From: a virus
Lineage: Duplodnaviria > Caudoviricetes
DNA length: 64,000 nucleotides
Strand: one strand, 5' to 3'
Virus record (IMG/VR): IMGVR_UViG_3300012983_000040
Coordinates: 22,315 to 86,314 of that record
Part shown: positions 1-64,000 of the stretch, in pieces
Layout of the letters: each line of letters opens with the position of its first letter
How positions within the stretch are numbered: position 1 is the first letter of the stretch
Translations under genes and position numbers: made by a program
The notes under the pieces: generated by a model
The model's input: the letters and a program-made list of their open reading frames with translations, nothing else
What the model was told of the DNA's origin: nothing
The model's database searches: none

Positions 1-3000
1 AGTATTATTCCAGTACTAATTCTTTACTGCATTTATAATTTCCGTAGGATTTCGAGTGTAGTTTCCATTCGCGTCTTTTAAAGAATCGTAAGTTGAACCT
101 ACTGGTTGAATTAGACCTGTTCTATTGTTTAATCCTAATGCAAGAGCATCGTTTACCATTGAAGATAATGTTACAATGATTCCTTCAGAAAATGAACCTT
201 CCCACTAGTAAAAAGGAACTAATATAGATTTATTAATTAACTCTTCTTTAGTCACTGGTGGCTAATCAAATAATATGTTTCCATTATTATCTACCTAATA
301 GTAATAATAATTTCGCACCTCTTCCCCATCTTTAATAATAGGTTTACCCTATTCATCTAAAGCTATCTCACTATAATGAGTAAACCATCCTCTGTCCTTT
401 ACAGAACTTATGGCAAACCACTAGTTTTTCTTACCTGACCAATATGTATTCATCTGCCAGAATAAAGCACCTAAAAGACTAGCTTGCATCAAAGCTCGCT
501 TTTCGTGTGAATAGTAGCCATAAAGTTTATCTGCCATTGACTTATATGATCTAGCTTGTTTATTAGTATAAGCTTGGGGTAATGGTTTGTATACGCCTTT
601 CTTCGGTGGTTCTAGTTTAAATTTAGTTCCGTCTGGATATATAGCACCTTCAATTTCAAATTGTTTAGCCATAGCTCTGTATAAAGCTTCTTGTTCTCTA
701 TACTTTGGGTTATTAACATCTCCTTTTACTAGAGTACTAAATCTTGGATCTCGATTAAAATCATAAATTAATTCTCCATCTTCATTTAAATAATGGGCTT
801 CATAAGTGCCATCGTGTCTCATATATGACTCGAAAATAGTCATTCTGTTATAAAAGTCTGGTCTAGATGCAAATCTGAATATAAAACTATTAGTATTTCT
901 AAAAATGTTATGTGAATTTTGAAGGTGTTCTGCATATACATTAATGTCCATATCATTGATTCTATATAGCTAGTTTAATCTTTCTAACTTTGTAGGTCTA
1001 TAATCAAACTTTGTCATTTCTTTATATACATCTACAAATGAAGCAACCATTTCAGTAAGAGTGAATCCAAATCTTCCATCTTCGTTTCTCCATATTATTC
1101 CAATATCCTTATAAATACCTTCAAGTAACTGATAAATTTGTTTTGGGTTAAATCCAAGAGTAACTACAGATGCTAAGTGCATAATTTTCTAAGCATACTC
1201 ATATATCTGCAAATCTTTATCATCCATAACTTTTCTACCTAACATAAGAAGAACATTATCTTTTAAGTATTCTAGTTCTGCCTCTCTTTTTATATTTTGA
1301 GAAAACTCCTAAAATATTAAATCAGCGTGTGCTGCTTTAATTAGAGTAAACGCTTTTTCTGATTCTTCTTTCATTTTATACGCAAATAGATGCTTTAAGA
1401 AAACTGATTGTAAGTCATGATCATATAAACTTAAATCTTTTAGTAGTTCTGCTCGTTGTCTCGGGTCTTCTCCCTAGTCAAATCTAGTCCTCATTACATA
1501 TAAGTCGTCTCGTAACTATTTTCCTTCTGGAGTTAAGAGATGCCCCATTTCTTTTTTTATTCTATCTTTAACTACATTCCATTTCCAAGATAAAAAGTAA
1601 TCCTTAGCTGCCGCTAATAAACCTTCTGTCTCCAATTTTCCTGCTGTTCCTTTATATGATAGTGGTACTCTAAGCCAGGCCAAATTTCCTTTTTCCAGCT
1701 CTTGTACCATTCTAGCTTCAAAGGCGATATCAGTTTCTCCTCTTTTTTTAAATCTATTAGAATTAATTGTTTTAATTACATACTTTAAGAATTTTCTTTC
1801 AGTAGCTGACAATCTGGTGTTATTAGCATATGGATTTACAAATACCCAATCTTCATCAGGCTTCCTAGTTTTATAATTAGTCATGTTTTCGTAAATTCTT
1901 ACTGAGTTTTGGAAAGTAGAATCCCCTAAATATGAAATTTTATTTTCTTTTTTAAGTTCAATTACCATTTTCTGTACTAATGCATGTGGTTTTTGCATAC
2001 TATCCGTAACTCTTTTATAGCAGTTGTCAATAAATTCTGTAATTTTATTTAAATTTTTGCTGGCCGTAGTACCAGGGTTATCAGTTTTAAGTCCTGAGTG
2101 TCCTTTAAGTAGTATATTGTTAGAATCTCTCCAGTTATCATATGCTTCAATTTGTTGTTCAAAATCATATCCTAATTCTTCAGCATATGCCCTATGTAAC
2201 ATTTGATACTACATATCTATTTCATCATCTGTTACATCAAAATCTAATCTTTGTAATTCTTTACCAGCGATTCCTTCTCTTATTGATTCCATTGACTTAA
2301 TTGCTTCATATAAAACTTCTGCCATAGAACCAAGTGGTTTTCCTTGATCATTTCCAACAATGTCAATTTCATTATTTTTATTTAAAAATAAGTTTTCTAT
2401 AGGAGTAAGACATTTATTTACTATTAGGTTATTTACTTTAAGATTTCTACCTTGTCTATCGTTTTCGACTATTTTTGTTCCAGTTCTTAATGTATCCAAA
2501 GCCTACTCTGCCATTGTGCAAAATTTTATGTCTCCTTTATGTCCACTATAGTTAATTCTATTAGGTCCAAACTCTTTATCAATATTTTTATACTTATTTA
2601 AAATTTTAAAAGAGTTTAATAACTATTTATTAGAAGCTGTAAGCCCACTATTTAAAAATGGATTAATTACCTTTATACTATGTATTTTTGATCCTTTAAA
2701 AATTTCAGTAGGAACAAAATTTAAAGCTAAAAGTGTTTCTATCATTGCCACATTACCGTGAACTGCATTTAGTAATGTTGCCTCTCCAGCTTTATCTACA
2801 ATATCGTTTATTCCTAATGCTTGTGTAATTAATTTATTTACATTTCTTCTATCTACTTGTCCATCAGTTCGTTCATGTGTAAATTTAATTACTTCAATAT
2901 TTTTTGTATATTTATTTTTTAGTAAAACAATACCCATTGCTTCTAGTACAGCAGGAATTTCTCCACTGTCTCCATATCCAATGACTTCATATTGTCCATT

Positions 3001-4623
3001 TCTAGTATACTTCCTAATAACTTTATCGTACCATTGAGCATCGCCATCTTGATGTTCTAATCTATTTGATGTATTAATAGTTAATTCTGTTTGATTATGA
3101 ACAGCTTCTTTAAAATTCTTTGCAGATGTTCCAACTCGACGTTCACATTGAGATAAGTATGCTTGTATTTTTGAAATAAGATCTAATTTAGATTTACCAT
3201 AAATAGTTTTTTCCCTTACCTTATAAGAAAATCTTTGTTCTATATCTTCTGCATCTGGATTTTCTTTATATTTATGATTTGGGTCCTCTATAAATTCTTG
3301 TATGTCTTTAATGGACCAGCTAATTTCTTTAGACTTATATGCAGTAAACCACCCTAAAAGAGTGTTCTTTATTTTTTTTAGTATATCCTAGTCATCTAAC
3401 TAGGCAATAGCTACATCGACAAATATAGTATCGATATTATCCTAAATGTGATTATACGACACTTCATTCTTAGTTAAATCATCGATTAGGGGTTTATTAG
3501 TTTCAATGTTTTTAAAATTCCAATTTCCGTCTGTTCGTGTATATCCTACTAACTATATTGGAGCAACAAGTACACTAATATTTCTAAAAGTAGGATTTAT
3601 TTTTCTTAGCATACGTGCATAGGTTGCTAATTGATATGTAAAAGCTCGTTTTTTAGCAGAACTATATTCATCTGGTGCTAAATCTTCTACTGCTACATCA
3701 CTTTCGGCTTCTCGCCAATAATCTGCAGGTGATACTTTATAATCTATAATAAAAGCATCGCCCTCTGGTGGTACAACTAATAAATCAATCATACCTGAGA
3801 GATTAACATTTTCATTTTTTGATGGATCGTGGGCAGTAGTTCTTAAAGATAATTCTGGAAAATATAAAAAGTGTCCAGTACCTTTAGGATCGTAAGTAGA
3901 TTCTATTGTAACTTTTAATTTTTTACAATAATCTATTACTTGTTTCATCTATTTTTCAGAAAGTAGAGCTTTAGTTTCTGGTAAGGCACGTTTTTTAAAA
4001 ATATTTAGTATATGATTTGAATCTAAATCTCCAAATATTGAAAAATTATTATCTTTAAAAGATTGCCTACTAAAGAATATTTCACAGAGATTATGAATTG
4101 CAGTACCTACTTTAGCTTCGTGTTCCCATTTTTCTTTTTCTATTTTAATCAATCTGTCAATTAATTCTTGGGCCATTATTGACGGAGTATTTCCATCTTT
4201 AAATTCAGGTTCTTCTGCAAAATCAGCTAATTCTTTTTCTGTAAATCTTTTTCCTGTAGAATTTCTCCAAGATTCTATTCTTGTATTAAAATAATTTTCT
4301 TCTATAAATTCTGGAAATATTAATTTTCCTTCTATTCTCAAGCCTGATAGAAATTTTGTTACCTAGGTACGTGTTTTATCAATTATTTCAGTACTCTAGG
4401 ACTATTTATTATATGATCTGACACTGTTATAATTTTTATAATCTTTACTTTTTCTAACTATAGGTTCAAGCTAATCAATAGTATTTAATTGAGATAGGGT
4501 ATGTTCTTGGAATACTGTATCTCCATACTTATCTAGTAACTTATCTCCACCTGATAGTAAAAAATCGTCTAGTTCTATCTCAGAATTAAACAATATATTT
4601 TTATAATAATGTTTACAATTCAT
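1..4623 (-). CDS. Giant virion cargo protein (runs off the left edge, >1540 aa, TAG=Gln) containing a PD-(D/E)XK RecB/Cas4-like nuclease domain
   Basis: ATG at 4623 (MNCKHYYK...). Fragments 421-951, 970-1182, 1516-2202, 2209-2499, 2623-2937, 3553-3948 and 3949-4341 are all in one frame; the fragment stops I checked are TAG and the frame stays open from 421 to the window edge. Motifs KVGTAIHNLCE, SGMIDLLV, IIDYK and YQLATY. Confidence 0.85.
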
Positions 4624-4624
4624 A

Positions 4625-5701
4625 TTAACATATTTCTTTTAATTTTCCTGATTTTAATAAGTCAGATTTATAATTATTTAGTAATCTGTGAATAAATGAG
4701 TTGCTCATTGTTCCTGTCATACTATTAAATATTTCTCTAGAATTTACTAATTTAGCAACTTTTTCAAGAGTTGATTTATAAAGTATATTACTGTCAATAA
4801 TTTTATTACTAAAGTCTCCATTTAATATACTATCTAGTAGTCTTCTAATATTATAATCAAGTTCATATTTTTGAGCATTAGACATTTTGGAGAAAGAAGA
4901 TTCTCTTCCTGCAAAGAATTTTCCTAATTCTTCAACTAAAACTTCTTCAGCTCTATCCATTTCAGTTCTATGTCTGAATTGGTTCATTTTGTATCTAATA
5001 TTTTCATCTTGAAGAACAATATTAAGTAAATCCTAATATAACTTTGGGTTTTCAAATCTAATGCCTCCCATAAAAAGATGCATAAGTTCATGAATTTTAG
5101 TGTCAGGAGTTGCATTATCAGTATTAATATATATTTCTCCATTCCTAATAAAACCTCTTAGTGTGGCTGCTCCAGGAAAATCGGGTAAAGTTGCTATATC
5201 TTTAGTAGTAACCTCATTAATTTTTATTCCATGCATCTCCTATGCTCGAGTTAATAAGTTACTAACTGCTCTATGTGCAATTGGCATATCCGAGACGGGA
5301 TCTATTTCTTTTGGAGTTATAGATGGACGTTTCTAGGCATTTATTAATACTTCATCGTCTATAATATTAATTTCAAAATTGTAATCTTTATGCAGTTTAT
5401 TTAATTCTTGAGCAATTTCTACTTCAGTTTCCTTTCCAGTATATTTTTTAACTAGCTCTAAAGAAGTATAGTAATTATCTCCTATAGGGTTTAATTTTAA
5501 TCTATTTTTTAGCTATGTAAATGAGTCCACCCCTATATTAGGGGGGAACTCATCTACATTAGGCAATCTATTAAAATCGTGTAGCCATTTGTCAACGATT
5601 GAGTAAAATAATTCTTCCTACTCTTTAGTATATGAGTCTGGAAGTATCTGTTGTTTTAACTCTTTAACCTAATTAATGTCTGTAATATCACAAAAATACA
5701 T
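4625..5701 (-). CDS. Zincin-like metallopeptidase (HEXXH), 358 aa, TAG=Gln
   Basis: ATG at 5701 (MYFCDITD...), TAA at 4625; fragments 5033-5236 and 4625-4987 are in frame. Motif RNGEIYIN...DTKIHELMHLF (5078-5092) with downstream AEEVLVEE. Confidence 0.85.
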
Positions 5702-5702
5702 A

Positions 5703-8700
5703 TTATATACAATTTTCTCTTATCATAGTAGAAGCCTTAGCCACAATAGCTAAAGGATTTACTTTAAAAATAAAACCTCCATTTTTATCTATTCCAACTT
5801 TTAATATCTTTTTTAATTCTTTTTCTGAAATAGTTAGTTCCTTATTATACACTTTATTGTTGAACGAATTTAATTTAATAGTAACTTCAGTTTTATTATT
5901 ATTTTTTATTAATTTAGCTGAAGCTACTCCATTTCCAAATCTTATTGAAGAGTATTTATCAAAATTAACTTCCGTGTCCATTTCTGGTGTATCATAATTG
6001 GATGTCCATACATTATCTACTAAGAAATAGTCATACTATCCCATATACCCATATGCCATTCTAGAACCTTCAAATTCATCTATTTCTTCATTATCAACTT
6101 TTTCAGTTTTATTTAATTTGTATATATCATATCGTAATGTCTATCTATTAAATCTATAATAATAAGGAATGTTTTTACTAGAAGCATTGGCGGCATTTAG
6201 TTCTGTATCGTGAGGAGCTAAAGCTATTTCCAACATTTCTGTAGTATAATCTACTCCTTGCTAGAAGTCATAATTAGTATCCATATGTCCAATAAAGTCA
6301 TAATAACGTTTAACCGCATTATCTTCATTAGTTTTAACAAATGGCTCAAACATAGGAGTCAAAGATTTACCTCCACTCTCGTTTCTAAAATTGATTAAAT
6401 TATAGTAAAATAGTAAATCTGCAATATTATATCCATTATCATCAGAAACTTTATAACGTTTTGTTCTTAAATCAAACAAGTCCATTTGATATTTAGAGAA
6501 AGCGTCCTATTCTACATCTGATTTTGGAATCATATCTATTGGAAGTGTATGTACAGTAATATTATTTCTATCTGCTGTTCTATTAGAATATGATTTAATT
6601 AAATCTCTTAAAAATGTATTTACGTTTGTCCCGTCAGCACCTAACACTCTAATTGTTTCTTTATTCTATTTTTGTGTGACACTAGGAGAGAATAATAGTC
6701 CTTGTTTAGATAATCGAGGTAGAACTTCTGTATTCATCCAGACCCTAAATGTTTCATTCCCTTCTCTTGTACCTAATTCAATATAAGTTGGTGTATCATA
6801 TACTTTATAATCCATTGGATTAATTGGTCCTTCACCATCAGGTTTACTAAATATTTTATTGTGGGCTGGAATTTCTATATAACTTACTTCTTCTCTTAAA
6901 AATGCATTAGTCATTAAACTGTTAATCCAAGTTTCTCCCTTTTTATAGAAAGTTTCTGCTTTTTTACCTGTTAATCGCAGTTTATTAGAAACAAAAGGTA
7001 GTATGACTTTTAACATCATTCTATCTTTTAGAGAATTTCCAGTTTGTGCAAATATAACATTTGCAGTCTATAAATACTAATTAAAGTGTGGGACATTTGT
7101 TGCTACCCATAGAGGATTAAATGACTATTTTATATAATCATCGTAGGCTTTAATAACTTTATTTCTATAACTAAGATCTTTAAAAAACTTCCAAAAATCT
7201 ATTAGAAGATCATCATTTTCTAATAATTCTGCGATAGTTTCTTTTGTTTCCTTAGATAAGTTCTTTCTTTGAGCTCCTTCTTTAATTATTCTAGTAAAGT
7301 TATTATAAAATCTATAGGCTTCTTCAGTCTTTGTTTTTTGTCCTTGATTTAGTCCTAAAAGCTCACGTAGTTTTCCCATTTCATGTTCACCTGCTTCTAG
7401 AGTTTTAAGATTTTCTAAATCCGCCCACATGTTTCCTCGTATTTTCTACTCTTGAGTTTCAGGGTCTAATTCATATCCAAATTCTTTTATATGTGAATCC
7501 GCTATTTCATGAATTGCGACAGCATATGATATTAGATTATCTATACTACGTTTTCTTGATATCTCATCGTAACTATACCCTCGATTTCGATAATTATTTT
7601 CTTTATATTTACGTTTATCTGCTGCCTTTACTCCTTCATTTAATTGAATTCTTCCTTTTAAAAGTTTAAGTCTCTATAAGTATTTATTGAATTCTCCAGT
7701 CTTTGTTACCTCTATTACTGTATCACGGACTCCATTCTTTCCTTTTAAAATAAAGAGAGAATCTAGTGATTTACCATCAAACTCAATTCCTTGTATACCT
7801 AATCCTAATTCATTAAACTAAGTATTCATTAATTTTAAAGCAGTAGTAGAAATATTAGTATTAGTTAAAGTCTTCCTATCTTTACTTAAAATATCAAGTA
7901 TTTTAGAAGCATATTTAGTAGAACCACCATCGGTAAATATGTTTGACTTCATCATTCTAGATAATACCTGTGCTGTTTGAGAAGTCATTATTTTGAAAAT
8001 ATCTTCAAATTCCATACCTATAGCAATACCATATAAATATAATCCAGCTAAATCTGAACCAGCATTTAAACGTTCTAATTTTAACTCTTTAGCATTATCT
8101 GTCGCTAGTGTCATAATTCCTGAATCGTTAGATCCTGCCCATTCTGTATGGTTTATTGACCGCTCATATAATGCATTAGCAATATCATTAGGAACTCCTT
8201 TAGATACTAGTTTATCTATTATTTCCTATTTAGTTCCTTCTCCAAGATAAATATCTGGTAAGGAATAATAGTGTTTATCAGTTCCATTTTTACTCTTGAT
8301 TACAACATCAAATAGTATATTACTTATGTTTGCATTATTCGCAATAGCATTATTAGTTGCCTAAGTAGTTGTGTGAAGAACTTTCATTCCAGCAGATGCG
8401 GCTATACCAATAACACCTTTTCCTGTATGGTTCTAGTTTAAAGCAGCTCCCATAATAGAACTATTTCCAGGTCTACTATCCTATGGTCTAGCACCTACAT
8501 TAGAATCTTCTCCTAACTATTTAGGTTTAGCAGCACTCTAATCTACTGTAGTTCCGGCAGCTATTGCGTTTGCAGGAGCTTCTGCAATTTCTATAGTTTT
8601 CCAAGCTACGAAATTTTTTGATATATTCGTTTTTTCTTCCTTATTTACAACATTAATATAATTATTGTGTTTATTAATGAATACTTGGAGAGCTAATACT

Positions 8701-11700
8701 AAGTCTTCATCTTTTAAAGTATTAGGATCATAATAAAGTTTTGCTGTCCTATCGTACTAATGTTTTGTAAAGTATTGCTATTGTGCTTTCTTTACATCCC
8801 TTAATAGGTTAGCTAGAAGTTCCTACTGTTCTCTAGTTCTGTGTGACTTTAATTTATATTTTAACTATTTCTTGGATACTTGATTCTAAGTATTATTAAT
8901 TTCAGAATCAGTAGTGCTAGATGTATCATTACTATTCGCTTCTATATCTTCTTCTGATGCATTAGAGGTATTCTATTTATTTAATTCAAATAATGATATA
9001 TACTTAGAGTAATCGATACTATTATAAGTTCCTGACTCTAAAACACTTTTACGCCCAGTTGGGTAAGGTAATAATCGTAACGATTCTTCTAATTTTGTCC
9101 AAGAGTTCATCTAAAAATAAGGACTCCATGCCGAGAACTCTCCAGCTTGATTAAATGCAAATCCCATAAATGTTGCTTTATCTACATCATAGTCAGAGCC
9201 CTATAGTCTAATCTATTCAGCACTTACATAACAGTCATTAACATCTGATTCTGTAAATCCAACAATTTCCATCGCCATAAAAGACTACATTCCCTATGCA
9301 GGAATACGTGCTACCGTAAATAACTATGAAAGGTTAAAGGCTGCTCTCATCTTTTTTGCACGATACTTGAGCTTATTATAAAAATCTGCATAATTTTTTT
9401 CAAATTCAGATTCTATTATTCCTCTATCTTTTCCCGGAGTTTTTAAATATTTTATAATAAGATTAACAAATTCTTCCTACTTTTTTATGTATTCATTAAA
9501 ACTTCCACATTTTTCGATTAAAGATTTTATTTTAGTGCATACATATTTATTGTCAATCTCATTCAATGCTTGCATAATAGTTTCTGAATTACTAGAATTA
9601 TTAAATTCTATATCAACATAATTTAGATTTGATAAATAGAAAGCTAAATTATCAGTAGAAATTATTTCTTGCTTTGTAATATTATCATAATATATAGAAT
9701 CTCTTGTACTTGATAGTGGGTATAATTTCTCCGTTGGTTTCCAATCATTCATTCTAAATGTACCATCATCATCAGTAAAAGTTTCAATTACTTGTTTATG
9801 TAATTTACTTGAATGACTTACTTCTGGAGATTCTGAGTATTTTAAATAAATATGTTTACCGTCAGCTCTTTTTAAACATATATCATATAATGTTTTATCT
9901 TTATCCTTCTGTCCTGGATTACTAGTTCCTATATAATTTTCTAATAATCTATTCAAGAAAAATTTACTATTAGTCATAATGTCCGATAAAGTATCTCCTT
10001 TTCTTATACCAAACTAAGTAGCATAAATTGGGGGTAATAAGGCTTCAAACTTTTTAACATCATAAGAATTTACTTTGAAATCTACAACGTTCATATTCTC
10101 ATCATAAATTTGTAGATTTTTGAATCCCTAAATAGCTAATAAGTCCTTTTGTAGAAGTCTTTCTTTCTATACTTTATCAAGAACTGGGATATCTGTTTTT
10201 AGATCTGCAACATACATCCACAATTCTTGTAATTCTTGTTTTACACCGTATTCTTTAAAAGTTTCCTCTAAAGCTCTTTGAGGGTTATATAAACTTCCCT
10301 CTCTCTGTTTAATTCTAGATAATGACAATAATAATTTCTACTATATATCTCCTAAGATATTATCCTAAACCACTTTGATGTCATATCTATTAGCTTTAAG
10401 AGGATTCTAATTTAGGCTGTTAATGCCATTTATGTGAATATTGTGACTTCCTAAATTTCTTCCATATAGATCTATTTTTTGTACAGATAATATGTTATCC
10501 TCAAAGTCATTAACGTCGGATATTCTTACGAGTTTGTTTTTAATTAATCCAGTCTCTTCTTCAATATATGTTACTTTAAAAAAGTTAAATTGATTATTAT
10601 CTGCAATGATTTGATCCTTGATGTTTTTTAATGATTCCTTCTACCTGGTAGTAGCCTCATATAAATCATTTGATACGGTGGTTCTATCATATACTTTACC
10701 CTCTTTGTAAATTATTTCATTTAACGAATAATTAAGTCCTGCCAATTTAAATTTCCATAGGTAATAGTAATCTGAATTTCTTAAATGAATTAACTATCCA
10801 TTAAGAGGGTGAATTTTAGTTGTATTAGTTAAACTATCTATTTCAGGTTCAATAACTATTTCATATGTTCGCCCAATTTCAGTTTGAGGAAGTTTTATTC
10901 CTTTAGGTAAATACTACTAAATTCGTTCTAATTCATTAAAAGTCTCTATTTCTGAGAGCTGTTTATTTCCGTACACTTTATACTGGTCGTGAGATGGATT
11001 TAATACAGCTAAAACTCCATATAATTTTGTGCGGATGGCTTTTTTATTAAGTGAAGAAGTAATAACAGTTCTTAACATACTATACGTAGATGGATCACTA
11101 AAAGCAAACACACCTTCAGTGTCTTTAAAGTTTAAGTGTTTACCCTACTTTGCTTCAGAGATTAAACGTTCAGCTATTGCTCTTGGTATATTTGCTCCTC
11201 TAGTTGCACTAGATGTATGAACTAGTTCGTCTATAATTAATTTAGATACAATTTCTTGTAATCCAGCTCTATCATTAGTTGAAAAAACCTTATTTAATTC
11301 GGTCATAGAATCTGCTATTGTCAAGCTTGTTAGTGCAGCTAATGCTTCATATACTTCTTGTGCTTTTTCTTGAGTATATCCACGTTCAGACAAAGCAGAA
11401 ATAACCTAGGTCATCATTGAAACAGTAGATTGGTCTGCCTCGTGAGTAGGATCTAATTGAATACCAGCATCATACATATCTGTTTTAAAGAAGTTAAGAT
11501 CTTTATCAGTAAAATAATCAGCTTTAGAATTAATATTTGCTGCATATTTTTTAATAGCACCTTCTGTAACTACATAATGAATTTCTGACTCTTTCATTGG
11601 TTGCCAATATAGATCAGCATTACGCATTACACGGTTATCTCCTTGATATGTAAATTTCTTTCCATGCTATTCTGCCTCATGATCATATAGTAGTTGTTGC

Positions 11701-14700
11701 AAAGTACCATTTACTCTTTTAAATCTAACTTTACATGCAGTATCAGCTACTATTTTTATAGAATTTTCAGAATATTCAAATTTTCCATCTTTATTTATAG
11801 TAACACTATTATATTTACCTAGAACTTTCCAAAAATCATAATTATTATTTATTTTGACCGTCTTTTTTTCTTCTACAAATCCGCCATCTTCTATTAACCA
11901 TCCATCTTCAGAATTTATGTTACGTATTCTTGTTTTGACTATATAAGTATTTTTAAGTCTTTCTTTAACTTCTGGAGCTACTTTTTCTGGAGAAAATACC
12001 TTTTCAAATGATACAATTTCTTTAACTACTTTTTTGCCTTTGTATGTATCATAATACATTGCTCCAGATATTTCTTTATCTACTCCAAACTACATTCTTG
12101 CTATTCCAAGAGGATTTGCTGGGAATTTATTGTTTGGTGACTAAGGAAATAAAGTTAAATTTACATCTAGTTCATTTCCATCTGGATCTGTCCATATGTG
12201 ATGAGACATTTTCCAATGAAGTCTTTCCTGGGCAAATGAGTTTCTCATTTTTGCGTTAGTTAAGGCAAAAGTAGCTGTTTTAATTAATTCTCCAGCAACA
12301 GTTCTTGGATCATATGCTCCTATAATAGGTTTTTTTGTTACTCCAGTAATTTGATTATTTAGACTATAGTTTTCCCAATGATGCTAAAATGCACTTACCC
12401 AAGTTGCTCCATCGTATGGTTTTACTGTTTGAATATCTCCCATAATACCAGAGCATTCTGCTATTACATCTTCTAAGACAGCTACATTTACCTTAGCTAA
12501 AGTTCCCCAAGTATCACCTAAAAGATACTATAATTTTGTTGCAGATGTAATTACATTTCTTTTATTATTATCAAACCATTTATAGCTTTCTTCTTGTAGA
12601 GTATTCGTACCTTTTTTTGCATCAGCCCATATATGGGAACCAACACTAGTAAAGGAAGATAAAGTGGACCAATAAAATGAATTTAAATTAAACTATTCAA
12701 ATATAGGATTTACCTTTATTCTAGCTTTTTTACCTTTATATTTAAGATTTAGTTGACTTAATTTAAAGTTATTTTTATAAAATTCTATTTTATTATTATT
12801 ATTATCAACTCCTTCTAATATTGCCAAGTCTGCGCGTGTAGATAACTATACTGGATTTAATATATATTCTTCCTTAAGTGATTCTTCGTCTATTCTAACT
12901 GGTATCTTTTCATAAGCAGTAACCCACTCACCATTATCGTTCTAAACCTCTACAATACCAAAAGCCATTCTATCCCAATTCTAAGTGAACCATATACTTG
13001 CAAAATCAGACACTAATTCTTTCTAGGCTTCAGGTCTTGTCATTCCGGTCTGTTCTAAGACAAGTAATTTCTGTTTGTACTCTGGAATATTATTAAATAT
13101 ACCATATACGCTGTGATATAGCTCTGTATGACCTTCTAGAGCATGTAAATCAATGACTACATCATTTTTTAGAAGATCTGAAATAAATTCTAAATTACTA
13201 TCTTTAATAAATTTCTTATATGAATCTTCTACAAAATTAGTTGTTACAGCAATGTTTCCATCTTTGTCAATAAATCTATTAATAAATGATTCATACGAAG
13301 AACCTAACTGTTCTTTTGTGTTCTATGCTCTTATAAGTCCGAATATAACTGAATTCCATTCTAAATTTTTATATTGCTCTTTAATCTGCTCTAAAAGAAC
13401 TTCATATTCTTTTGCAACTTTATATCCTAAATTAGTTATATCTTTACTTTTAATGGTCAATTTATCTATTCTCTCTTGATATTCTTCTGGAGATAATAAT
13501 GTAAATCGACTTAAAGCTTCTATAAATGAAAATCCTAATTCTAAATTGTGAGTTTTGCGATTAACATGATAATGTACGTTATTAGCAAAAGCAATTGGAT
13601 TATGCCTGTTTTGAGAATTATGTAAGAAGACTATTTCTCTAAATTTATCAAATGGGTCAATACCCTATTTATGACACCATTCATTAAATGAAGTAAAATT
13701 ATCTCTTATTGATAATGGTATATCCGTATTATACTTATTATCGTATGTTTTCTTAATAGTTTTGAAATCATTCTCTATATTAATAAAACAATTTCGATAA
13801 GTGTCTCCAAGAGTATATTTAATTTCTTTTTCTGCATCTTCTGCAGTTAAAATTTTAGCTAAATCAATTATTACTTTTGGAACATTTGGTTTATCCGAAG
13901 ATACTGATTCAGTAAATCTAGGATCCCATTTTCTTCCCATATATACAGGAAGTAAGAAATCCATAACAAAACTACTGTAAGCACTCTCCTTAAAGTTAAA
14001 GTCTTTATGTTGTTTTGAGTCATATCCATTAACTCCCTCTCTAGACATAGCGTATCCTTTAAATGCAGGCATAAATTCTCTAATCATAATATTTACAGGG
14101 TCCAAAGCATTTACGTAATTCGATATTCTAGAAAATTTTTCTGCAATAAGCATTGAAGATTGCCCAATAGTTAATGATGTATTTTCGGCAGTTCTAACTT
14201 GAGTTTTAAAGGCTTCACCTCGAACTAATGTTTGTGCTTCTACAAATTCCTCTAGCATATTACTTACTCCAGAAGAAATTAAATCTATGCCCTAGTAATT
14301 TCTACTTGTTCTTAAAGATTTCTAATCATCACCATACCAGTCTTTTATTGCTTCATCATAAGAAAATTCTGTTGGATTTCCGATTTCAAATCCCTTATTC
14401 AAATACTAATTTAACTATTGATGTGTTATATGATCAGCTCCTGCCAATCCTCGCATTCTTAAAGTATCTATATCTACTACTTCAATGTCCTTATTATCTT
14501 TTTTAATAGTTTTTGTGTATGGTTTATCGTTTTCTGTAGTATAGAATTTAAGTTCTCTAATTAAATTATTTTCTAGAATACGAACAGTATACATCTAATC
14601 ATTTTTTAGCGTGCCTGGTCTTTGAATAATTGAAGGATTTGCTTTCTTTTCTCTAAATAATTTAATATTTACCAGAATAGGTAAAGTAGAATTAATAACA

Positions 14701-16787
14701 TGAATTGCGGCTCTATTAAAATCATACTTCTAATCAGCGTTCCTAAATTTATCTAAGAAGGCTATTCGCAACTCTTTATTATTTATTAAATCTATCTATA
14801 ATATATCTTTTGCCCATTGACATACTACGTTGAAGTCTGTTTCAGTAAGTACTTGGTCTAAATCTCCAGTTCCGTTTTTACCTCTTGTAAACAACTAAAA
14901 AGGAGTGTCTTCTCCTGCTTTATATTTTGATAATATCCAAGCATTCTTAAAGTTAGGCTATCTAGTATCAAACGAGAATCTCCAAATATCTCCTGCAAAA
15001 TTCTTTAGCTCAGCTGATACTCTTCTTATGGCCTATCCGACTACTTCATTTCTTTCGGCTATAAATTGTGGATTTTTATATTCACTATTTACATTATACT
15101 TTACTAGAAAATCATCACATTCTCCGGCTACAAATTGAGAATTAACACTCTCTTTAAATCTAGATAAATTAGTATCTAGCTATCTTGGATTTAATGTGTC
15201 TAGAGTAATAGTTCCATCATCTCTAATTCTATACTAAGTATAATCTATAATAGATGTTGTATCAAATAACTATGCTATCTGATTAAATATTCGATTAGAA
15301 GTAGAGTAAACTGAGTTTCGGTCCTTAAATAAATAATGATGTAGATTGTCAAACACTCTTTTCTCTATTGATGATTTAAATGGAATATTTAATATATTTC
15401 TAGTATCAAATAATAATTTTAAATACCATGCCGAATTTCCCCTTACTTTATTAACAATGTCTTGTAAGTAAATTCCATATCTTCCCTTGCCTAATTGAAC
15501 ACCTTTGTCTTTAATTAACTGGGCTATTTGTCTTTTGTAAATAGAACGTTGTTCAAGTGTTACATTATTGTATTTATCTATGTCAATAAGTTTATTATTA
15601 GGCTTTAGAAGATTAATTATACTATCTAAATCCAACTAATGTGCGTCATCAGTATTAACATAGAATAAAGCATCTCTATTGTATAAATTATTAAACCGAA
15701 AATCTCTTTTAATAATCTGGGTAAAATATACAATGTGATCCTTTTTTAAATATACACCCGTTTCTGATTCAGAATTATTAATATTACTTAAAATTGGAAA
15801 ACTTTCTATTAATATTTGTAGACTTTTTGGAATTACATCATAAGCTCCTTTTTGTTGTAGATCTTCTTGTTGCCACGTTAATATTTTATTAGCATCTTCT
15901 TTAAGGTTAAATTCATATTTATCCTAATCACATACTAATTTATCCTTAAATTTAAATCTAATTAAAGTTTTAAATTCACTAATTAGTAGTGAATCAAAAT
16001 GTTTAAGAATAAAGTAAGCATTATAGGCTGTTAATTTTTTTAAAAATGTTTTTTCACTAGTACTCCTATGTCTCCACATAGTTAATGTAGTCGTATTTTG
16101 TGAAAAATTATAGAAATTTTTAAGTTCTTTATTAGTGTTAAACTAGAAATAATCATCTAATTTAGCAATAGTTACATCATCTCCTTCCCGTAAATTTTTA
16201 GGTAAATTATTGTTTGGGTCTATTTGATTAATGTACTCCAATATGTCTTCATACATTTCCTACTGAACTGTATGTATTTGTTTGTTTAGTGATTCATTAT
16301 TTCCTAGAATTTCTTCTTCTTCTTTTAAATTTAACATAATGTCGTTTATTAATTTTCTCCTAAAATATTTTAACATTACGTTAGTTGCAGAAGTATTCAT
16401 ATAAACTCTCTCAATAAAGTTAGATGTCTATAGAGTATTTCCTGTATAATCCTAAACAGTGTCTGCAAGGGAGTCATTTACTGACTCCCTAACAGATTCA
16501 TATGTTTTATCTGGAAACATCCAAGAAAAAATTTCTTGTTTAGTTGTAGGTGTGTCTCCAATAGAATTTATTAATTCATAAATTGTATTAAGTGCTTCTT
16601 CATTGTACTCATACTCTACAAACTCTGGGGTTTGAGCAAAATCTTGAATTTCACGTTTCATATCATCAATAAATTCCTACTTTTCTTCTGGAGAAAATTC
16701 ATTTTCTGGGTCTATTAATGCTTCCTAGAATGTTTTAAGTTGGTCTATAATGCTTTCATAGCCTTTTGCGCATGTGATACTTAACAT
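5703..16787 (-). CDS. Virion-encapsidated two-barrel (DPBB) DNA-dependent RNA polymerase of crAss-like phages, about 3694 aa, TAG=Gln
   Basis: ATG at 16787 (MLSITCAK...), TAA at 5703. Thirteen track fragments share the frame, and the twelve upstream ones each end in TAG (checked). Catalytic-type motif RL(Q=TAG)GSDYDVDK at 9180-9203, upstream ARIPAQGMQS, and GIQLDPTHEAD...SMMTQ, resembling crAss/phi14:2 gp66-type RNAPs. Confidence 0.88.
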
Positions 16788-16788
16788 A

Positions 16789-19700
16789 TTATATACATTT
16801 TAATATATCGGTTAATTCTTTAAATCTTTCTGGAGTAATCTGTTTCTTTATCTTTAGCATTGTAAATTGACTCTTAAGCCAAGCTTCTGGACTCTTTCCC
16901 TAATTCTCTAATATTTGAGTTAATATTTCAGCTAGTTTTGGTATACTATACTTTCCTGGCTCAAACTGCCCTTCTGTAAGATCTCTAATTTTATTATATA
17001 ACATACTAAACTCTGTAGATTCAGGAGTAATATCAAATTGTTTATTAGAATCTGAGTAAACTGGATCAGTTATAATAAAATCTTTAACTATTTCATTCAA
17101 TCCCTCAAAATTTAATGGTAAGACTCCTTCTTTTAATACTTGTAGAGCTTCATTGCCTTCTAATATTTTGAAGTGTCCATCTAAGCTACCCCAAATTGTA
17201 AGTCTTCCATTATCTAAATCTAACATTGTTAAAGTATACTCGTTTCCATTTAAAGTATATTTAATTGGGATTTTAAAGTCTATTGTTTTTCTATTTAGAT
17301 TTTCTGAATCAGAACTATATATATAATCATTAGTTTCTGAAATAAAATTCCAATCTCGGTCATCCAATGGATATTTGTCATATAGTAATAGCTATCCATC
17401 AGTAGTTAAAACATATGTGCCTTCTTTAGTAGAGAAAAATGTCTTTACTTTATATTCATCAAAATCTATTGGTTCCTCTAAGTCATATTTAACTACACCA
17501 ATCTAATCTACTGCCTTTGATTTTAATGCTACAGTAACAGGATCTGCCATTACTACTCTTTCAGGTACACTATAATTTAAATCTGTTAAAGGCTTTGATT
17601 CTTCTGGTTTATTTAAGGGACTATCACTAAATGTTATTATTTTATCATTATTGATATTTACTTTATAATATTTAATTCCTTGTCCACTGAATTCCTGCTC
17701 TAAAATTAAATCTTCTTCAGTAACTTGGGATAAATCAATTTGATTTTTCTTATCTCCCATATCTTTTACTTTATAGATTTTAAAATCTTTATTAGGATTT
17801 TTTAAGTCTTCTGAATAGATAACCAACCACTGATTGTTTCCTAAGTTTATTGTGTATGTACTTGGAATATTTGTTATATTTATTTCTGGACGTCTTAATA
17901 CATCTAAAAGAGATGATCTAGAAACTCCTAATACGTTACGTTTTTCAGTATGATCAAATATATCCGCATATCCTGTAGGAACTCCATTTTGTAGAGTTCT
18001 TAACATTGAACCTTGCCCAATTACTCTTCCATTAGATTGTTTTTTATTCATTCTAAGTACCTAATCAAGTATAGACATTAAATTTCCTACTAATGGACCA
18101 CTTGTTATAATAGAAGCATACTAAAATGGACTATCTTTATAAGTAAATCTTCCATTACCCTAAGTTGAATCTGTAATTACTCTATGAAATTCAAAAGCTT
18201 CAGTATTAGATGAATTATTGCTAAGACGCATATGTACAGTATATGCAGGATCTTTCTCATATTCGGGATTGTATAATAGTGCCTAATCTTTAGCTGCCTC
18301 TTTTATGAAAGCTCTAACTTCTTCCATTGGGTAAGATTTGTACTACTCATTTCTTCCCATATCTTCTGGTGCATAAATAAACTATAAGAACCTTCTGAGA
18401 ATAGTCCGCAATTGGGCTCCCTAAGTACCGTCCTATTTATTAATAGGCTTAGTCTTCATACGATCAATAATTGCATTCACATAACCTTTATTTTTATAAT
18501 CTCCAGACTGCAACCACTAATCTAACTCTCCCTTTATAGTACTTGGTAATTCTCTTTCGGCTATATTATATATATCCTAAATTTTAGCCTTACGCTCTTC
18601 ACTTATCTGTCCTTCAACATACGACATTTTTAGTATTTCATCTCCTATAGATTCTAAGTTATATAATGGATCAAAAGATAATGTCATAACGGCACTACAT
18701 ACTTTATTTATAGGAGAATCTTTCCCATTAGTGTAGTGCGCTGCAAATACTTTCTAAAGAATTCTATAAATTGTGAATTGATTACCTATATCTTGACGAT
18801 TATCTGTGTCATTTTTTCCTTTAAATATATTCTCGTGTTCAGATTTGATAAATGCATCAAAATCCGTTTGAGGTGGTCTAACTGCAATTATTTTTACTTT
18901 AGTAGGAAGTGTTGAGTCCTATAACTACTTATCTAGATAATTAAACATTTCAGTCTCATCAAACTAACCATCTAAAGTCTCAAAGGCTCCTGCATCTGCT
19001 ATTAATATGTATTGAGCACCCGTTTTTAAAATAATTCCATTTTCGTTGCCTATTTGTGAATAAGAACCCTGTCCAATTACTGTATAAATATTAGATACCT
19101 ATTTATCGGGTTCTTCGTAGAGTCCTCTAACTTCATGTAATGTTAGTCTTTCAGTACTTAAATCTCTAGCAGTTGCTTCATATCCATCTGCCTAATAGTC
19201 AAATCCTCTGTCACTAGCAGAAACGAACCATCCAAGACTTTCAAATAAACCATTTTCATGTGTTGGAGTTTTTACTAATTGAGTTGCAGGATGTAATAGA
19301 TATGCTTCTCTAGAACCTCTCATATAGAAGTCTATTAATTTAATAAAAGTAGCAGCTCCCAATGGTGGATTATTTTTATTGTTTTCTATTAAGTCTAATA
19401 AATCATTATATATTTTTTCATCCTATCCATGTAGAGTTAAATTCTTTAAACTTAATCCTTTTACAATTATATCCTATACCCGAGGATCTAAAGCATTTTT
19501 ACATTTATTAAATAAAGTTCTATAATTAGGAATTGTTGCTACAGGAATAGTGAGATATACAATATCTTTTCCTTTCTCTGCTCCCTTTTTACCTATTACT
19601 AATAAAACTTCGTGTCTATTTACTTCACCGTTCTTATCTCCGAATCCTTTTGGACCCCAAGCTCTTTCTCTTTCTCGGTCTACATTTAATTGTTGTCTTG

Positions 19701-22700
19701 TTTCTAAATCGTTATATTTATTAGTATATGCAGTTACTACGTATCGCATTGAGAGTTCTTCAAGAGTACATTTATTAGTTCCTGATAAATTTCCTAACTC
19801 TAATAGATCATATATATTATTTAAAATGTCTTTATTATCTTCTGTACGTACATAATGATGTATTAATGTGATTATTTTAATAAGTTGATTTTCTATAGCT
19901 GTCTTTTCTTCATTAGATAAGTTTCCACTTTCTAACTTCTAAAAATCAATATCTAAATAATCTGTCTTTCCCATTAATTTAGCTAACTGTCTAAAACCAT
20001 ATACACAGTCGCGTCTAGCCTCTATATCTGTACGATTAGATAAAAGTCCATCTGTTGTTAGACCTGTACGTAAAGCATTAAAGGTATATAGAACATAATT
20101 TAGGAATTCTGCTTCAGTTTCAATTTCCTTTCCATTTTCATTAATCCATTTTGTTTTTTTATTTTTTGTAGTTTGTATTGTAATTGGATGTTTTTCTTCC
20201 AGTGTTTTACTTTCATGTATAGATAAATTAGAGAATCCTGAAAGGCCTAACTACTCTCCACCTTGTTCTGGCTCAGTTGGATCGATTTTATGTCCTTTTA
20301 CTTCAAATTCAGCTCCATTGGTTCCAGTACCATTAGAACTTCCAGGTGTTACTTCTCCTGAAGTTCCATTACTTTCAGAAGCCTAATTTTCTTGGGTTTT
20401 AATTTTTATTGTTTCAGGAAACATTTCCTACAATAACTATTTAAAGTCCTGTGACCTCTTTGCCACAAATGACTCGGGCATAGCTATTTCTTGTGTGTTT
20501 GAATCTGGATCATGGTTTGCTAATTCTAAGTTGGGAACATTTCCTGTAATATTATCAATGATTACTGTTCCTTTCTTTTGTCTTGTTAATCCAGTATAAT
20601 ATTCTCGTAATAACCTTTCTATTTCAGGAGCATCTTTTTGATTAAATCTAGTTGAAAATCTAATATCATTTAAGTCAATAATATAATAATTGTTTTCTGA
20701 ACTTTTAAGGGTAGTTCCTTTTCTAAATTCAGTTTTATTTTTCCACTCTGGATGCTCTTCAGTTATATATTTATACGCAAGACTATTATCATTTGAATAT
20801 ATTAATGTAACTTTTTCTCCATCTTTCAGAGTTTTATACATTCCATTAATGTATTTTTTTGCATTAGCATCTAAAGTTGCACCTGGAGAAATATAGGTTC
20901 CGTAAAAGTTTTCATTCTATTCATCAAAATAATAATGTGCTGTGTATTTGCCTTGAATTGTTTCCTCTGCTCCTGTAAAAAAGTTAATAGCCCCCTCAAT
21001 AAAAGCACGCAGGGTAGTGTTATTTACATCTGTCTATGTATTTGTACTACGATAAGATAACTAACTCTTAAAGCTTCTAATAAATTGTACATCTCTAAGT
21101 CCTAAATTGTGAGTTTCTAATATAGGATTTTCAGCCTAATCTTTTTCTCCTTCATTTACTTTTATCGTTCCGTAAATACCAGACTGTGTAAAGTCGCCAT
21201 GTGCTAATACAATAATTCCATTTTTAGTAGCAAAATCATCAAGAACTGTCATATCGAATTGTGAAAATTCTGAAATTTCATCGACAATTATAATTTTTGG
21301 AAGCTGACTTAAACCTGTATTTAATTCATAGTCAAATTTTACATCACCGGTTTCATAATCCAATTCAAATATTTTTTCAGTTCCATCGCTATTTTTTCCA
21401 GTTAATTTACCATCAGTTACTTTGAATGTTTCATCATAGGAATCAAAATTCTTAAGAATCATTTTCATTAAAGTCTCTCGTGTAAAAGTCTTAGAATCTT
21501 TAGCACCAATGCTATCTCTCATTTCTATAGCTTTAGCTTCTGGAGTATCTCCACTAGTATTTTCTGGACCACATATCCATAACCTTTTATTTTTATCAAA
21601 ATTAGGTACTATCTTTTCTATAAGACTAACTAATTCAGGAATATATGTGGATTTACCGAATCCTGGTCCAGAACTAACCAGCACAGTACTTTTAAATTTT
21701 GGATTTAAAAATAATGATAAGAATTCCCTAGCAAATTTTTTCTATTCTTCTTCTCTTTTAACTAAATCTTCACTTGTTAAATCTGGATAGTCTACCTTAT
21801 AACTTTCTATATATGCTTTCCTAAAATTTTCAAACATTTTAGGATTTACAATCATAGAAATTGCTGTATATTTCCATGCAGTCTAAATAGCTGATGGAAG
21901 TCTATTTTCATGTAATGAATCTTTTAGATTACTATAGAAAACTTTTGGATCTAATGCAGCAATAGAAGCTAAATACCACATTATAGCTGAGTCATCTTCA
22001 AGTTTATCTGATTTATTAAGTGCAACAATTCTATCTGTAAATGTAAAATTCTTTTTACTAATAAAATCAGCTAACTTAGTCGGATCATTTAATATTTCCT
22101 AATTTTTACTAAAGAATTTGTGTAATGCTATCTCAAAACTAATAAGCTCTTTAGTTATAGCTTCTTTTACTTCTTCAGATGTTGAATCCAATCTATGTTC
22201 TACCTATTGATCCTTTAAATTATTAAAGTTAGTTAGTTTTGATATAGCATTTTTAAATTCGGATATGCCATTCCAGTTTAGTTTAGATTCATTTTCAAGA
22301 ATACTAATTTTATTAGCAATCTATCCCATTAGATTCAATCTAAAACCTAAGTCTGCCCTATCCATAACTTCTGTCCTAAGCTACATTGCATTAGAGGCAA
22401 CTTCTTTCCAATAAAGTAGTTTATATATTGAATTTTGTATATTGTCAATTCCTTCTGCTACTCTGTCAGCTGAAATTGTTATTAGCTTTTCTGGGATAAG
22501 TTCTGATTTAGTTTCTTGTGATAGCTTATTTGCTGTAGCATTAAATCCTATATGATTAAATATAGATTCTACTTCTTCTGTTGCAGCAGCATAACTACTT
22601 CTCAGCATCTGTAAAATCAATATAGCATCATTAATATCAGAAATTAATGTATTAGATAAGATAAATTCATCAGTTTTTGTTAATCTATCCATTAAAAAGC

Positions 22701-25700
22701 TTACGGGCTTATCTGTTCTAGCATTAATTGCATCATCAACTTGTTGTAATATACTAGATATACTTTTAGTATTATCACCCGTCATCTCTTGGTATAATTT
22801 ATCAGCTACTGCTAACACACCATCGGAATTATAATTATTTATTTTATCTCGTAAAGCATTTGGATTAATTGGCCAGAAATTAGTATCTCCGATTAAACTT
22901 CGTATCCCTTCATCTTCATCAACTGGAAGATTTTCTAACTCTTTTCCTAATTGTTCTATTCTTTCTGACTCTTCAGTTCCTAAAACTTTATTTAAAACGT
23001 TAAAAATATCAACGATTGGGGTCTATTCTCCTACATGTACTGTGTATTTATTGCCTTTATATTCTTCTGGTGCAATTTGCCCATAATTAACTATGTAGTC
23101 TATCATTTCTAGAAGTTGTTCCTTCTAAAAATCATTTAAATAGCCAGTTCCAGATAGTAAAGAATTTAGCTCTTCACTAAATTTTCGCCCTACTTTAGCA
23201 AATATAGCAGCTTCTATAGTTTCAATTATTTTATCAATAATTTGTGGATTCTTAACTTCTCCATTATCGCCTCGAAATGATTTTATGTCTAGTAATTCTG
23301 ACTTTATTTGAGCTGCTGCTAAATGTTCATTTGTAGCGTTTTCCGCTGGAACATTTATGAAGTTTGATAGTTTGTTAAATAAGTTATAAACTCTTTCTTC
23401 AGGTAATCTTTCTTTTAAATATTTTTCAGATTTTGTTTCATCTATTAATTTATCTCTAGAGTCTAAATATCTTTTAGTAATTTCTCTATTAATAGATGCT
23501 GGACTTAGATCCAATGGTACTGAATCCCCATATTCATTTGTATAAACTTCAGTAAATTGTTCTCCTTTTGCTTCGGCTGCTCTTTTTCTAGCTTTCCATT
23601 CTTCATATTTAGTTTGAGATACTTCTACCTTTTTAGCATAATCTGCTAAGAAGCGACGATATAAGTTTAAATCGTCAAAAATATTAATCAAGTCGTTAAT
23701 AGCTTTAAAACTATTATCATCTTTAGAATACCTCTCTAATAATTTTAACATAAATAGTAGAGAGTCAAACATTTTTTTATTTGGTGCATATCCCGCAAAA
23801 TTCATTTTAGCTATGAACTCTTCAGGTCGCATCGGGGTATTCTCTTTTATATCCAATGGACTAGTTTTTTCAGTATCATAGGGATTTATAGTTCCCTAGT
23901 CTGGACTAGCAATTTTAAATAGCTGATTTCTAGTAGCAATTTTTATATCATCTAATAGGCTTAAAAATTCGTTTAACTATTCATTTTCTGACATATCTTT
24001 TAAATCCTTGATATTTTTACTACTAATCTAATTTGTTTTCATAAAAATATCAAAAGCCTGTCGAATATGCTCAATTATTGTTAAGCTGTCTTTAGTTTTA
24101 TAAAATTCCTCTGCTAGTTGTTTTTTGTCGCTTTCTGTTATTTTACTAAAAGCAATATTATTTCTTTTTGCTCTTGCCCATTGATAGAATGCCATATCTA
24201 AATATGGCATATTAATTCCTTTTTGCATCTCAAAAAGGGCCTATAAGACAAATTCAGTTCTTAATTTTCCATTAAAGAAGTCTCTATTTTTCTCTAAAGC
24301 AGTTTGTAAGGCTTCTTTATTATTTAAAACCCGTTTCGCTTCTTTGCTTAGTGCGTTTTTAGCCTTATCGTATTCCTTTGGATTGTCTTTTAATTTTTCT
24401 AGACCATCTAATTCTTTCTAAACTGCTCTAGATTGGGCATCTTCTTCTCCTCTTTCTGCTTTATGTCTTGGAGAAGTACTTAATTGTGTAGCGGCCTCAT
24501 AAATACTTAATTGATTTCTTACGTATTCTTCTAAGAAATGTTGCGCTATTAACGAGTCTTTAAGTGCTACAAATCTAATGTCTTTGGTAACATTCTTTCC
24601 ATTGACCATTACATCTAATAATGAGTTTTTGCTAATAACAGTTCCATATGTGGTTAATACTCTCTTTAAATCCATTATAGCATTTTTCATTACTTGTTTT
24701 ATCTCTGTGTTTTGGTTTTTTTGTGGAGTTCCAGTTCCAAATAGCTGTTCATACTCTCCGTTTTCCAACTCACGTTCTGCTATAACTTCAGTAGATAAGC
24801 CTGTAGGTGCCCATTCATGTTTATCAATTTCTTTTATAAGGTCCTACTCTTTTCCCTCATTTATCATATATACGATTGTCTCAAAAGCTTGAGGTCGTTT
24901 CATATTTCTAATTTTCATGGCACTTTCATATATACCTGGAGCAGCCATAGCACCTGCAATACCTCCACCAAGTAAAGAAGTCCCATATCTTTCTGCTATG
25001 TTGTCCCAAGCAGTCATTCTGTTTTCTTCTCCTGATAACCACGAAGCTAAATTATATGTTGAAGCGACTAAATCGTCTAGAGCTGTAAAGGCAGTCATTT
25101 CTATTCCAGTTGCTAGTGTAGAAGCAGCTACTGTGCCAGGAATTGTCTCTTGGACATCCCATATTTGTTGTGCTAAATTTTTTCCTGATTTAAATAAATT
25201 TTTAGTTGCAACTGATTTTTCCTACTTTGTTAATGCTTTAGCCATATCTTCCATTTGTTTTTTATATGTAGCATCAACATTTCCACCATCTTTCCACACT
25301 TCTAATGCTTTTCTAATCTATTGTTTTTGTACATTAGCTTCTGGAAATATTTTCTATCCTAAATGGCTTCCTAATATTGCGTATTGACCTGCAATAGCAC
25401 CTAAGGTTAGTGCAGTTGCTGCCTCATCAGAAACTTCTTGAGATTTAGCTATTCCATATGTATGTAAACCAAATGTAATGGCCATCATACTTGTAGAAAT
25501 CTATTGTCCTAACTTCTAAAAATTTTGAATTTGATTATTAACTATAGCCTATGCTCTTATAGGAGCAACTGTTTGTAACGTTAACCATTGTTCGGCTTTT
25601 TCTCGTTCTAATAAGGCTTTATCTTTTACTGTTTTTGCTAATTGTGTAAATTTATTATCAAGTAATTTACTCTACTTGTCTAAGTAATTTCCTGTAATAC

Positions 25701-26841
25701 TTTGAATCTCTTTTGCAGGATCTTTTAATATTCTTGAAGCGTCAGAATAGAATATTCTAGGAGCATATGTTGCTAATCTTTTCTGGGACTCTAGGAACAT
25801 AAAAGTGTCTCCTACCATATTTATAATATTCTCCATACTAAATGGATGCTATACAGCATATTCAGAGGATGTTTGGTTAAATGATTCAGCAAATGCTGTT
25901 ATAGTATTTAATGTAGGATTATCACTTCCTGATACTAATTTACCTAAAGTTCCTAGTGCATCTACTAAACTAATTCCTAGACTTGCTGCTACATAATATG
26001 GTGCTATTGTAGTAAGAGGAGCTATAGGTAGTAAAGGTAATATTTTAAGAGTATTTCTTGCAATTGATCCTGGTAAACTTTTATTAATTCCATCAGAATC
26101 AAATGGATCATACTTATTAATCCAAGAATCTTCTTTTGTTAATATATTCCATGGAGACACAATTTCTTTTCCATAGGTACTTTTTCCATTTGCAAATTCT
26201 GTATAATATTCTCCATTAGGATCTAACTTATATTCCCCTTTAACATGTGCTATTTTTGCAGGATCGTCTGTAGGATTTCCGTTTATATCTACATTTTCAT
26301 CATATGTAGCCATTACTTTCGGACGCCAGAAATCTCTAAAAAATGATTCTTCTACTGTATAATCAGTAAATTTTCCAGTATTAGAATCATATATTTTATT
26401 CTATTCTGCCAGCTCCATAGGAGTCTTAGTTCTTGGTCCAGGTTGATTTAATCCAACAATACCATATGAAATATGATCGGGATTATTTATGATAGTCATA
26501 TATGCTCCAGAAGACTAGCGTCGCTCTTCTGGAGACACAAATACGTTATTTTCTGCAAAAATTCTACCTTGGTTTTGTAAATCTTCATAGTAGGTGTTTC
26601 TCGCCAAGTTATTATATGATGAAGCTAGTTCCACGTATTTTTCATGGAACTTAGCTTCATCAAACTTTCCATCAGTCTAAAATTCAGGAAGTGCTCTAAT
26701 CTAAGAGTTACTTATATAAGCACTTTCTGGACCTATGGATGTATTATTTATATTAATCCCTACATTCTTAAAATCAGTATTTGTAAAATCTGGATTTGAT
26801 AAATTCTCACCTACCCAGTCATATTGTTTACGAATTCCCAT
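16789..26841 (-). CDS. Giant virion cargo protein, about 3350 aa, with an internal superfamily-1 helicase domain and N-terminal hydrophobic helices, TAG=Gln
   Basis: ATG at 26841 (MGIRKQYDW...; an in-frame TGA lies just upstream), TAA at 16789. Fragments 16900-26313 share the frame. Motifs GPGFGKS (21649-21669), IIIVDE, HGDFTQ, QLSYRS and YYTGLTRQK. Confidence 0.82.
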
Positions 26842-26843
26842 AA

Positions 26844-28760
26844 TTATTCATACTTTATATTAAATTGTGATGATTTATACCTATTACTTGCTGGATTTTC
26901 CTATTCTGCTTGTCTATAAGCTTCAGTTCTAGTGAGTAATTCTGCTTGGGAAGTTGTTAAGTTTACACCACTTCCTGCATAAGCATTTACTGGATTATCT
27001 TTAATTGGTATAAATATAGTCCCTTTATAAATTCCAGATCCTCCGAACCAGCCACCACCAGTAGGTTTAAATCTTTTATCATATGCTTTAAATTTTTTAA
27101 TAATTTTATCAGCAAGATTAGAGTCTAATTCTACTAAATGCTGACTAAACTACTACCCATCAGACAAAACACCTTTATCAACATATCCATCCATTATTGC
27201 AAATCTAGCATAATGTGTTGGATTAACAATTGGTGTTCCTTCTTCACTAAGTCCTATGAATATTGCAGGCAGACCTTTATCCTATAATGTTTTATTTATA
27301 ATGTCAATTTCCTGTTTATTTTTTCCTGTGATTCCTTTAGCTACTAATAGTCTCCATGCTTCATCTAGTTTCTTAGTAGCTTCTAAATCAGGTGCTATGA
27401 TATTTTGCGCTAATTTTTCCTAATCTAGAGGAAGTGGGGCGTTTACAGTATTTTGAGTAAATGCTAAAACTCTATCAAGATCTAATGTATTAATAAGATT
27501 ACCTCCAACTGTTACATTATTTAAATCTAATATCCCTGCAAATCCTGATCTCTCTGTAAAAGATAGTGGAACAGTACCCATGGCAGCTCCTTGTTTAGTT
27601 ACCATTGGAAGACTACTGCCTTGTACAAAAAGATTACCTCTAGACCCATCAGAAAATCTATATCTTTGTGTTACTCCATAAGAAACAAGGAATTCTGCAG
27701 ATACTGGCATATCTTTTTGTTTTAATTTAGCTTCATCTGTTACTTTTTGGGCATTAACTCTCTTTTCTCTTGCTTCAGCATTACCTGCGCTAAAGGTATT
27801 TACTGTGCTTAAACTTATGGATTTTTTGTGATTTAATGCTGCCTAAGCATATTCTAATATCAAAGAATTTTCGTCAGCTTTACCTCCTATCTCTTTTGCT
27901 CTAAGTTTTAATAAAGCTCTTTGCTAAGGAGTTAGAGATTCTCTAATAATATTTATTGCATGCCCAATTTTTTCTGCATTACTGTCTGTTTCAGTTTTAA
28001 CTTTAATTAAAGTACCTGTATCCATTGTACGTAAATCTTCTGCGGTAATATTCATAGCTTTTAAAGCTTCTAGACCTTCCTTAGATTTTGCCTACTCAAA
28101 AGGATTTACAAAGACTTCACTAGACTCTTTAGTAGTTTTTGCTTCATCTAAAGCACTTTTAATTATTTCTCTGATTTCTTTTAAACTGCTAGCTCCCATT
28201 AGAGTTTCAGCCATTTTATCATTGAATGCATACTTTGGATTATTTGCTCTAAGGTAAGTAAGTTCTGAATTGGTTACAGCAATATCTTTACTTCTATCAA
28301 ATTGTTCAGGTAATATTAATGAAATTTCAGAATCTCCATTTTTATGGACAAACATATAACCTTCACTTGTTATAGCGACTTCCTAAGCTGCACCACTACT
28401 AATAAGATGATCTTTTGCTTTTGATAGAAATTCATAACTATTTCTTGCCTAATTAGCTTTAGTAACATACATCTAATAAATTGATGCCCACTATTTAGCT
28501 CTTGGTAAACTTCCAAAATAGTCTGAACTTTCCATTTTACCAACACTGCTGGCTAGTTTTGCTAATACTTGAGCATCACTAGCCAACATGTTCATTTTTG
28601 GATCAAAAATCTATTCAATTATTGATTTGCTTGATCCCTTTTCTTCATCTTTAGATTTAGTATCCTTAGTAGTAGCTTCTGGAGTTGCTGTATCAACTGG
28701 AGAGAATGGAGTAAAACTTGTCGATAAAAATCCTCCAAACTATTTAGATACAATTCTCAT
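26844..28760 (-). CDS. Putative internal virion/ejected protein, 638 aa, TAG=Gln
   Basis: ATG at 28760 (MRIVSK[TAG]FGG...), TAA at 26844; joins fragments 28092-28355 and 27420-27710. Confidence 0.75.
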
Positions 28761-28761
28761 A

Positions 28762-31700
28762 TTATTTTAATTTTACTGTGTCTTGTTTACTTAACTATCT
28801 AATTAATGGAGCCATTGCACGTATGTTACGCTACATTTCTTTATTGGCTTCTTTTAAACTCTCATAAGTATGTTTTATATCATTTTGGATAGATTTATTG
28901 ACCATTCGAGCATTTTCTACTCTTACCCAATTGACACTTGCTCCACCTTTCTTAGCCATATGTATTTTTCCTCCCGATTTTTTATATTGTTCTAATCGTT
29001 CTTTTTCTTTCTAAGGATCTGGTCCTCCACTCCAATCTTTTTTATAGTATGGATAAATTATGTCGTGCCAAAATCTTCTGGTATCCCAGGAAGCATTAAA
29101 CAACTATTCAAGGTTTAAATAGTAATTATTTCTCTATACTTCTTCGTATTCATTTAACCAATTTCTATAATGTGGATCAGTATATTTAGATTCTTCAAAT
29201 GGAGTAGTAGCATCAGGATAATCCTTTTTAAAATCTTCTAGAGCCTTCTGATCTCCCTTTAAATTATTTAAAATTTGATTATAAATAGCCTACCTTTTTG
29301 TTATAACTGCAGAGTTGTAGTCGTCCTAATATCTAGCAGCTTTTGCTTGTAGGTTATGGTTATTTTTAATCTTTTGATCCTATGCCATTTCAGCAGTTAA
29401 AGTATCAATGAAATTTTTCCAATTATTAGCATTTGTAATTATTTGTTGAGCTTTATACTGTCTATTTAAGTTGTCAATACTTGTTTGATTTTTAATATTT
29501 TCATTATAAGTATTATAAGCATTTGTGGTATCTCTCCATCTAGCCTCCTAGTCTTCTTTAACAGACTCTTTAAATGTAGCTCTATTTAAATCATATCCCT
29601 ATGCTCTGGCTTTATGATGTGCACTTAGAACGTTTTGCATAAATGCTTCATCTTCTCTTATATCAGAAGAAATATGTCTTCCCATATAAGGAGCATATTC
29701 TCTATCTGCTTCTTCTACTTTAGATAAATCTCTAAAGATACGAGATACTCCATGTGGAGATATTTGCTTATAACTTTCTGCTTTAAGTGCTTCTAACGCT
29801 TTAATGTTTGCCCAATTAGTGCCAAATATTGATGCTAATCTAAGCCAATTTATAGGTGCTCCTTCTACTTTATCTAAACCTGGCTATGGATTTAATAATT
29901 TTCCTTCTTTATCATATAAATCAGCAAAAAGTCTTTTATGTTCGGCTTCCCAATCAGATTCAGTTTTGTGCTAAGTTGCAGCAGTCTATGTATTTTCAGT
30001 AGTACCATTAAATTCAGAAAGTAATGCACTTCCCTCTTTAGGTGTTTGTCCTTCTGCTAAAGGATAAATTGTACCAGTGTTAGTATCATAATATACCTGA
30101 CCGCCAGACCACTTAGATTTTGCTATCTCTAACAATTTAGAAATATCTTCTGGGTTTAGATAATTTACATTACCAAGGCCCATTAAATCTGCAGTTCCTG
30201 CAGCCATACCTTTAGTTCTATATATATTACCATCTTCTGGTAATTCTCCAGTTATTTGTTGTCCGTTTCTAGAATATCTCCCGTTGTTATATAATTCACC
30301 TAAAACTTGAGTCTAATATCCTGGTAATATATTCCAATAGTCTGTCTAATAATTACTTACAGCATCTGACTATAATGAATGGTCTTCTTTTGCATAATTA
30401 TTATCGTATTCAGTTCTTAATGGAACATATCTGTTTCCTAAATCATATAATGAGCCTTTTTCATAACCTAATAGTCCATTATTTCCCCCAGCAATTAAAT
30501 CAAATATATAATTCCAGGCTTTAGGACCTACTTCGCTACCCCAGTTTTGACTACCGCTTGTCCACTGAATACCTCGTATTTTATTTCCTTCTTGTAGTTT
30601 AAGTACTTTAGATATAAATTCTAAATTTCCTCCTTCGTAATGTTTTGGAACTAGTTTTCGTAAACTATTCCAATGTTTATTATGTAGAACTTGGTAGTCA
30701 TTATCATCAATAACACCTTCTGATTTTAGTTTATTTAAAACAAGGTTTAAACGTTCATTAATTGATTTTCCCTATATATTTTTAGCTTCTTCTCTTATTT
30801 TATTCTCAAGTTCCTCTAGATTCTTAGATATATCTATTTTATTATTTATTTGATTTTGGGCTTGAACAGAAATGTTTTCTGTATTATGCTATCCATGTTC
30901 AGCTTTAATTATTTCAGCAAGTTTAGTTGCTTCTCCATTTTCCTATAATCGATTTGCCTATTCCTAAGTTAATTTATTTTGGGAAATTAACTACTTTAAT
31001 GCTTTTGTAATTTCAGACCCTGAAAGTGTTTTAGTTTTAGAAGATAAGGCTTTTTGTATTGTATCTGTCTATAGTAACATTTTTATCATTTGCTCTTGAC
31101 TTATCTATATTGGTGTTATATTTTCAGAATTAAATGATGAAAATACTTTATTTACCAACTAGCGTCTACTATCTTCAGTAACAGGCTTTTTTGTATTTAA
31201 TAACTAATGTAACAGTGATGCTGTTCCTCCTTCTGCTGGCTATGTCTATTTTTCTCTTAAAAACATTTCATAGGCTTCCTGTAAAAATTCCGGAGTAACA
31301 TCAGTTTCATTTACATAATCTAATTTATGTGTATTTAGCTAAGAATCAGTGTGTTCATTTGGATTTACAGGTGTTGTGCCTTTAGCATTTGCTAGTTGAA
31401 CCTCTCTGTCAAATGCCATTTGGGCTAACTATAGATTATCATACTTAGATAAATCAGTTTCATAATAACTAGCTAAGCGCCTAGCATAATCTATTACAGC
31501 AGGATCATTTTCCAAAAATCCATACTCATTCATAGCTTTAGCTAACTACTGATTTATAGTCTCTTCAGGTACACCTTCTTGTTTAATAATTTCATAGAAA
31601 CGCTTACCTTGTTCTCTAAGTGCATCAAGTGGCTTATAATAGTTATCAATTAGTCTACGTAGTTTACTTAATCTATAATTCTTTACTGTACTATAATCGG

Positions 31701-34581
31701 AGAAGAATACATCAAAATTATCAAATCCTAAAGTTTTTCGTATAAATTTTCCTATAGCTGTATTTTGTCTAATAGGTTTTCCGTTTTCTATTGCAGTTTT
31801 CTCAAATATACGAGTATATAGTGGAGACATTTCACTAGCTTCACCTAATTCTAGTCTAATAGCTGCCTATGGATCTGATTTCGTTTCTTGAGTTGTTTCT
31901 TTATTCTTTTTATACTTATTTAGGAATTTTTTTATATAAGTCTTTCCTGTATCTCCTAATCCTTGATACCATTTCTTATCTGCTTCAGCTATACTGATGT
32001 CTTCTGCTTTTAATTTAGTTTCATCGGTTCTTCCTTCATTTAGTTTAGTTAAAATCTAGTCTTTTAAACTCCTAATTGATAGATTTGTATCTTCTGTTAC
32101 TAATATAGGTTCTCCTTGAACTACATTTTCTCCATCTTTATAAGAATAGTCTACATATGCTTTTCCATTGTCTACTTTACTTTGTTCAATTGCTTTTTGT
32201 GCTTTTCTTGCCTTAAAGCCTTCCTTAACTCCTCCAGCCATTCTAACCATAAAGGCAATATTAGTAGCATCTTGAGAATTAAGTTTTGTCAGTTCTAAAT
32301 TACTAATTTTTGTAATAGTATTTTCTAATGATTTTCTGGTTTCTTCATTAGCAATCATACCTGCAGCAACAGCCCAACCGAACCATTTAGAAAATGCATG
32401 TGCAGCTCTTTGTGCTTTTTGTCCCATTCCTAAGGCTTTTGCTCTTTGTGGATTTATGAACATTGGAACTGCCATAGTTCCGATCATTAAAGCATCATTT
32501 AATATAATATCGCCAGCTGATTGTCTGCCTTGTATACCATCAATTATATCAGAAAGTATATAACCTCCAACAGAAATACCTGTACCTACAGCCCCAGCAA
32601 TTTGTGTTACCGGAACGAACATTAACATAGAACTTAATAAATCAGTGCCTGCAGCTACTACACGTATACCATCAGCCACTGTGAAGTCTTTATCAGAAGC
32701 CAATTTCTATTTTTTAGATAAGTCTCGATAATGTGTTGTATTATCATCTTTTGGCTTTACTTGTTCTGGGTATCCAACTGTATAGTCATAAGCAGTTCCG
32801 TATTGTTTTTGGAAATTTACCATATCAGAGATACCTCCGTACTATAGTCTAGTAATGCGTCCTCCAAGTTTTCGCTTGGGTCTAATTATTTCAATACTTG
32901 ATATTGCATATGGATTAAGACATCTTGTTTGTCTTCCTGTCTTACTTTTACGAATAATCCAAGTTCCATTCTTATTGAAATTAAATTTTATTCCGTAATT
33001 ACCTTGTTTCCAAATAAAAGACTTTACAGCCTTATTTGTTCCTCTATAACCATTTAACTCAAAGATTGACCCATTATTTGGAAGTTGTAAAGTAAGACTT
33101 CCATTTGGAGCTTTTTGATCGAAATAATATGATAACTGCATTAGCATATTTGCCCAAATTAATGGAGGATATGTGCTTGGATTAATTGATACAACAGTAT
33201 CTAATAAATATTGTCGTACTGCCAACGCACTACTATTTAAAAGATTTATGTCAAACTTAAATGGTTTACCTAAATCATTAGTGTCATGTAACGCTCTACT
33301 TGCTTTGTCCCAATTATTTGGGTTATATCGTCCTAAATTATATGAATTTCCTGATTTATCTTTAGCTATATAAGTACCATCATTATTCATCACTAAAGTA
33401 ACTTCTACAGGATAAGCATGTTTCTGAGTTCTTATGAAAAATTTCTTACCAGCATGTCCTATAGCACTATTTGTTACGGAGTAAATTCCCATGAAGTCTG
33501 GAGATTCTCTGCCTTCAAATAATCCAGTTAGATTTTCTAAATATCCCTTTTGTCCTCTCCAAAAAGTCCAATTATCTTGTATTTGTTGTCTTCCATATAC
33601 TCCTAAAATAGTTTCTACGGTTTTCTTTATTCCTTCATTATCTATATTTTGCCATGAATCATTTATTGTATATTTTTTACCTCCTAATACTATTTCTATA
33701 TCCTACGTGGATAATGGATCTACGTAACTATATCCATCAGGAAGCCCTTCTGCGTTAGTGCCATTATTTGCTGTTGAATTATTTTTTGCGTCTTGTTTAG
33801 CTTTTTCGTCTAATTCTCTTTTTAGAGGTGAACTTAAATCGAATAAATTTCTTACGTCTTGTGGAGTTAAATTAGACATGGCGGCATTTTGATACCAAGA
33901 TTCAGCCTTAATATCATCTAAGTTTTCTATTTCTGCTGCGTGTGCTCTTAGATAATTTGCAGTTTTCTTATAAGCATCAATGTTATCCTACCATCCTGTG
34001 TATCTATATATATTTCTATATTTGGAGTCATTTTCTAGTTTGTCTGCCTCCATTCTTAATGCTTCCGCATATTTTTTTCGTCTGTTAGTTATACCTCTAA
34101 CTCCAGTTTTTGGATCAGGTGTGTCTAATGCATTCCATGCATCTAATAGTGCAGAATCAGTTAAATCTTCATTGTCAAAAACATTAGTTGCAATTATTTT
34201 TTTAAGATTAGGCTTATATAGATCTTTATTACTTTCATCATAAAGTACTATTCTATTTCCGTTAAGACCTCTAATAAAATAATCATTAACTAATGTATAT
34301 GTTGGCTAATCTAAATTATCTGGATTAGATAATCCATTCATTGTAAAGTCAATCTTGCCATTTTTGATGTCATTAGTATAAGCATCAACAGCAGAATAAA
34401 ATGCTGCTCGCTATGCATCATTCATATTACGATAATCTGCATATCTTTTTTTATATTCTTGGTTACTTAAGTAATCAATAGCATCAGTATTTTTATATGT
34501 GACACCTGCAGTAGTTCGTAATCCTTCTTTAAATGGCTAATATATAGTTGTGCCCTCTAAGGCTTTTATTACTTGTGCCAT
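28762..34581 (-). CDS. Large putative internal virion/ejected protein, about 1939 aa, with a hydrophobic Gly/Ala-rich segment, TAG=Gln
   Basis: ATG at 34581 (MAQVIKALEG...), TAA at 28762. Joins fragments 32842-33492, 32056-32703, 31546-31830 and 29986-30207 in one frame. Hydrophobic stretch VVAAGTDLLSSMLMFVPVTQIAGAVGTGISVGGYIL. Confidence 0.75.
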
Positions 34582-34589
34582 ATTATAAC

Positions 34590-34624
34590 AAAAAAGGAGC
34601 ATATAAATTAATATACACTCCTTT
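34590..34624 (-). terminator. Rho-independent terminator-like hairpin after the 90-aa gene
   Basis: Minus strand AAAGGAGTGTATA-TTAATT-TATATGCTCCTTT followed by TTTG; about 13-bp stem with two G-U wobbles. Confidence 0.7.
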
Positions 34625-34641
34625 CTAAAGTTTTAAGTTAA

Positions 34642-34914
34642 TTATCTTCTTCTTACTAACTTTGCACCATAACGAGCAAATGTGGGTTCCTCAGCTGGAG
34701 CTTCTTCGGGTGCAGGACCTTCTGGGCCAGGAGCAGGACCACCTGCTGCACCTTGTGCAAGTTGTAGTAATGCTTGACAAACAGCCATAGCTGCTTCACA
34801 GTTTTGAGTTTGAACTGCTTCCATGGCAACTTGAAGTAATTGTGCCATAGGGTCTTGTGGGGCACCTACGGGGCCGCCTTCCTAAAATTTTCTAAATTTA
34901 CTTGTAATTCTCAT
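34642..34914 (-). CDS. Small Pro/Ala/Glu-rich virion-associated protein, 90 aa, TAG=Gln
   Basis: MRITSKFRKF[TAG]EGGPVGAPQDPMAQLLQVAME...ARYGAKLVRRR*. Locally higher GC, own promoter upstream and terminator downstream. Confidence 0.85.
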
Positions 34915-34951
34915 AATTAATAATTTTAATGTTTAACTGTTAAACTTTTTG

Positions 34952-34983
34952 CAAATATAGCAATTTATTCTGATTTGTGCAAA
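34952..34983 (-). promoter_or_regulatory. Bacteroidetes primary-sigma promoter (-33 TTTG, 20 nt, -7 TAnnTTTG)
   Basis: Minus strand TTTG-cacaaatcagaataaattgc-TATATTTG, in the intergenic gap upstream of the 34914 start. Confidence 0.75.
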
Positions 34984-35018
34984 TTAATATGTGTTAAAAA
35001 TAATTAATTTTACTATAT

Positions 35019-35711
35019 TTATTTGCCTACTTTCTTTAATAGCTTTCCACCATTATAGTAAATTGAAAATACTCTATTCGAGAATATAGGATTAAAGGTT
35101 TTAACTTCTAAAGGCTAATACTCTACTTGAGGTACATTATTTGTCCAATATTCAGTATATTGATCTAACATAGTTTTATCTGGTTTCCACTATGTTGTAA
35201 CTGGATAATTATTTAATAATTGATCTAAATCTAACTAAGGAGGTAATGCTACTCGTGTATTATCTACTGGCGCAGTCTCCTGTTGATATACTGAATATTT
35301 AGGTTTATTTTTATTTTTATTTATTCTTTGATTATACCCTTTAGTAAATAAATCTTTTTCGTATTGTCTTCTTTTTGAAATTCCTTTTACTAAATGTGGT
35401 TTAGAGTCTTGATCTCCGTACATATGATTTAATACATCTTCAACAGTTCCAGTTCCATTATATAATTTTACTAGATAAGGAATTGTTCTATTTTTAAAGA
35501 TAGTACTACCTATATTATACGAAAGTGAAAATAAACCATCTAATTCATCGTCTGACATTTGATCTAAAATTCCAGCCTATTTTAAATATTTATTAAAATA
35601 ATAAGCTTCATTTTCAAATGAATTATTTGTTTTCATTGATGAACCTTCCCATTGAATTATTTGCTTTTTAATTCTTTCTGAAGGTATATAGGTATTATTT
35701 TTCTTTGGCAT
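35019..35711 (-). CDS. GH24/phage-lysozyme-like muramidase with a C-terminal extension, 230 aa, TAG=Gln
   Basis: ATG at 35711, TAA at 35019. IKKQIIQWEG (catalytic-Glu-like), ELDGLFSLSYNIG and GISKRRQYEKDLF match GH24 signatures. Confidence 0.75.
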
Positions 35712-36267
35712 CTTTTAATTCAACATAATCAGGTTCACGTTCATCCTACTATTTTATATAAGAAAACATTTTATTACCAAGTCGTTTATAGTCAGTGTCC
35801 GATTTAGTTTCATTTGCTTTCTTAGCCATACGAATTAATGTACGCGTATTTTTACGACTGAAAATTCGTTCTCCTCCTTCTAGTTCCATTTGTACTTCAC
35901 CATTTGGACCAATAACCTTCATAGTAGGAACATCTTCATCTGTATCAATTTCATCTCCAGGTTTTACACCAGAATTCTAGTTTAGTTCTAATACATAATT
36001 TACATTGTCTTCTTCAGCAATGGTTTCACTGAATGGTTTTCCCTTATAAATTGAGATTACAGTATAATCTTCATCTATAAAGATTATATCAAGTGGTATT
36101 TCTGTATCTTGCATCCAAAACTAGACGGTTTGCGGGGAGTCAAAGACAAATAACATGCCTTCATCCTTAGGCAATTCTTTGACTCCCTATAAACCCTTTC
36201 TGCGTTTTTCATCTGTGTCAGCTATTTTGACTTTATATTCTTTATTATTTATTTTAATTGTTTTCAT
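35695..36267 (-). CDS. DUF192-family protein with a C-terminal extension, 190 aa, TAG=Gln (absent from the ORF track)
   Basis: MKTIKINNKEYKVKIADTDEKRRKGL[TAG]GVKELPKDEGMLFVFDSPQTV[TAG]FWMQDTEIPLDIIFIDE; this is the DUF192 pattern GL...GMLFVF...FWM..T.IPLDIIF. Confidence 0.8.
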
Positions 36268-37670
36268 TACATATCATCTGGAGCATTATTCATTAAAGAA
36301 GAATCGACCTATTGTGGTTCTACTTGAGGCTATGATATATATTTTTCAATCTGAGGAAGTCCTGGAATATAATCTGTTGTATCTTCAGAAGTAAATCTAA
36401 CTCCTGTCTATTGTTCTGGGGTAATTCCAGACATCTATAGATCTGGGTATTTACGCATAAGTAATTTAATTGCATTAGCTGCTGCTTTCTTCTAAGCATC
36501 AGTTAAAAGAGTTGGATCTTGTTCTTTCTTATTACTAGAGTCTCCCCAGAATCCCCACTCTTTACCTTGTCGATATACCTATATAAGACCAAACGGAATA
36601 TCCATTGCCCACATTCCTGACTTCGCATAATTTTTTATTCCTTTATGGTTATTTGCCCATGCCTTTAACTTGTCTGGTACCCATTTCCAATTTATTATTG
36701 GTGTTTTTTTAACTATTTTATTATAGACCTTTGGTACTACCGCCCTTCCTCCGAAATAAGTAATAGATTGCCCTCCTGGAGATGTAATAAAATTCCAAAC
36801 AGGACTACCTTCATTGGTAGCATCATTTTTATTAGGATCTGAAGTTATAAAACGCTGTTTATAAAATGTACCATCACTTAATGGAATTTCTGGAGTATCA
36901 ATCTTATAACCTAGTCTCGATAAATATGCCCATAATCCTTTTTCCTCACTATCTGTAGGAATATGATTTTGGTTCTCATACATATGATTTATATTTGCTT
37001 CATTCTATCTTTCTGTATTTTCATCAAGAACTGTTTGTCTTGCGTATGCTGCCGCATCTGCTGTTCCTAAACCTAAAGCTGCCGCTAGTCTTGGGTATTT
37101 TGCTAATGCACTTACATAGGGTCCTGCTAATGATGTAGCAGCTAATGTTCCATTTATTGCTGCCTATTCATAATCTCCTTGAGCAATATCATTAACTGTC
37201 TATGCCGCATTATAACCACCTATACCAATATTTAAAGCTGTCAATACAGGTTTAATTACAGGCATTGCTGGAGCTAAGACTTCTGGAAGGAATGGAGCCG
37301 CTCCTGTAACCATTAGAGCTAATCCTAAATCCTATGGGTCTCTATTTTGTAAATCTCTATGGTTTTGAGCCTATTGAACTTCAAAGTTTGTTCTATTTTC
37401 ATCTATCTCTTCAGAGGGCATTGCTCTATTAGCTTCATATTCTGAAGTTGGAATTAATCTACCAGTTTTTAAATCAACTAAGAATACTTTATTTGGATCA
37501 GCTGCGTGCTACTTTTTGGCCTAAGAATATCCCTAAGCAGATGGATTTAAATCTTCAAAATGAAAATAATCCCAACCCATCTTTTTTAAGGTTGGATCGG
37601 TTGGAGTTTTAGCTGCCCTAGGTAATTTTTCTGTGAGTCCTCCAAACTAATATTTTTTTATTAACTTCAT
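36267..37670 (-). CDS. Putative internal virion protein with predicted membrane-interacting helices, 467 aa, TAG=Gln
   Basis: MKLIKKY[TAG]FGG...; TAA at 36267; includes fragment 36579-36983. Hydrophobic stretch LGLALMVTGAAPFLPEVLAPAMPVIKPVLTALNIGIGG. Confidence 0.75.
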
Positions 37671-39508
37671 ATCATTTTTCCTGTATTATCCTCAGTGTTA
37701 TACAATATCTCTTTAACTAATAACTTACCTGCTTCTATAGCAGCCTCGTCTGTATGTTTTTTACTTAATTCTTCTAATTTTTTAGTAACTTCAAGTCTGA
37801 AGATTATTTCTTCACGTTCAACTTCTGCCTATTGGATAACTTCACCGTCTTCAGATTCAACTATTACTGGAATACCCTTAGTAGTTACATCCTCAAACTT
37901 TTCATCTACTTCTTCAAGATGATGTTTATTCTTATGTAAAGCTCCATCAGGAATAACATTTACCTTTCCTCCTTCTTTATATGCGGGATAGTAATACCCA
38001 TTTCCGTTTTCATCTACAAAATTTACAGGAGCTCCTGTTTCTGATATATTATCTTCGTCTTCTCCTATATATTTTAGCATTTTACCCTCAATAGGAACCC
38101 ACTAATTAATAGTATACTACGAAATTTTTGATTCTGCAGGACCTAATGGTAGATTATCTACAAATTTCCATGCAATCTGATTATAAAGATTTTCAGGAAG
38201 TATTGAGTATTGCATATCTTCATCTTTCAACATTGGATTATACCAAACCTTCCAACCTTTAGGAAATTTATATTTTACATAAGATAGTAACTAATCTTTA
38301 TGTTCTTGTGGAGAATCTCCCCACACGTCAGTATAAAAGTAATTTTCTTTATCATTATAATGAATAAATGGAGGCAATTTTGTTGGAATTTCATCTGAAG
38401 AATCTACTTGATCTTTAGTTATATTTCCTCCATTTTGCTATTTCTTTATTTTATGTTTACTTAAAGTTCGTTTAGTAAATTGAAGAACTGCTCCTTGTTT
38501 AGCTGCTGCTGGACCGAAATTAGTTACTCTATCTGGACCTCCAGTTAAATCCATATTAATTCTTTGTGCTATCATTCCGATATCTGTAGTAAAGTCACGT
38601 TTAGCATCTGTTAATATAGAATCTGCAACTACTGTTTTTCTATTTGCGTCTTCAATAGAATTTTTAATTTTATTACCTCCTACTATAAATCTTCCCTGAT
38701 TTTTTCTAGCCTAATCACCTATGTTCCCATAACTATGTGAAGCATTAACCATAGCATTTTCATGATAAGTGCCAGCTTTTTTGCCCAATAGTCCTAAACC
38801 TGGTACTAATGATAGAGCTGAATTGGCGAGATCTATTCCTGTGTTTCCAGTATCAGATCCTTGATTGTTTATTCCAAGTTTCTATCCCATTAGTAAAGCT
38901 CCTCCATATAATGTAACAAATGGATTACCAGATTTCATTGCTGCCTATCCAACAGTACTTGCAACTTCTTGAGCCATTTGATTATTCTTATTATTGGCCT
39001 ATTCTTTCTAAGGCATAAAGTTACTTGCAAATCCTAGTAATCTACCGGTATTTCCTAAACCATTACCTATAGCTTGTCCAAAGTCAAAATGTTTATTTCC
39101 ATCTTCATCTTCACTAAATAGACCTTTTTCTGGATTAAAGTCTTTCCAAATTCCTGTATTAATAGCAAAATTTCCAATTCCACGACCTAAACTAGAAACT
39201 CCATTTAATAAAGATTTGCCAAGATTAAATTTATTTTTTTCTTTAGAGTTTGAATCACTTAAAGGATTTGAATTTTGTTTATTCTGTGGATTTAGTTTAT
39301 CTAATGACTTATCATCTAAAAAACTGTACTAAGATTTTAAATCAGCACTAACCTACTAATTAAATCTATCATTCATCTTAGTATAAGCATCAGAGTATCC
39401 TCCCCCAAAAGATAATCCATATGGATTATTGGATGTTCTATCTCCAGGTTTAGGCTATGTACGTTGTAAGAATGGAGAATCCACATTAAATGAATAATTT
39501 GTTGCCAT
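37667..39508 (-). CDS. Putative internal virion (cargo) protein, 613 aa, TAG=Gln
   Basis: ATG at 39508, TGA at 37667 overlapping the next ATG (ATGA). Gly-rich hydrophobic segment and C-terminal YKEGGKVNVIPDGALH...GIPVI...AEVEREEIIF domain, of a kind recalled from crAss-like cargo proteins. Confidence 0.72.
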
Positions 39509-39509
39509 A

Positions 39510-42500
39510 TTATGAATAACTTATTGTGTACATAGTTTTGATAGCATATATAACTGCTAAATCTTCTCCACTATATCGTACTTTAATTCTTATAAATTTA
39601 TCTCTTAATCTTGTTTGTTTTTCCTGCCACTTTTCAAATTGCCACCACTTTGTGATTTGATTCTATTCATCTGAGTATTTCTCAGATAAATAAATAGGTA
39701 ATTCTATTTTGCTGGCTTTTTTTGGAGGTAAACTTTCCTAAATTGGAGTATAGTATACATTTAAGGGTGGATATTTGGTTTTAGTGTCATACTCCCAATT
39801 TTCATTCTTTTCAGCGTATAAAATTGGTGGAATTTGTACATACCACTCATCCTCTTTATAATGACAATTACCTAAACGTCTACCATAGTTTATATACTTG
39901 TAGTATCTAAACCTTTCTTGTTCAGCATCCCATTCTTTTTTAACAGGAATATTTGTTTCATGCTGTAACTAATCGTAAGTAATTGCATTAATTTCCACTT
40001 CTTGTCCCTGATCCATACAACGTGCAGGAGTGTGAACTTGTAGTTTAAATTCTCCCATTAACTTATCGTATACTACTTCAGTTCCTATCATATTTTGATA
40101 ATCTTGTGATAATGATGTCATATTCTGATATGAATCATAAATTTCGTTAAGAGTATCATTTCTATGATAGTATAATGGGAATAATGTTGACTTATCATAG
40201 TAATTCATGTACCACTCTTTACGTTGGGATGGGTCTAGTTTTTCATACTTTCTATCATAAGTAATATCTCCATTATTCCATTGATAAATATGTTTAAGTG
40301 CTTCTTGCCTCCAGAAAATATTTTTCTTTTCGTCTGCAAATGTATAACTTTCTCCAACAACTTCAAAATGAAATGACTCAGGTTTTGCCTTATTAGCTAT
40401 AAGTTGTAATGTATTAAATATTTTTTGGAACTATTGATTTTCAGCAACGATAAATTCAAATTCAAATGGATGTTGCTTTCCATACCATTTAGTTGGCAAG
40501 ATGTCATCTCTAGTTTCCATTAAACCTGCGTAACCATGTTTCCAGAAGGAAGTATTTTTAAAGTTCTCACAATAGCTTGATGTTGCAAGTGCCAATGTAG
40601 TATAAATTGTTCTAGATGAAGTTCCAATATTTCTACTATCTACAGCGGCATAATTTATATTGATAGTAATTTTAATTGGGAGTTTATATAGATTTGGTTT
40701 ATCTAAGGTTTTTAATACTTCATCTCCAGCGCATAGAACATTTCCATCTTCTAGTTCAAATAAACTACTATGCGGAGAGTCTACTTTGTCGTATTTTATA
40801 GACACATATTGATTTTCACCAGAATTTTCTCTAATATGTTCTTCCCATAACTTATAATCTGCTAGTTCAGAAAAATTTAATTTTCCTATAACTCTTTGTT
40901 TTATAATTCTTGGATAAGCATCTTCCGATTCTAATTTAATTAACGATGGATCTGCATATATTTTTGCAATATACTTAGAAGTGTCTCTATCAAATGAGAA
41001 GAATATGTTATCTATGTTTTCTGAGTAAGATGGTACCCACGAGTAGAATGTTATAAATCTCTCTAATGGTTCATTAAAGCATAAATTCCAAACTTTCTCT
41101 TCTATTGAATCTACATCATCATAGAAAGTAAACATTATATCACCTTTAAATGCATTATAATGTGTTTTTACATTTCTAATTCCGATTGTAGGAATAGTTT
41201 CATACTCTCCTAATGTTATATTTTCATTTAAGAATCGTTGAACCTTAAAATCAGAAATTGTTTTAAGTTTAAATGTAGGTTTAAGACTTCCTTCTAGTGC
41301 TACTCTCCAAATACGTTTAGCAACAGTATCTACTCCATAAATACAAGTAGGAGTTTTTATAACACTCTCTTGCCACTATGATCCAAATTCTGAATTTAAG
41401 AAGTATGGTGTGTCAGGTAATACATTAGCTGTAGTTATAAATACAGTTGCATTTTTCTAATCTGCTGCTAATTGGCTTGCCTAAACAGCCAAGTATCCAG
41501 TAGCATGTTCAAACGTACAGAAAATATCTCCAGCTTTTTCAATAAGACTAACTAATTCTCCATGAGCAGAACTGTAATCTTGATAGTGTAAGTCTCTAAA
41601 TATTCTATATCCATTTGTAAATGAATTCTTCACAGATATATCAGAATATAATACCCTAGTTGAGAAATTATTCTTAATTGCAGGAACATCTGGACATTCT
41701 ACATTGTACTTTTCATCTACAGTTTTGTTTAATCCACTGTTAATTAAGAACGACTCTGGAATTTTATAAGAGCCTAAGCTTGATAATGAAGTATATGGAT
41801 AAAATGAGCGTTTATGTCCAGTTAATCCTACCTCAGAAGGCATATATGGGTCAGTACTTCTCAATGCTAAGTTGAAATTACTACAAACTTTAACAGTAGC
41901 AAAATGCCCCATCTGTACTGCATAAATATCACCGAGGATAATTTTCTTATTGTGATCTCCGGTAGCCATTTCATTATTTCTATAATTTTTGCCCCATAAT
42001 GTTCCATCAATAATAATATTATTGTTAGGAGCTTCTGGATTTGCAAAGTTACGATTCATTCTTATCGAAAAGTTACCTATAAAGCAGTCACCACCAAAGA
42101 TATTATGTATTTTAAAATTACTAGAATTCTTTGTTGTTACAATTTCTCCATTTATTAATTCTTCTTCTCCTGTATAAGTGTTTCTTATATCTTCTAGTGA
42201 GAATCTTGGACTAATCTAATAAAATGGGAAACTGCTTCTACATCTAATTTCAACATAGTTTTTCTGTGATTCTAGGTCTTCACTGTAGTCTGGAATTTTT
42301 ATATCATATAATTGAGTCTCCAATCGTCCATCTTTGTTCTCTAGTCCAATATAAGGTCCGTAGAATCCACGAGTAACATAGTCGGTATTGCCATAAATTC
42401 CCTTCTTAGTTACTTTTCCAAATATATTTTTCTTTTCTTCGTCGTCTGGACTGTATGTATATGGATAACCAACATAACTTACTTTAAGTGGGTCTGCTTC

Positions 42501-44450
42501 TTCGCCAGCAGCAGCAGCAAACCAGTTTTTTCTAAGTCTTCCCTTTACTTGATAAGTAGCATCTGGAACAGATGTTATATACATTTTAGTACTTTGTAAC
42601 TTAGAAAAATCTTCTCTGTTTTCATATTCAATGTTATAGAAGTAATTATTCTATTCCTAAAAGAAGTCATCAACAAATTTCTGTTTTGTTTCTTTTAATA
42701 CAAATTCTGTTCCAGTAAAGTAATTGTTAAAATATCCCTAATCTAACACATAGTCTGGACATATTGCAGCCTACATATTAGCTTCAGCTCTATATTCTGG
42801 TATGTACCGCTTACGTAGATTGAAATCATGTATTAAATAATGAACTTTTTCTGAAACCATTGTTTCAACTATGTATTCATCATCTATAACTGGTAGAGCT
42901 GGAAGTTTACTAGACTTATCAGTAAGGATTGGAACAGTTTGACACATAGTAGTAGGATTTCTACGTTGTCTAACGATAAATAATCCTTTTATCTTTCCAT
43001 CCAGTTCATCTAATAAATCTTCAGGAATATTAAAGTTAAACCCAATTGCGTTTGTCATTTTATCACCAAACTATGGATTATTTTTATCGTCATAGTTAAT
43101 TTTAATAACTCCTTTAGAGTTCTCATTTGGGCTTAAGTAGTTAGATTCCGTTATTCCGTCTTCTGTCTTATATCTATAAGAAATTTCAAATGTTTCTTTA
43201 TTGCGAATAATTTTATTTCGACCTCCCCTATCGTTATATACAGGAATCTCTTTAAACTTAGTTGAAGTATTTAATTCACTTATTCCACGAATATTAAATA
43301 CAGGAGATAATGTATAATTATTTAAGATATATACTACTCCAAATCGGTAAAATTCATCATCCCAGTAGCCAAGATAATTATAAATATTATTTGCATTATA
43401 GTACTCAAATCTGCGATTTCTTGGCAAATCATCTCCCGAATCTTCCTTATATTCCTAGTTAATATGTCCAATACCTACATGTGTTAATTCTGGAGTAATT
43501 CGTAGCGATAAATCAGTTAATTCTTCATAGTCAATTTCAGTTTCTTTAACGTTACCAAAGAACAACATATTATCACACTAAGTCTAAGTTTTTACAGCAT
43601 CAACTACTATAAATTGTGCGTTTAATTCTTCGATACTTGATACTTGAGTAGTTTCAAATCCAGATATAAGTACGTTTGCCGTCTTATCTACTATATTGTA
43701 TAATTTATTTACTTTATGAACTTCTGTCATTGGGCTTAAGTCCTATGAAGAAGTAGTTCTTGTATAATATACAGTTACATAACTATAAGCAGCGTCTAGA
43801 TTAGTAAGTTTAAATTCTACCTACTTGTAGCTATTTTCGTTTTCCATTCCACCACGGATAGAAAATGGATTGTTAATAGCTCCTAAATGGCAAGACACCA
43901 TATTGGATTGTCCAATCCAGTCTGTTTCATTACCATCTCCATCAGCTAATTTAAAATAGAATGTATAATTACCAACTTTAAGGTTTCCATTTTCCCTTAA
44001 ACCAATAAATCGAATCTTTGGAATGGTGCTAACTCTTTTATATAATGAAGTCTGTGTATCAAATACATCATAATCATATATATTAGAGTCAACGGTTCTA
44101 TTTACTATTTGGTATGAATTATTTCCAGTACATGAGAAACGAGTATTAATCATTCTTGGAATATTCTTATCGTCATTTAAGATAAGATTAACAGTTCCAT
44201 CATATGATTCCTATGCTTCAATTTGTACTGGATGCTATAGGTCAAAATTAAATTTTTCTGTATCTAAATCTGTTAGCTCATTAGCATAAGCAACTGTTTC
44301 TCCGTTTTCTTCATGATCTTCATTGTATCTTAGTACTTTTAAGGGGTTATATTCATAAGCTAATAGCCCCTTTTTACTAAGCTGTCTTATTCCAAAATTG
44401 GCAGATATATCCCAAATAGTCTGCTGTTCAATATTAAATTTAAAATTCAT
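39510..44450 (-). CDS. Large tail protein (tail stabilization/muzzle-like, P22 gp10-related region), about 1646 aa, TAG=Gln
   Basis: ATG at 44450 (in-frame TGA just upstream), TAA at 39510; eight track fragments share the frame. Beta-rich sequence with DEFYRFGVVYI and WNLCFNE...FITFYSW motifs. Product assigned from position and recalled similarity. Confidence 0.65.
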
Positions 44451-44479
44451 GATTAAGACTATCTTTCAATAGTTATTAT

Positions 44480-47400
44480 TTAGCCTGTCTATTCAGTTGT
44501 GGGTTTGGTTTCTTCATCTACATTATTTTGATCATCAACTTCTGTATTAGACCTTTCTATACTTAAATCTATTCTTACTGTAGCCCAATCTTTAGTTCCT
44601 AGTTTAAACTAAGTACTTTCTGAATTTACTAGATTTTTGCTTTTCCAAGCATTTCTGTCTTTTCCAAAAACATCATGGCATACAGGTTGAGCAATAGGAG
44701 CTACATCAACTCCTATATAACCAGGATTAACATCAACCCCAGAAAACTAAGTGTAATTATGAATATTTCTTAGATACACTCCAGAATCTAAATAACGTGA
44801 CTAATCTCCAAATAATGTAATAAAAGCAAATCCATGACAGTAATCTATAGGAGCTTTACAAACACTAGATGTAAGCCATTCTTGTTCAAAATTTAAATCA
44901 ATAGAGTTATAATATAATAAGTTAAAGAATGGTTCTTCTAAATCTTCCTAGGAATTTAATTGGGTAATTGACTTACCTTGTAGCTACATAATGTTAGTTA
45001 AAGGTAATAAAACATCATTATAGGCGAATCCTTCAAGTATTGACTTATATATACTAATATTTTTGCAATTGTATTTTTTATTAAAGTTGTTTGTATGACT
45101 ATGGATAACCGGTAAAAATATTTTGTAGAATTTCCGTTTCCCGTTTACAACTTTAATTAGTTCTTCATTTATCTGATATAAACCAAATCTATCTTTTTCT
45201 ATTTTACAAAGATATTGTCCAAATACTTTTTCAATTCTTCCTGGATATACATTTACACGTTCTTCGTCTGTAACTGTAGAAAACTCTGGAATTCCTTCTG
45301 CATAGAATAAATTATCTAGATTAATCATTCCAAATCTGTCTGAGGATATACTAATTTTACCTCCACAATCTATGTACCCATTAGAGTAACTATTTACTTT
45401 AAATTTTGGAATAAAATTATCTTCAGCATTTAGAATATTATTACTTAATACATATGATAGAATTTCTTCTACATTTTTTTCCTCTAATACAAGAACTGGA
45501 TTATTTAAATTATTTATAGACAGCAGGCCTTTATTTTTAAATGCAGTTGTAGAATATAATTGAGAAATATCTGGTGCATTTAACAATAAATTTGAAGTTT
45601 TCTTTTTTGTTATTAATATTTGAGATAATAAACATAATAACATATGGTCCGCCCTTAAGTGTGTTTCAGATGCCGGATATTGTTCTTTTAAATCTTCTTC
45701 GTCTTTATCCCAAGTTACTTCTAATTTTCCCTATGTGTTTGAATTAACTAATACTAATTCTGACAATTGTTGATTAGATTCAATATCTAATGGTGTCGCT
45801 ATATTCATTAACTAGTACCCATACTATGATCTCCATAGTATATACATTGATCTGCTACTACCTCTAGATACCTTGAATAAATTTCTTTTACTTACTCCTA
45901 CATTTTTTACTTTAGACACTCCACCTTCTATGTAATTATTTATAATTTCGGCAGCTGCCCAGCCATAATGCTTTTCTTTATTTTTATCATAATCAACGTC
46001 AAATTCATTTCTTAAGTTTTCTCCAAATTCTGAATGTGGTAATACCATTAAGTTACAAATTCGGCTATCAACATCTCCATCCCAATAACTTTTATCCCAC
46101 ACTCTTTCATATTCGTTAGATGCTATAATTTGAATAGGTACATAATTACATTTTTGCATAGCTTCTATTCTAGAAGTTCCTTCAGAACCATAATTGACAA
46201 TCCCAACTCCTTCTGAAATATAAGAACCATAGTGATAGGGTGTTTGTGCATTTCCTTTGAAGTCATATTTACTCAAAGCTGTCTTTTTGTTGTAACTTCG
46301 TTCAACTTCTATCATAGAATCCTTTACACTTGTTGATGCATCAAGTTTTCTATTTTTTGCTAACCACATAGACAGTCCCATAAAGTTTTCTCCTCCTATA
46401 ATATTAGAAAGATTTCCACCTTCATCAATATTAAATCCAAACATTCGTTCATTGTATAGACTGTCCTCTGGTTCGTATACAGGAAATAGACTTTCTAATA
46501 GTACTGAGTAGAAGTCTTCTTGTCCCATTCTACTTACTATTCCTCTGTGAATTTTAATAGTTGATGTATTCTAGTAGGTTGTTCCTTGCTTAGTATATGT
46601 AATAGTTGCTCCGTCTAAAGGCTTATAGGTTCCTTTATTCTAGTCATCTATTTCTTCTTCAACTATGTACTTCTTTAATTCTTCTTGTACCTATTCATCT
46701 CCATCCCCTTCATAAGATGGGTTAGTTTCACTTTTAATAGTGCAGGTAATTTTTCCATCAATAGCACAAGCATCAAGAGTTTGTTCTGTGGCAATTCGTC
46801 CTGCAAAAGTAGGTCTAAAAGGTAAGTCTTCGTCACCGTATTGTACAACATCTTCATCTTTTATTGATAATGTACTAGTCACTTCACATTCTACATTTAA
46901 TATAATGCCTACAATTTTTTTATAATACTTGTCATTATTGGCTAAGAACATTATATCATTAGCAGTAACTATTTCTTTAGGCTCTGATGGGAAAATATTT
47001 CCATTTTCGTCCTCTAAAAATGTAGTATAATTAAATGATTTTACAGTATATGACTATTGAACATCTAAGTCAATATTAGCTATCACTTCTGGTCTATTAC
47101 TATTATTAAAGTCTGAAACATTTTTATCATTAAAAAAGGTTCCTGTATATAATAATTTATAGTCGTGACCATTTTCAGCTCTTAAATTTACTCCTTCTTT
47201 ATAAATGACATCAAGCCTACATAAATAAATGTAATTGTGTAATAACTTTTCATCATCTAGTATAATTTTATCTTCAAAATCACCAGAGTAATATGATTTT
47301 TTTATTGTATATATATTAGGATGGTCTGGCTCTGTTGTTAAACGACTAGAAATGTACAATTGGTCAATCTAATCTTTTGTTTTTCCACCTTGCTCTAATA

Positions 47401-48610
47401 CTTTATCGAGAGGTATAAATACAAATCTCATATGGTCTATCTTAGGATCATCTTCAAATAAAGTATACGTCCATTGAATAATAGCAGAATCTGTATTAAT
47501 TTCAAAATCCCAGTTTGTTATTCTATCATGTGCATTAAAGATTTCTTGTGTTGTTAACTCTCCAGTCTTCAAGAAACTATTATTTAATTTTAATACACCA
47601 TAAGGACTGCCAGGCATAATATCGTAGTATAGAGTTCCGTTATTTGGAATTTTTTTATTATCAGTTGCTGCAAGTAATCTAACTGCATCAATTTGCTTTC
47701 CTATTTCCTTAATATTATTTAAGTCATGATTGTAATCATTAATGTTTCCAAATAGCCCAAACGGCATTAATGAATAGTTATCCACTCCATCAGCCGTAGC
47801 TTCTCCTATAAATTTTACTTCAAACTAATTTCCAGATTTATAGAATAATCTGTAAAGATTGAATAATTCAAATGTATTAAATTCTACAACTATTTCTAAT
47901 GTTCCCTAAGGTCCTTTATATGTCTACAATAAACCTCTATGATTAGCTAATAAAGTTTCGAATGAAATATTATCGGTATTCTAATATATCCATAAGGGAA
48001 CTTGCCAATTGTCAGGATAAGTATGAAGTTGATTAGTTATATCTATCGGTTCTTCTCCATTTATAGGAATTATAAAAAGTTTTAACGTGATGATACCTTT
48101 ATCTATTGCTTCTCTTACATTATCACTGTAAGGCGTATTAGTCTTAATAAGAAACATATCACCCGAACTAAAGATCTTTGCTTCCTAAGTTACTGAGTCT
48201 TTGAAAATTTCTTCTTTATACTCGTTAGACTGAATTACTGGACACCTATTAAAAAATTTTATAAACTAATCTTGTATGTTAAACTCAAAAACTGCCTATG
48301 CTGCTTCTGATATATAAATTTGCTAAGGAGAAGGAAAACATCCAAGTTGCCCTTTCTTAGTTTCTGGATTATATGATGCTACATAAATGATACCTCCATA
48401 TTCCTTCATTCCAACTGGGACATATCCTTTAGGAGGTGCAGCAGTGCCGACTTCAACATTGCCCATATCATTTTGTAGAGTTAGTTCATTTCCATTATAT
48501 GTTACAAGAGTACCATTTAAACAGTTAGTTAATGTCTTTGCAGGTGTTCCTAGTGGATTTAAATCCAAAGACATTCCATCTGAAAAGGTATTAATTGTTT
48601 CTTTTCTCAT
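44480..48610 (-). CDS. Large tail protein with a crAss stabilization-protein-like N-terminus, about 1376 aa, TAG=Gln
   Basis: MRKETINTFSDGMSLDLNP...LTNCLNGTLVTYNGNELTLQNDMGN resembles the crAss stabilization protein N-terminus; six fragments in frame; TAA at 44480. Confidence 0.68.
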
Positions 48611-49163
48611 TTTCGTTTATTTCTATTAAATCCTTTAAAGTTAATACTCTATCTCTTACTTTTATTACTTGAACATTTTTGCATTTATATTTCTTTTTAT
48701 AAACTGTGTAACCATAGTCTATTGGCATTTTACATTTTATAAAATATTTCCAGCCATCATAAAATAAAAATGCTTCATTTTTGATTTTAAATAAAACTCT
48801 ATTAGTTACTTCTAAATTAGTTACAGGTCTACCAAATTTCTTTTTAATTTTATTATACTCTTCTTCTTTAATTGCAGTATAATAGTAGCCATCCCACTAT
48901 TTTTTCTTCTTTTTATACATTACTCTGATTTTCCGCATTAATTTTTTTCTATAATATCTATAATGCTTGACAGAATCAGTAGTAAGTTGACCGCAATACA
49001 TCCAAAAGTCTCCAGACCTGGTAACTAATGTATCACAATTTCTAAGATTATAAAAATAGAACATTCGCCATCCATAATTTATAATGCGAATTATATCCTT
49101 TCTTGGAACATTTGGAAACTATTCCTACAATCTATCTACATAATCATCTACTCTTTTAATCAT
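48591..49163 (-). CDS. Conserved basic crAss-like protein, 190 aa (possibly IHF/HU-like), TAG=Gln; absent from the ORF track
   Basis: MIKRVDDYVDRL[TAG]E[TAG]FPNVPRKDIIRIINYGWRMF...FWMYCGQL...; open to TAA at 48591. Confidence 0.6.
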
Positions 49164-49576
49164 TAATAATAGGTTTTACCAGAATTAGCTCTCTAGGTTA
49201 TTCTGTCTTTATTTTTAGGGTCTAAATATATAGGTTTTTCTACCATATAACCAGCTCTCTAGAATTTTAACATCATCTAATAACCTGTAAAGTTTGTATT
49301 TAAATAATCAACATCTTGCCATTTACCATTCTATCTTCCTTTTATAAAATCACTATCAAAATAACCTTTTATATAGATTTCTGCATTGCGATTTACAGTC
49401 GGCAATTCAAAAGTATCACTGTTGTCTATAATATCATCTAAGACCATCTTAACACAAGATAGCCAAATTTTAGATGCTAAGTCTTTTTTATACCTTTCCT
49501 TTACCTTTAATTTATCTATAGGAAGATTACACATTAAATCCTCTGTATTTAGAGCATAACCTAAAGCATAATTCAT
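49163..49576 (-). CDS. Conserved crAss-like protein, 137 aa (possibly IHF/HU-like), TAG=Gln
   Basis: Track ORF 49331-49576 extends through TAG (...GR[TAG]NGKWQDVDYLNTNFTGY...) to TAA at 49163. Confidence 0.6.
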
Positions 49577-50262
49577 TTAACAGGCTTATAAGATTTATTA
49601 AATACTTTACGATTCCAACTTGTTTTGGCATCGAGTATTTTATTCATATCATTTTGGCTTAAGTATTCAGTTACTCTTGCAGCATCACACAGCTTAAGCC
49701 ATCTCTGTTCTAGTGCTGCTGCGAGCTATATAATATTAGGATTATTAGTCCTTATTCCTTCTTTAAATTTTTCAACAAAGGCACAATAACATGCTATTGC
49801 TTCTTTTTCTTTATCATTTATATAAGGCAGTCCATCATCATCAAGTTCAGTGCCTCTATATAAAATCATGATTGGGCCACAGTCTTTATCTAAATAGAGA
49901 GTGTCTCCGACTCTACGATATTTTACATACATTCCTCTTTGATAAAGAGGATCTTCGTATTCTTTTCTTCCTTCAATGTATTCTTCAACGAATGAAGAAT
50001 GGTAGTCTCCATTTTCTGCTACGTTAGAAACATAATTCCAATCTTCATGACAATATGTAACAGCCTCTATCTAGTCACAGTTGCATGGTAACTATACCTA
50101 TTTATCTTCACAATCTACATCTACAATAAGTCTATAAAGTCTATCCTACTTATTGCCTATTTTTTGCCATGCTACCATACCCATTTCTTCGAAATCTTCA
50201 GGAGTTAATTCTAAATCATAAAGTAAATTAGCATGTGTGTAAGCTTCATTAAAATTTGTCAT
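49573..50262 (-). CDS. Tail tubular/ring protein, 229 aa, TAG=Gln
   Basis: ATG at 50262, TGA at 49573. QLPCNCDQIEAVT and LDDDGLPYIND...AIACYCAF motifs resemble crAss ring/P22 gp4-like proteins. Confidence 0.62.
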
Positions 50263-50951
50263 CTTGCAACTTGATCATTTGGTAAAATTGGCGTTGCCAA
50301 TTGTCTATAGTAATAAATCTTTTTCTTAGTCAATCTTTCTTTAACTTCAGAATCGATAAATGAAAGTTTGGCTTCATCACTTCCAGGACAAGCACAGCCG
50401 TAATGTTCTAGCATTCGTTCATCTTTAAATACAGCAACAACTGTTATTCTTTTTAAGAATGGTGCGTTAAATACCCAGCAGTCACACATACCACTAGCAT
50501 TTGGTGACATGTTAATGTATACATACGGTTTATTCTTTACTCTACGTTTATATTTGTGATAACGCATAACAGATGGACTTGTATACCAAATAAATGGATG
50601 CTACATATCTGATGAACCTATATATTCTATACCAAACCCACCAAAGTCAGTCATTAATGGTGGAATAACGAAATGCATAGTTGGTGTACCTTCATAGTCT
50701 AGTGGTTCTTTACCACAGGCCTCACAATTCTCAATGTCTTTACAATCTACTGGAATACAGCTAATTGTTTTAAGTAAGTCTTTTTTAGGAATTACGCCTT
50801 TTACAACATACTACTTAATAACTGCCAGTCTTTCTTCTGCTATTTCATCCTCTAACTATTCTAATGACATTGTAGGATTTGAAGAATATCCTCTAAGTCC
50901 TCCTACAATATCATTGTAAATAGCTGAAGCCATTTTACTGTAATATGCCAT
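50259..50951 (-). CDS. Head-tail ring/adaptor-like structural protein, 230 aa, TAG=Gln
   Basis: MAYYSKMASAIYNDIVGGLRG...; reads through TAGs into track ORF 50259-50567; located in the structural module. Confidence 0.62.
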
Positions 50952-50955
50952 ATAT

Positions 50956-50997
50956 AAAAATAAGGCGACGACCTTTGCGAATCGCCGCCTTGTTTAT
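50956..50997 (-). terminator. Rho-independent terminator after the auxiliary capsid gene
   Basis: Minus strand AAGGCGGCGA-ttcgcaaagg-TCGTCGCCTT followed by ATTTTT. Confidence 0.75.
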
Positions 50998-51023
50998 TAA
51001 GAGTTTAAATAGATAATTCTATA

Positions 51024-52415
51024 TTAGTTACCAGGAGTAATTACTTCGTTTTCGCCAAATGATCCTGGTTTTCCATTAATTATGCCAGGAACATCACCGC
51101 CACCTGGAACAATAGTACTGGTTTTAGGTCCTGTAGAAGTCTAAGGAGCTGCTGTGGCATAAGGCTCAGTATCGTTAGCAGTTCTAGTATCATCTGAGTA
51201 AGCTGCTCTTAATTGGTCACCGAAGTAAGGATGTACTGTAGGATCTTCATGTGGGGCAGGAACTAAACGTCCATTAGGTCCATCAACTACAGTGTCTCCA
51301 TTATCTTCGTGAGTTCCACATACATCCCAACCAAATGCGTTATGCAATGCCTGCTGGAAAGCGGCATCAAGACCTGCTGCACATTCGCAACAGTCCGCAG
51401 GAACAAAGAATACGTGAGTAGTCTTTGAGTGAGTTACTTCACCAACTGCAGAACCACCAAGAATGCCACGACAGGTAACATAATGTAATGTATATTGAAC
51501 ATACTTATTGCCTGGAACTGGCATTTCATTCATCTGTTGTGTTAATGAACCATATGCTAAATTCTCCATAGTAGGAAGACGAAGATCTCTGAGAATTTGG
51601 TCATAAGTACCAATACCATTTACACAATCTACAATATGTAAAAGATGCCTGGGAGATTCCTTTATACCTCTCATAATAGTGTCACAGTCTGTAGCACTAC
51701 AGTTAGTAACGCATACATTATCGTAGAGATCAATTTGGTCAAATGGAATCCAACCACCTTCTTGATAAGTGCAGCAATCTGATGTGCCATTTTGCCATAC
51801 TTCAAGAACAGCATCAGTGAACATACCGAAATTATCATTTACAAAGACAAGCTTGCCGATTTCGTCCATTTCGCTAACTTCTTCTCCAACACCTGCACTC
51901 ATAGTAGTTCCAGTATTACCAGCACCATCATAAGTGTTTAGTACATCATTATCTGCTTCTGTACCAACGTGAACGTCTAGGTAAATATCACCATAAAGAC
52001 GATTGATCTTCTTAATTTGTTTTGCAACATTAGCAGCGGTAGTAGAGTCATCACCTACCCACTCATAAACAAAGTCTTTACCTTTGAAGACTTCATCTCT
52101 AGCATAGTAAGAGTTGTTATCTCCTGTTCTACGTAATGAGAATTTTAGTCTAAATTGATACTTACCGTTACGGCTGGGAGTATAAGTCGAATCGTGTTCT
52201 ACAGCTGAATATACAGCAGCTATATCAACGACTAGACGGCCGGCTAGTGGATCTACATAAGGATTACGATAGATGGCTACTACGTTCTCTTTTTTAAATA
52301 GATTTACGCCATTTACTAATAAAGTGTTGAAGCTACCATGTTTATTGCCAACGGTAGGATTAGCAGCAAACTAATCTAAACTGTGAATTAAAGTTGTTGT
52401 TGTGAAATTAAACAT
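51024..52415 (-). CDS. Auxiliary capsid/abundant structural protein, 463 aa; only two TAG codons
   Basis: MFNFTTTTLIHSLD[TAG]FAANP...YTLHY...SKTTHVFFVP; TAA at 51024. Higher GC and codon style typical of highly expressed genes. Confidence 0.68.
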
Positions 52416-52426
52416 AATTTAAAATA

Positions 52427-53548
52427 TTATTTTGATTGTTGCTATTGTTGAGCTGGAGGCGCAATAGTCTAATTTATTGGAATGTTAGTTTGAAGTCTAG
52501 GGTCACTAGCATTCTCCATAACGAGTTTTACCAGCCCATTTATAATCTCCTAACATACATAATCTGGAAATTCCATGATCTATGATGTGTCTTGTGTCTT
52601 ATCTAGCTATTCTTGTGTTAGCCTTATATATTGTGGGGTTCTAAGATAGTCTACCATAACCTAAATTGGTTCAAAAGTATCACTATCTTTACCATATCTT
52701 ATTTCCATTCTAACTGCAGAAGCATTTCCATATCTTTTTCCTGCATAATGTTCCACCTAGTCTGGGTAAGGGCTACCTTCTGTATTCCTTGGATCGTTAA
52801 TCTTCTCAGAGTAGACGCTCCTAGATAGTCCCGACAAATTTACAGTTACATGATCGTCAACTTTATTTACATAAACCTTTGGGTCTACACCTTTTCCTAG
52901 TGGTGTTAATGGATCTGGATTGTTAATTAGTTGATTTATATCAGCAATACTTACTTCTCCATCATTATTGACATCATAATATGTATTAGTTTCACCTCTT
53001 GCAATAGCATCTTTTATTTCCTATGGAGTACGTCTCCCAATATATGGATTTTCCTAAAAGTCTTCTTCTGACCTGTTATTTACATTATGAATATAAAAGT
53101 ATGGACGCTTATATGATGGGCACATATAGGCATTATTTACTATAAGAGGCCACATATCTGCAGTTAGTCTTCGTGCAGGAAATTCTTGCACTGTTCCACT
53201 ATTATAACAGCTATAGCTTTGTTTTACTTTAAATGTAACCATACAGTTAAGTATATGATAATAGTCCTATGGTAAAGTAACTTCCCACAAATTTTGGTAA
53301 TTACTTCCAATTCCATTATCACCATAAACCGCAGAACTAACTTTTTTAGGAGTTAAAAACGCAGTTGACTTTAAAACTCTTAAACTATCTGAAAAATTTT
53401 GATTTGCATCATAATTATTATAGTTAAGATTAATAAACTAACTAATGGCTTTATTTAAAAAATAATTATAATCCTCTAAAAGCAAGCTGGGAGCTTCAAC
53501 TTTATTTAACTCCGTGAGCATTGCTTCATATATAGCTCTTGCTGTCAT
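52427..53548 (-). CDS. Ring/neck structural protein, 373 aa, with an inserted dockerin/EF-hand-like motif, TAG=Gln
   Basis: MTARAIYEAMLTELNKVEAPSLLLEDYNYFLNKAIS...VDYLRTPQYIRL...EFPDYVCQEIIN; TAA at 52427. Confidence 0.68.
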
Positions 53549-53559
53549 TGTTTGATAAA

Positions 53560-54393
53560 TTATTGTTTGTCTTGTTTATCTTTCTTTTTTGGTTCCATTT
53601 CTGGATAAGTATCTCTCTTAATAAGTTCAAGTACTTTTTTATTTTTTGGATCTTTTAAGAATGCAAGAACGGAATCTTCTGATACTCCTAGAATAATCTC
53701 GTCTGCGTAAGTAAAAACTTTATTCTTAACTACTATAACACTCTTTTCTCTAGCCTCAATAATAAGAAGTCTAAGGCCAGTATCTGAACCTGAGTATACA
53801 TCTATAATCTTTTTAGGATCTTTAGCAGCGATTCCAAGTAGATATTCGGTAACTTCTGAATCTGGAGCATTTTTCATGTTCTTACCCAAAAGTCTAGCGA
53901 TAAATACTCGACCTTCAGCACCTTTAGCATCGTCAAAAATATACTCTTCCGCATCATGGCGAAGTTTTAGAGTGTTAACTTTCTTAGCTACTTCTACACC
54001 GGGAGCCTCAACATAAAGTTCAGCAACTCCATAACGTGCATGTGTTTTTCCTTCTGCGATTTCTCCATCTATTAATAGATTGCCTTTTGAATCTCTAGCG
54101 TCTCTCGACGGTGCAATGATAGGAGCATATTTGATACATTCCCATTCTGCATTATCGTAAGGATCTTCCAAATTTAATTGTAATCCATCTTGTACTTCAT
54201 AAACTTTATTCTCTGGAACTAATACTCTTCCAGAATTTCTATCATCATCAGACATAATCATATCGCCCATACTGTTGATTCTGCGAACACAATCAGGATA
54301 ACGCCCCGTCTTGGGATCTTTTACAGGCTAAATATAATAAATCTGACCTACTTTACCATAAACACTTCTTAAAACAATAATGTTTTTATCCAT
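53560..54393 (-). CDS. Conserved crAss-like protein immediately downstream of MCP, 277 aa; one TAG at codon 22
   Basis: ATG at 54393 (MDKNIIVLRSVYGKVGQIYYI[TAG]PVKDPKTG...) extends track ORF 53560-54270. Confidence 0.8.
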
Positions 54394-54420
54394 TCTCTTA
54401 TTAATTCATTAATTGTAAAT

Positions 54421-54445
54421 AGATGGGAGGACTAGCCTCCCATCT
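54421..54445 (-). terminator. Perfect 10-bp stem-loop just 3' of the MCP stop (terminator or mRNA-stabilizing hairpin)
   Basis: AGATGGGAGG-actag-CCTCCCATCT; the minus-strand U-tract is weak. Confidence 0.6.
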
Positions 54446-54468
54446 TAAGTTTAAATCTTTATCAATTA

Positions 54469-54497
54469 TTAAGCTTCTCTTAAAATAAAACTTCTAT
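54469..54497 (-). CDS. MCP exon 6 (29 nt)
   Basis: |AT AGA AGT TTT ATT TTA AGA GAA GCT TAA, immediately after the intron-terminal G at 54498. Confidence 0.8.
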
Positions 54498-57400
54498 CAA
54501 TTTGTTACCTACTAGGCTCTTTATCCTAGTATTCTATAGTTTCTTAGTTAGGTTATTGCTATAGTTCAGACTATATCATCATCTATTTAAGATGTCGGGC
54601 ACTCGTGTTAGGATTATTGTGTATGCTACTCACCTATTAGTCGTTAGAGGTTTACTGTACTTTTATGCATTTCCAGTACTTCCTACGGGATTGTCCACCT
54701 CTGGAGATTCCCCGTTTTCACCCGATTTGCTACTGACGTCACCATCAGAAGCCTCATAGTTTTTTATTTTATATGTTTTATGATAGATCCATCCAGAATT
54801 ACAATATTTTCTCATATGATTGGGATTACACTCTGGGTGTAATTTACAGAAATCAGTAAGAGACATAACCACACTTTCATTAGTTTGAACATTTTCTATT
54901 ATTCTTAACTTTTGGTGTGCTTTTGATATTTTATCTCTTGTTTCTTGGCTGTATTTTTTGCCACGATGAAAATCACCAATTTTCTTTTTAGCTTCTTCAG
55001 AAATTATTCTACCCTTGAGTTTTTCTGAAATTGCTTTTTTGGTTTCTTCTGTATGATGTTTACCAAACATACCATTTCTTTCTCCAAACATTTTTCTTTT
55101 TTCTATCCACTCCGGAGTTTGTTTAACCCCAGTACAGTCTGGAGTATAATCAAAATATTGATTTATACATTTTGGATCATCTTTAACTTCTTTTAATCTT
55201 TTCACTTCTCCTCCATTTGCTAATTTACGAGTAGCAAAAGTTTCTAAAATCTGTTTTTCTAGGTCATGTCTGTGTTCTTTAATGTAAAGTTTAGTCAATA
55301 TAGAACTAGATCCCATATATGGATCATCTTCAATTTTACATTTACAACTTCTAACGCCTATATAAAACTCTCCTGTTTTAGTATTTAAAATTTTATAATT
55401 ATAATGATACATAATATTATTTTTATTAGTACAAATTTATATAAACTTCTATACTAAAACAAGTGTTCTTCACGAAAAATGAAAAAATTAAGTAGAAGTT
55501 AAGATATTAGCTCTATCTTAATATAAAACTTCTATAAGGATTGAATACAGCGATTCCACTGTAACCCCAGTTGATAAGTTTAGAACCAGCAACTGTAGAA
55601 GCTACTAGACCTGAACTTAGACCATCTAAACCACCAACACCTGGTAATTTGTTGCTGATGAAGTCACCACCCTTTAGGGTGAACATCTCGATAGCGGGAG
55701 TACCACTAGTCTTGTCAGCAGTAAGGTCTAAGAATAAACCAAATCCCTTATTATCGCCATACTCGCGGCTGAATGTCCGATCTACCTTAAATGAAATTGT
55801 ATTACCTGCAAACTCATAAGAATCGAAGGTGGCGCCCACATTTACATAGCCGTTAGCTGCCTTAGACCATAGATAAGTGCCACAGGTCTTAAAGTTAGCT
55901 AGCCAAGCACTAAGATTTCTCTGAACATCATGCCACATCTTCTCATTGCAGAGGAAAATGAACTTATTACCAGTAGCAGATTCTGCCTTCTGACACATCA
56001 TGCTCATGGCAGTCTGGAATGCATCAACAGTAAGAATAGTATAAACATACTTAGATGCAAAACGTTCTACCTGAGGAATAATACCATCGCCAATGTAAAT
56101 GGGACGACCAGTGTCAGGATCAGAGATAGTGGCCTTACCATTCTTATCAACGTTGCACTTGTTGAAAAGTAGACCATTATTTCTTACATATAAGAAGTTC
56201 TGAAGAAGGTTCTTCTCAACAGTATCCATCTTATAGATAGTTTCACTCATCTTGCCGTTGCCTTCACCCTTGCCAATAGAAATAAATACATTTTCCATTG
56301 CTTTATAAAGAGCTGAGTAAGTATCGTCAACACGGTGAGTAGAAATATAACCTCTATGTTTCTCTACGTTTGATTGATACTTAACATACATTTTGTTAAT
56401 CAATATGTTGCCATATTGTTCAGACTATATCTTAATCTAAATATTTAAATACAAACCCTTTACAATGATCTCGTTTTCCTAATGCTACTTGTTTTGCATT
56501 TTTATATCCTGCTTTAACACAGTCAGTCATTGTATTAAATGTCTCTAAGAGATTTCCGTCATCGTCAAACTTTCCAACTTTACCTCCTGCGTATGGTTTC
56601 TCTACTCCATTCATATTTCTATGTTTTAATTTCTTCATAAATGGTAACTTTTCATAAGAGAATTGGTGCCCTAGAAACTGGTGTCCTTCTTTAATTGCTC
56701 TTGGTAAGTGCCCTGCTCCTTTTGCTGATGGATTTAAAAATCTTCCAGCAGAATTTACACTATCAAATTCTCTTTCAAAATTACCATCTAAATCATACAT
56801 ATAAACTTTCTTTCTTGGATTTGCACAATCTGGCAATCTGCCTCCAAGTGCTAGGTTATAAACATCCTCACGTTTAAGAAATTCTTCATTTACTAGTTGT
56901 TCTTCTAGTTTATATGCTTCTTTTTCTACATCAAATATTTGTAAAGTTGTTCTAATAAAATTCTTTACTCCATACTTTTTTACTGCATACTGAAAAGGAG
57001 TTTTTGGATTCATATAACTAGCTGGCCTATAAATACTTACACCATTTCCTATGTACCCATCAAAAGCTTCTGGAGTTTCTGTTCCATGAACACCAATATA
57101 AATTTTATTATTTATTTTATTAACTGTTTGATATACTATATATTTCATTGTATTTAAATTTTAGATTTATTCCATTTCGGAGTTTATTTCTCCTACGTCC
57201 TTCGGACTAGTCGTTGAACCTTCCTTGGTACTTCTCTTCGAGCTTGTAATGCCCAAGGCTTGGCTGCTGATTGTCCTTAACTTAAGGAGTTCCCAGCAAT
57301 TAGAAATATTTTTTTAATTTTACACTGCTTAAGCAGCGGAAGAGAGCTATGTTAGGTATATGATGTTCTAACCCTCTTCGTGTAATTCAGGCCATTATGC

Positions 57401-60400
57401 TTTATGTTACCATAAAGATTAGACTATATCATTTACTTAATATTAATTTTTAAGTAAATACCCATTTCAATTATCAATATATTTGTATATATATCCTTTA
57501 TGTTTTTGATATTTGCCTGACAAAACATTTTGGACAGCTCCTCCAACTTCTTTTGCACACTGTCTAGCAGAATCCCATTGTTTTAAAATATTACCATAAT
57601 CATCTATTTGAGCTACTCTTTTTTTCCTATTTTTTGGAGTACTCGGCTTGTTATAATTTTTTAATTTTTCCAAACCCCAAATGTTTCCTTGTTCATCTGG
57701 TTGTTTTAACTTAATAGCTTTAGTAATATTACAATGAGGATTTTTTAATTGTGCTTCTTGCTGAGTTTCAAATTCTTCTAGAAATTCTCCATTTGAATTG
57801 TACTTAAATACTTGTCTGGAAGAAATTTGCAATGATCTGGCTTTATCAAATGATTCCGCTTTTATAAAAGAAAAGTAATATGATAGTTTAACACAATATC
57901 CTAATTTGGTAGCTTGCATTATATTAGCTGGTGCCGTATTTGAATATCTTCCAGCTTCACCATAGGATTCAAATTCTCTATCAAATTCTCCAGTCTTTAA
58001 ATATCTATAAACTTTCTGTTTATTTATATTATTTGTATAATTTGATAAATCTATTTGATCTAGCCTATCAGTATTAAAATATGTATTTTTTATTCTATAC
58101 TTATATACAACTGCTCGTCTTATTGATGACGGTTGGACATTTAATTCATGCCCTGCAACTTCGTATGATGGATATTCTTTTAAAAATAATCCATTTTCAT
58201 CATATTGAAATACTTTTATACCTTCAGTACAATTAATAATTCCTCCTAAAATCATATTATAAACATCATTTCTGGCTAGAAAATTTTCATTTACTATATG
58301 TCCTTCTAGTTCATAGGCTTCTTCTTTTGTATCAAAGGTAGCAATAACTTCTCTCTTAAAGTTTGAAGTTCCATATTCTTTTACTGCTTGTTGAAACTTC
58401 GTTTTTGCTTTTTCATAAGATGTAGGTACATTAATATAAACTCCATTTCCTAAGTACATATCAAATTGTTCAGGATTTGCTGTTCCATGTACTCCTACAT
58501 ATATAAAGCCATTTATTAAATTCGTTGTTTTATATACAATATATTTCATAATTTACGCCTTGCGGCTAGTCGTTGAACGTTATACAATTTATTTATCTAT
58601 AGAATTACTTCCATGTATTAAAATTAAATTATATCTTCGCTGCTGATTGTCCTTTATTTTTTATAAAGGAGTTTCCAGCAATTAAAGTATTTTTATTTCT
58701 ATTAGTCACCTAATAGTGCCACACTCAAAAACTACACGAAAAGTTTTTCAATGGCATTACTCTAAAATCTAGTAGTATCGCCGACGTGATATTCGTCTGG
58801 ATCAATATGATCTGATAAATCAGTGGTAATTAGTCTACATTCTAGTACCCAGTAATCATCAGCCTTACGAATTGGTCTACTAATGCATTGGAACTATTGA
58901 TAAGTGTTGTCCGATTTCCAAATATCATACTTCTGATAGTAATTTTCCTTAAATGCGAAGAAGATTGAAGTACCGTTAGCACCATCGCCTTCTGGAGTGG
59001 CTGCTAACTCAACTCTTTTAATGTACAAATTATTTTTAATAATTTAGACTATATCATTTACTATTTGTGTGATACTTAAATATATAATCATTAAAGTACC
59101 TATTTCCCTATTGTATATTTTTTATTTTAGAAGCTGGAACTTTATACTTTTCTTTTACTTCTTTTATAGTTTCTAAAGTTTCTATAAAGTTCCCGAATTT
59201 GTCGAATACATCTACCATTATTTTATTTTTCCATTTTTTGTCAGGTACTTGTTCTATTTCTTCTAAAGAAATATAAAAGTCTTTGTACCATCCTTTATTA
59301 TCCCTTAGAATATCTCGTATACGATTCCAAGAGTTTAATTTTATAATAGGCATTAGCTCTTTTCCAACAAATTCACCGTAGAATTTATTATTTTTGTCAT
59401 ACACATAGAATTTCATATTAATATACTATATTCGTGGTTTTGGAATAAATATATCGACTAGTTTGTCTGAAACATAATATTTACCATCGAGTAAACTCTA
59501 TCGTTGTATAGCTGTGCATATAGTACATTCGTCTTTCCCTATAAAGTCTCCACATTCTTTTCTTGATATAAATTCCATTAACCATTTACCTTCTTTTGAA
59601 TACAAATGGGTTACTTTTGGAGATCCCCAAGGAATAGTAGAATATTCAGAAACATCAATTGTTTCTTTTGTACTCCAAAGTGAATCTACTAGTGGATGTT
59701 TATCATGTATAGCATATTCAAATTTTTCCATAGGAATACCATAAAAATCATATGCTTCTATTGAATAGTCCCAAACCTTCTAAAGATTTCCATTTAGATC
59801 GAATTGATATAATTTTTTGTAATTATTATATGATATTCCACCTAAACATGCATTATATGTGTAATCTAATTTCAAAAAATTTATGTCTACAAGTTCTTTT
59901 TCTTTATTATAAGCCTCTTCTTTTGTGTCAAAAATAAATAAAGTAGTTCTTTCAAATGCAGCAGTTCCATATTTCTTTACTGCGTACTAAAATGGAGTTT
60001 TCGGATACATATATGTTGAGGGCTAGTTTATATATACTCCACACCCAATATATCCATCAAAAATACTTGGATCATTTGTCTAGTGTACTCCAATATATAT
60101 TCTATTGTTTCCATTTATTTTACTTTCTTTATTTTTAGTTAAATATACAATATATTTCATAGTAATTCAGTTTTTCAGTTAATTAATAACTTACGGGTCT
60201 CCCCTAGTCGTTGAACGCTTCTGTCATCACAGACACGCTGCTGATTTGCTATTGCATTCCAGCAATTTAAAGAATTATTCGATGCAACTTACGCTGCAAA
60301 GGAACCACGTTGATTCGTTTCCACTTCCCATTCAAAATACATACTATCAATACTTCTATATTTATCACTCGACTTAGAGTCACGGTAGAAAATGTTTCTA

Positions 60401-61456
60401 AGAGATTCTGTTAAATATGAAGCAGTCAATTCTGGATATAGCCTTGATACAATGCCTAATCTAGTAGGCTTAGTACCTAAAAACTTATAAAAATCTTCAT
60501 AAGTGCGAGTTTCCAATTATGTTACCATAAAGTCATTTAAACTTTATTTCTTATACTTTATCATCGTATAAGTTCAGACTATATCATCATCTCAGTGAGA
60601 TGTCTTGCACTCGTGTCAAATATCAATTACTTTGTAAGACATACTTGGTATTTTTTCTAATACATACTATCTAATTAAATTCAAGAATTTTCTACCTTCT
60701 GTAGTTCCGCATCTAAGCATAAACTAATCTTCATTTCCGCCATCAGCTTTAACTACATTCCATGTTATTCCATACTTGTTTAGAAAAAATTCTCGAAGTA
60801 ATAAATTCTGCTCAAATGGGAGATATGTAAAAATTCTTAACATATGACCACATTCTATGCGTTTTCCTTCTTTATATGTATATTTTTTTGAAACACATCC
60901 ATCATCTAACCACCAAAGAACTAAAGTTTCTAAATCTATAAATTCTAACAATTCTTTTGTTATTTCTTTTTTACCATTTCTATACAATAATTCTCTAATT
61001 GGTATAAATGATTTAGATTGTTTTCTAAATTTATAAGTGATAAAAGTATTACTCTTATACTATTTTCCATCTTTTCTTACAGAATGTGTTCTTTCCAGTT
61101 TATGAACTTTTATATCTTTTCCTCCGCAAACTGAATGAAGTAATTTCGCTTTAAAAGTACAATACTCTTTCTATTTCTCACAGTGTTCTACTTCTATTCT
61201 ACCTTTTTCACTTATATATCCATCACCAAGTAAAAGTCCAATCAAAATGGACATATCTTTATTAGTTATTCTCATAATAAACTTCTTAATATTTGTTAGT
61301 CGTTGAACTTTCCCATCCAAGGGCTTAGCTGCTGATTACCCGATAACTTGAAGGGCTCCCAGCAATTCACAAGATTTGCATATATCATTGCTGATATATG
61401 GGGCAAAATTACTTACCCATCGTAGGGCGTTTTGTAATAAAATTTGCTACAATCAT
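54469..61456 (-). CDS. Major capsid protein, 473 aa after splicing: join complement(61415-61456, 60313-60513, 58751-59025, 57371-57392, 55536-56388, 54469-54497)
   Basis: Exons total 1422 nt and join in frame to MIVANFITKRPTMG|ETRTYEDF...EWEVETN|YIKRVEL...TTRFQSNAM|PELHEEG|YVKYQSNVEKHR...GIAVFNPY|RSFILREA*, which matches the crAss-like MCP sequence as I recall it. Every 5' exon ends in U and every intron ends in G. Confidence 0.9.
54663..55412 (-). CDS. Intron-encoded GIY-YIG homing endonuclease with NUMOD3 repeats, 249 aa, no TAG
   Basis: YHYNYKILNTKTGEFYIGVR...YMGSS; NGMFGKHHTEETKKAISEKLKG and similar NUMOD3 motifs. Confidence 0.85.
   Translation of the reverse strand: MYHYNYKILNTKTGEFYIGVRSCKCKIEDDPYMGSSSILTKLYIKEHRHDLEKQILETFATRKLANGGEVKRLKEVKDDPKCINQYFDYTPDCTGVKQTPEWIEKRKMFGERNGMFGKHHTEETKKAISEKLKGRIISEEAKKKIGDFHRGKKYSQETRDKISKAHQKLRIIENVQTNESVVMSLTDFCKLHPECNPNHMRKYCNSGWIYHKTYKIKNYEASDGDVSSKSGENGESPEVDNPVGSTGNA
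55432..55463 (-). promoter_or_regulatory. Possible intron-internal Bacteroidetes-type promoter for the intron-5 endonuclease
   Basis: Minus strand CTTG-20 nt-TAAATTTG, about 20 nt upstream of the 55412 ATG. The -7 box matches; the -33 box has one mismatch. Confidence 0.45.
55536..56388 (-). CDS. MCP exon 5 (853 nt)
   Basis: YVKYQSNVEKHRGYISTHRVDD...GIAVFNP-T|. Confidence 0.9.
56389..57370 (-). mobile_element. Group I intron 4 of MCP (982 nt), ORF in L8
   Basis: 9-bp P1 (exon GAAGAGGGU with GCUCUCUUC, U-G at the splice site). AATTGCTGGGAA, ACAATCAGCAGC, GGTTCAACGACTA and AAGATATAGTCTG. P8 strands AATCTAAAATTTAAATAC / GTATTTAAATATTTAGATT flank the ORF. P9 has a GCAA loop. Confidence 0.92.
56432..57148 (-). 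CDS. Intron-encoded GIY-YIG homing endonuclease with two NUMOD1-like modules, 238 aa, no TAG
   Basis: MKYIVYQTVNKINNKIYIGVH; KVYMYDLDGNFEREFDS and KVGKFDDDGNLLETF repeats. Confidence 0.9.
   Translation of the reverse strand: MKYIVYQTVNKINNKIYIGVHGTETPEAFDGYIGNGVSIYRPASYMNPKTPFQYAVKKYGVKNFIRTTLQIFDVEKEAYKLEEQLVNEEFLKREDVYNLALGGRLPDCANPRKKVYMYDLDGNFEREFDSVNSAGRFLNPSAKGAGHLPRAIKEGHQFLGHQFSYEKLPFMKKLKHRNMNGVEKPYAGGKVGKFDDDGNLLETFNTMTDCVKAGYKNAKQVALGKRDHCKGFVFKYLD
57371..57392 (-). CDS. MCP exon 4, 22-nt micro-exon
   Basis: G CCT GAA TTA CAC GAA GAG GGT; completes the AT|G codon and gives MPELHEEG. Confidence 0.85.
57393..58750 (-). mobile_element. Group I intron 3 of MCP (1358 nt)
   Basis: P1 exon UGCCAU with GUGGCA (U-G at the splice site); P2 CTATTAG-GTGA-CTAATAG. 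AATTGCTGGAAA, ACAATCAGCAGC, GTTCAACGACTA and ATGATATAGTCT. P9 TTATG-GTAA-CATAA; terminal G. Confidence 0.92.
57467..58549 (-). CDS. Intron-encoded GIY-YIG homing endonuclease with four NUMOD1-like modules, 360 aa, no TAG
   Basis: MKYIVYKTTNLINGFIYVGVH; repeats KVFQYDENG, KVYRYLKTG, QVFKYNSNG and RVAQIDDYG. Confidence 0.9.
   Translation of the reverse strand: MKYIVYKTTNLINGFIYVGVHGTANPEQFDMYLGNGVYINVPTSYEKAKTKFQQAVKEYGTSNFKREVIATFDTKEEAYELEGHIVNENFLARNDVYNMILGGIINCTEGIKVFQYDENGLFLKEYPSYEVAGHELNVQPSSIRRAVVYKYRIKNTYFNTDRLDQIDLSNYTNNINKQKVYRYLKTGEFDREFESYGEAGRYSNTAPANIMQATKLGYCVKLSYYFSFIKAESFDKARSLQISSRQVFKYNSNGEFLEEFETQQEAQLKNPHCNITKAIKLKQPDEQGNIWGLEKLKNYNKPSTPKNRKKRVAQIDDYGNILKQWDSARQCAKEVGGAVQNVLSGKYQKHKGYIYKYIDN
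58751..59025 (-). CDS. MCP exon 3 (275 nt, two TAG codons; absent from the ORF track)
   Basis: YIKRVELAATPEGDGANGT...GDTTRF[TAG]SNA-AT|. Confidence 0.87.
59026..60312 (-). mobile_element. Group I intron 2 of MCP (1287 nt)
   Basis: AAATTGCTGGAA, AAATCAGCAGC, GTTCAACGACTA and ATGATATAGTCT; P2 has a GTAA loop; terminal G precedes TACATTAAAAGA. Confidence 0.9.
59054..60160 (-). CDS. Intron-encoded GIY-YIG homing endonuclease, 368 aa, TAG=Gln
   Basis: MKYIVYLTKNKESKINGNNRIYIGVH[TAG]TNDPSIFDGYIGCG...PKTPF[TAG]YAVKKYG; joins fragments 59498-59731 and 59108-59416; TGA lies inside the intron S element. Confidence 0.87.
60313..60513 (-). CDS. MCP exon 2 (67 codons)
   Basis: ETRTYEDFYKFLGTKP...EWEVETN. 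Confidence 0.88.
60514..61414 (-). mobile_element. Group I intron 1 of MCP (901 nt)
   Basis: P2 ATATATCA-GCAA-TGATATAT. GAATTGCTGGGA, GTAATCAGCAGC, GTTCAACGACTA and GATGATATAGTCTG. P3 TCTTG/CAAGA; P9 TTATG-GTAA-CATAA; terminal G. Confidence 0.9.
60616..61275 (-). CDS. Intron-encoded two-motif LAGLIDADG homing endonuclease, 219 aa, TAG=Gln (4 TAGs)
   Basis: ILIGLLLGDGYIS and LVLWWLDDGCVS motifs; ATG at 61275, TGA at 60616. Confidence 0.88.
61415..61456 (-). CDS. MCP exon 1 (14 codons)
   Basis: MIVANFITKRPTMG, followed by intron sequence AAG TAA. Confidence 0.85.
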
Positions 61457-61473
61457 AATTTAAAATTTAAATG

Positions 61474-62541
61474 TTAATCTAAAAAATCGTCAATATCATT
61501 AATACTTATTTCTCCGTTTTTAGGCTAAGCTTTCCGCTTACGTACTACTGACTTAGCCTTTGCCTAGTTATAGGATCTTCCACCTTTAGCGTCCTCATAA
61601 CCTCTGTTATAGTTGTTTTTTGCAACTTCTGAAATCTTTTGTTTATAATAACTACTTAGTTGTGCAAACATCTCTGGGCCCTTAATATTCATCCAGGCCA
61701 TTCTGACTAGTTGATCTGGGTCAGCTAATGTGTTATTAATTAGCCTATTTCCTTTTTTATCATACCCAGTTAGGAAATTATATATATCACGTTTATCTTC
61801 ATCTTGTAACTCTAGATCTAAATCGCCAAGATCTATAACTGAAGCTCTGTTAATAGCATCATAAATAGAACGCTGGTACTATTCTTGTTGCTGCTGCTAT
61901 TGCCTTTGAACTTCTTCCTATTGCTGTTGATTATATAAATCTTCTTTTTGTTTATAGTCTGTGCGTAGACTTTGTACTTTTTTATTAAACAAATCTTCAT
62001 TTTGCTGTGATCTGTCTAACTCTTCTAAAGCTTCGTCTTCAGTTATATCTGGGATTCTTGACTTCAAATCTACAAGAAATAGTTCTTCATCTGACAAGTC
62101 ATCAATCTTATATGTTTGTTCTTGTGGTTGCTATGCAGCAGTGTACTACTCAATTGCTTGTTGGGCGATGTACTGATTATAATCCTAAACAGACCAATTA
62201 TTAGTACGCATAAAATTAAGTAGTCCAATTTCCTAATCATCTAGATCTGAATCATCTTCAGATAGAGAATTTAGAATAGATAACTAATCTTCATCATTTA
62301 AATCGTTAAAGTCAGAAGTTTCTTCTCCGTCTTCAGTTTCAAATTTTACAGCTCGGGGATCTACACCTTTTCCTCGTAGAAATTCTTCCAGAGCGGATCC
62401 CTCAAAAGAGGACTCTTCCCCTTCTTGAAGTTGTTCTTCTTCTCCAGGATTATCTAAATCTTCAGTTGTTTGCATCTAGGAAGATACTTCCTCATCATCT
62501 TCCATAAAGTCTTCTAAGTTATCAATTTCATTAATATCCAT
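61474..62541 (-). CDS. Acidic, Gln-rich protein upstream of MCP (putative scaffold), 355 aa, TAG=Gln
   Basis: MDINEIDNLEDFMEDDEEVSS[TAG]MQTTED...; TAA at 61474; position directly before MCP. Confidence 0.68.
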
Positions 62542-62572
62542 ATAACATTAATTCATTTTAATTGTTTGTTCG

Positions 62573-62603
62573 CAAAGATACGATTATTTCTTTACTTTAC
62601 AAA
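62573..62603 (-). promoter_or_regulatory. Bacteroidetes primary-sigma promoter driving the scaffold-MCP operon
   Basis: Minus strand TTTG-taaagtaaagaaataatcg (19 nt)-TATCTTTG in the intergenic gap. Confidence 0.78.
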
Positions 62604-62637
62604 ATAATAGTTATAATAATTAGTAAATTTACTATAG

Positions 62638-63108
62638 TTATTTCTTTTTAACAATCTCTATTGTGATCTTCTCTTTCTTTAAATATGCTTTATTTAGTTG
62701 TGACCATAGAGTAGTAAAAGTTGTAAAAGAATTCAGTACTTTCCCAACTGCTTTATTCTCTCCAACGATTAAGCACCCAGAAGAATCTTCCTAAGTAGTT
62801 CCTGGATGAATTAGTATTCCATCAAATCCTGGAACGCCAAGTAGCCTAGGCATTCTTCCTTCAGTAAATTTATATTTTTCTTTTGTAGAATATTTTGGAG
62901 ATTTTACACCCATAGCAATCGTATAAGTACCTGTCGGAATTGCTGTTTGGTGTTTTATCTTTATTTTTAATATTTCACTTAAAGACATTGATTTACTTAG
63001 GTTTCTATCAACATCTTCTATAGTATCACAGAAATAAACTCCGTTTATATATAAATGTCCTATTGTATATTGCTATCCTATATAAGATCTAATTAGTTTA
63101 AGTTTCAT
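62638..63108 (-). CDS. DUF5675-family protein (His/Cys L,D-transpeptidase-like motif), 156 aa, TAG=Gln
   Basis: MKLKLIRSYIG[TAG]QYTIGHLYINGVYFCDTIED...TAIPTGTY...SPKY...MPRLLGVPGFDGILIHPGTT[TAG]EDSSGCLIVGEN. Confidence 0.8.
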
Positions 63109-63587
63109 AATAATTCACAAAAATAATGTCTAATATTAAACACACCATCCTTGTCTAATAACTTATCTGTTGCTAATGAGTGAACAAGTTTAAAATAATT
63201 TGCCTCATCAGATTCTATATTTTTTAATGTCTTACCGCTGTCACTATCTATCATGCACATTGTTACATATAATGCACATTTATTATAAAAAGGCTGTGCT
63301 TCTAAAGGTTCGTCCATTTTGTCCATTAAAGTCCTCCAGGCTTGTCTTGTCCATTTAGGAGCCGGCGACATCTTACTTACTAACTATTCTGCTTCTTTTT
63401 CAGTCAGATAATTGTTCCAATTAACTGCTTCTAGAATCTCTAAATATTCTTCTGCTTTTGATGGGTGAGAATCTATAGTCTAATACATAATCTTCTTGGT
63501 CATACAGCCAAGAACTTTCATTTTTTTCTCATCTCTACTGGATAAAATAGTAGAATATAAATCGTCAAATTTTTCTTTTAAAGTCAT
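63105..63587 (-). CDS. Hypothetical protein, 160 aa, TAG=Gln
   Basis: MTLKEKFDDLYSTILSSRDEKKMKVLG...; extends track ORF 63105-63371; TGA overlaps the next ATG. Confidence 0.7.
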
Positions 63588-63588
63588 A

Positions 63589-64000
63589 TCAGCCAAGTTT
63601 TTCAAGAATGGATTTTAATAATGTATTTGTTTCTTTCGATGCATTTTCTAAAGTTGTAATTCTAGATTCTAATGCCTATTTCTCTGCCCATTCGGTATCT
63701 AATTTACCAATTAACTCTTTATAGGATTTAACATTTTTCTCTTTTTGTTCCTTAGTCTAATCTACTGTTGCTAAAAATTCTTCATCTAGCTTTAAAGAAG
63801 CTCTAAGTTCTCTTAGAATAATGTCTTTTGAGGTTGCTAATAAAGCAATAGATCCTAATTTAGTAGTTGAAAACATCGAATCTGTTACATTTACAGTATC
63901 TGTATAATTTACACCGTCTAATTCATACGTAATATCTATTACATTTTTTGGCATTGCCATTTCTTTTGGCATATCCATCCTTGGAAGGCCAATATTTACA
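63589..64000 (-). CDS. Hypothetical coiled-coil protein, partial (start beyond the right edge), TAG=Gln
   Basis: Track ORF 63757-63978 extends through TAG to TGA at 63589; frame appears open to the window edge. Confidence 0.65.

Follow-up and report, generated by a model that had tools for sequence, protein, structure and literature searches.

Paired terminal cysteines suggest an end-to-end tether between giant cargo proteins of crass-like phages

Comparative sequence analysis of the giant cargo proteins of crass-like phages and their relatives revealed a conserved rule, according to which the facing termini of consecutive proteins each bear a cysteine, and an open linear topology of the resulting pairs. 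This pattern suggests an end-to-end inter-chain tether between the cargo proteins, which would be keyed to the cysteine pairs and whose chemistry probably is that of a disulfide. The reference sequence (the window) is a stretch of 64,000 nucleotides (IMGVR_UViG_3300012983_000040:22315-86314) from an uncultured phage.

Gene organization and terminal cysteines in the window

The window can be translated solely with a code in which TAG is read as glutamine (TAG=Q). Four consecutive genes on the minus strand constitute the putative chain. Member 1 is a 3350-aa protein (16789..26841) with a P-loop, GPGFGKS, at 21649-21669; member 2 is a 3694-aa putative virion RNA polymerase (RNAP; 5703..16787) containing GSDYDVDK, with DYDVD at 9180-9194; member 3 is a 358-aa zincin-like protein (4625..5701) with the motif HELMH at 5078-5092; and the last member is a 1723-aa protein with a PD-(D/E)XK nuclease domain (1..4623), whose N-terminal 1541 aa lie inside the window and whose gene extends approximately 549 nt beyond the left window edge. 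Two cargo-like genes outside the cysteine chain, coding for proteins of 638 and 1939 aa, are located upstream on the same strand (26844..34581) and complete a giant co-oriented run (1939, 638, 3350, 3694, 358, and 1723 aa), whose gene order is repeated in the relatives L093-L095. Upstream of this run are Cys-rich genes for proteins of 1646 and 1376 aa, which are tail-like by position only. The four giant proteins probably are crAss-like phage cargo that is packed in the head and injected; proteomic evidence for the presence of RNAP-block proteins in virions comes from phi14:2 and crAss001 only.

At each of the three junctions (all on the minus strand), the stop codon TAA is followed by one base and the ATG of the next gene, which thus lies in the +1 frame. 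Junction 1 (16770..16797) joins ..KCI to MLSITC and contains Cys3349 of the 3350-aa protein (16795-16797) and Cys6 of the RNAP (16770-16772). Across junction 2 (5690..5711), ..NCI with Cys3693 of the RNAP (5709-5711) faces MYFC with Cys4 of the zincin (5690-5692), and at junction 3 (4615..4630) the zincin ends with ..EIC (Cys358, 4628-4630) and the nuclease protein starts with MNC (Cys3, 4615-4617). Translation with the TAG=Q code thereby bears out a sequence-only reading of the window, which had noted cysteines at six of six facing termini; of these, Cys3 of the nuclease protein falls just outside the range of 4621-16797 given there, which covers the other sites. A translational polyprotein arising from a single ORF, read-through, or frameshifting was rejected on account of the stop and frame change at every window junction and the overlaps and gaps of varied length in relatives.

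Cysteine is otherwise scarce in the chain, as had also been claimed, with 28 residues in 9125 (0.31%), and the only two of the zincin are both terminal. If the cysteines of each protein are placed at random, the joint chance of the six-terminus pattern is approximately 3e-12. None of the other genes in the window encodes a cysteine within residues 2-6 or the last two residues. The upstream neighbor was correctly said to end without one: the 638-aa protein contains no cysteine at all, and the 1939-aa protein has a single internal one. The start MLLFC of a 1946-aa ORF in the window was rejected in favor of Met8 (34581), because the corresponding leader in L094 has an in-frame stop and the gene calls of relatives start at MAQ.

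Conservation of the terminal cysteines in homologs

The six terminal cysteines are 97-100% conserved in homologs, whereas none of the 22 internal ones is universal. Independent database gene calls gave identical N-termini for the chain proteins, and wrong start codons, which would have undermined the sequence-only reading, were therefore rejected. Among 18 homologs of member 1 (P0067-P0084), all have a cysteine aligned to Cys3349, and its five internal cysteines recur in 0-5 of them. The last cysteine is located at position -1 to -7 in 17 homologs and at -12 in one (P0076); a similarly deep position, -9, is found in crAss001 gp50. The first member had been described as lacking an N-terminal cysteine, and this is equally true of its homologs (0/18), where the earliest cysteine never precedes residue 274. 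Some of these homologs contain PF13604 (AAA_30).

Cys6 and Cys3693 of the RNAP recur in every full-length relative (13/13), whereas its 11 internal cysteines are kept in none of them. The catalytic DxDxD motif is present as GSDYDVDK (residues 2529-2536 of 3694), with the counterparts GSDFDVDK in crAss001 gp50 and GSDFDIDK in phi14:2 gp66, both of which are members with cysteines at both ends. No match of the window RNAP to the solved virion RNAP phi14:2 gp66 was obtained by phmmer, nor any by a PDB sequence search, and a profile of the RNAP family met crAss001 gp50 at the motif only (iE 0.0095).

The C-terminal cysteine of the zincin is invariant in 30/30 sequences with identities down to 32%, and an N-terminal cysteine occurs at position 3-4 in 29/30. 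H204, E205, and H208 are also invariant, consistent with a putative zincin-like domain recognized at the motif level by HELMH; Pfam, PHROG, and PDB sequence searches yielded no matches. In an AF2 model (pLDDT 86.8), residues 1-5 and 352-358 are predicted as coil outside the core. The nuclease protein matches PF12705, the only hit in a Pfam scan of zincin, nuclease protein, and RNAP; in PHROG searches, neither the nuclease protein nor the cargo-like proteins encoded upstream of the chain (638 and 1939 aa) were matched. In its family, 32/33 members have a cysteine at position 3-4 and 0/33 at the C-terminus, and in an alignment with a mean identity of 23% Cys3 is as invariant as the catalytic residues. 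The C-terminus beyond the window edge could be inspected in the full-length database protein P0034, which ends with ..SPIYTQ and has no cysteine in its last 855 residues.

Distribution and topology of the cysteine pairs

Related loci were not found with a single zincin sequence and required an alignment as query; tblastn searches of annotated phages with the RNAP core and the zincin matched only unannotated gut contigs and the Leptolyngbya cyanophage Lbo-JY46. The rule is kept in every relative examined, including 58 non-redundant IMG/VR loci using the standard, TAG=Q, or TGA=W codes, a number that exceeds that of independent observations because the loci are phylogenetically related. They contain 113 adjacent pairs with both cysteines, and the remaining pairs involve GTG starts or ends created by introns or homing endonucleases (gaps of 14-1738 nt). 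Terminal cysteines were found in only 7-9% of control ORFs (Fisher P ~2e-77). The rule is also obeyed in crAss001, phi14:2, DAC15, IAS, crAss002, cr1_1, cr118_1, cr108_1, and cr127_1, which represent four Crassvirales families, and in MT835470, Cellulophaga phage phi4:1, and the Leptolyngbya cyanophage. As it extends to phi4:1 (Lightbulbvirus) and a cyanophage, it is not limited to the classified Crassvirales.

A near absence of cysteine, as in the Schitoviridae, was not observed, since one residue per inner terminus is strictly kept. Internal cysteines are nevertheless depleted (0.31-0.41% compared to 1.6% in neighboring ORFs). In phi14:2, gp67, gp66, and gp65 have four cysteines in 5398 aa, every one at facing termini. 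Cargo-like proteins upstream of the chain have none in relatives (0 in 2023 and 1889 aa), and the same holds for the positional counterparts crAss001 gp46, phi14:2 g068, DAC15 gp60, and IAS gp59.

The window itself might suggest that the cysteines merely reflect a junctional nucleotide signal, since all three junctions read TAA-T-ATG and two share the 13-mer TGTATATAATATG. This motif was rejected, however, as codons and spacing vary in relatives, which keep the cysteines in overlapping or spaced genes and under three genetic codes. Genes are separated by -11 to +11 nt at all but two measured junctions, and crAss001 gp47 conforms to the rule although it is encoded on the opposite strand; strand and variable spacing together identify the pattern as a feature of the protein rather than a nucleotide motif. 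Considering also the agreement of independent gene calls on the ends and the minute random expectation calculated above, the probability that a nucleotide signal, annotation artefact, or chance explains the pattern is practically negligible.

The topology is that of an open chain, in which the last member lacks a C-terminal cysteine (0/33 and 0/58) and the first an N-terminal one (0/18). This bears on the possibility that the terminal cysteines act singly, as anchors to the portal or inner capsid, as processing marks (e.g., for the zincin), or as redox sensors. The evidence for pairing is comparative, and a zincin protease is indeed part of the chain, but single action leaves unexplained that the numbers of N-terminal and C-terminal cysteines are always equal, that the two outer ends never bear one, and that a fusion removes both cysteines of a junction while a new member brings both. 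We consider such independent roles improbable. Intrachain N-to-C cyclisation was rejected because gp67, gp65, gp47, and gp49 are single-cysteine members.

Fusions, additional members, and apparent termini

In RNAP-zincin fusions (L081, L084, and L085) and in crAss002 gp33, no cysteine is found near the fusion point. Conversely, an extra 333-aa chain member has exactly two cysteines, both terminal. Pseudo-ends created by introns carry no cysteine. The rule furthermore exposed GTG starts in L008-type loci and a probable mis-start of crAss002 gp33.

Proposed tether and its possible role in ejection

The sequence-only reading had proposed that the four proteins are joined in gene order by inter-chain disulfides or shared metal sites and threaded out of the capsid. 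Of this proposal, the pairing of the terminal cysteines across junctions in an open, linear head-to-tail chain finds strong comparative support, while we infer the disulfide chemistry, the pairing in gene order, the timing of bond formation, and the role in ejection. Literature searches found no published description of a terminal-cysteine tether, in agreement with its presumed novelty. In the proposed mechanism, member 1, RNAP, zincin, and nuclease protein would form a linear pseudo-polyprotein of 9125 residues (~1 MDa), in which each cysteine would be located on a short flexible overhang. Zero to two residues follow the C-terminal cysteine and the N-terminal one is at position 3-6, so that a link at such an overhang would hardly branch the thread. 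Bond formation would follow the exit of the particle from the reducing cytoplasm. At infection, the thread would cross the tail as a single, partly unfolded polymer in which all chains run in the same N-to-C direction, whereby the members would arrive jointly and in order, and the reducing cytoplasm of the host would then split it into the individual proteins. That the cargo is tied head to tail, from each C-terminus to the next N-terminus with one disulfide per junction, and delivered as one thread appears to us about evenly balanced between true and false. Somewhat less probable, although still a serious proposition, is the general form of the idea, namely that crass-like phages and relatives possess a redox-cleavable pseudo-polyprotein in which disulfides between termini replace peptide bonds, up to ~1 MDa of cargo including the RNAP exits as a thread of uniform polarity and is unlinked by the host's reducing cytoplasm, and fused genes and split genes with a cysteine pair are freely interconverted.

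Several observations count against the proposed thread. Both the gut hosts and the milieu around them are anoxic. The genome yielded no thiol oxidase, but the search for Erv1/ALR remained silent also for its controls and the genome record is only 47% complete. Some C-terminal cysteines, in crAss001 gp50 and P0076, are set back from the chain end. With one cysteine per terminus, the choice of partner among N-terminal and C-terminal ends furthermore is left unspecified.

The same head-to-tail junctions could be formed without disulfides by a metal ion shared between the two thiols, such as Cu(I) in linear coordination or Zn with further ligands, or by another reversible thiol link, and all comparative findings on the junction pairs are equally compatible with this. 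A metal link needs no oxidising surroundings and would thus suit phages of gut anaerobes, and glutamate is frequent two residues before the C-terminal cysteine (36/94). Two thiolates alone are a poor Zn site, however, and no conserved histidine or second cysteine was found close to the terminal cysteines. Moreover, the overhang lengths vary and are uncorrelated across the two sides of a junction, which speaks against metal coordination in a fixed geometry. Internal cysteines are strongly depleted, as expected under selection against disulfide scrambling, and true disulfides exist elsewhere in the crAss001 virion. A link of this other kind is thus distinctly unlikely.

Disulfide tethers could also be real but serve co-packaging, equal stoichiometry, or retention of the RNAP complex in the capsid, for which neither a threaded exit nor pairing in gene order is required. 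Sequences tell which ends bear cysteines, not their partners or purpose, and the capacity estimate in the crAss001 atlas assumes equal copies, six of each of three RNAP-associated proteins. Yet a thread needs cysteines placed strictly at the very ends of the chains and a strict head-to-tail polarity, neither of which co-retention requires. In addition, packaging occurs in the cytoplasm, whose reducing conditions prevent disulfide formation, and disulfides hence could not guide packaging unless catalysed. We regard a role confined to the capsid as rather unlikely, if somewhat less so than the metal link.

A complex prediction with two proteins from the database, P0005 (which shares 97% identity with the window zincin) and residues 1-420 of P0034, gave weak support for an association of zincin and nuclease protein, with a score of 0.37 compared to 0.00 for the best of three controls. 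The mark applied is passed by 58/80 solved complexes and 2/110 mismatched pairs, but scores <=0.60 were obtained for only 7/80 solved complexes and for both passing mismatches. Contact agreement between runs was at least 47% and partner pLDDT at least 80. The charges near the junction cysteines, +0.54 on the N side and -0.31 on the C side, are no more than mildly complementary.

No other viruses are as abundant in the human gut as crass-like phages. The crAss001 atlas and subsequently the 2026 N4 study raised the open question of how proteins of 150-400 kDa pass a tail channel of <50 Å. If true, the paired-cysteine code would offer a concrete and cheaply testable answer, with the cargo exiting as one thread whose links are cut by the target cytoplasm. 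It would also explain the occurrence of fused and split genes across lineages at no apparent cost, and would add a positive signal to the cysteine avoidance that is already known from ejected phage proteins. As an aid in annotation, the rule helps to recognize true starts (crAss002 gp33), intron-made pseudo-ends, and the chain order after rearrangements.

Comparison with known systems

The blocks phi14:2 gp67-gp66-gp65 and crAss001 gp47-gp50-gp49 resemble the window in consisting of consecutive giant genes for virion proteins (putative ones in the window) that adjoin small cargo and tail genes. In all three, a middle member (in phi14:2 the crystallised virion RNAP gp66) combines GSD[FY]DxDK with a cysteine at either end, the outer members have a cysteine at one end only (the C-terminus of the first and the N-terminus of the last), and zincin-like and PD-(D/E)XK domains occur somewhere in the block. 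The window differs by having four members instead of three, with a separate zincin of 358 aa that has its own cysteine pair, and by much larger (3350 and 3694 aa), recoded (TAG=Q) proteins. The domain order is shuffled as well, the PD-(D/E)XK domain being part of the last member in the window but of the first, gp47, in crAss001. Outside the catalytic motif and nuclease domain, phmmer and profile searches revealed no direct similarity of the window to the two blocks. The source papers on phi14:2 and crAss001 do not mention terminal cysteines.

The crAss001 virion contains inter-subunit disulfides in the gp57 dimer, the tail hub, and the ring proteins. These are real inter-chain bonds in crassvirus particles, but they are located in folded shell and tail interfaces instead of at cargo chain ends and form no linear chain. 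The cargo proteins gp47, gp49, and gp50 must partly unfold for exit from the capsid; reduced and non-reduced samples were run in the crAss001 study, where linked cargo species were neither sought nor reported.

In N4-like phages (Schitoviridae), a giant virion RNAP (gp50, or gp71 in DEV) is ejected together with smaller proteins (gp51 and gp52), as proposed here for the window, and exits via the narrow tail, probably in an unfolded or beads-on-a-string form. These ejected proteins show a strong suppression of cysteine. Against this selection for its absence, the terminal cysteines retained in crass-like phages stand out. The N4-like RNAP is one chain of ~3500 residues with essentially no cysteine, whereas the window encodes several chains with a cysteine at each inner end, and the polymerase folds are unrelated (T7-like in N4-like phages, two-barrel in crass-like phages).

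Fused polyprotein forms of the RNAP block in some crass-like phages were noted by Drobysheva et al.; in the literature, these have been proposed to be cleaved, and a linkage of the separate forms has not been proposed. The fused forms (crAss002 gp33, L084, and L085) contain the same domains in the same order in one thread, whereas in the window each gene of the chain ends at its own stop codon and the next one follows in the +1 frame. In our reading, the cysteine pairs would substitute for the peptide bonds that are absent from the split forms.

Terminal Cysteines of the Chain Proteins

When TAG was read as glutamine, the region resolved into a tight minus-strand operon, which table 11 left fragmented. 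It encodes four chain proteins, namely member 1 (3350 aa; 16789–26841), the RNAP (3694 aa; 5703–16787), the zincin (358 aa; 4625–5701), and the nuclease protein, the first 1541 of whose 1723 residues are encoded at 1–4623. Two further minus-strand genes encode proteins of 638 aa (26844–28760) and 1939 aa (ORF at 28762–34602, true start at 34581). The cysteines that the sequence-only reading had reported at all six facing termini of the four-protein cluster were borne out and their codons located in the window, the verified junctions being ..KCI / MLSITC, ..NCI / MYFC, and ..EIC / MNC. The four proteins contain 28 cysteines in 9125 residues, and with the cysteines of each protein placed at random the joint probability of the terminal pattern is approximately 3e-12. 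All other genes in the window lack a cysteine both in residues 2–6 and in the last two residues.

Column by column, the six terminal cysteines are conserved in 97–100% of homologs (18/18, 13/13, 13/13, and 31/31 at the non-zincin termini). None of the 22 internal cysteines is universally conserved, and each of the 11 internal cysteines of the RNAP is found in 0 of 13 homologs. Within the zincin family (30 sequences, identity down to 32%) all 30 members have the C-terminal cysteine and 29 of 30 the N-terminal one, and this pair often represents the only cysteines of the protein. The nuclease family carries a cysteine at position 3–4 in 32 of 33 sequences, the exception being a truncated start call, and no member has one within 55 residues of the C-terminus. 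This includes P0034, the full-length form of the window's own nuclease protein, and thus the end of the leftmost gene beyond the window, which had been singled out for inspection, is a cysteine-free outer end. At the opposite outer end, an N-terminal cysteine is lacking in all 18 sequences of the first-member family, whose last cysteine is located at −1 to −7 in 17 cases and at −12 in one.

Identity of the Chain Proteins and Upstream Genes

The 3694-aa protein contains the motif GSDYDVDK, a catalytic octapeptide of the type that crAss001 gp50 and the crystallized virion RNAP, phi14:2 gp66, also carry. In the 358-aa protein an HExxH motif is invariant, and the protein's family has a confident AF2 model; the last chain protein contains a PD-(D/E)XK domain (Pfam), and the first a P-loop, with an AAA_30 match in some homologs. 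As sequence similarity to cultured crassviruses is otherwise below detection, the proteins were placed in the crass cargo block based on motifs, gene order, and size. Residues 1724–1866 of crAss001 gp47 (L005:16119–23144) match the profile of the window's nuclease family (PD-(D/E)XK; E 1e-7). The nuclease domain thus resides in the first chain member of crAss001 and in the last member in the window, and the cysteine topology was kept despite this shuffling of domain content between clades.

In the 1946-aa form of the upstream ORF, the first ATG (MLLFC..) lies within a leader (34581–34602) that is conserved in relatives. Since the same leader contains an in-frame stop in the relative L094, translation begins at Met8 (34581; MAQVIK..). 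The conserved leader may help to regulate the cargo operon. Upstream putative cargo proteins of 613, 467, 190, 230, and 638 aa (26844–39508) contain no cysteine and the 1939-aa protein contains one, its homologs in relatives having 0 in 2023 and 1889 aa. This cysteine-free run resembles the cysteine suppression reported for N4-like ejection proteins. Outside the window, but in the same record, the replication block contains a thioredoxin-family ORF (PF00085, E 2e-14; G000:C1:14946–15194; L092), which is probably tied to nucleotide reduction; a thioredoxin-domain gene is annotated in cr108_1, too.

Distribution among Related Phages

Scanning IMG/VR with the zincin alignment yielded 80 loci (58 non-redundant), whose genetic code is either the standard one, TAG=Q, or TGA=W. 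Among 140 adjacent pairs of large ORFs in the non-redundant loci, 113 have both cysteines. Ten pairs seemingly have the C-side cysteine only, but in the L008-type cases (one checked directly, the others sharing its 88-nt gap) GTG starts restore the N-terminus MANC. The 17 pairs without either cysteine are separated by gaps of 14–1738 nt and, with a split in L019 (47-nt gap) set aside, comprise ends that arise from introns or homing endonucleases, often exactly within the catalytic motif (..LQGS / DYDIDK..), or endonuclease ORFs themselves. A cysteine at the C-terminus of the last chain member was found in 0 of the 58 loci. Control ORFs of the same loci have a near-end cysteine in 7–9% of cases and a total cysteine content of 1.6%, compared to 0.41% in the chain (Fisher P ~2e-77, a figure that overstates independence because the loci share ancestry).

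The RNAP gene of many relatives (L008:5629–6808; L043, L076, L078, L081; L003:14205–15266; L098:13122–13413) is broken inside the catalytic motif by inserts of 0.3–1.7 kb, positioned exactly at ..LQGS / DYDIDK.., and annotated records list the resulting exons as separate genes. The L008 insert encodes a LAGLIDADG homing endonuclease, and that of cr108_1 is 290 nt long and non-coding; the motif appears to be a site of repeated intron insertion. In the standard-code relative L095, a resolvase, an IS605-family OrfB/TnpB, and a Rep3 replication gene (338–2042 and 8544–9575) adjoin the cargo genes directly upstream of the first chain member.

In phi14:2, gp67, gp66, and gp65 (1797, 2180, and 1421 residues) contain 1, 2, and 1 cysteines, located at the last residue of gp67, at positions 3 and −2 of gp66, and at position 3 of gp65. 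The cysteines of crAss001 are a single one in gp47 (−3), whose gene runs in the opposite direction to those of gp50 and gp49, three in gp50 (5, 1334, and −9), and one in gp49 (5). The rule of a cysteine at each facing terminus and none at the two outer ends is also obeyed in DAC15, IAS virus, crAss002, cr1_1 and cr118_1 (Suoliviridae), cr127_1 (Crevaviridae), cr108_1, and MT835470, as well as in Cellulophaga phi4:1 and Leptolyngbya phage Lbo-JY46. In the latter, the only two cysteines among the 4300 residues of the two giant proteins are those of the facing ends. The taxonomy line of phi4:1 gives the genus Lightbulbvirus, outside Crassvirales; the crAss001 atlas has its near-twin phi17:2 among the non-gut members. 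Between its chain members gp37 and gp35, phi4:1 encodes gp36 (L091:14714–15073; 119 aa) with two internal and no terminal cysteines, which bears no virion-protein mark in the record.

Architecture of the Junctions

In 94 non-redundant junction contexts, the C-terminal cysteine is followed by 0–2 residues in 92, and the N-terminal cysteine is at position 3–4 in 83 and never past 6. Genes at the measured junctions are spaced by −11 to +11 nt, except for two gaps of 29 and 1035 nt. The overhang lengths on the two sides of a junction are not correlated. The tails that carry the terminal cysteines are short and flexible.

The RNAP–zincin fusions of L081, L084, and L085 have no cysteine near the fusion point and keep those of the outer junctions. 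Likewise, crAss002 gp33, in which gp50-like and gp49-like parts are fused, has none within approximately 300 residues of the join. An extra 333-aa chain member in L059–L064 has exactly two cysteines, both at its termini. These data require that the cysteines function across junctions, from the C-terminal end of one protein to the N-terminal end of another, with the chain as a whole linear and open. Residues 33–35 of crAss002 gp33 (L087:9270–9368) read M-S-C, which fits the N-terminal rule, and the annotated start is probably 32 codons too early; the single cysteine of gp32 (−2) would pair with this site.

Proposed Link and Comparison with Known Systems

The most likely link at the junctions would be an inter-chain disulfide. 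This is favored because crAss001 virions contain real inter-subunit disulfides, because depletion of internal cysteines is the expected outcome of selection against disulfide scrambling, because two thiolates by themselves would make a poor metal site, and because a link at the extreme ends leaves the thread almost unbranched. Complex prediction for the zincin and the N-domain of the nuclease protein hints weakly at an association of these two proteins, with a score of 0.37 for the pair and 0.00 for the best control. The gut hosts are anaerobes, which bears on the timing of bond formation.

These cysteines are not mentioned in the crAss001 atlas, the phi14:2 vRNAP paper, or the N4 and DEV papers, and full-text literature searches found no description of the pattern. 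According to the crAss001 work, the channel is narrower than 50 Å and passage already demands partial unfolding; a nearly unbranched thread would suit exit through it. The crass solution would consist of several chains tied into one thread, whereas N4-like phages meet the same problem with a single cysteine-free chain, like beads on a string.

Follow-up and report, generated by a model that had tools for sequence, protein, structure and literature searches.

A capsid gene in six exons

The locus described here occupies 6988 nt (54469-61456) of the minus strand of the window, by which we mean the whole 64,000-nt stretch of DNA, from a crAss-like gut phage, that was analysed, and holds a crAss-type major capsid protein (MCP) gene divided into six exons by five insertions (Table 1). 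The exons sum to 1422 nt (473 codons and a TAA) and the introns to 5566 nt, and every one of these numbers in the initial annotation was reproduced. As that annotation had also claimed, the ligated exons are all in phase and give a 473-aa Crass_capsid protein, on the condition that TAG is read as glutamine (Gln, Q). Exon junctions were set by blastp comparison of the uninterrupted capsid proteins MT835470.1 and MT835492.1 with the three frames of the region and, independently, by aligning the DNA, over equal lengths and without gaps, to the intronless gene of relative L004; alignment to intronless relatives had been proposed as a check in the initial annotation, and all three confirm the junctions. 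The junction peptides of the predicted spliced product are TMG/ETR, SNA-M-PELHEEG/YVK, ETN-YIK and SNAMPELHEEGYVK.

The Pfam model Crass_capsid (PF23898) matches exon 5 with 39.5 bits (cut-off 27) over profile positions 191-389, and exon 3 corresponds to profile positions 102-163, in the expected order; the capsid product also matches PHROG 11589. It is collinear end to end with intronless proteins of 474 and 475 aa and, given TAG = Gln, with the products of uninterrupted capsid genes in about 140 relatives. The region of micro-exon 4 reads SNAMPE[AL/M]HEEGY[VC]K without interruption in relatives, and the C-terminus ...FILREA is shared with the intronless genes of L004 and L029. The neighbouring genes, a scaffold-like gene upstream and a 281-aa gene downstream, match those of intronless capsid genes. 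The hairpin that follows exon 6 possibly marks the end of the transcript; it was missed by the terminator scan because its T-run is short.

The capsid frame is open only with TAG as Gln. Two in-frame TAG codons occur, both in exon 3, and both align with Gln (CAA/CAG in MT835470.1), the second position being itself TAG in MT835492.1. In-frame TAG codons are also found in the endonuclease ORFs of intron 1 (four) and intron 2 (seven), with none in those of introns 3-5; and between the intron 2 endonuclease and its copy in relative L006, TAG alternates with CAA. ARAGORN predicted no tRNA at all, and hence no suppressor, either in the window or across the 86 kb of its parent record, so that the assignment of TAG to Gln is drawn solely from the alignments; these indicate that the phage reads TAG as glutamine.

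Table 1. Exons, introns, endonuclease genes and other features of the capsid locus (positions in the window).
Feature	Position	Strand	Size	Description
Exon 1	61415..61456	-	42 nt	aa 1-14, MIVANFITKRPTMG; equals aa 1-14 of intronless capsids L001 and L002; final base T
Intron 1	60514..61414	-	901 nt	group I; guide ~61410-61396; 5' core 61226-61424
Intron 1 endonuclease	60616..61275	-	219 aa	LAGLIDADG type; PHROG 11023; open only with TAG = Q
Exon 2	60313..60513	-	201 nt	aa 15-81; 93% identity to L001 aa 15-81
Intron 2	59026..60312	-	1287 nt	group I; guide ~60311-60297; 5' core 60170-60276
Intron 2 endonuclease	59054..60160	-	368 aa	GIY-YIG-like; PHROG 314, E 6e-12
Exon 3	58751..59025	-	275 nt	aa 82-172, then two bases of codon 173 (Met); contains two in-frame TAG
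Intron 3	57393..58750	-	1358 nt	group I; guide ~58728-58714; cores 58554-58689 and 57402-57433
Intron 3 endonuclease	57467..58549	-	360 aa	GIY-YIG-like; NUMOD1 and I-HmuI-like NUMOD domain; PHROG 314, E 2e-23
Exon 4 (micro-exon)	57371..57392	-	22 nt	last base of Met codon, then PELHEEG
Intron 4	56389..57370	-	982 nt	group IA; guide 57353-57339; core 57136-57345
Intron 4 endonuclease	56432..57148	-	238 aa	GIY-YIG-like with NUMOD1; PHROG 314, E 7e-27
Exon 5	55536..56388	-	853 nt	aa 181-464 and one base; 76% identity to MT835470.1
Intron 5	54498..55535	-	1038 nt	group I; ORF in P1 loop; guide ~54759-54752; contiguous core 54549-54759
Pseudo-exon	55507..55535	-	29 nt	opens intron 5 and is almost a duplicate of exon 6; end without splicing ...FILRQS, then stop
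Intron 5 endonuclease	54663..55412	-	249 aa	GIY-YIG-like with NUMOD3; PHROG 314, E 1e-30
Exon 6	54469..54497	-	29 nt	...YRSFILREA and TAA
Hairpin	54421..54445	-		perfect 10-bp, G+C-rich; 24 nt past the exon 6 stop

The insertions have the hallmarks of group I introns

All five insertions had initially been called group I introns, and for each of them this was supported by guide pairing with U.G, a terminal G and an Rfam core match, which for intron 2 scored only 17.2 bits. In 5/5 cases the upstream exon ends in U (T in the DNA), which pairs with a G of the guide; the guide is complementary to the ligated junction; and the intron ends in ...TG (omega-G). Intron 1 scores 54.5 bits for RF00028 (E 9e-13, in a 1.3-kb search) and has eight contiguous junction pairs including U.G; its homologue at that site in L031, which lacks the ORF, reaches 84 bits. 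Intron 4 (47.7 bits, E 7e-10) has 15/15 contiguous pairs with the ligated junction, U.G included, and its P1 is formed by the last 9 nt of exon 4. Intron 5 (44.5 bits, E 2.5e-10) has eight contiguous pairs with U.G; its guide, CTATGAGG, lies within the 3' end of its endonuclease ORF and co-varies with the junction in L031, where CTGTGAGG occurs with ACAG. For intron 3, two Rfam segments (38.8 bits, E 3e-7; and 24.6 bits) accompany a guide with eight contiguous and 13/15 total pairs, again with U.G. Intron 2 (E 0.14) has seven contiguous pairs with U.G, bears the shared GATATAGTCT motif and has G as its final base.

Homologues of intron 4 occupy the same site in seven relatives, at 74-83% identity. 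In an alignment of this family (nine sequences) double compensatory changes were found in 19 of the 45 predicted pairs, a mark of selection on the ribozyme, and helices P2, P3, P4, P5, P6, P7.1 and P7.2 were recovered.

The initial annotation had proposed a scan with Rfam group I models, the outcome of which depends on how it is run. Cores were detected in E-value mode or in narrower searches, and the whole window gave no match at the gathering score (50 bits), a score reached by intron 1 alone and only in the narrow search. Whole-window scans miss the cores because each ribozyme is split by an ORF of 0.66-1.1 kb, which costs score. At the Lak-B1 locus, an Rfam scan gave no match at E <= 0.01 and core motifs are visible by eye.

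Two other kinds of intervening element were considered and rejected. An intein is contradicted by the in-frame TAA/TGA codons within 2-16 codons, by ORFs that have their own starts and by the lack of Hint domains; and for group II introns there are neither reverse-transcriptase domains nor an Rfam match.

Every intron carries an endonuclease gene

The claim that each intron has its own homing endonuclease held for all five, on PHROG and Pfam matches, with one such ORF per intron. Translated with TAG = Q, that of intron 1 matches Pfam LAGLIDADG_2 (PF03161; cut-off 25) with 72.1 bits. The ORFs of introns 2-5 match PHROG 314, 'homing endonuclease', with E-values from 1e-30 to 6e-12, and carry (Y/N)-x-(V/I)-Y...YIG motifs and NUMOD modules (Pfam NUMOD1, 28.2 bits, in intron 3; NUMOD3, 39.5 bits, in intron 5). 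Scores for Pfam GIY-YIG (PF01541, cut-off 22.6) were below cut-off, at 16.4 bits for the intron 4 ORF and 9.4 for that of intron 3; the intron 2 ORF had no GIY-YIG-type Pfam match and the intron 5 ORF matched only SegE_GIY-YIG, with 10.4 bits. We therefore term these four proteins GIY-YIG-like and not proven members of the family. The endonucleases of introns 2 and 4 share 62% identity over the N-terminal domain; for the latter, a search of PDB sequences gave no meaningful match. Compared with their copies in L006, the endonucleases of introns 2, 4 and 5 have dN/dS values of 0.08, 0.08 and 0.30, respectively, which place all three under purifying selection.

These data bear on whether every insertion is still a working ribozyme. 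At least one of them, most plausibly intron 2 or 3, might have lost autocatalysis and either need a protein helper or be dead, in which case the variant assembled here would not be viable; contigs from metagenomes can derive from defective genomes, the intron 2 core has the low score given above, and the intron 3 site is unique to the window, which precludes a covariation test. We consider this quite improbable, as intron 2 has a full-length homologue (80% identity) at the same site in the complete genome L006/G001, which has terminal repeats, and its endonuclease shows the purifying selection just described; intron 3 has the guide pairing, terminal G and two Rfam segments reported above; and the exons beside both introns are under purifying selection.

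Distribution of the introns and status of the gene

Relatives were gathered by tblastn and from IMG/VR; megablast against GenBank phages returned only a 34-nt match to Lak phages. Introns are absent from about 142 of the approximately 160 related loci, among them the closest ones, L004 and L005 (91% amino acid identity), and the intron-bearing loci have one to three capsid introns each. Homologues of introns 2, 4 and 5 are found in L006, and of introns 1, 4 and 5 in L031, in which intron 5 is ORF-less; a further homologue of intron 5 is present in L078. The site of intron 3 is empty in every relative fetched (~160 loci). The occurrence of introns 1, 2, 4 and 5 at the same sites in some relatives and their absence from the closest ones is the pattern of mobile introns, to judge from these alignments. 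Contigs of the relatives reach 185 kb, the complete ones being 161-179 kb, and intron density is high.

The same comparison speaks to the integrity of the contig. Since this is a metagenomic assembly in which related intron cores repeat within 7 kb, introns of different phage strains could in principle have been joined into a chimera; but correct collinear exon sequence flanks each intron, introns 2, 4 and 5 stand in the same order in the independent complete genome L006 and introns 1, 4 and 5 occur together in L031, and the repeated parts, at ~60-70% identity, are too diverged for reads to be mis-joined. An assembly artefact is therefore exceedingly improbable.

Across the capsid exons dN/dS is 0.056 relative to intronless L004, exons 4 and 6 being free of non-synonymous changes. 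In three relatives whose genomes are complete, with terminal repeats, and whose capsid gene bears introns, one capsid match was obtained per genome; the record to which the window belongs, itself a fragment with an estimated completeness of 47%, likewise has one. The initial annotation had noted that an intact MCP gene elsewhere would make this locus a relic; none was found in the record or in the three complete relatives. Given the size of the fragment, a second, uninterrupted gene could lie in the missing half of the genome and make the capsid while this one decays; this is very improbable, however, with six exons that are intact, in phase and under the constraint just given, with neighbouring genes that also flank the sole capsid gene in relatives, and with complete relatives that have one intron-bearing copy apiece. 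On the single copy in these relatives and the dN/dS value, we take the capsid gene to be live.

Four splices predicted to be obligatory and a dispensable fifth

As had been stated initially, introns 1-4 bring early stops into an unspliced message: intron 1 begins AAG TAA, and introns 2, 3 and 4 reach TAA after 8, 16 and 13 in-frame codons. The first codon of intron 4 is TAG, as is the first in-frame stop of intron 3. Introns 1-4 would all have to be removed, since translation into any of them meets a TAA within 2-16 codons, and the earlier estimate of at least four necessary splicing events stands. Intron 5 differs in that a copy of the gene's final nine codons and stop forms its 5' end, so that its splicing would be dispensable. 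The same pseudo-exon arrangement is present in L006, L031 and L078. Splicing of intron 5 after the T at position 21 of the repeat would also obey the U/G rule and would yield ...FILR followed by a stop; this register has no guide support and was rejected.

It is conceivable that intron 5 goes unspliced in practice, leaving four working introns, a capsid protein that ends in ...FILRQS, and what amounts to a mobile cassette in the 3' untranslated region, made up of the ribozyme, the endonuclease gene and the former last exon. The C-terminus of unchanged length and the TAA that follows it suit such a cassette, as does its recurrence in three relatives; the pseudo-exon Ser codon of L006 differs at all three positions (AGC versus TCT) and still encodes Ser; and a homologous endonuclease gene stands free, without a ribozyme, directly after the intact capsid gene in L021 and L076. 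We nevertheless regard permanent retention as rather unlikely: the exon 6 peptide YRSFILREA is shared by the window, L006 and L031, unaffected by five to seven nucleotide changes, and equals the intronless C-terminus; the ribozyme core is intact, with a guide that fits the junction with U.G and co-varies with it; and the hairpin follows exon 6 and not the pseudo-exon. Most likely both the spliced and the unspliced form are made.

Discussion

The locus is very probably a live, single-copy capsid gene with TAG as Gln, in which mobile group I introns, with homing endonuclease genes in their peripheral loops, have come to occupy five sites. On this reading the late pre-mRNA would fold into five ribozymes, in each of which the guide base-pairs with the 3' end of the preceding exon, placing U.G where the RNA is cut, and with the 5' end of the following one; each intron would excise itself by two guanosine-dependent transesterifications; and the ligated 1422-nt message would be translated into the 473-aa protein. 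During co-infection the endonucleases would cut intronless capsid alleles, into which the introns would be copied. Such homing would account for the scattered distribution that these introns show over close relatives.

A regulatory role can also be imagined, in which the ribozymes would act as a timing or quality switch that couples the change of code to virion assembly: four splices together with TAG suppression would gate capsid output, and the optional intron 5 would add REA and RQS isoforms. With TAG as Gln, ribosomes would run on over guide sequences at the TAG that starts intron 4 and at the first stop of intron 3, also TAG. We hold such a switch to be improbable, and return to the preferred reading of a live gene invaded by mobile introns.

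The locus illustrates how far a phage tolerates selfish elements in its most heavily expressed gene: 80% of it is intron, one exon measures 22 nt and a stop codon is recoded. It offers a natural test bed for the folding and splicing of several ribozymes on one bacterial mRNA, with ribosomes behind the polymerase; for the coexistence of neighbouring homing sites 22 nt apart; and for the ways in which introns soften their cost, of which the intron 5 pseudo-exon is one. Unless gene prediction allows for both introns and TAG = Q, the capsid genes of this clade will escape annotation or appear as fragments.

Phage parallels include the group IA2 introns of T4 td, nrdB and sunY, which occur one per gene in genes of nucleotide metabolism and are associated with I-TevI-type enzymes. 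The present introns resemble them in their group IA ribozymes with P7.1 and P7.2, in the in-frame stop soon after the 5' splice site and in a peripheral loop that encodes an endonuclease of GIY-YIG type equipped with NUMOD-like modules for DNA binding; they differ in that five lie in one structural gene, and the P1 loop of one of them holds the ORF. Another phage gene with multiple related self-splicing introns is reportedly orf142 of Staphylococcus phage Twort, in work attributed to Landthaler and Shub in 1999, with three introns, mostly without endonuclease ORFs, against five here. Endonuclease cassettes that carry a substitute 3' gene end are known from fungal mitochondria, for example in Allomyces atp6. 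Intron 5 likewise supplies its own copy of the last codons, so that the gene end stays correct, but its cassette also has an intact group I ribozyme and can restore the original end.

In the Jug jumbo phages of gut Bacteroides/Phocaeicola, terL, nrdD and DNA polymerase genes are split by group I introns and endonuclease genes, and splicing was confirmed from metatranscriptome reads for 37 of 76 predicted introns (Sci Adv 2026, PMC12880540); these phages belong to another clade, their introns are mostly short (~206 nt) and a split capsid gene was not reported. A close precedent is in the Zeta group of crAss-like phages (genomes of 145-192 kb), in which a capsid gene in five fragments, with four insertions, and genomes with up to 14 introns have been described (Yutin et al., 2021; PMC7886860). 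Five introns in one gene had initially been judged an extreme density, a judgement that this example does not support: they are one more than published, and the present gene extends a picture of intron-split crAss-like capsid genes that dates from 2021. Shared with those phages are a crAss-type capsid gene split by several endonuclease-bearing group I introns, genomes (here those of the relatives) of up to ~185 kb with many introns, and stop-codon recoding in late genes. In the published example three insertions have recognisable intron domains and the gene has no recoded stops; by comparison with that description, the gene reported here has six exons and five insertions, each of which has a ribozyme core as well as an ORF for an endonuclease; TAG = Q is used within the exons of the capsid gene and in two of the endonucleases.

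Exon structure and identity of the capsid gene

On the minus strand between 61700 and 54300, short capsid-like open frames alternate with long endonuclease ORFs when frames are listed with TAG read as glutamine. A tblastn search with the largest exon as query led to two human faecal phages in GenBank, MT835470.1 and MT835492.1, both without annotation, that encode the capsid protein in uninterrupted form (474 and 475 aa); alignment of the two proteins with all three frames of the locus fixed six collinear exon blocks, with ends taken from exact string positions (Table). The exons join without frameshift into 1422 nt encoding 473 aa and the introns total 5566 nt, exactly the figures of the initial annotation. 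The closest IMG/VR relative (L004; 91% amino acid identity) has an intronless capsid gene, likewise of 1422 nt, that aligns without gaps over all five junctions.

The proposed capsid identity also held: exon 5 matches Pfam Crass_capsid (PF23898) with 39.5 bits (cut-off 27), exon 3 matches this profile nearer its start, and PHROG 11589 ('major head protein') concurs. Both neighbouring genes are homologous to the neighbours of intronless capsid genes, identifying this as the orthologous capsid locus. The upstream gene, homologous to that preceding the capsid gene in MT835470.1, contains eleven in-frame TAGs and is open only if TAG encodes glutamine; it probably specifies a scaffold protein. The downstream gene has one TAG in its stop-to-stop frame, upstream of an ATG at 54270. 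Neither neighbour has a match in Pfam or PHROG.

Table. Features of the capsid locus (window coordinates) and related features of relatives
Feature	Position	Strand	Basis or description
Exon 1	61456-61415	-	alignment to intronless proteins
Exon 2	60513-60313	-	alignment to intronless proteins
Exon 3	59025-58751	-	alignment to intronless proteins
Exon 4	57392-57371	-	alignment to intronless proteins
Exon 5	56388-55536	-	alignment to intronless proteins
Exon 6	54497-54469	-	alignment to intronless proteins
Intron 1		-	901 nt; RF00028 54.5 bits, E 9e-13
Intron 2		-	1287 nt; RF00028 17.2 bits, E 0.14 (weakest of five by Rfam)
Intron 3		-	1358 nt; RF00028 38.8 + 24.6 bits, E 3e-7 (first segment)
Intron 4		-	982 nt; RF00028 47.7 bits, E 7e-10
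Intron 5		-	1038 nt; RF00028 44.5 bits, E 2.5e-10
Probable scaffold gene	61474-62547	-	upstream of capsid gene; 357 aa stop to stop; acidic N-terminus, Gln-rich middle
Downstream gene	53560-54405	-	281 aa stop to stop; after capsid gene in all relatives examined
Free-standing 230-aa homologue of intron 5 endonuclease	L021 6894-7583; L076 8941-9630		between intact capsid gene and next gene
Other intron sites in relatives' capsid genes	near aa 414		L070-L073
Other intron sites in relatives' capsid genes	near aa 187, 200, 253, 276, 391, 459		L077-L083

Group I introns

All five upstream exons end in U and all five introns in G. Every intron also contains a guide complementary to the joined exon ends, in which a G faces the splice-site U, with 8, 7, 8, 15 and 8 contiguous guide-junction pairs in introns 1-5 respectively. 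The 15-nt guide of intron 4, AACATAGCTCTCTTC, pairs with the whole of GAAGAGGGT/TATGTT (slash, junction). That of intron 5, CTATGAGG, is located 770 nt inside the intron and falls within the 3'-terminal part of the endonuclease ORF, which places the ORF in the P1 loop; in the intron 5 of a relative, L031, the junction reads ACAG versus ATAG in the window, and the guide CTGTGAGG carries the compensatory change.

In the Rfam scan proposed with the initial annotation, no match reached the gathering score in the whole window, and with E-value thresholds RF00028 was the sole family matched significantly, intron 2 reaching only E 0.14. These scores are depressed because an ORF of 0.66-1.1 kb divides each core. 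At the intron 1 site of L031, an ORF-less intron with the 5' core and 3' end of intron 1 scores 84 bits. For intron 2, despite its weak score, a complete genome carries a full-length homologue, 80% identical, at the corresponding site. Nine homologues of the 5' half of intron 4 gave a consensus with P2, P3, P4, P5, P6, P7.1 and P7.2, with compensatory double changes in 19 of 45 predicted pairs. The extra hairpins P7.1 and P7.2 mark group I subgroup IA. Common to all five introns is GATATAGTCT(G/A)A, with a short hairpin between it and the terminal G. Splice-site rules, guides, RF00028 matches, homologues and intron 4 covariation together argue for five group I introns, as originally annotated.

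The 3' end of intron 3 (57398-57431, minus strand; P7 strand to P9) is identical at 34 of 34 positions in nine Lak megaphage genomes, the stretch in Prevotella phage Lak-B1 (MK250020.1) being 2501-2534. Motifs GTTCAACGACTA and GATATAGTCT surround the Lak-B1 match and an ORF ends just upstream; Rfam gave no match to this locus at E <= 0.01, and the locus resembles a related group I intron.

Intron-encoded endonucleases

One endonuclease per intron, as first reported, was borne out. The intron 1 product matches LAGLIDADG_2 (72.1 bits). Those of introns 2, 3 and 4 are paralogues with N-terminal domains 58-62% identical, and that of intron 5 is related more distantly (32% identical). PHROG 314 'homing endonuclease' is matched by each of these four (E 1e-30 to 6e-12), and all contain NUMOD modules; their matches to the Pfam GIY-YIG model fall below the cut-off, and we therefore call them GIY-YIG-like. 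Compared with homologues in L006, a relative sharing introns 2, 4 and 5, dN/dS was 0.08, 0.08 and 0.30, and these endonucleases are thus kept as proteins.

TAG as a glutamine codon

Two in-frame TAGs in exon 3 make the capsid reading dependent on TAG encoding glutamine. Both align with glutamine in relatives (CAA/CAG in MT835470.1; the second position is itself TAG in MT835492.1). The five endonuclease ORFs lie between 61275 and 54663 on the minus strand. TAG occurs four times in that of intron 1 and seven times in that of intron 2, neither of which has any other internal stop, and comparison of the intron 2 enzyme with its L006 homologue shows TAG and CAA interchanging at the same positions. 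Endonucleases of introns 3, 4 and 5 lack TAG and the L006 homologues of the latter two have 2 and 4; orthologous intron ORFs of close relatives thus differ in TAG content. No suppressor tRNA was found in the 86 kb of the record; recoding of TAG to glutamine is reported for late genes of crAss-like phages, in some cases with no suppressor detected (Yutin et al., 2021; PMC7886860).

In the stretch 57370-57332 (minus strand), intron 4 opens with TAG, the next in-frame TAG falling within the guide; in the stretch 58750-58703 (minus strand), TAG is likewise the in-frame stop that comes first in intron 3. With the standard code, ribosomes would halt at or near the 5' splice sites of introns 3 and 4; with TAG as glutamine they would cross the guides of introns 4 and 3, reaching TAA at codons 13 and 16.

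A working gene with sporadic introns

The alternative that this locus is a relic, with an intact capsid gene elsewhere, is made unlikely by a dN/dS of 0.056 for the spliced coding sequence against L004, with only synonymous changes in the 22-nt and 29-nt exons. Further, three complete relatives with introns in the capsid gene (two closed by terminal repeats) have one capsid match each, indicating that capsid genes with introns serve as the working copies in this clade. The window's record, an 86,314-nt fragment estimated to be 47% complete, also contains one match; a second copy in the absent half is considered unlikely.

Two IMG/VR scans yielded about 160 loci (some contigs fetched twice), with an uninterrupted capsid gene in about 142 and one to three introns in the remainder. 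L006 carries homologues of introns 2, 4 and 5 (80, 82 and 75% nucleotide identity) and L031 introns of types 1, 4 and 5, the first and last of these without an ORF. The intron 4 site is occupied in seven further genomes; that of intron 3 (codon 173) is occupied in the window only among the fetched loci, and the nearest relatives, L004 and L005, lack introns altogether. Such presence and absence at fixed sites is what homing would predict. Introns 2, 3 and 4 lie within the most conserved 6-11% of the protein, and introns 1 and 5 in average regions. Relatives add at least seven capsid-gene sites (Table), giving the clade at least twelve insertion sites in one gene.

Intron 5, with splicing predicted to be optional

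The first 29 nt of intron 5 nearly repeat exon 6, and the protein would end ...FILRQS* from unspliced and ...FILREA* from spliced message. This duplication also accompanies the intron in L006, L031 and L078. The exon 6 peptide is identical in three genomes across 5-7 nucleotide differences and is the C-terminus of intronless relatives; a perfect 10-bp hairpin lies 3' of the exon. We infer that exon 6 is translated and hence that intron 5 is spliced. As unspliced intron 5 message would still yield full-length protein, the exon 6 copy makes the fifth splice dispensable and the original count of 'at least four' splicing events is correct. The free-standing endonucleases of L021 and L076, where no ribozyme motifs were found, hint at the origin of the intron 5 cassette, of which they may be a precursor or remnant.

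Comparison with known systems

Metatranscriptomes have confirmed splicing of many similar introns in phages (Jug phages, 2026; PMC12880540). Capsid genes with group I introns are typical of Delta-group crAss-like phages, and Zeta-group genomes (145-192 kb) have up to 14 introns; one Zeta capsid gene is in five fragments, with intron-type domains in three of its four insertions (Yutin et al., 2021, Fig. 7a; PMC7886860). With four insertions already published, the 'extreme density' originally attributed to five was not upheld. A capsid gene with five group I introns, predicted to splice, is otherwise confirmed as an observation and supported in its interpretation, and is a dense further case of a kind already published for crAss-like phages. 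By comparison with the Zeta gene it has five insertions rather than four, combines introns with recoded stops in a single gene, and contains a 22-nt micro-exon and a terminal intron whose splicing would be optional.

Follow-up and report, generated by a model that had tools for sequence, protein, structure and literature searches.

In a crAss-like phage of gut or rumen, the fifth intron of the major capsid gene starts with an in-frame near-copy of the exon that follows it. To judge from comparison with related sequences, this copy most probably belongs to a homing element and serves as a replacement gene end that is translated. The intron (55535-54498, minus strand) lies in a 64,000-nt stretch of viral DNA, hereafter the window. 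Its first 29 nt (R1, 55507-55535) mimic exon 6 (R2, 54469-54497) over nine codons and a stop. For intron 5, we put at roughly two in three the probability of a mobile group I intron in which R1 replaces the codons displaced by insertion, with an unspliced product that is both made and usable.

Two endings of one capsid gene

The capsid gene matches Pfam Crass_capsid, and its exon 5 (55536-56388, minus strand), delimited by this match and by tblastn and blastn against intron-free alleles, ends in ...AAT CCT T, the terminal U at 55536 being the 5′ splice site. Reading on into the intron, the unspliced frame runs Y-R-S-F-I-L-R-TAG-S-TAA (TAG at 55515-55513, TAA at 55509-55507), giving ...ILRQS if TAG is Gln. 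Across the junction 55536|54497 the spliced frame runs Y-R-S-F-I-L-R-E-A-TAA and yields a product of the same length. This is the sole junction that leaves an exon-terminal U together with an intron-final G, and it is backed by intron-free alleles ending ...NPYRSFILREA. Both frames, and with them the alternative EA and QS endings proposed in the initial annotation, can be read directly from the sequence. The Gln reading of TAG assumed there is also supported, as in-frame TAGs of capsid exon 3 align with Gln of an intron-free homologue and an intron-free 473-aa allele (P0122) is translatable only with TAG as Gln. Other late genes within the window contain up to 11 in-frame TAGs each; because in-frame TAGs occur elsewhere, we read the TAG of R1 as Gln too. 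No tRNA gene, suppressors included, was found by aragorn in the 86-kb contig. The intron-free relatives among 80 capsid loci, as well as P0122, have a C-terminus of the form ...R/K-E-[AILVQ]-stop. Since all of these relatives share its kind of ending, exon 6, encoding (Y)RSFILREA-TAA, is regarded as the ancestral C-terminus. A terminator-like hairpin with a T-run 3′ of the capsid stop (54421-54445, minus strand) also occurs in intron-free alleles.

R1 and R2 were recovered by a repeat search as a direct repeat of 31 nt with 81% identity and a spacing of 1038, and exon 6 and R1 are identical at 19 of their first 20 nt. A scan of the 64 kb with a 20-nt pattern, allowing up to three mismatches, returned two sites, R1 and R2, against 0.28 expected; one of 100 shuffles reached two. 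The mimicry of exon 6 noted at the outset is thus borne out. Introns 1-4 of the same capsid gene carry no copy of the following exon, and none is present in a different intron of another locus (L081), which lies 13 codons short of the capsid gene's end. Base pairing had been credited with the first 8-11 shared nucleotides and denied the rest. The second part of that claim stands, and the first must be reduced: P1-extension or P10 pairing covers only the first four intron bases (ATAG with CTAT of the guide), and across related elements it explains 1-4 nt of the copy. The segment AGAAGTTTT is invariant among the window's four closest R1 copies.

A spacer (55413-55506, minus strand) separates R1 from the endonuclease gene and includes a third partial copy at 55453-55441. 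This copy is flanked by CTTG and by a TAnnTTTG-like motif at 55439-55432, which we take to be a candidate promoter, going by the -33/-7 consensus of Bacteroidota. In one related element (L004) the spacer is missing, and the endonuclease ATG lies 2 nt past the R1 stop.

These features bear on the possibility that R1 acts as a nucleic acid, either as a homing-site mimic serving as operator or decoy or as an RNA pairing element, its coding likeness being a by-product. There is a precedent in T4, where sequences upstream of intron endonuclease ORFs resemble homing sites; for I-TevI the match is 15/20, and the enzyme binds there and represses itself (PMC2988022). The 19/20 match, the placement of the third partial copy in a promoter-like stretch just 5′ of the endonuclease gene, and the unchanged AGAAGTTTT would all fit a role of this kind. 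However, the guide pairs with 1-4 intron bases only, and the L004 arrangement leaves no room for an occludable promoter. Moreover, among related elements the nucleotides of R1 diverge while its peptide and stop position are kept, the opposite of what a binding or pairing site predicts. We therefore consider such a role unlikely.

Ribozyme and endonuclease of intron 5

In intron 5 the guide and catalytic core come after the endonuclease gene, at a distance of about 780-1040 nt from the 5′ splice site. Rfam returned no group I match, either for the whole window at gathering score or for 48000-64000 at E ≤ 10, and the core structure was derived from homologues instead. The compact phage type may lie outside the coverage of the Rfam group I model. 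In blastn searches the core resembles introns of Flavobacterium, crAss-like and Clostridium phages, and the intron appears to be of an IA-like subgroup.

The internal guide sequence, CTAT|GAGG (54752-54759, minus strand), was placed with a covariation table of 18 elements. Its GAGG pairs with exon CCUU, with a U·G pair at the splice site, and its CUAU has as partner either intron AUAG (P1 extension) or exon-6 AUAG (P10). P1 covaries in 18 of 18 elements, exon CCU/CCG/CCA-U being matched by guide G-AGG/CGG/UGG around an invariant U·G; in the same table, an A or G at intron position +1 is paired with guide U or C. The core, analysed with RNAalifold, spans 54498-54751 (minus strand), with the terminal G at 54498. 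Its helices are P2 (54748-54733), P3 (54725-54719 with 54601-54595), P4-P5 (54715-54685), P6 (54684-54648), P8 (54594-54580), P9 (54564-54534) and P9.1 (54529-54512), all on the minus strand, while P7 is provisionally assigned to about 54642-54638 with 54573-54569. Compensatory changes affect 19 of 63 core pairs in 4 sequences and 37 of 59 in 16 sequences. In a test of the J8/7-P7 signature, GATATAGTC was invariant among the 16 aligned introns. Each of the 19 related elements with a ribozyme has a G before R2, as does the window at 54498; the 20th row of the 3′ splice-site table is L103, which has none. Because P1 covaries 18/18 and 37/59 core pairs are compensatory, the ribozyme of intron 5 looks functional and under selection.

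Two other pairings were rejected. The hairpin TAGAAGTT...AACTTCTA (55534-55493), considered as P1 and guide, provides no G for the U·G pair, shows no pairing to exon 5 and is missing in L004. Four sequences would allow an extended P1 that joins R1 positions +8 to +14 with ATAAAAT upstream of the guide, but its loop would be very asymmetric, and L004 cannot form it.

The same evidence bears on whether the window phage's ribozyme has ceased to splice, leaving R1 as the real C-terminus and 54469-54497 as a displaced relic, an alternative that the initial annotation had itself named. The absence of an Rfam group I match would accord with this state, and its viability is proved by ribozyme-less relatives such as L103 (see below). 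Yet no position at which the 16 aligned introns are invariant is altered in the window core. All helices, with P1 among them, are intact there and consistent with covariation, and exon 6 bears no damaging change. Loss of splicing in the window phage thus appears quite unlikely, and the relic interpretation is disfavored for this intron.

The endonuclease gene (54663-55412, minus strand) encodes 249 aa and is situated within the P1 loop; over its last ~35 codons it overlaps both the guide and ribozyme helices P2-P6. The product matches the homing endonuclease family PHROG 314 (E 1e-30), NUMOD3 (E 5e-10, above cut-off) and, by profile, the I-TevI DNA-binding domain 1I3J (E 3.4e-5). Matches to SegE_GIY-YIG are weak, being seen in 9 of 18 family members with a best E of 0.0035, below the Pfam cut-off, and PF01541 was matched by one of the 18 (E 0.41). 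The motifs FYIGV and YMGSS are present in the protein.

Related elements at the same capsid site

About 20 related elements were found at the same site, the endonuclease protein being the productive search probe; pattern scans of viral and metagenome contigs contributed one further R1 copy (L085). The order R1, endonuclease gene, R2 is found in the window and 18 relatives, and one element (L029) has lost the endonuclease gene and retained R1. R1 could be extracted from 19 elements, and all 19 distinct copies stop at the identical codon. Its penultimate codon is Gln in three spellings (TAG, CAG and CAA), and its final codon specifies Ser (AGC, AGT or TCT) in close relatives of the window. In L108, R1 and R2 mismatch at 8 of 24 bases, all of them synonymous, including AGT versus TCC. 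Across the set, which does not consist of fully independent samples, R1 and R2 agree at 83 of 112 amino acids, against 43.4 ± 3.4 expected from an equal number of random base changes (0/5000 simulations), and 44 of the differing codons are synonymous versus 29 non-synonymous. Part of the synonymous pattern could be a legacy of a period in which R1 was itself the native end of a gene. The penultimate residue is Q in R1 and E in every intron-free allele listed, so R1 may be merely a tolerated second-best. These results support the view that R1 is constrained as coding sequence by selection at the protein level. The initial annotation had envisaged a fail-safe or two capsid isoforms, and had asked whether other phage introns carry exon copies and whether the duplicated codons are conserved. 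The core of its proposal, an intronic copy constrained as coding, is upheld by the common stop codon, the amino-acid identity and the existence of ribozyme-less relatives. Exon copies recur in the 19 same-site elements, in contrast to the L081 intron, and peptide and stop are kept while nucleotides diverge.

Against this background, R1 might still be a neutral scar of a duplication at the time of insertion, kept by recent shared ancestry alone. Direct repeats of 4-30 bp are reported to be common at or near intron borders and have been read as insertion scars (PMC11782384). One same-site element, L106, lacks R1 and has an immediate stop, so R1 is not obligatory, and the constraint on R1 is below that on R2, as is its codon-position periodicity. 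Nevertheless, R1 has kept its length, frame and stop although the endonucleases of R1-bearing elements are only 44-98% identical. With substitutions placed at random and equally dense, amino-acid identity to R2 would be ~39% instead of the 74% seen, and the stop, be it TAA, TGA or TAG, invariably occupies the same codon. A neutral origin and persistence is accordingly very unlikely. That R1 matters for its stop codon only, as a parking site that holds ribosomes back from the intron while the ribozyme folds, is highly improbable. Phage and bacterial group I introns are known to have in-frame stops close to their 5′ edge, which have been seen as aiding folding (PMC3984707), and introns 1-4 of the capsid gene carry such early stops, but an immediate stop would suffice, as in intron 1, L081 and L106, and nine conserved sense codons mirroring the host peptide would be left unexplained.

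In some relatives R1 serves without any ribozyme. In L103 and L104, R1 encodes the exact native peptide with nine clustered synonymous changes and is the only capsid C-terminus; the endonuclease gene and an R2 relic come after it, and a ribozyme core is lacking. In L097-type elements the endonuclease gene lies past the capsid stop, and R2 is missing. Both types nest inside ribozyme-bearing lineages in the endonuclease tree. The segments GAGGCTTC and GAAGCTTC show a likeness between the guide/P2 region and R2, which probably reflects a palindromic TATA plus a purine run; this match is a possible candidate for microhomology in the loss of the ribozyme in L103.

Signs of mobility are seen at the same site. 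L020 consists of an L006-like capsid gene carrying an L074-like R1 and endonuclease gene, and it differs from the endonuclease-free L006 by nine synonymous changes clustered in the final 33 nt. Empty sites were found in L129-L132, the one in L131 at 2860-2925, and in L002/L003. The clustered AGGTCA/AGAAGT difference between the window and L129-L132 is suggestive of co-conversion, not proof of it, since these alleles are only about 95% identical to the window at the nucleotide level (blastn). At R1 base +21 a G-to-C/T change (Glu to Gln) is recurrent, marking a candidate immunity site against the element's own endonuclease.

Proposed mechanism and known systems

Based on these data, we propose the following scheme for intron 5 as a mobile group I intron with its endonuclease gene within the P1 loop. 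R1, at the 5′ edge of the element, would replace the nine capsid codons and stop displaced by the insertion. Ribosomes trailing the polymerase would pass from exon 5 into unspliced RNA and make full-length ...ILRQS; once the core has been transcribed and folded, splicing at 55536|54497 would give the native ...ILREA. R1 would be kept because the unspliced product gets made and must work in the capsid. It would also let same-site relatives persist without a ribozyme, R1 then being the sole C-terminus and R2 a decaying relic. The scheme implies that unspliced RNA is translated in vivo and that QS-ended capsid protein assembles into capsids; the base differences in R1 may, in addition, shield the carrier from its own endonuclease.

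A more comprehensive reading, which we advance only tentatively, joins dispensability of the ribozyme through R1, immunity through +21 and recoding, virions of mixed EA and QS endings, and a series of three states: an intron with endonuclease gene and R1; a ribozyme-less endonuclease gene with R1 and an R2 relic; and a free-standing endonuclease gene. If correct, it would describe a route from intron-borne to free-standing homing genes, the reverse of the usual model in which an endonuclease invades an intron. The +21 Glu-to-Gln change and synonymous recoding of R1 would then protect carriers, and virions would mix EA- and QS-ended subunits. The intermediate-looking natural forms at the capsid site make the order of events testable.

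Timing is a problem for group I introns in protein genes that bacteria and phages express strongly, in that ribosomes reach the splice site before the ribozyme is made. R1 would be a simple answer, the run-on product being a usable protein, and would account for the tolerance, in the gene of the most abundant virion protein, of a core a kilobase downstream of the 5′ splice site. For annotation, gene callers can be expected to place the capsid stop after ...ILR or ...ILRQS and to overlook exon 6.

The T4 td intron with I-TevI is likewise a phage group I intron in a protein gene, encoding an I-TevI-like endonuclease with NUMOD3-type DNA binding. As in intron 5, the ORF's 3′ end enters the core helices, there is an early in-frame stop, and a homing-site-like sequence lies upstream of the ORF. 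The td endonuclease ORF resides in the P6a loop, whereas that of intron 5 is in the P1 loop. In td, the sequence past the splice site encodes no substitute for the downstream exon, while intron 5 opens with a full substitute C-terminus.

Delta- and Zeta-group crAss-like phages have capsid genes interrupted by several endonuclease-encoding group I introns, and reassign TAG or TGA in late genes, according to the portion of Yutin et al. 2021 (PMC7886860) considered here. As that portion describes them, these phages belong to the same order as the window phage and have an intron-rich capsid gene and recoding in common with it. Introns are identified there by their endonuclease domains, and the same portion describes neither a last-exon copy nor ribozyme-less derivatives.

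Self-splicing introns and gene-end-replacing endonuclease cassettes are usually considered separately, and both occur at this one capsid site. Fungal mitochondrial mORFs with a duplicated gene C-terminus are found in atp6 of Allomyces macrogynus and in atp6, atp9, cox2 and nad3 of Glomus (PMC3630166). Like the intron 5 element, they place an endonuclease gene near the 3′ end of an essential gene with an in-frame replacement C-terminus upstream; the native C-terminus is displaced downstream, and the inserted copy diverges more in nucleotides than in protein. mORFs differ in being mostly without a ribozyme, so that the inserted C-terminus alone is translated and the native one decays, whereas intron 5 sits in a phage capsid gene, duplicates only nine codons and has a covarying group I ribozyme through which the native ending can also be regained. 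The WHO elements of Torulaspora and Lachancea carry an endonuclease gene that adjoins its target and replaces the target's 3′ end at each integration (PMC7282813). Like the L103 and L097 forms, they need neither protein nor RNA splicing, but they are nuclear, encode an intein-like endonuclease and contain no intron. Allele-specific cleavage has been demonstrated experimentally for WHO (PMC7282813). Intron 5 thus looks like the same gene-end device as that of mORFs and WHO elements, housed in this case within a group I intron that apparently works.

An interrupted capsid gene with two endings

The window's source is an 86-kb contig (86,314 nt; the window covers 22315–86314) of a crAss-like phage, in whose minus-strand late genes in-frame TAGs are abundant, with up to 11 per gene; those in exon 3 of the capsid gene align opposite Gln of an intron-free homologue. 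The late genes need TAG to be read as Gln, yet no tRNA gene of any kind, suppressor tRNA included, was found in the 86,314-nt contig; part of the genome may be missing from it, or a suppressor tRNA may be supplied from elsewhere. The capsid gene (Pfam Crass_capsid; 54469–61456) is interrupted by five introns, each carrying the core signature GATATAGTCT (at 60584, 59054, 57429, 56430 and 54576) and its own endonuclease gene. TAG reassignment and multi-intron capsid genes are already known for the crAss-like phage order (PMC7886860). A 22-nt micro-exon between introns 3 and 4 (57371–57392) supplies the last base of a Met codon followed by PELHEEG, matching intron-free alleles. Genomes ~95% identical to the window (loci L129–L132) carry an intron-free gene for a 473-aa capsid protein (1501–2922), indicating that all five introns are variable in the window's lineage.

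On the minus strand, exon 5 ends with the U at 55536, intron 5 occupies 55535–54498 (1038 nt, with a final G), and exon 6 (R2) occupies 54497–54469. The initial annotation had proposed that intron 5 opens with a near-copy of the last exon; indeed, its first 29 bases (R1) belong to a direct repeat with R2 of 31 nt and 81% identity (19/20 over the first 20 nt), a pattern seen in only two places in 64 kb (0.28 expected). Reading through intron 5 gives ...NPYRSFILR-TAG-S-stop and joining exons 5 and 6 gives ...NPYRSFILREA-stop, which confirms that the QS and EA endings have the same length. Among 80 capsid loci from viral contigs, all intron-free relatives end in R or K, then E, then A, I, L, V or Q. 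The uninterrupted 473-aa allele P0122, which ends ...ILREA, is the same protein as that predicted from the six joined exons; it comes from 100–170-kb genomes ~95% identical to the window. Since intron-free alleles end like exon 6, exon 6 is the ancestral ending and the splice junction is correct. A copy of the following exon was absent from introns 1–4 of this gene, and none was seen in an unrelated intron (L081) lying 13 codons from the end of its capsid gene.

Ribozyme, guide and endonuclease of intron 5

Judged by its sequence, intron 5 is a real ribozyme under selection. Its core went undetected by Rfam but finds matches among introns of Flavobacterium, crAss-like and Clostridium phages, and in a 16-core alignment 37 of 59 predicted pairs show compensatory changes. 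The guide, CTAT|GAGG (54759–54752, minus strand), lies in the end of the endonuclease ORF. In each of 18 related elements the guide agrees with the third position of the Pro codon that precedes the splice site (GAGG, GCGG and GUGG facing CCU, CCG and CCA, respectively), and it has U or C opposite an A or G at intron position +1. The endonuclease gene (55412–54663, minus strand) sits within the P1 loop; its final ~35 codons (54663–54759) are encoded by the guide and helices P2–P6, and the stop falls in the P6 loop; its C-terminal tail is kept across the protein family, presumably because of the overlapping RNA. Assignment of the catalytic domain is weak. Orthologues in L004 (4896–5650) and L085 (~4237–3480, minus strand) contain 3–4 in-frame TAGs vs none in the window's, so TAG content varies inside one endonuclease lineage.

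One explanation for R1 is guide pairing, through the P1 extension or P10. In the window the guide pairs with no more than 4 bases at the start of the intron, vs 8–11 nt in the initial annotation, and with 1–4 elsewhere; pairing therefore cannot explain the 29-nt copy, which runs out to the stop codon.

Five forms of the element and their mobility

DNA patterns retrieved few relatives, and the endonuclease protein as query retrieved many. They share one insertion site, 27 nt short of the capsid stop, and take five forms. Form C, comprising R1, endonuclease gene, ribozyme and R2 (the window, L004, L085, L088–L094, L102, L105 and L108–L115), is spread over capsid clades with differing C-terminal peptides, with endonucleases 44–98% identical to the window's. 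Form D (L029) has lost the endonuclease gene and kept R1 and ribozyme, while form E (L106) has both ribozyme and endonuclease gene without R1 and meets an immediate in-frame stop. Two forms lack the ribozyme: form B (L103/L104) retains R1, the endonuclease gene and an R2 relic into which the endonuclease ORF reads, and in form A (L097-type) the capsid ends RSFILRCKE-stop, followed by the endonuclease gene without R2. A second intron lies a few dozen bases upstream of the site in L088 (~1250–1370), L090 (~1250–1365) and L092 (~980–1080); in L088 and L090 it sits just before the NWGY codons, and the intervening exon is short (~50 nt in L088).

In a quick endonuclease tree, forms A and B nest among ribozyme-bearing lineages (SH-aLRT 86–92); given this moderate support and the long outgroups, ribozyme loss is favoured as their origin, not proven. 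R1 is the sole C-terminus in form B (L020/L104, one contig). Over ~490 nt of the capsid gene L020 hardly differs from L006, which has no endonuclease gene; the final 33 nt of the gene in L020 then carry nine synonymous changes relative to L006, and L074, though more distant, has these very changes. Such a distribution would be expected if R1 and the endonuclease gene had been acquired together recently, the left conversion tract being very short.

Near the intron 5 site, L129–L132 and the window are almost identical over 121 nt upstream and 89 nt downstream of the stop; within the repeat they differ by a synonymous block at +5 to +8 (AGG TCA vs AGA AGT), which may mark a co-conversion tract or else a resistant allele. 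Intron-free L003, compared with L004 (~4855–4885 in each), equals R1 at +8 and R2 from +12, with near-identical downstream flanks, a mosaic that fits intron loss by R1 × R2 recombination or simple polymorphism. R1 of the window's clade differs consistently at +21 (G to C or T); such base differences may confer immunity against the element's own enzyme.

Coding constraint on R1 and its parallels

Sequence comparison further indicates that R1 evolves as coding sequence. The duplicated codons are conserved in related introns: the peptide is retained, and the stop (TAA, TGA or TAG) holds an identical position in 19/19 distinct R1 copies. R1 also tracks the peptide of its own host (KSYIARQI vs RSYIAREI in L094), and in L108 both copies encode KSFILEEV although 8/24 bases differ, all synonymously. 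Across 14 representative elements, 44 of the 73 codons differing between R1 and R2 are synonymous; amino-acid identity is 83/112 vs 43.4 ± 3.4 expected if R2 receives an equal number of random substitutions (0/5000 simulations reach the observed value), the R1 samples being related to one another. Constraint is weaker on R1 than on R2. In the window's clade, the penultimate R1 codon is Gln (TAG, CAG or CAA) and the last is Ser (AGC, AGT, TCT), T, I or L. An I or L there is the host's native residue, and S and T replace the hosts' A and V. Gln at the penultimate position is confined to elements with a ribozyme, form B keeping Glu (small numbers). The native exon 6 of L089 (2416–2445) reads ...R-TAG-A-stop, with Gln (TAG) replacing the otherwise invariant Glu.

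R1 starts T|GA in L108, L110, L111 and L115, making the junction Tyr codon TGA, and base +1 = G covaries with guide C in these elements. TGA also occurs in frame at a conserved capsid Trp in L108 and at the junction codon of R2 in L115; it is probably a sense codon, Trp, in this capsid clade.

An I-TevI-style operator (PMC2988022), after the endonuclease of the T4 td intron, does not fit as the reason for R1, whose peptide is conserved while its nucleotides diverge. The idea may apply to TATAGAAGTTTAT (55453–55441), where part of the splice-junction sequence is repeated a third time; the endonuclease ATG follows ~20 nt downstream. Flanked by CTTG and a TAnnTTTG-like motif, this partial copy lies in a stretch (55432–55453) that could be a promoter with such an operator; a similar stretch is kept in L088 and L089, the copy is absent in L085, and in L004 the entire spacer is missing.

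The best reading of R1 is that it supplies a replacement gene end and is translated. Because the core lies ~1 kb behind the splice site and transcription and translation are coupled (PMC3984707), ribosomes would often pass the site before the ribozyme exists. A run-on capsid protein complete but for nine residues could be wasteful or poisonous, and a full-length run-on product would avoid both. The same device, a replacement gene end, is found in fungal mORFs (PMC3630166) and yeast WHO elements (PMC7282813), to which intron 5 adds an apparently functional intron.

Follow-up and report, generated by a model that had tools for sequence, protein, structure and literature searches.

The window analysed here, a 64,000-nucleotide stretch of DNA, belongs to a crAss-like phage genome of about 171 kb, in which TAG is read as glutamine (Gln) and Crass_capsid and CrAss_Ring_1 genes are present. 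A tRNA gene search in the window found none, so the TAG suppressor is not located here. On the minus strand, a crAss-type major capsid gene is laid out in five exons (E1-E5), the fourth of which, at window 57392-57371, reads GCCTGAATTACACGAAGAGGGT and lies between introns 3 and 4, each with its own predicted homing-endonuclease gene (Table 1). The gene is that of a gut crAss-like phage, which by a tree-free placement probably falls in the Zeta group. In Zeta-group crAss-like phages, endonuclease-bearing group I introns break the capsid gene into several pieces, as in cMAG OLRF01000054 (Yutin et al. 2021, PMC7886860), and the genomes, 145-192 kb in size, combine recoded stop codons with a very heavy load of introns (PMC7886860).

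Table 1. Predicted features of the interrupted capsid gene, in window coordinates
Feature	Coordinates	Strand	Basis or remark
Capsid exon E1	61456-61415	-	Joined-exon frame
Capsid exon E2	60513-60313	-	Joined-exon frame
Capsid exon E3, 275 nt	58751..59025	-	Joined frame and L001 comparison; ends ...AAT GCC AT
Intron 3, group I, 1358 nt	57393..58750	-	RF00028 partial match and P1 covariation; terminal G at 57393
Intron 3 guide GUGGCA	58722-58717	-	Pairs with the last 6 nt of E3
Intron 3 homing-endonuclease gene, 360 aa, no TAG codons	57467..58549	-	NUMOD1, I-HmuI NUMOD-like; PHROG 314, 19446, 5123
Micro-exon E4, GCCUGAAUUACACGAAGAGGGU, 22 nt, codes (M)PELHEEG	57371..57392	-	Joined frame, L001 and relatives
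Intron 4, group I, 982 nt	56389..57370	-	RF00028 53.5 bits and covariation; terminal G at 56389
Intron 4 P10 guide ACAUA	57352-57348	-	Pairs with the E5 start UAUGU
Intron 4 P1 guide GCUCUCUUC	57347-57339	-	Pairs with the last 9 nt of the micro-exon
Intron 4 homing-endonuclease gene, 238 aa, no TAG codons	56432..57148	-	Pfam NUMOD1; PHROG 314, E 6.9e-27
Capsid exon E5	55536..56388	-	Joined frame; first 5 nt UAUGU pair with the intron 4 P10 guide

Once joined, E1-E5 form an open frame with TAG read as Gln, and the product mismatches the uninterrupted 473-aa capsid P0002 at 5 of 472 positions, the matching stretch including ...SNAMPELHEEGYVKYQ...; across the spliced region, the predicted capsid peptide spans NAMPELHEEGYVK. 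A match to the Pfam family Crass_capsid (PF23898) was precomputed for homologues, among them P0002 (99% identical) and P0001, the product of the window's own exon 5. In the intronless DNA allele L001, whose protein is 99% identical, the same 22 nt are contiguous with two differences, and a 20/22 DNA match in the correct place and in frame excludes chance. These comparisons bear out the first-pass annotation, which had proposed a real 22-nt exon here, and confirm the segment as a predicted genuine internal exon of the capsid gene. Since exon 3 ends in ...AAT GCC AT, the Met173 codon is split after AT and completed by the first G of the micro-exon, and the encoded MPELHEEG is conserved among capsid homologues, both as anticipated in that annotation. 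Its warning that exon skipping would shift the frame also holds, because 22 is not a multiple of three.

The intron 3 site lies inside codon 173 and the intron 4 site between codons 180 and 181, 22 bp apart. The junctions have unique solutions, with U as the last base of both E3 and E4 and G as the last base of both introns, and all four follow the group I rule of a U before the 5' splice site and a G closing the intron. Moving the junctions by 1-2 nt at the duplicated TA beside intron 4 was rejected, because the intron would then not end in G. A twintron reading was rejected as well, given that the 22 nt are coding, that all homologues conserve them, and that in intronless alleles they adjoin the exons on either side without a break; the complete core that each of introns 3 and 4 has of its own also counts against it.

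Rfam returned no group I match on the whole window at gathering scores, nor on a 12-kb stretch at E values up to 10; the miss on the whole window is attributed to the large intron ORFs, such as the 717-nt ORF in P8. Matches were obtained only with the ORFs cut away, on narrow stretches and on ORF-less orthologues. Intron 4 (57345-57149) then matched RF00028, which has a gathering score of 50, with 53.5 bits (E 3.5e-13) over model positions 1-176, ending at the ORF, and its ORF-less orthologue in the distant relative L117 scored 85.6 bits over the full length. Two-sided compensatory changes were found in 19 of the 80 intron 4 pairs (14 helices, seven sequences), with almost no broken pairs. That the last 9 nt of the micro-exon form a strand of the intron 4 P1 helix, as first suggested from the window, is supported: 9/9 are paired with GCUCUCUUC, the pairing is kept in six orthologues, and a compensatory change from G-C to A-U in L097 converts GAAGAGGGU/GCUCUCUUC into GAAGAAGGU/GCUUUCUUC. 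Moreover, the exon bases follow the intron, being GAG GGT/TAT GTT where intron 4 is present and GAA GGA/TAC GTC where it is not (the slash marks the site), and the intron-linked bases supply the U.G wobble, one P1 pair and one P10 pair. Searching by blastn with the intron 4 core linked it to introns in 439 phage records.

For intron 3 of the window, the RF00028 match was partial (38.8 bits, below the gathering score of 50; E 7.5e-9, model positions 51-156), and in L117 an orthologue without an ORF, inserted at the identical site, scored 92.4 bits. The partner of its guide is UGCCAU, the last 6 nt of exon 3; P1 position -3 covaries among orthologues (C-G, U-A and G-C), and the P2, P7.1, P8 and P9 stems differ between the window and L085 yet stay complementary, as judged by eye from these two sequences and not tallied. 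By manual reading, a P10 between intron 3 and the micro-exon is not conserved, with 5 of 6 weak pairs in the window and none in L085. Introns 3 and 4 have core sequence in common, and the ribonucleotide reductase introns of phage phiNIT1, used as a positive control, matched RF00028 with 94 bits and show the same core motifs. Phage T4 td is a single group IA intron that encodes the GIY-YIG-type I-TevI and homes via double-strand-break repair, co-converting the exon sequence on its flanks; its core motifs (AACGACUA ... GAUAUAGUC ... terminal AAUG) are presumably similar to those of the window introns, and its ORF sits in a different loop from theirs.

The intron 4 ORF occupies the P8 loop, its final codons being the P8 3' strand, and the intron 3 ORF sits, in a manual sequence reading, between the P7/P7.1 region and the proposed P3' strand. 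Matches of the ORFs to the 'homing endonuclease' families PHROG 314 and 19446 had E values of 1e-23 to 1e-27, and PHROG 5123 ('with GIY-YIG motif') matched at E 0.001 only. A Pfam scan of both at E up to 0.01 reported no GIY-YIG domain, the motifs KYIVY...IY[VI]GVH are visible in the endonuclease ORF sequence, and searching the PDB with the sequence of the intron 4 endonuclease gave nothing useful. Sequence evidence supports introns 3 and 4 as group I introns carrying predicted homing-endonuclease genes, and both are expected to splice in vivo and to encode active endonucleases.

Among relatives, 81 loci have neither intron at the two sites. Intron 4 alone is found in L079/L086, L087-L089 and L093-L100, and intron 3 alone in L085/L105, L112 and the P0060 contig. 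The protein P0019, which starts with MPEAHEEG, was considered as a possible product of an intron-3-only allele. Both introns are present in the window, L090/L092 and L091; the double allele turned up nowhere beyond the window's genome and a single short fragment. The sequence from intron 3 through the micro-exon to intron 4 recurs in two further assemblies, as the 171-kb contig L090/L092 (99.99% identical) and as the 1373-nt contig L091 from a separate run (100% identical). In L117, three introns lie within the same 22 nt and leave exons of 13 and 9 nt, and four intron sites were observed within a 40-nt stretch of the capsid gene. A less strict pattern covering the 3' junction of intron 3 matched 17 stretches, and the capsid genes among them were only L105, L112, L116 and L117.

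Compared with the intron-4-only allele L093, the window shows 12 mismatches over the 57 nt that precede the intron 3 site and one within the micro-exon; the 305 nt that follow are free of them. Over the 20 nt before the intron 3 site, the window agrees fully with the intron-3-only allele L112. This pattern suggests that, in the lineage of the window, intron 4 was most likely in place when intron 3 arrived, and parsimony against L001 and L112 favours this gain over a loss in the lineage of L093. As the intron 3 of L112 is only about 87% identical to that of the window, it is not the actual donor. The first-pass annotation had proposed that the acquisition order and co-conversion of the two introns are likely coupled: the flank mosaic, which meets inside the micro-exon, supports this in part, but each intron is found alone in relatives and appears independently mobile. 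The overlap of the two endonuclease targets, proposed at the same time, is a reasonable inference from the 22-bp spacing.

Based on these data, we propose that the 22 nt very probably represent a genuine micro-exon in the capsid gene of a crAss-like phage that reads TAG as Gln, formed when two distinct mobile group I introns, both carrying an endonuclease gene of their own, homed 22 bp apart in separate events. Intron 3 would have been gained second, with the downstream recombination junction falling within the micro-exon. During splicing, the guide GUGGCA of intron 3 would pair with the end of exon 3, and intron 4 would pair GCUCUCUUC with the micro-exon (P1) and ACAUA with the start of exon 5 (P10). 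With its own guide, each ribozyme can define its own splice sites, and both reactions together would restore ...NAMPELHEEGYVKYQ....

An assembly chimera, in which intron-3-only and intron-4-only strains were joined via the shared 22 nt and no real double-intron molecule existed, would draw on two alleles that both occur in nature, and pattern scans of IMG/VR and metagenome contigs for intron 3, the micro-exon and the intron 4 guide GCTCTCTTC found no further allele with the identical arrangement, only a differently arranged relative. However, the same junction in the 171-kb contig of another assembly and in the contig of a separate run, at 99.99-100% identity, together with the independent presence in L117 of introns flanking the same segment, makes a chimera hardly credible. 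In addition, the shared stretch is shorter than the assembler words, which, as the contig name 'k141' suggests, are 141 nt long, and in Logan assemblies 31 nt; with words longer than 22 nt, each spanning word comes from reads that contain both intron ends. It is likewise very unlikely that the locus is a dead or bypassed gene copy, in which at least one intron no longer splices, the allele is non-functional or expressed otherwise, and the 22 nt are a relic. Five introns are a heavy load for one essential gene and the partial Rfam score of intron 3 is under the threshold, but tblastn with P0002 matched this locus only, no second capsid gene being found in the window, and the exon differences from L001 are nearly all synonymous, indicating strong protein-level conservation. 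All helices are maintained through compensatory changes, the intron-adjacent exon bases are those that P1 and P10 require, and the genome was recovered from several samples.

An alternative that accepts the micro-exon holds that its length does not allow both ribozymes to use it simultaneously, imposing an obligatory order or cooperative splicing, or that frequent skipping acts as a brake on capsid production. We regard this as unlikely, since intron 4 of the window requires just the final 9 nt, a P10 between intron 3 and the micro-exon is not conserved, and the intron 4 P1 is part of the minimum-energy fold whether intron 3 is present or removed; no sign was seen of the obligatory order implied by the coupled splicing of the earlier annotation. 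On the other side stand the common core of the two introns and the 9-nt exon of L117, which pairs with intron 4 in P1 and, by manual reading, might also pair with the upstream intron in P10. [quoted passage not shown] Those cases resemble ours in involving neighbouring related group I introns in a structural or core phage gene, but differ in that skipping here would drop 22 nt, destroy the frame and be purely harmful.

The genuine micro-exon that we favour has partial precedents. The study of Zeta-group phages found introns via protein domains and ORF fragments, unlike the approach here, and did not report exons this small, splice-site pairings or the presence and absence of introns at neighbouring sites in populations (PMC7886860). 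In the ribonucleotide reductase large-subunit gene of Bacillus phage phiNIT1, two group I introns enclose a small exon that was found only by cDNA reads (PMC11878797). Both cases have two phage group I introns of the same type with a short exon between them, and the intron 4 core is an 84.8% match; however, the phiNIT1 exon is roughly 100 nt long by Rfam coordinates (L102 2671-2772) rather than 22 nt, and the phiNIT1 introns lack ORFs and have experimentally demonstrated splicing, whereas those of the window carry ORFs. In placozoan mitochondrial cox1, a single-nucleotide micro-exon lies between two group IB introns (PMC5436844). There, as is proposed here, a second group I intron was inserted beside an existing one, and the micro-exon is needed for the frame and a conserved residue, but the cox1 case is organellar, concerns introns of other subgroups and has become fixed throughout the phylum. 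The phage arrangement is polymorphic among closely related phages, which makes the insertion steps reconstructable. Published work thus already covers intron-laden capsid genes of these phages, short exons that separate phage group I introns, and micro-exons in organelles; no component is new, and the value lies in the extreme spacing and the availability of all intermediate states. The arrangement is an extreme but ordinary product of hot-spot intron homing.

More tentatively, codons 173-187 may form a hot spot for homing, with several related group I introns in competition at 9-22 bp spacing, leading to mutual exclusion and a splicing order, a possibility that we consider somewhat doubtful. 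At such spacing, the target of each endonuclease would be broken by insertion of the neighbour, a resident intron would protect its allele from the neighbouring endonuclease, and double or triple alleles could arise only via rare crossovers inside the micro-exon. The 9-nt exon would serve in turn the P10 of the upstream ribozyme and the P1 of the downstream one, a dual role that would impose a splicing order. If this is true, these capsid alleles would be a natural system for intron-against-intron exclusion and ordered ribozyme splicing in phage.

Exons of 22, 13 and 9 nt are invisible to protein-based gene calling, so that capsid genes of these abundant gut phages would be mis-called as frameshifted or truncated unless splice sites are modelled. 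The set of alleles with no intron, intron 3, intron 4, both or three introns, in closely related phages, offers a ready-made experiment that can test mutual target blocking by neighbouring homing endonucleases, the shortest homology tract able to resolve homing, and the sharing of a very short exon by neighbouring ribozymes.

Mapped with the uninterrupted 473-aa capsid homologue P0002 as a guide, the minus-strand capsid gene is divided as listed in the table. Joined exons E1–E5 show 5 differences from P0002 over 472 positions and read ...SNAMPELHEEGYVKYQ... across E4, and the 22 nt of E4 are contiguous with both neighbours in the DNA of the intronless allele L001, where two positions differ, bearing out the first-pass annotation of a 22-nt exon between two introns. 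The split Met codon (AT|G) reported there also holds, since only a single join of the E3 end (GCC AT) to the E4 start (G CCT) restores ATG. Every junction has an exon-final U and an intron-final G. The sequence from intron 3 through the micro-exon to the start of intron 4 is the same in the near-identical assembly L090/L092 and in L091, a contig from another run. An assembly accident was ruled out by this recurrence.

Exons and introns of the capsid gene in the window, and of the corresponding region in the relative L117
Feature	Positions	Strand	Details
E1	61456-61415	minus	
Intron 1	61414-60514	minus	LAGLIDADG ORF
E2	60513-60313	minus	
Intron 2	60312-59026	minus	
E3	59025-58751	minus	
Intron 3	58750-57393	minus	1358 nt
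E4	57392-57371	minus	22 nt
Intron 4	57370-56389	minus	982 nt
E5	56388-55536	minus	
Intron 5	55535-54498	minus	
E6	54497-54469	minus	
L117 intron 3	Rfam match 6037-5810, last G 5798	minus	ORF-less, 92.4 bits
L117 exon GCCCGAGATGCAT	5797-5785	minus	13 nt
L117 third (middle) intron	5784-4687	minus	endonuclease ORF, Rfam 53.6 bits
L117 exon GAAGAGGGT	4686-4678	minus	9 nt
L117 intron 4	4677-4466	minus	ORF-less, 85.6 bits

The gene product is a major capsid protein of the crAss type, its homologues matching Pfam PF23898, and a CrAss_Ring_1 gene lies downstream of the capsid gene in related contigs. The window has a G+C content of ~30% with genes on the minus strand, and the same genome exists as a near-identical second assembly, a 171-kb contig. 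Long frames in the window are open only with TAG as a sense codon (11 TAGs in the frame at 52427-53575 and 11 in that at 61474-62547), and capsid homologues on other contigs correspond to database proteins only if TAG is read as Q. Members of the Zeta group of crAss-like phages are described as recoding stop codons and as carrying group I introns at an 'unprecedented' density on genomes of 145-192 kb, one capsid gene being in five pieces (PMC7886860); the window fits this description and, by this likeness, probably belongs to that group. Since ARAGORN detected no tRNA gene anywhere in the 64 kb of the window, the suppressor tRNA for TAG that a recoded phage should have must be elsewhere in the genome.

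Rfam gave no match on the whole window. As a positive control, RF00028 was run on the ribonucleotide reductase gene of Bacillus phage phiNIT1, whose introns have been shown by experiment to splice (PMC11878797), and scored them at 94 and 42.7 bits; these introns share with the window introns the core motifs AAUUGCUGGGAAC..CAAUCAGCAGC..GUUCAACGACUA..GAUAUAGUCU, followed by a GNRA-loop hairpin, and the phiNIT1 region is also among the blastn matches to the core of intron 4. When the search was rerun on only the part of each intron preceding its ORF, intron 4 matched RF00028 with E 3.5e-13 and 53.5 bits, which exceeds the gathering score, the match ending at the ORF; intron 3 matched at 38.8 bits (E 7.5e-9). 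L117 has ORF-less orthologues of introns 3 and 4 at these two sites, and they match the full model at 92.4 and 85.6 bits, respectively. For intron 4, a hand-drawn structure was tested on an alignment of seven loci with the ORF removed, covering P1, P2, P4-P6b, P7, P7.1, P7.2, P8, P9 and P10; nearly all cells pair, and 19 of the 80 pairs show two-sided changes. Intron 3 is 71.5% identical between the window and L085, an allele with intron 3 alone, and its P2, P7.1, P8 and P9 stems differ in sequence while keeping complementarity (read by eye).

At the 3' end of the micro-exon, the 9 nt GAAGAGGGU pair at all nine positions, including a terminal U.G, with GCUCUCUUC at intron 4 positions 24-32, and in the more distant relative L097 the exon GAAGAAGGU and guide GCUUUCUUC carry a compensatory G-C to A-U change; both observations support the proposal that these nucleotides form intron 4 P1. 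Directly 5' of the guide, ACAUA pairs with exon 5 bases 1-5 as P10; in L117, exon 5 starts UACAU and the guide has AUGU, which would add two compensatory P10 changes (manual reading). Alleles with intron 4 read GAG GGT|TAT GTT at the junction and those without it GAA GGA|TAC GTC, and the intron-4-linked exon bases supply the U that precedes the splice site as well as one pair each in P1 and P10. For intron 3, UGCCAU pairs with GUGGCA as P1; its position -3, the wobble base of an Ala codon, is C, U or G among orthologues, matched by G, A or C at guide position 3.

No sign of a forced splicing order was found in the window. Intron 4 P1 is present in the minimum-energy fold with either the intron 3 3' end or the exon 3 end upstream, which lends no support to the coupled splicing order suggested earlier, and intron 4 is predicted to require just the final 9 nt of the micro-exon and the guide that the intron itself carries. 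A P10 between intron 3 and the micro-exon is weak at best and is not conserved in L085 (manual reading). Exon skipping by neighbouring group I introns is on record for Twort and SIOphi (PMC11878797, PMC3073962); skipping in the window, if it occurs, would lose 22 nt and shift the frame.

The ORFs of introns 3 and 4 both have matches among homing-endonuclease families of phages and contain DNA-binding modules of the NUMOD1 type; the Pfam GIY-YIG model did not reach E 0.01 on either. The intron 4 ORF is housed in the P8 loop, its last codons being the 3' strand of P8, and the intron 3 ORF lies between the P7/P7.1 region and a proposed P3' strand (manual reading). Among the endonuclease ORFs (window 54663-61275), in-frame TAG codons number four in intron 1, seven in intron 2 and zero in introns 3, 4 and 5.

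The survey covered 85 related loci plus targeted look-ups. No intron occupies site 3 or 4 in 81 loci: 70 are fully uninterrupted, nine have only an intron at residue 413/414, and two are single-hit loci with incomplete gene coverage. Intron 4 alone occurs in L079/L086, L087, L088 and L089, in L093-L096 (95-97% nucleotide identity, with the same endonuclease protein as the window) and in the more distant L097-L100; seven protein clusters start MYVKYQSN, with the ATG at the intron 4 end, so this site is widely occupied. Intron 3 alone occurs in L085/L105, in L112 (the closest clade) and in the P0060 contig, which has a gene for a 360-aa endonuclease directly upstream of an ORF opening MHEEGYVKYQ. 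Both introns occur only in the window's genome and the fragment L091, and two pattern scans returned no further allele arranged in exactly this way. The close relatives L093-L096 lack introns 3 and 5; near-identical strains carry introns 1, 2 and 4 but lack 3 and 5, a pattern that fits recent arrival of introns 3 and 5, and not obviously of intron 4.

Residue 413/414 is a sixth capsid intron site, empty in the window; its intron (~0.9-1.4 kb) is carried by eleven IMG/VR loci (L064-L074), and the C-termini of P0096, P0113 and P0118 read through into it (...PAILSNVWVAAA). Intron 5, wholly absent from the near-identical strains L093 and L095, opens with 29 nt that nearly repeat the last exon (window 55535-54469 region); unspliced RNA would give ...RSFILR(TAG)S* and spliced RNA ...RSFILREA*, like P0002.

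The flanks were compared between the window and the intron-4-only relative L093. The 57 nt leading up to the intron 3 site hold 12 mismatches (21%); there are 14 in the other 218 nt of exon 3, one in the micro-exon and none in the next 305 nt (intron 4). The upstream variants of L093 are common to the intronless L001, and over the final 20 nt of exon 3 the window does not differ from the intron-3-only L112. These comparisons make the micro-exon a mosaic: the upstream neighbourhood travels with intron 3 and the last bases of the micro-exon (G19, U22) with intron 4. In the simplest history, intron 3 would have entered an allele already holding intron 4, the repair tract ending inside the 22 nt; the same pattern would result if the L093 lineage had lost intron 3, instead of the window's having gained it. 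Of the coupled acquisition previously envisaged, co-conversion in that sense stands, whereas the flank mosaic indicates two separable events rather than coupled ones.

Denser arrangements occur in relatives. L117, whose capsid protein is 55-65% identical, has three introns within the same 22 coding nt (minus strand, 4466-6037), and its joined frame reads ...NAMPEMHEEGYIKYQ... The 9-nt exon is approximately the entire 5' strand of intron 4 P1, with eight pairs to GCUCUCUU, and its bases 1-5 could also pair with the guide of the middle intron as a possible P10 (both manual readings). L116 (minus strand) carries intron 3 (3' junction 1118) and, 40 nt downstream after ...TATTAGAGT, another group-I-like intron at a site unused in the window. 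With these introns of L117 and L116, a 40-nt stretch of the capsid gene holds four insertion sites or more.

Published precedents exist for intron-rich capsid genes of crAss-like Zeta phages (PMC7886860), for two phage group I introns separated by a small exon in phiNIT1 (PMC11878797), for exon skipping (PMC11878797, which also cites the Twort case) and for an exon of one nucleotide flanked by two group IB introns in placozoan mitochondria (PMC5436844). In the phiNIT1 ribonucleotide reductase gene (L102:2421-3133), two Rfam group I matches lie ~100 nt apart, and this gap matches the 'additional small exon' from cDNA (PMC11878797). Given these precedents, the micro-exon of the window is a new, extreme instance, and its mechanism is not new; what makes it interesting is the population of intermediate alleles, together with the hot spot that they reveal.
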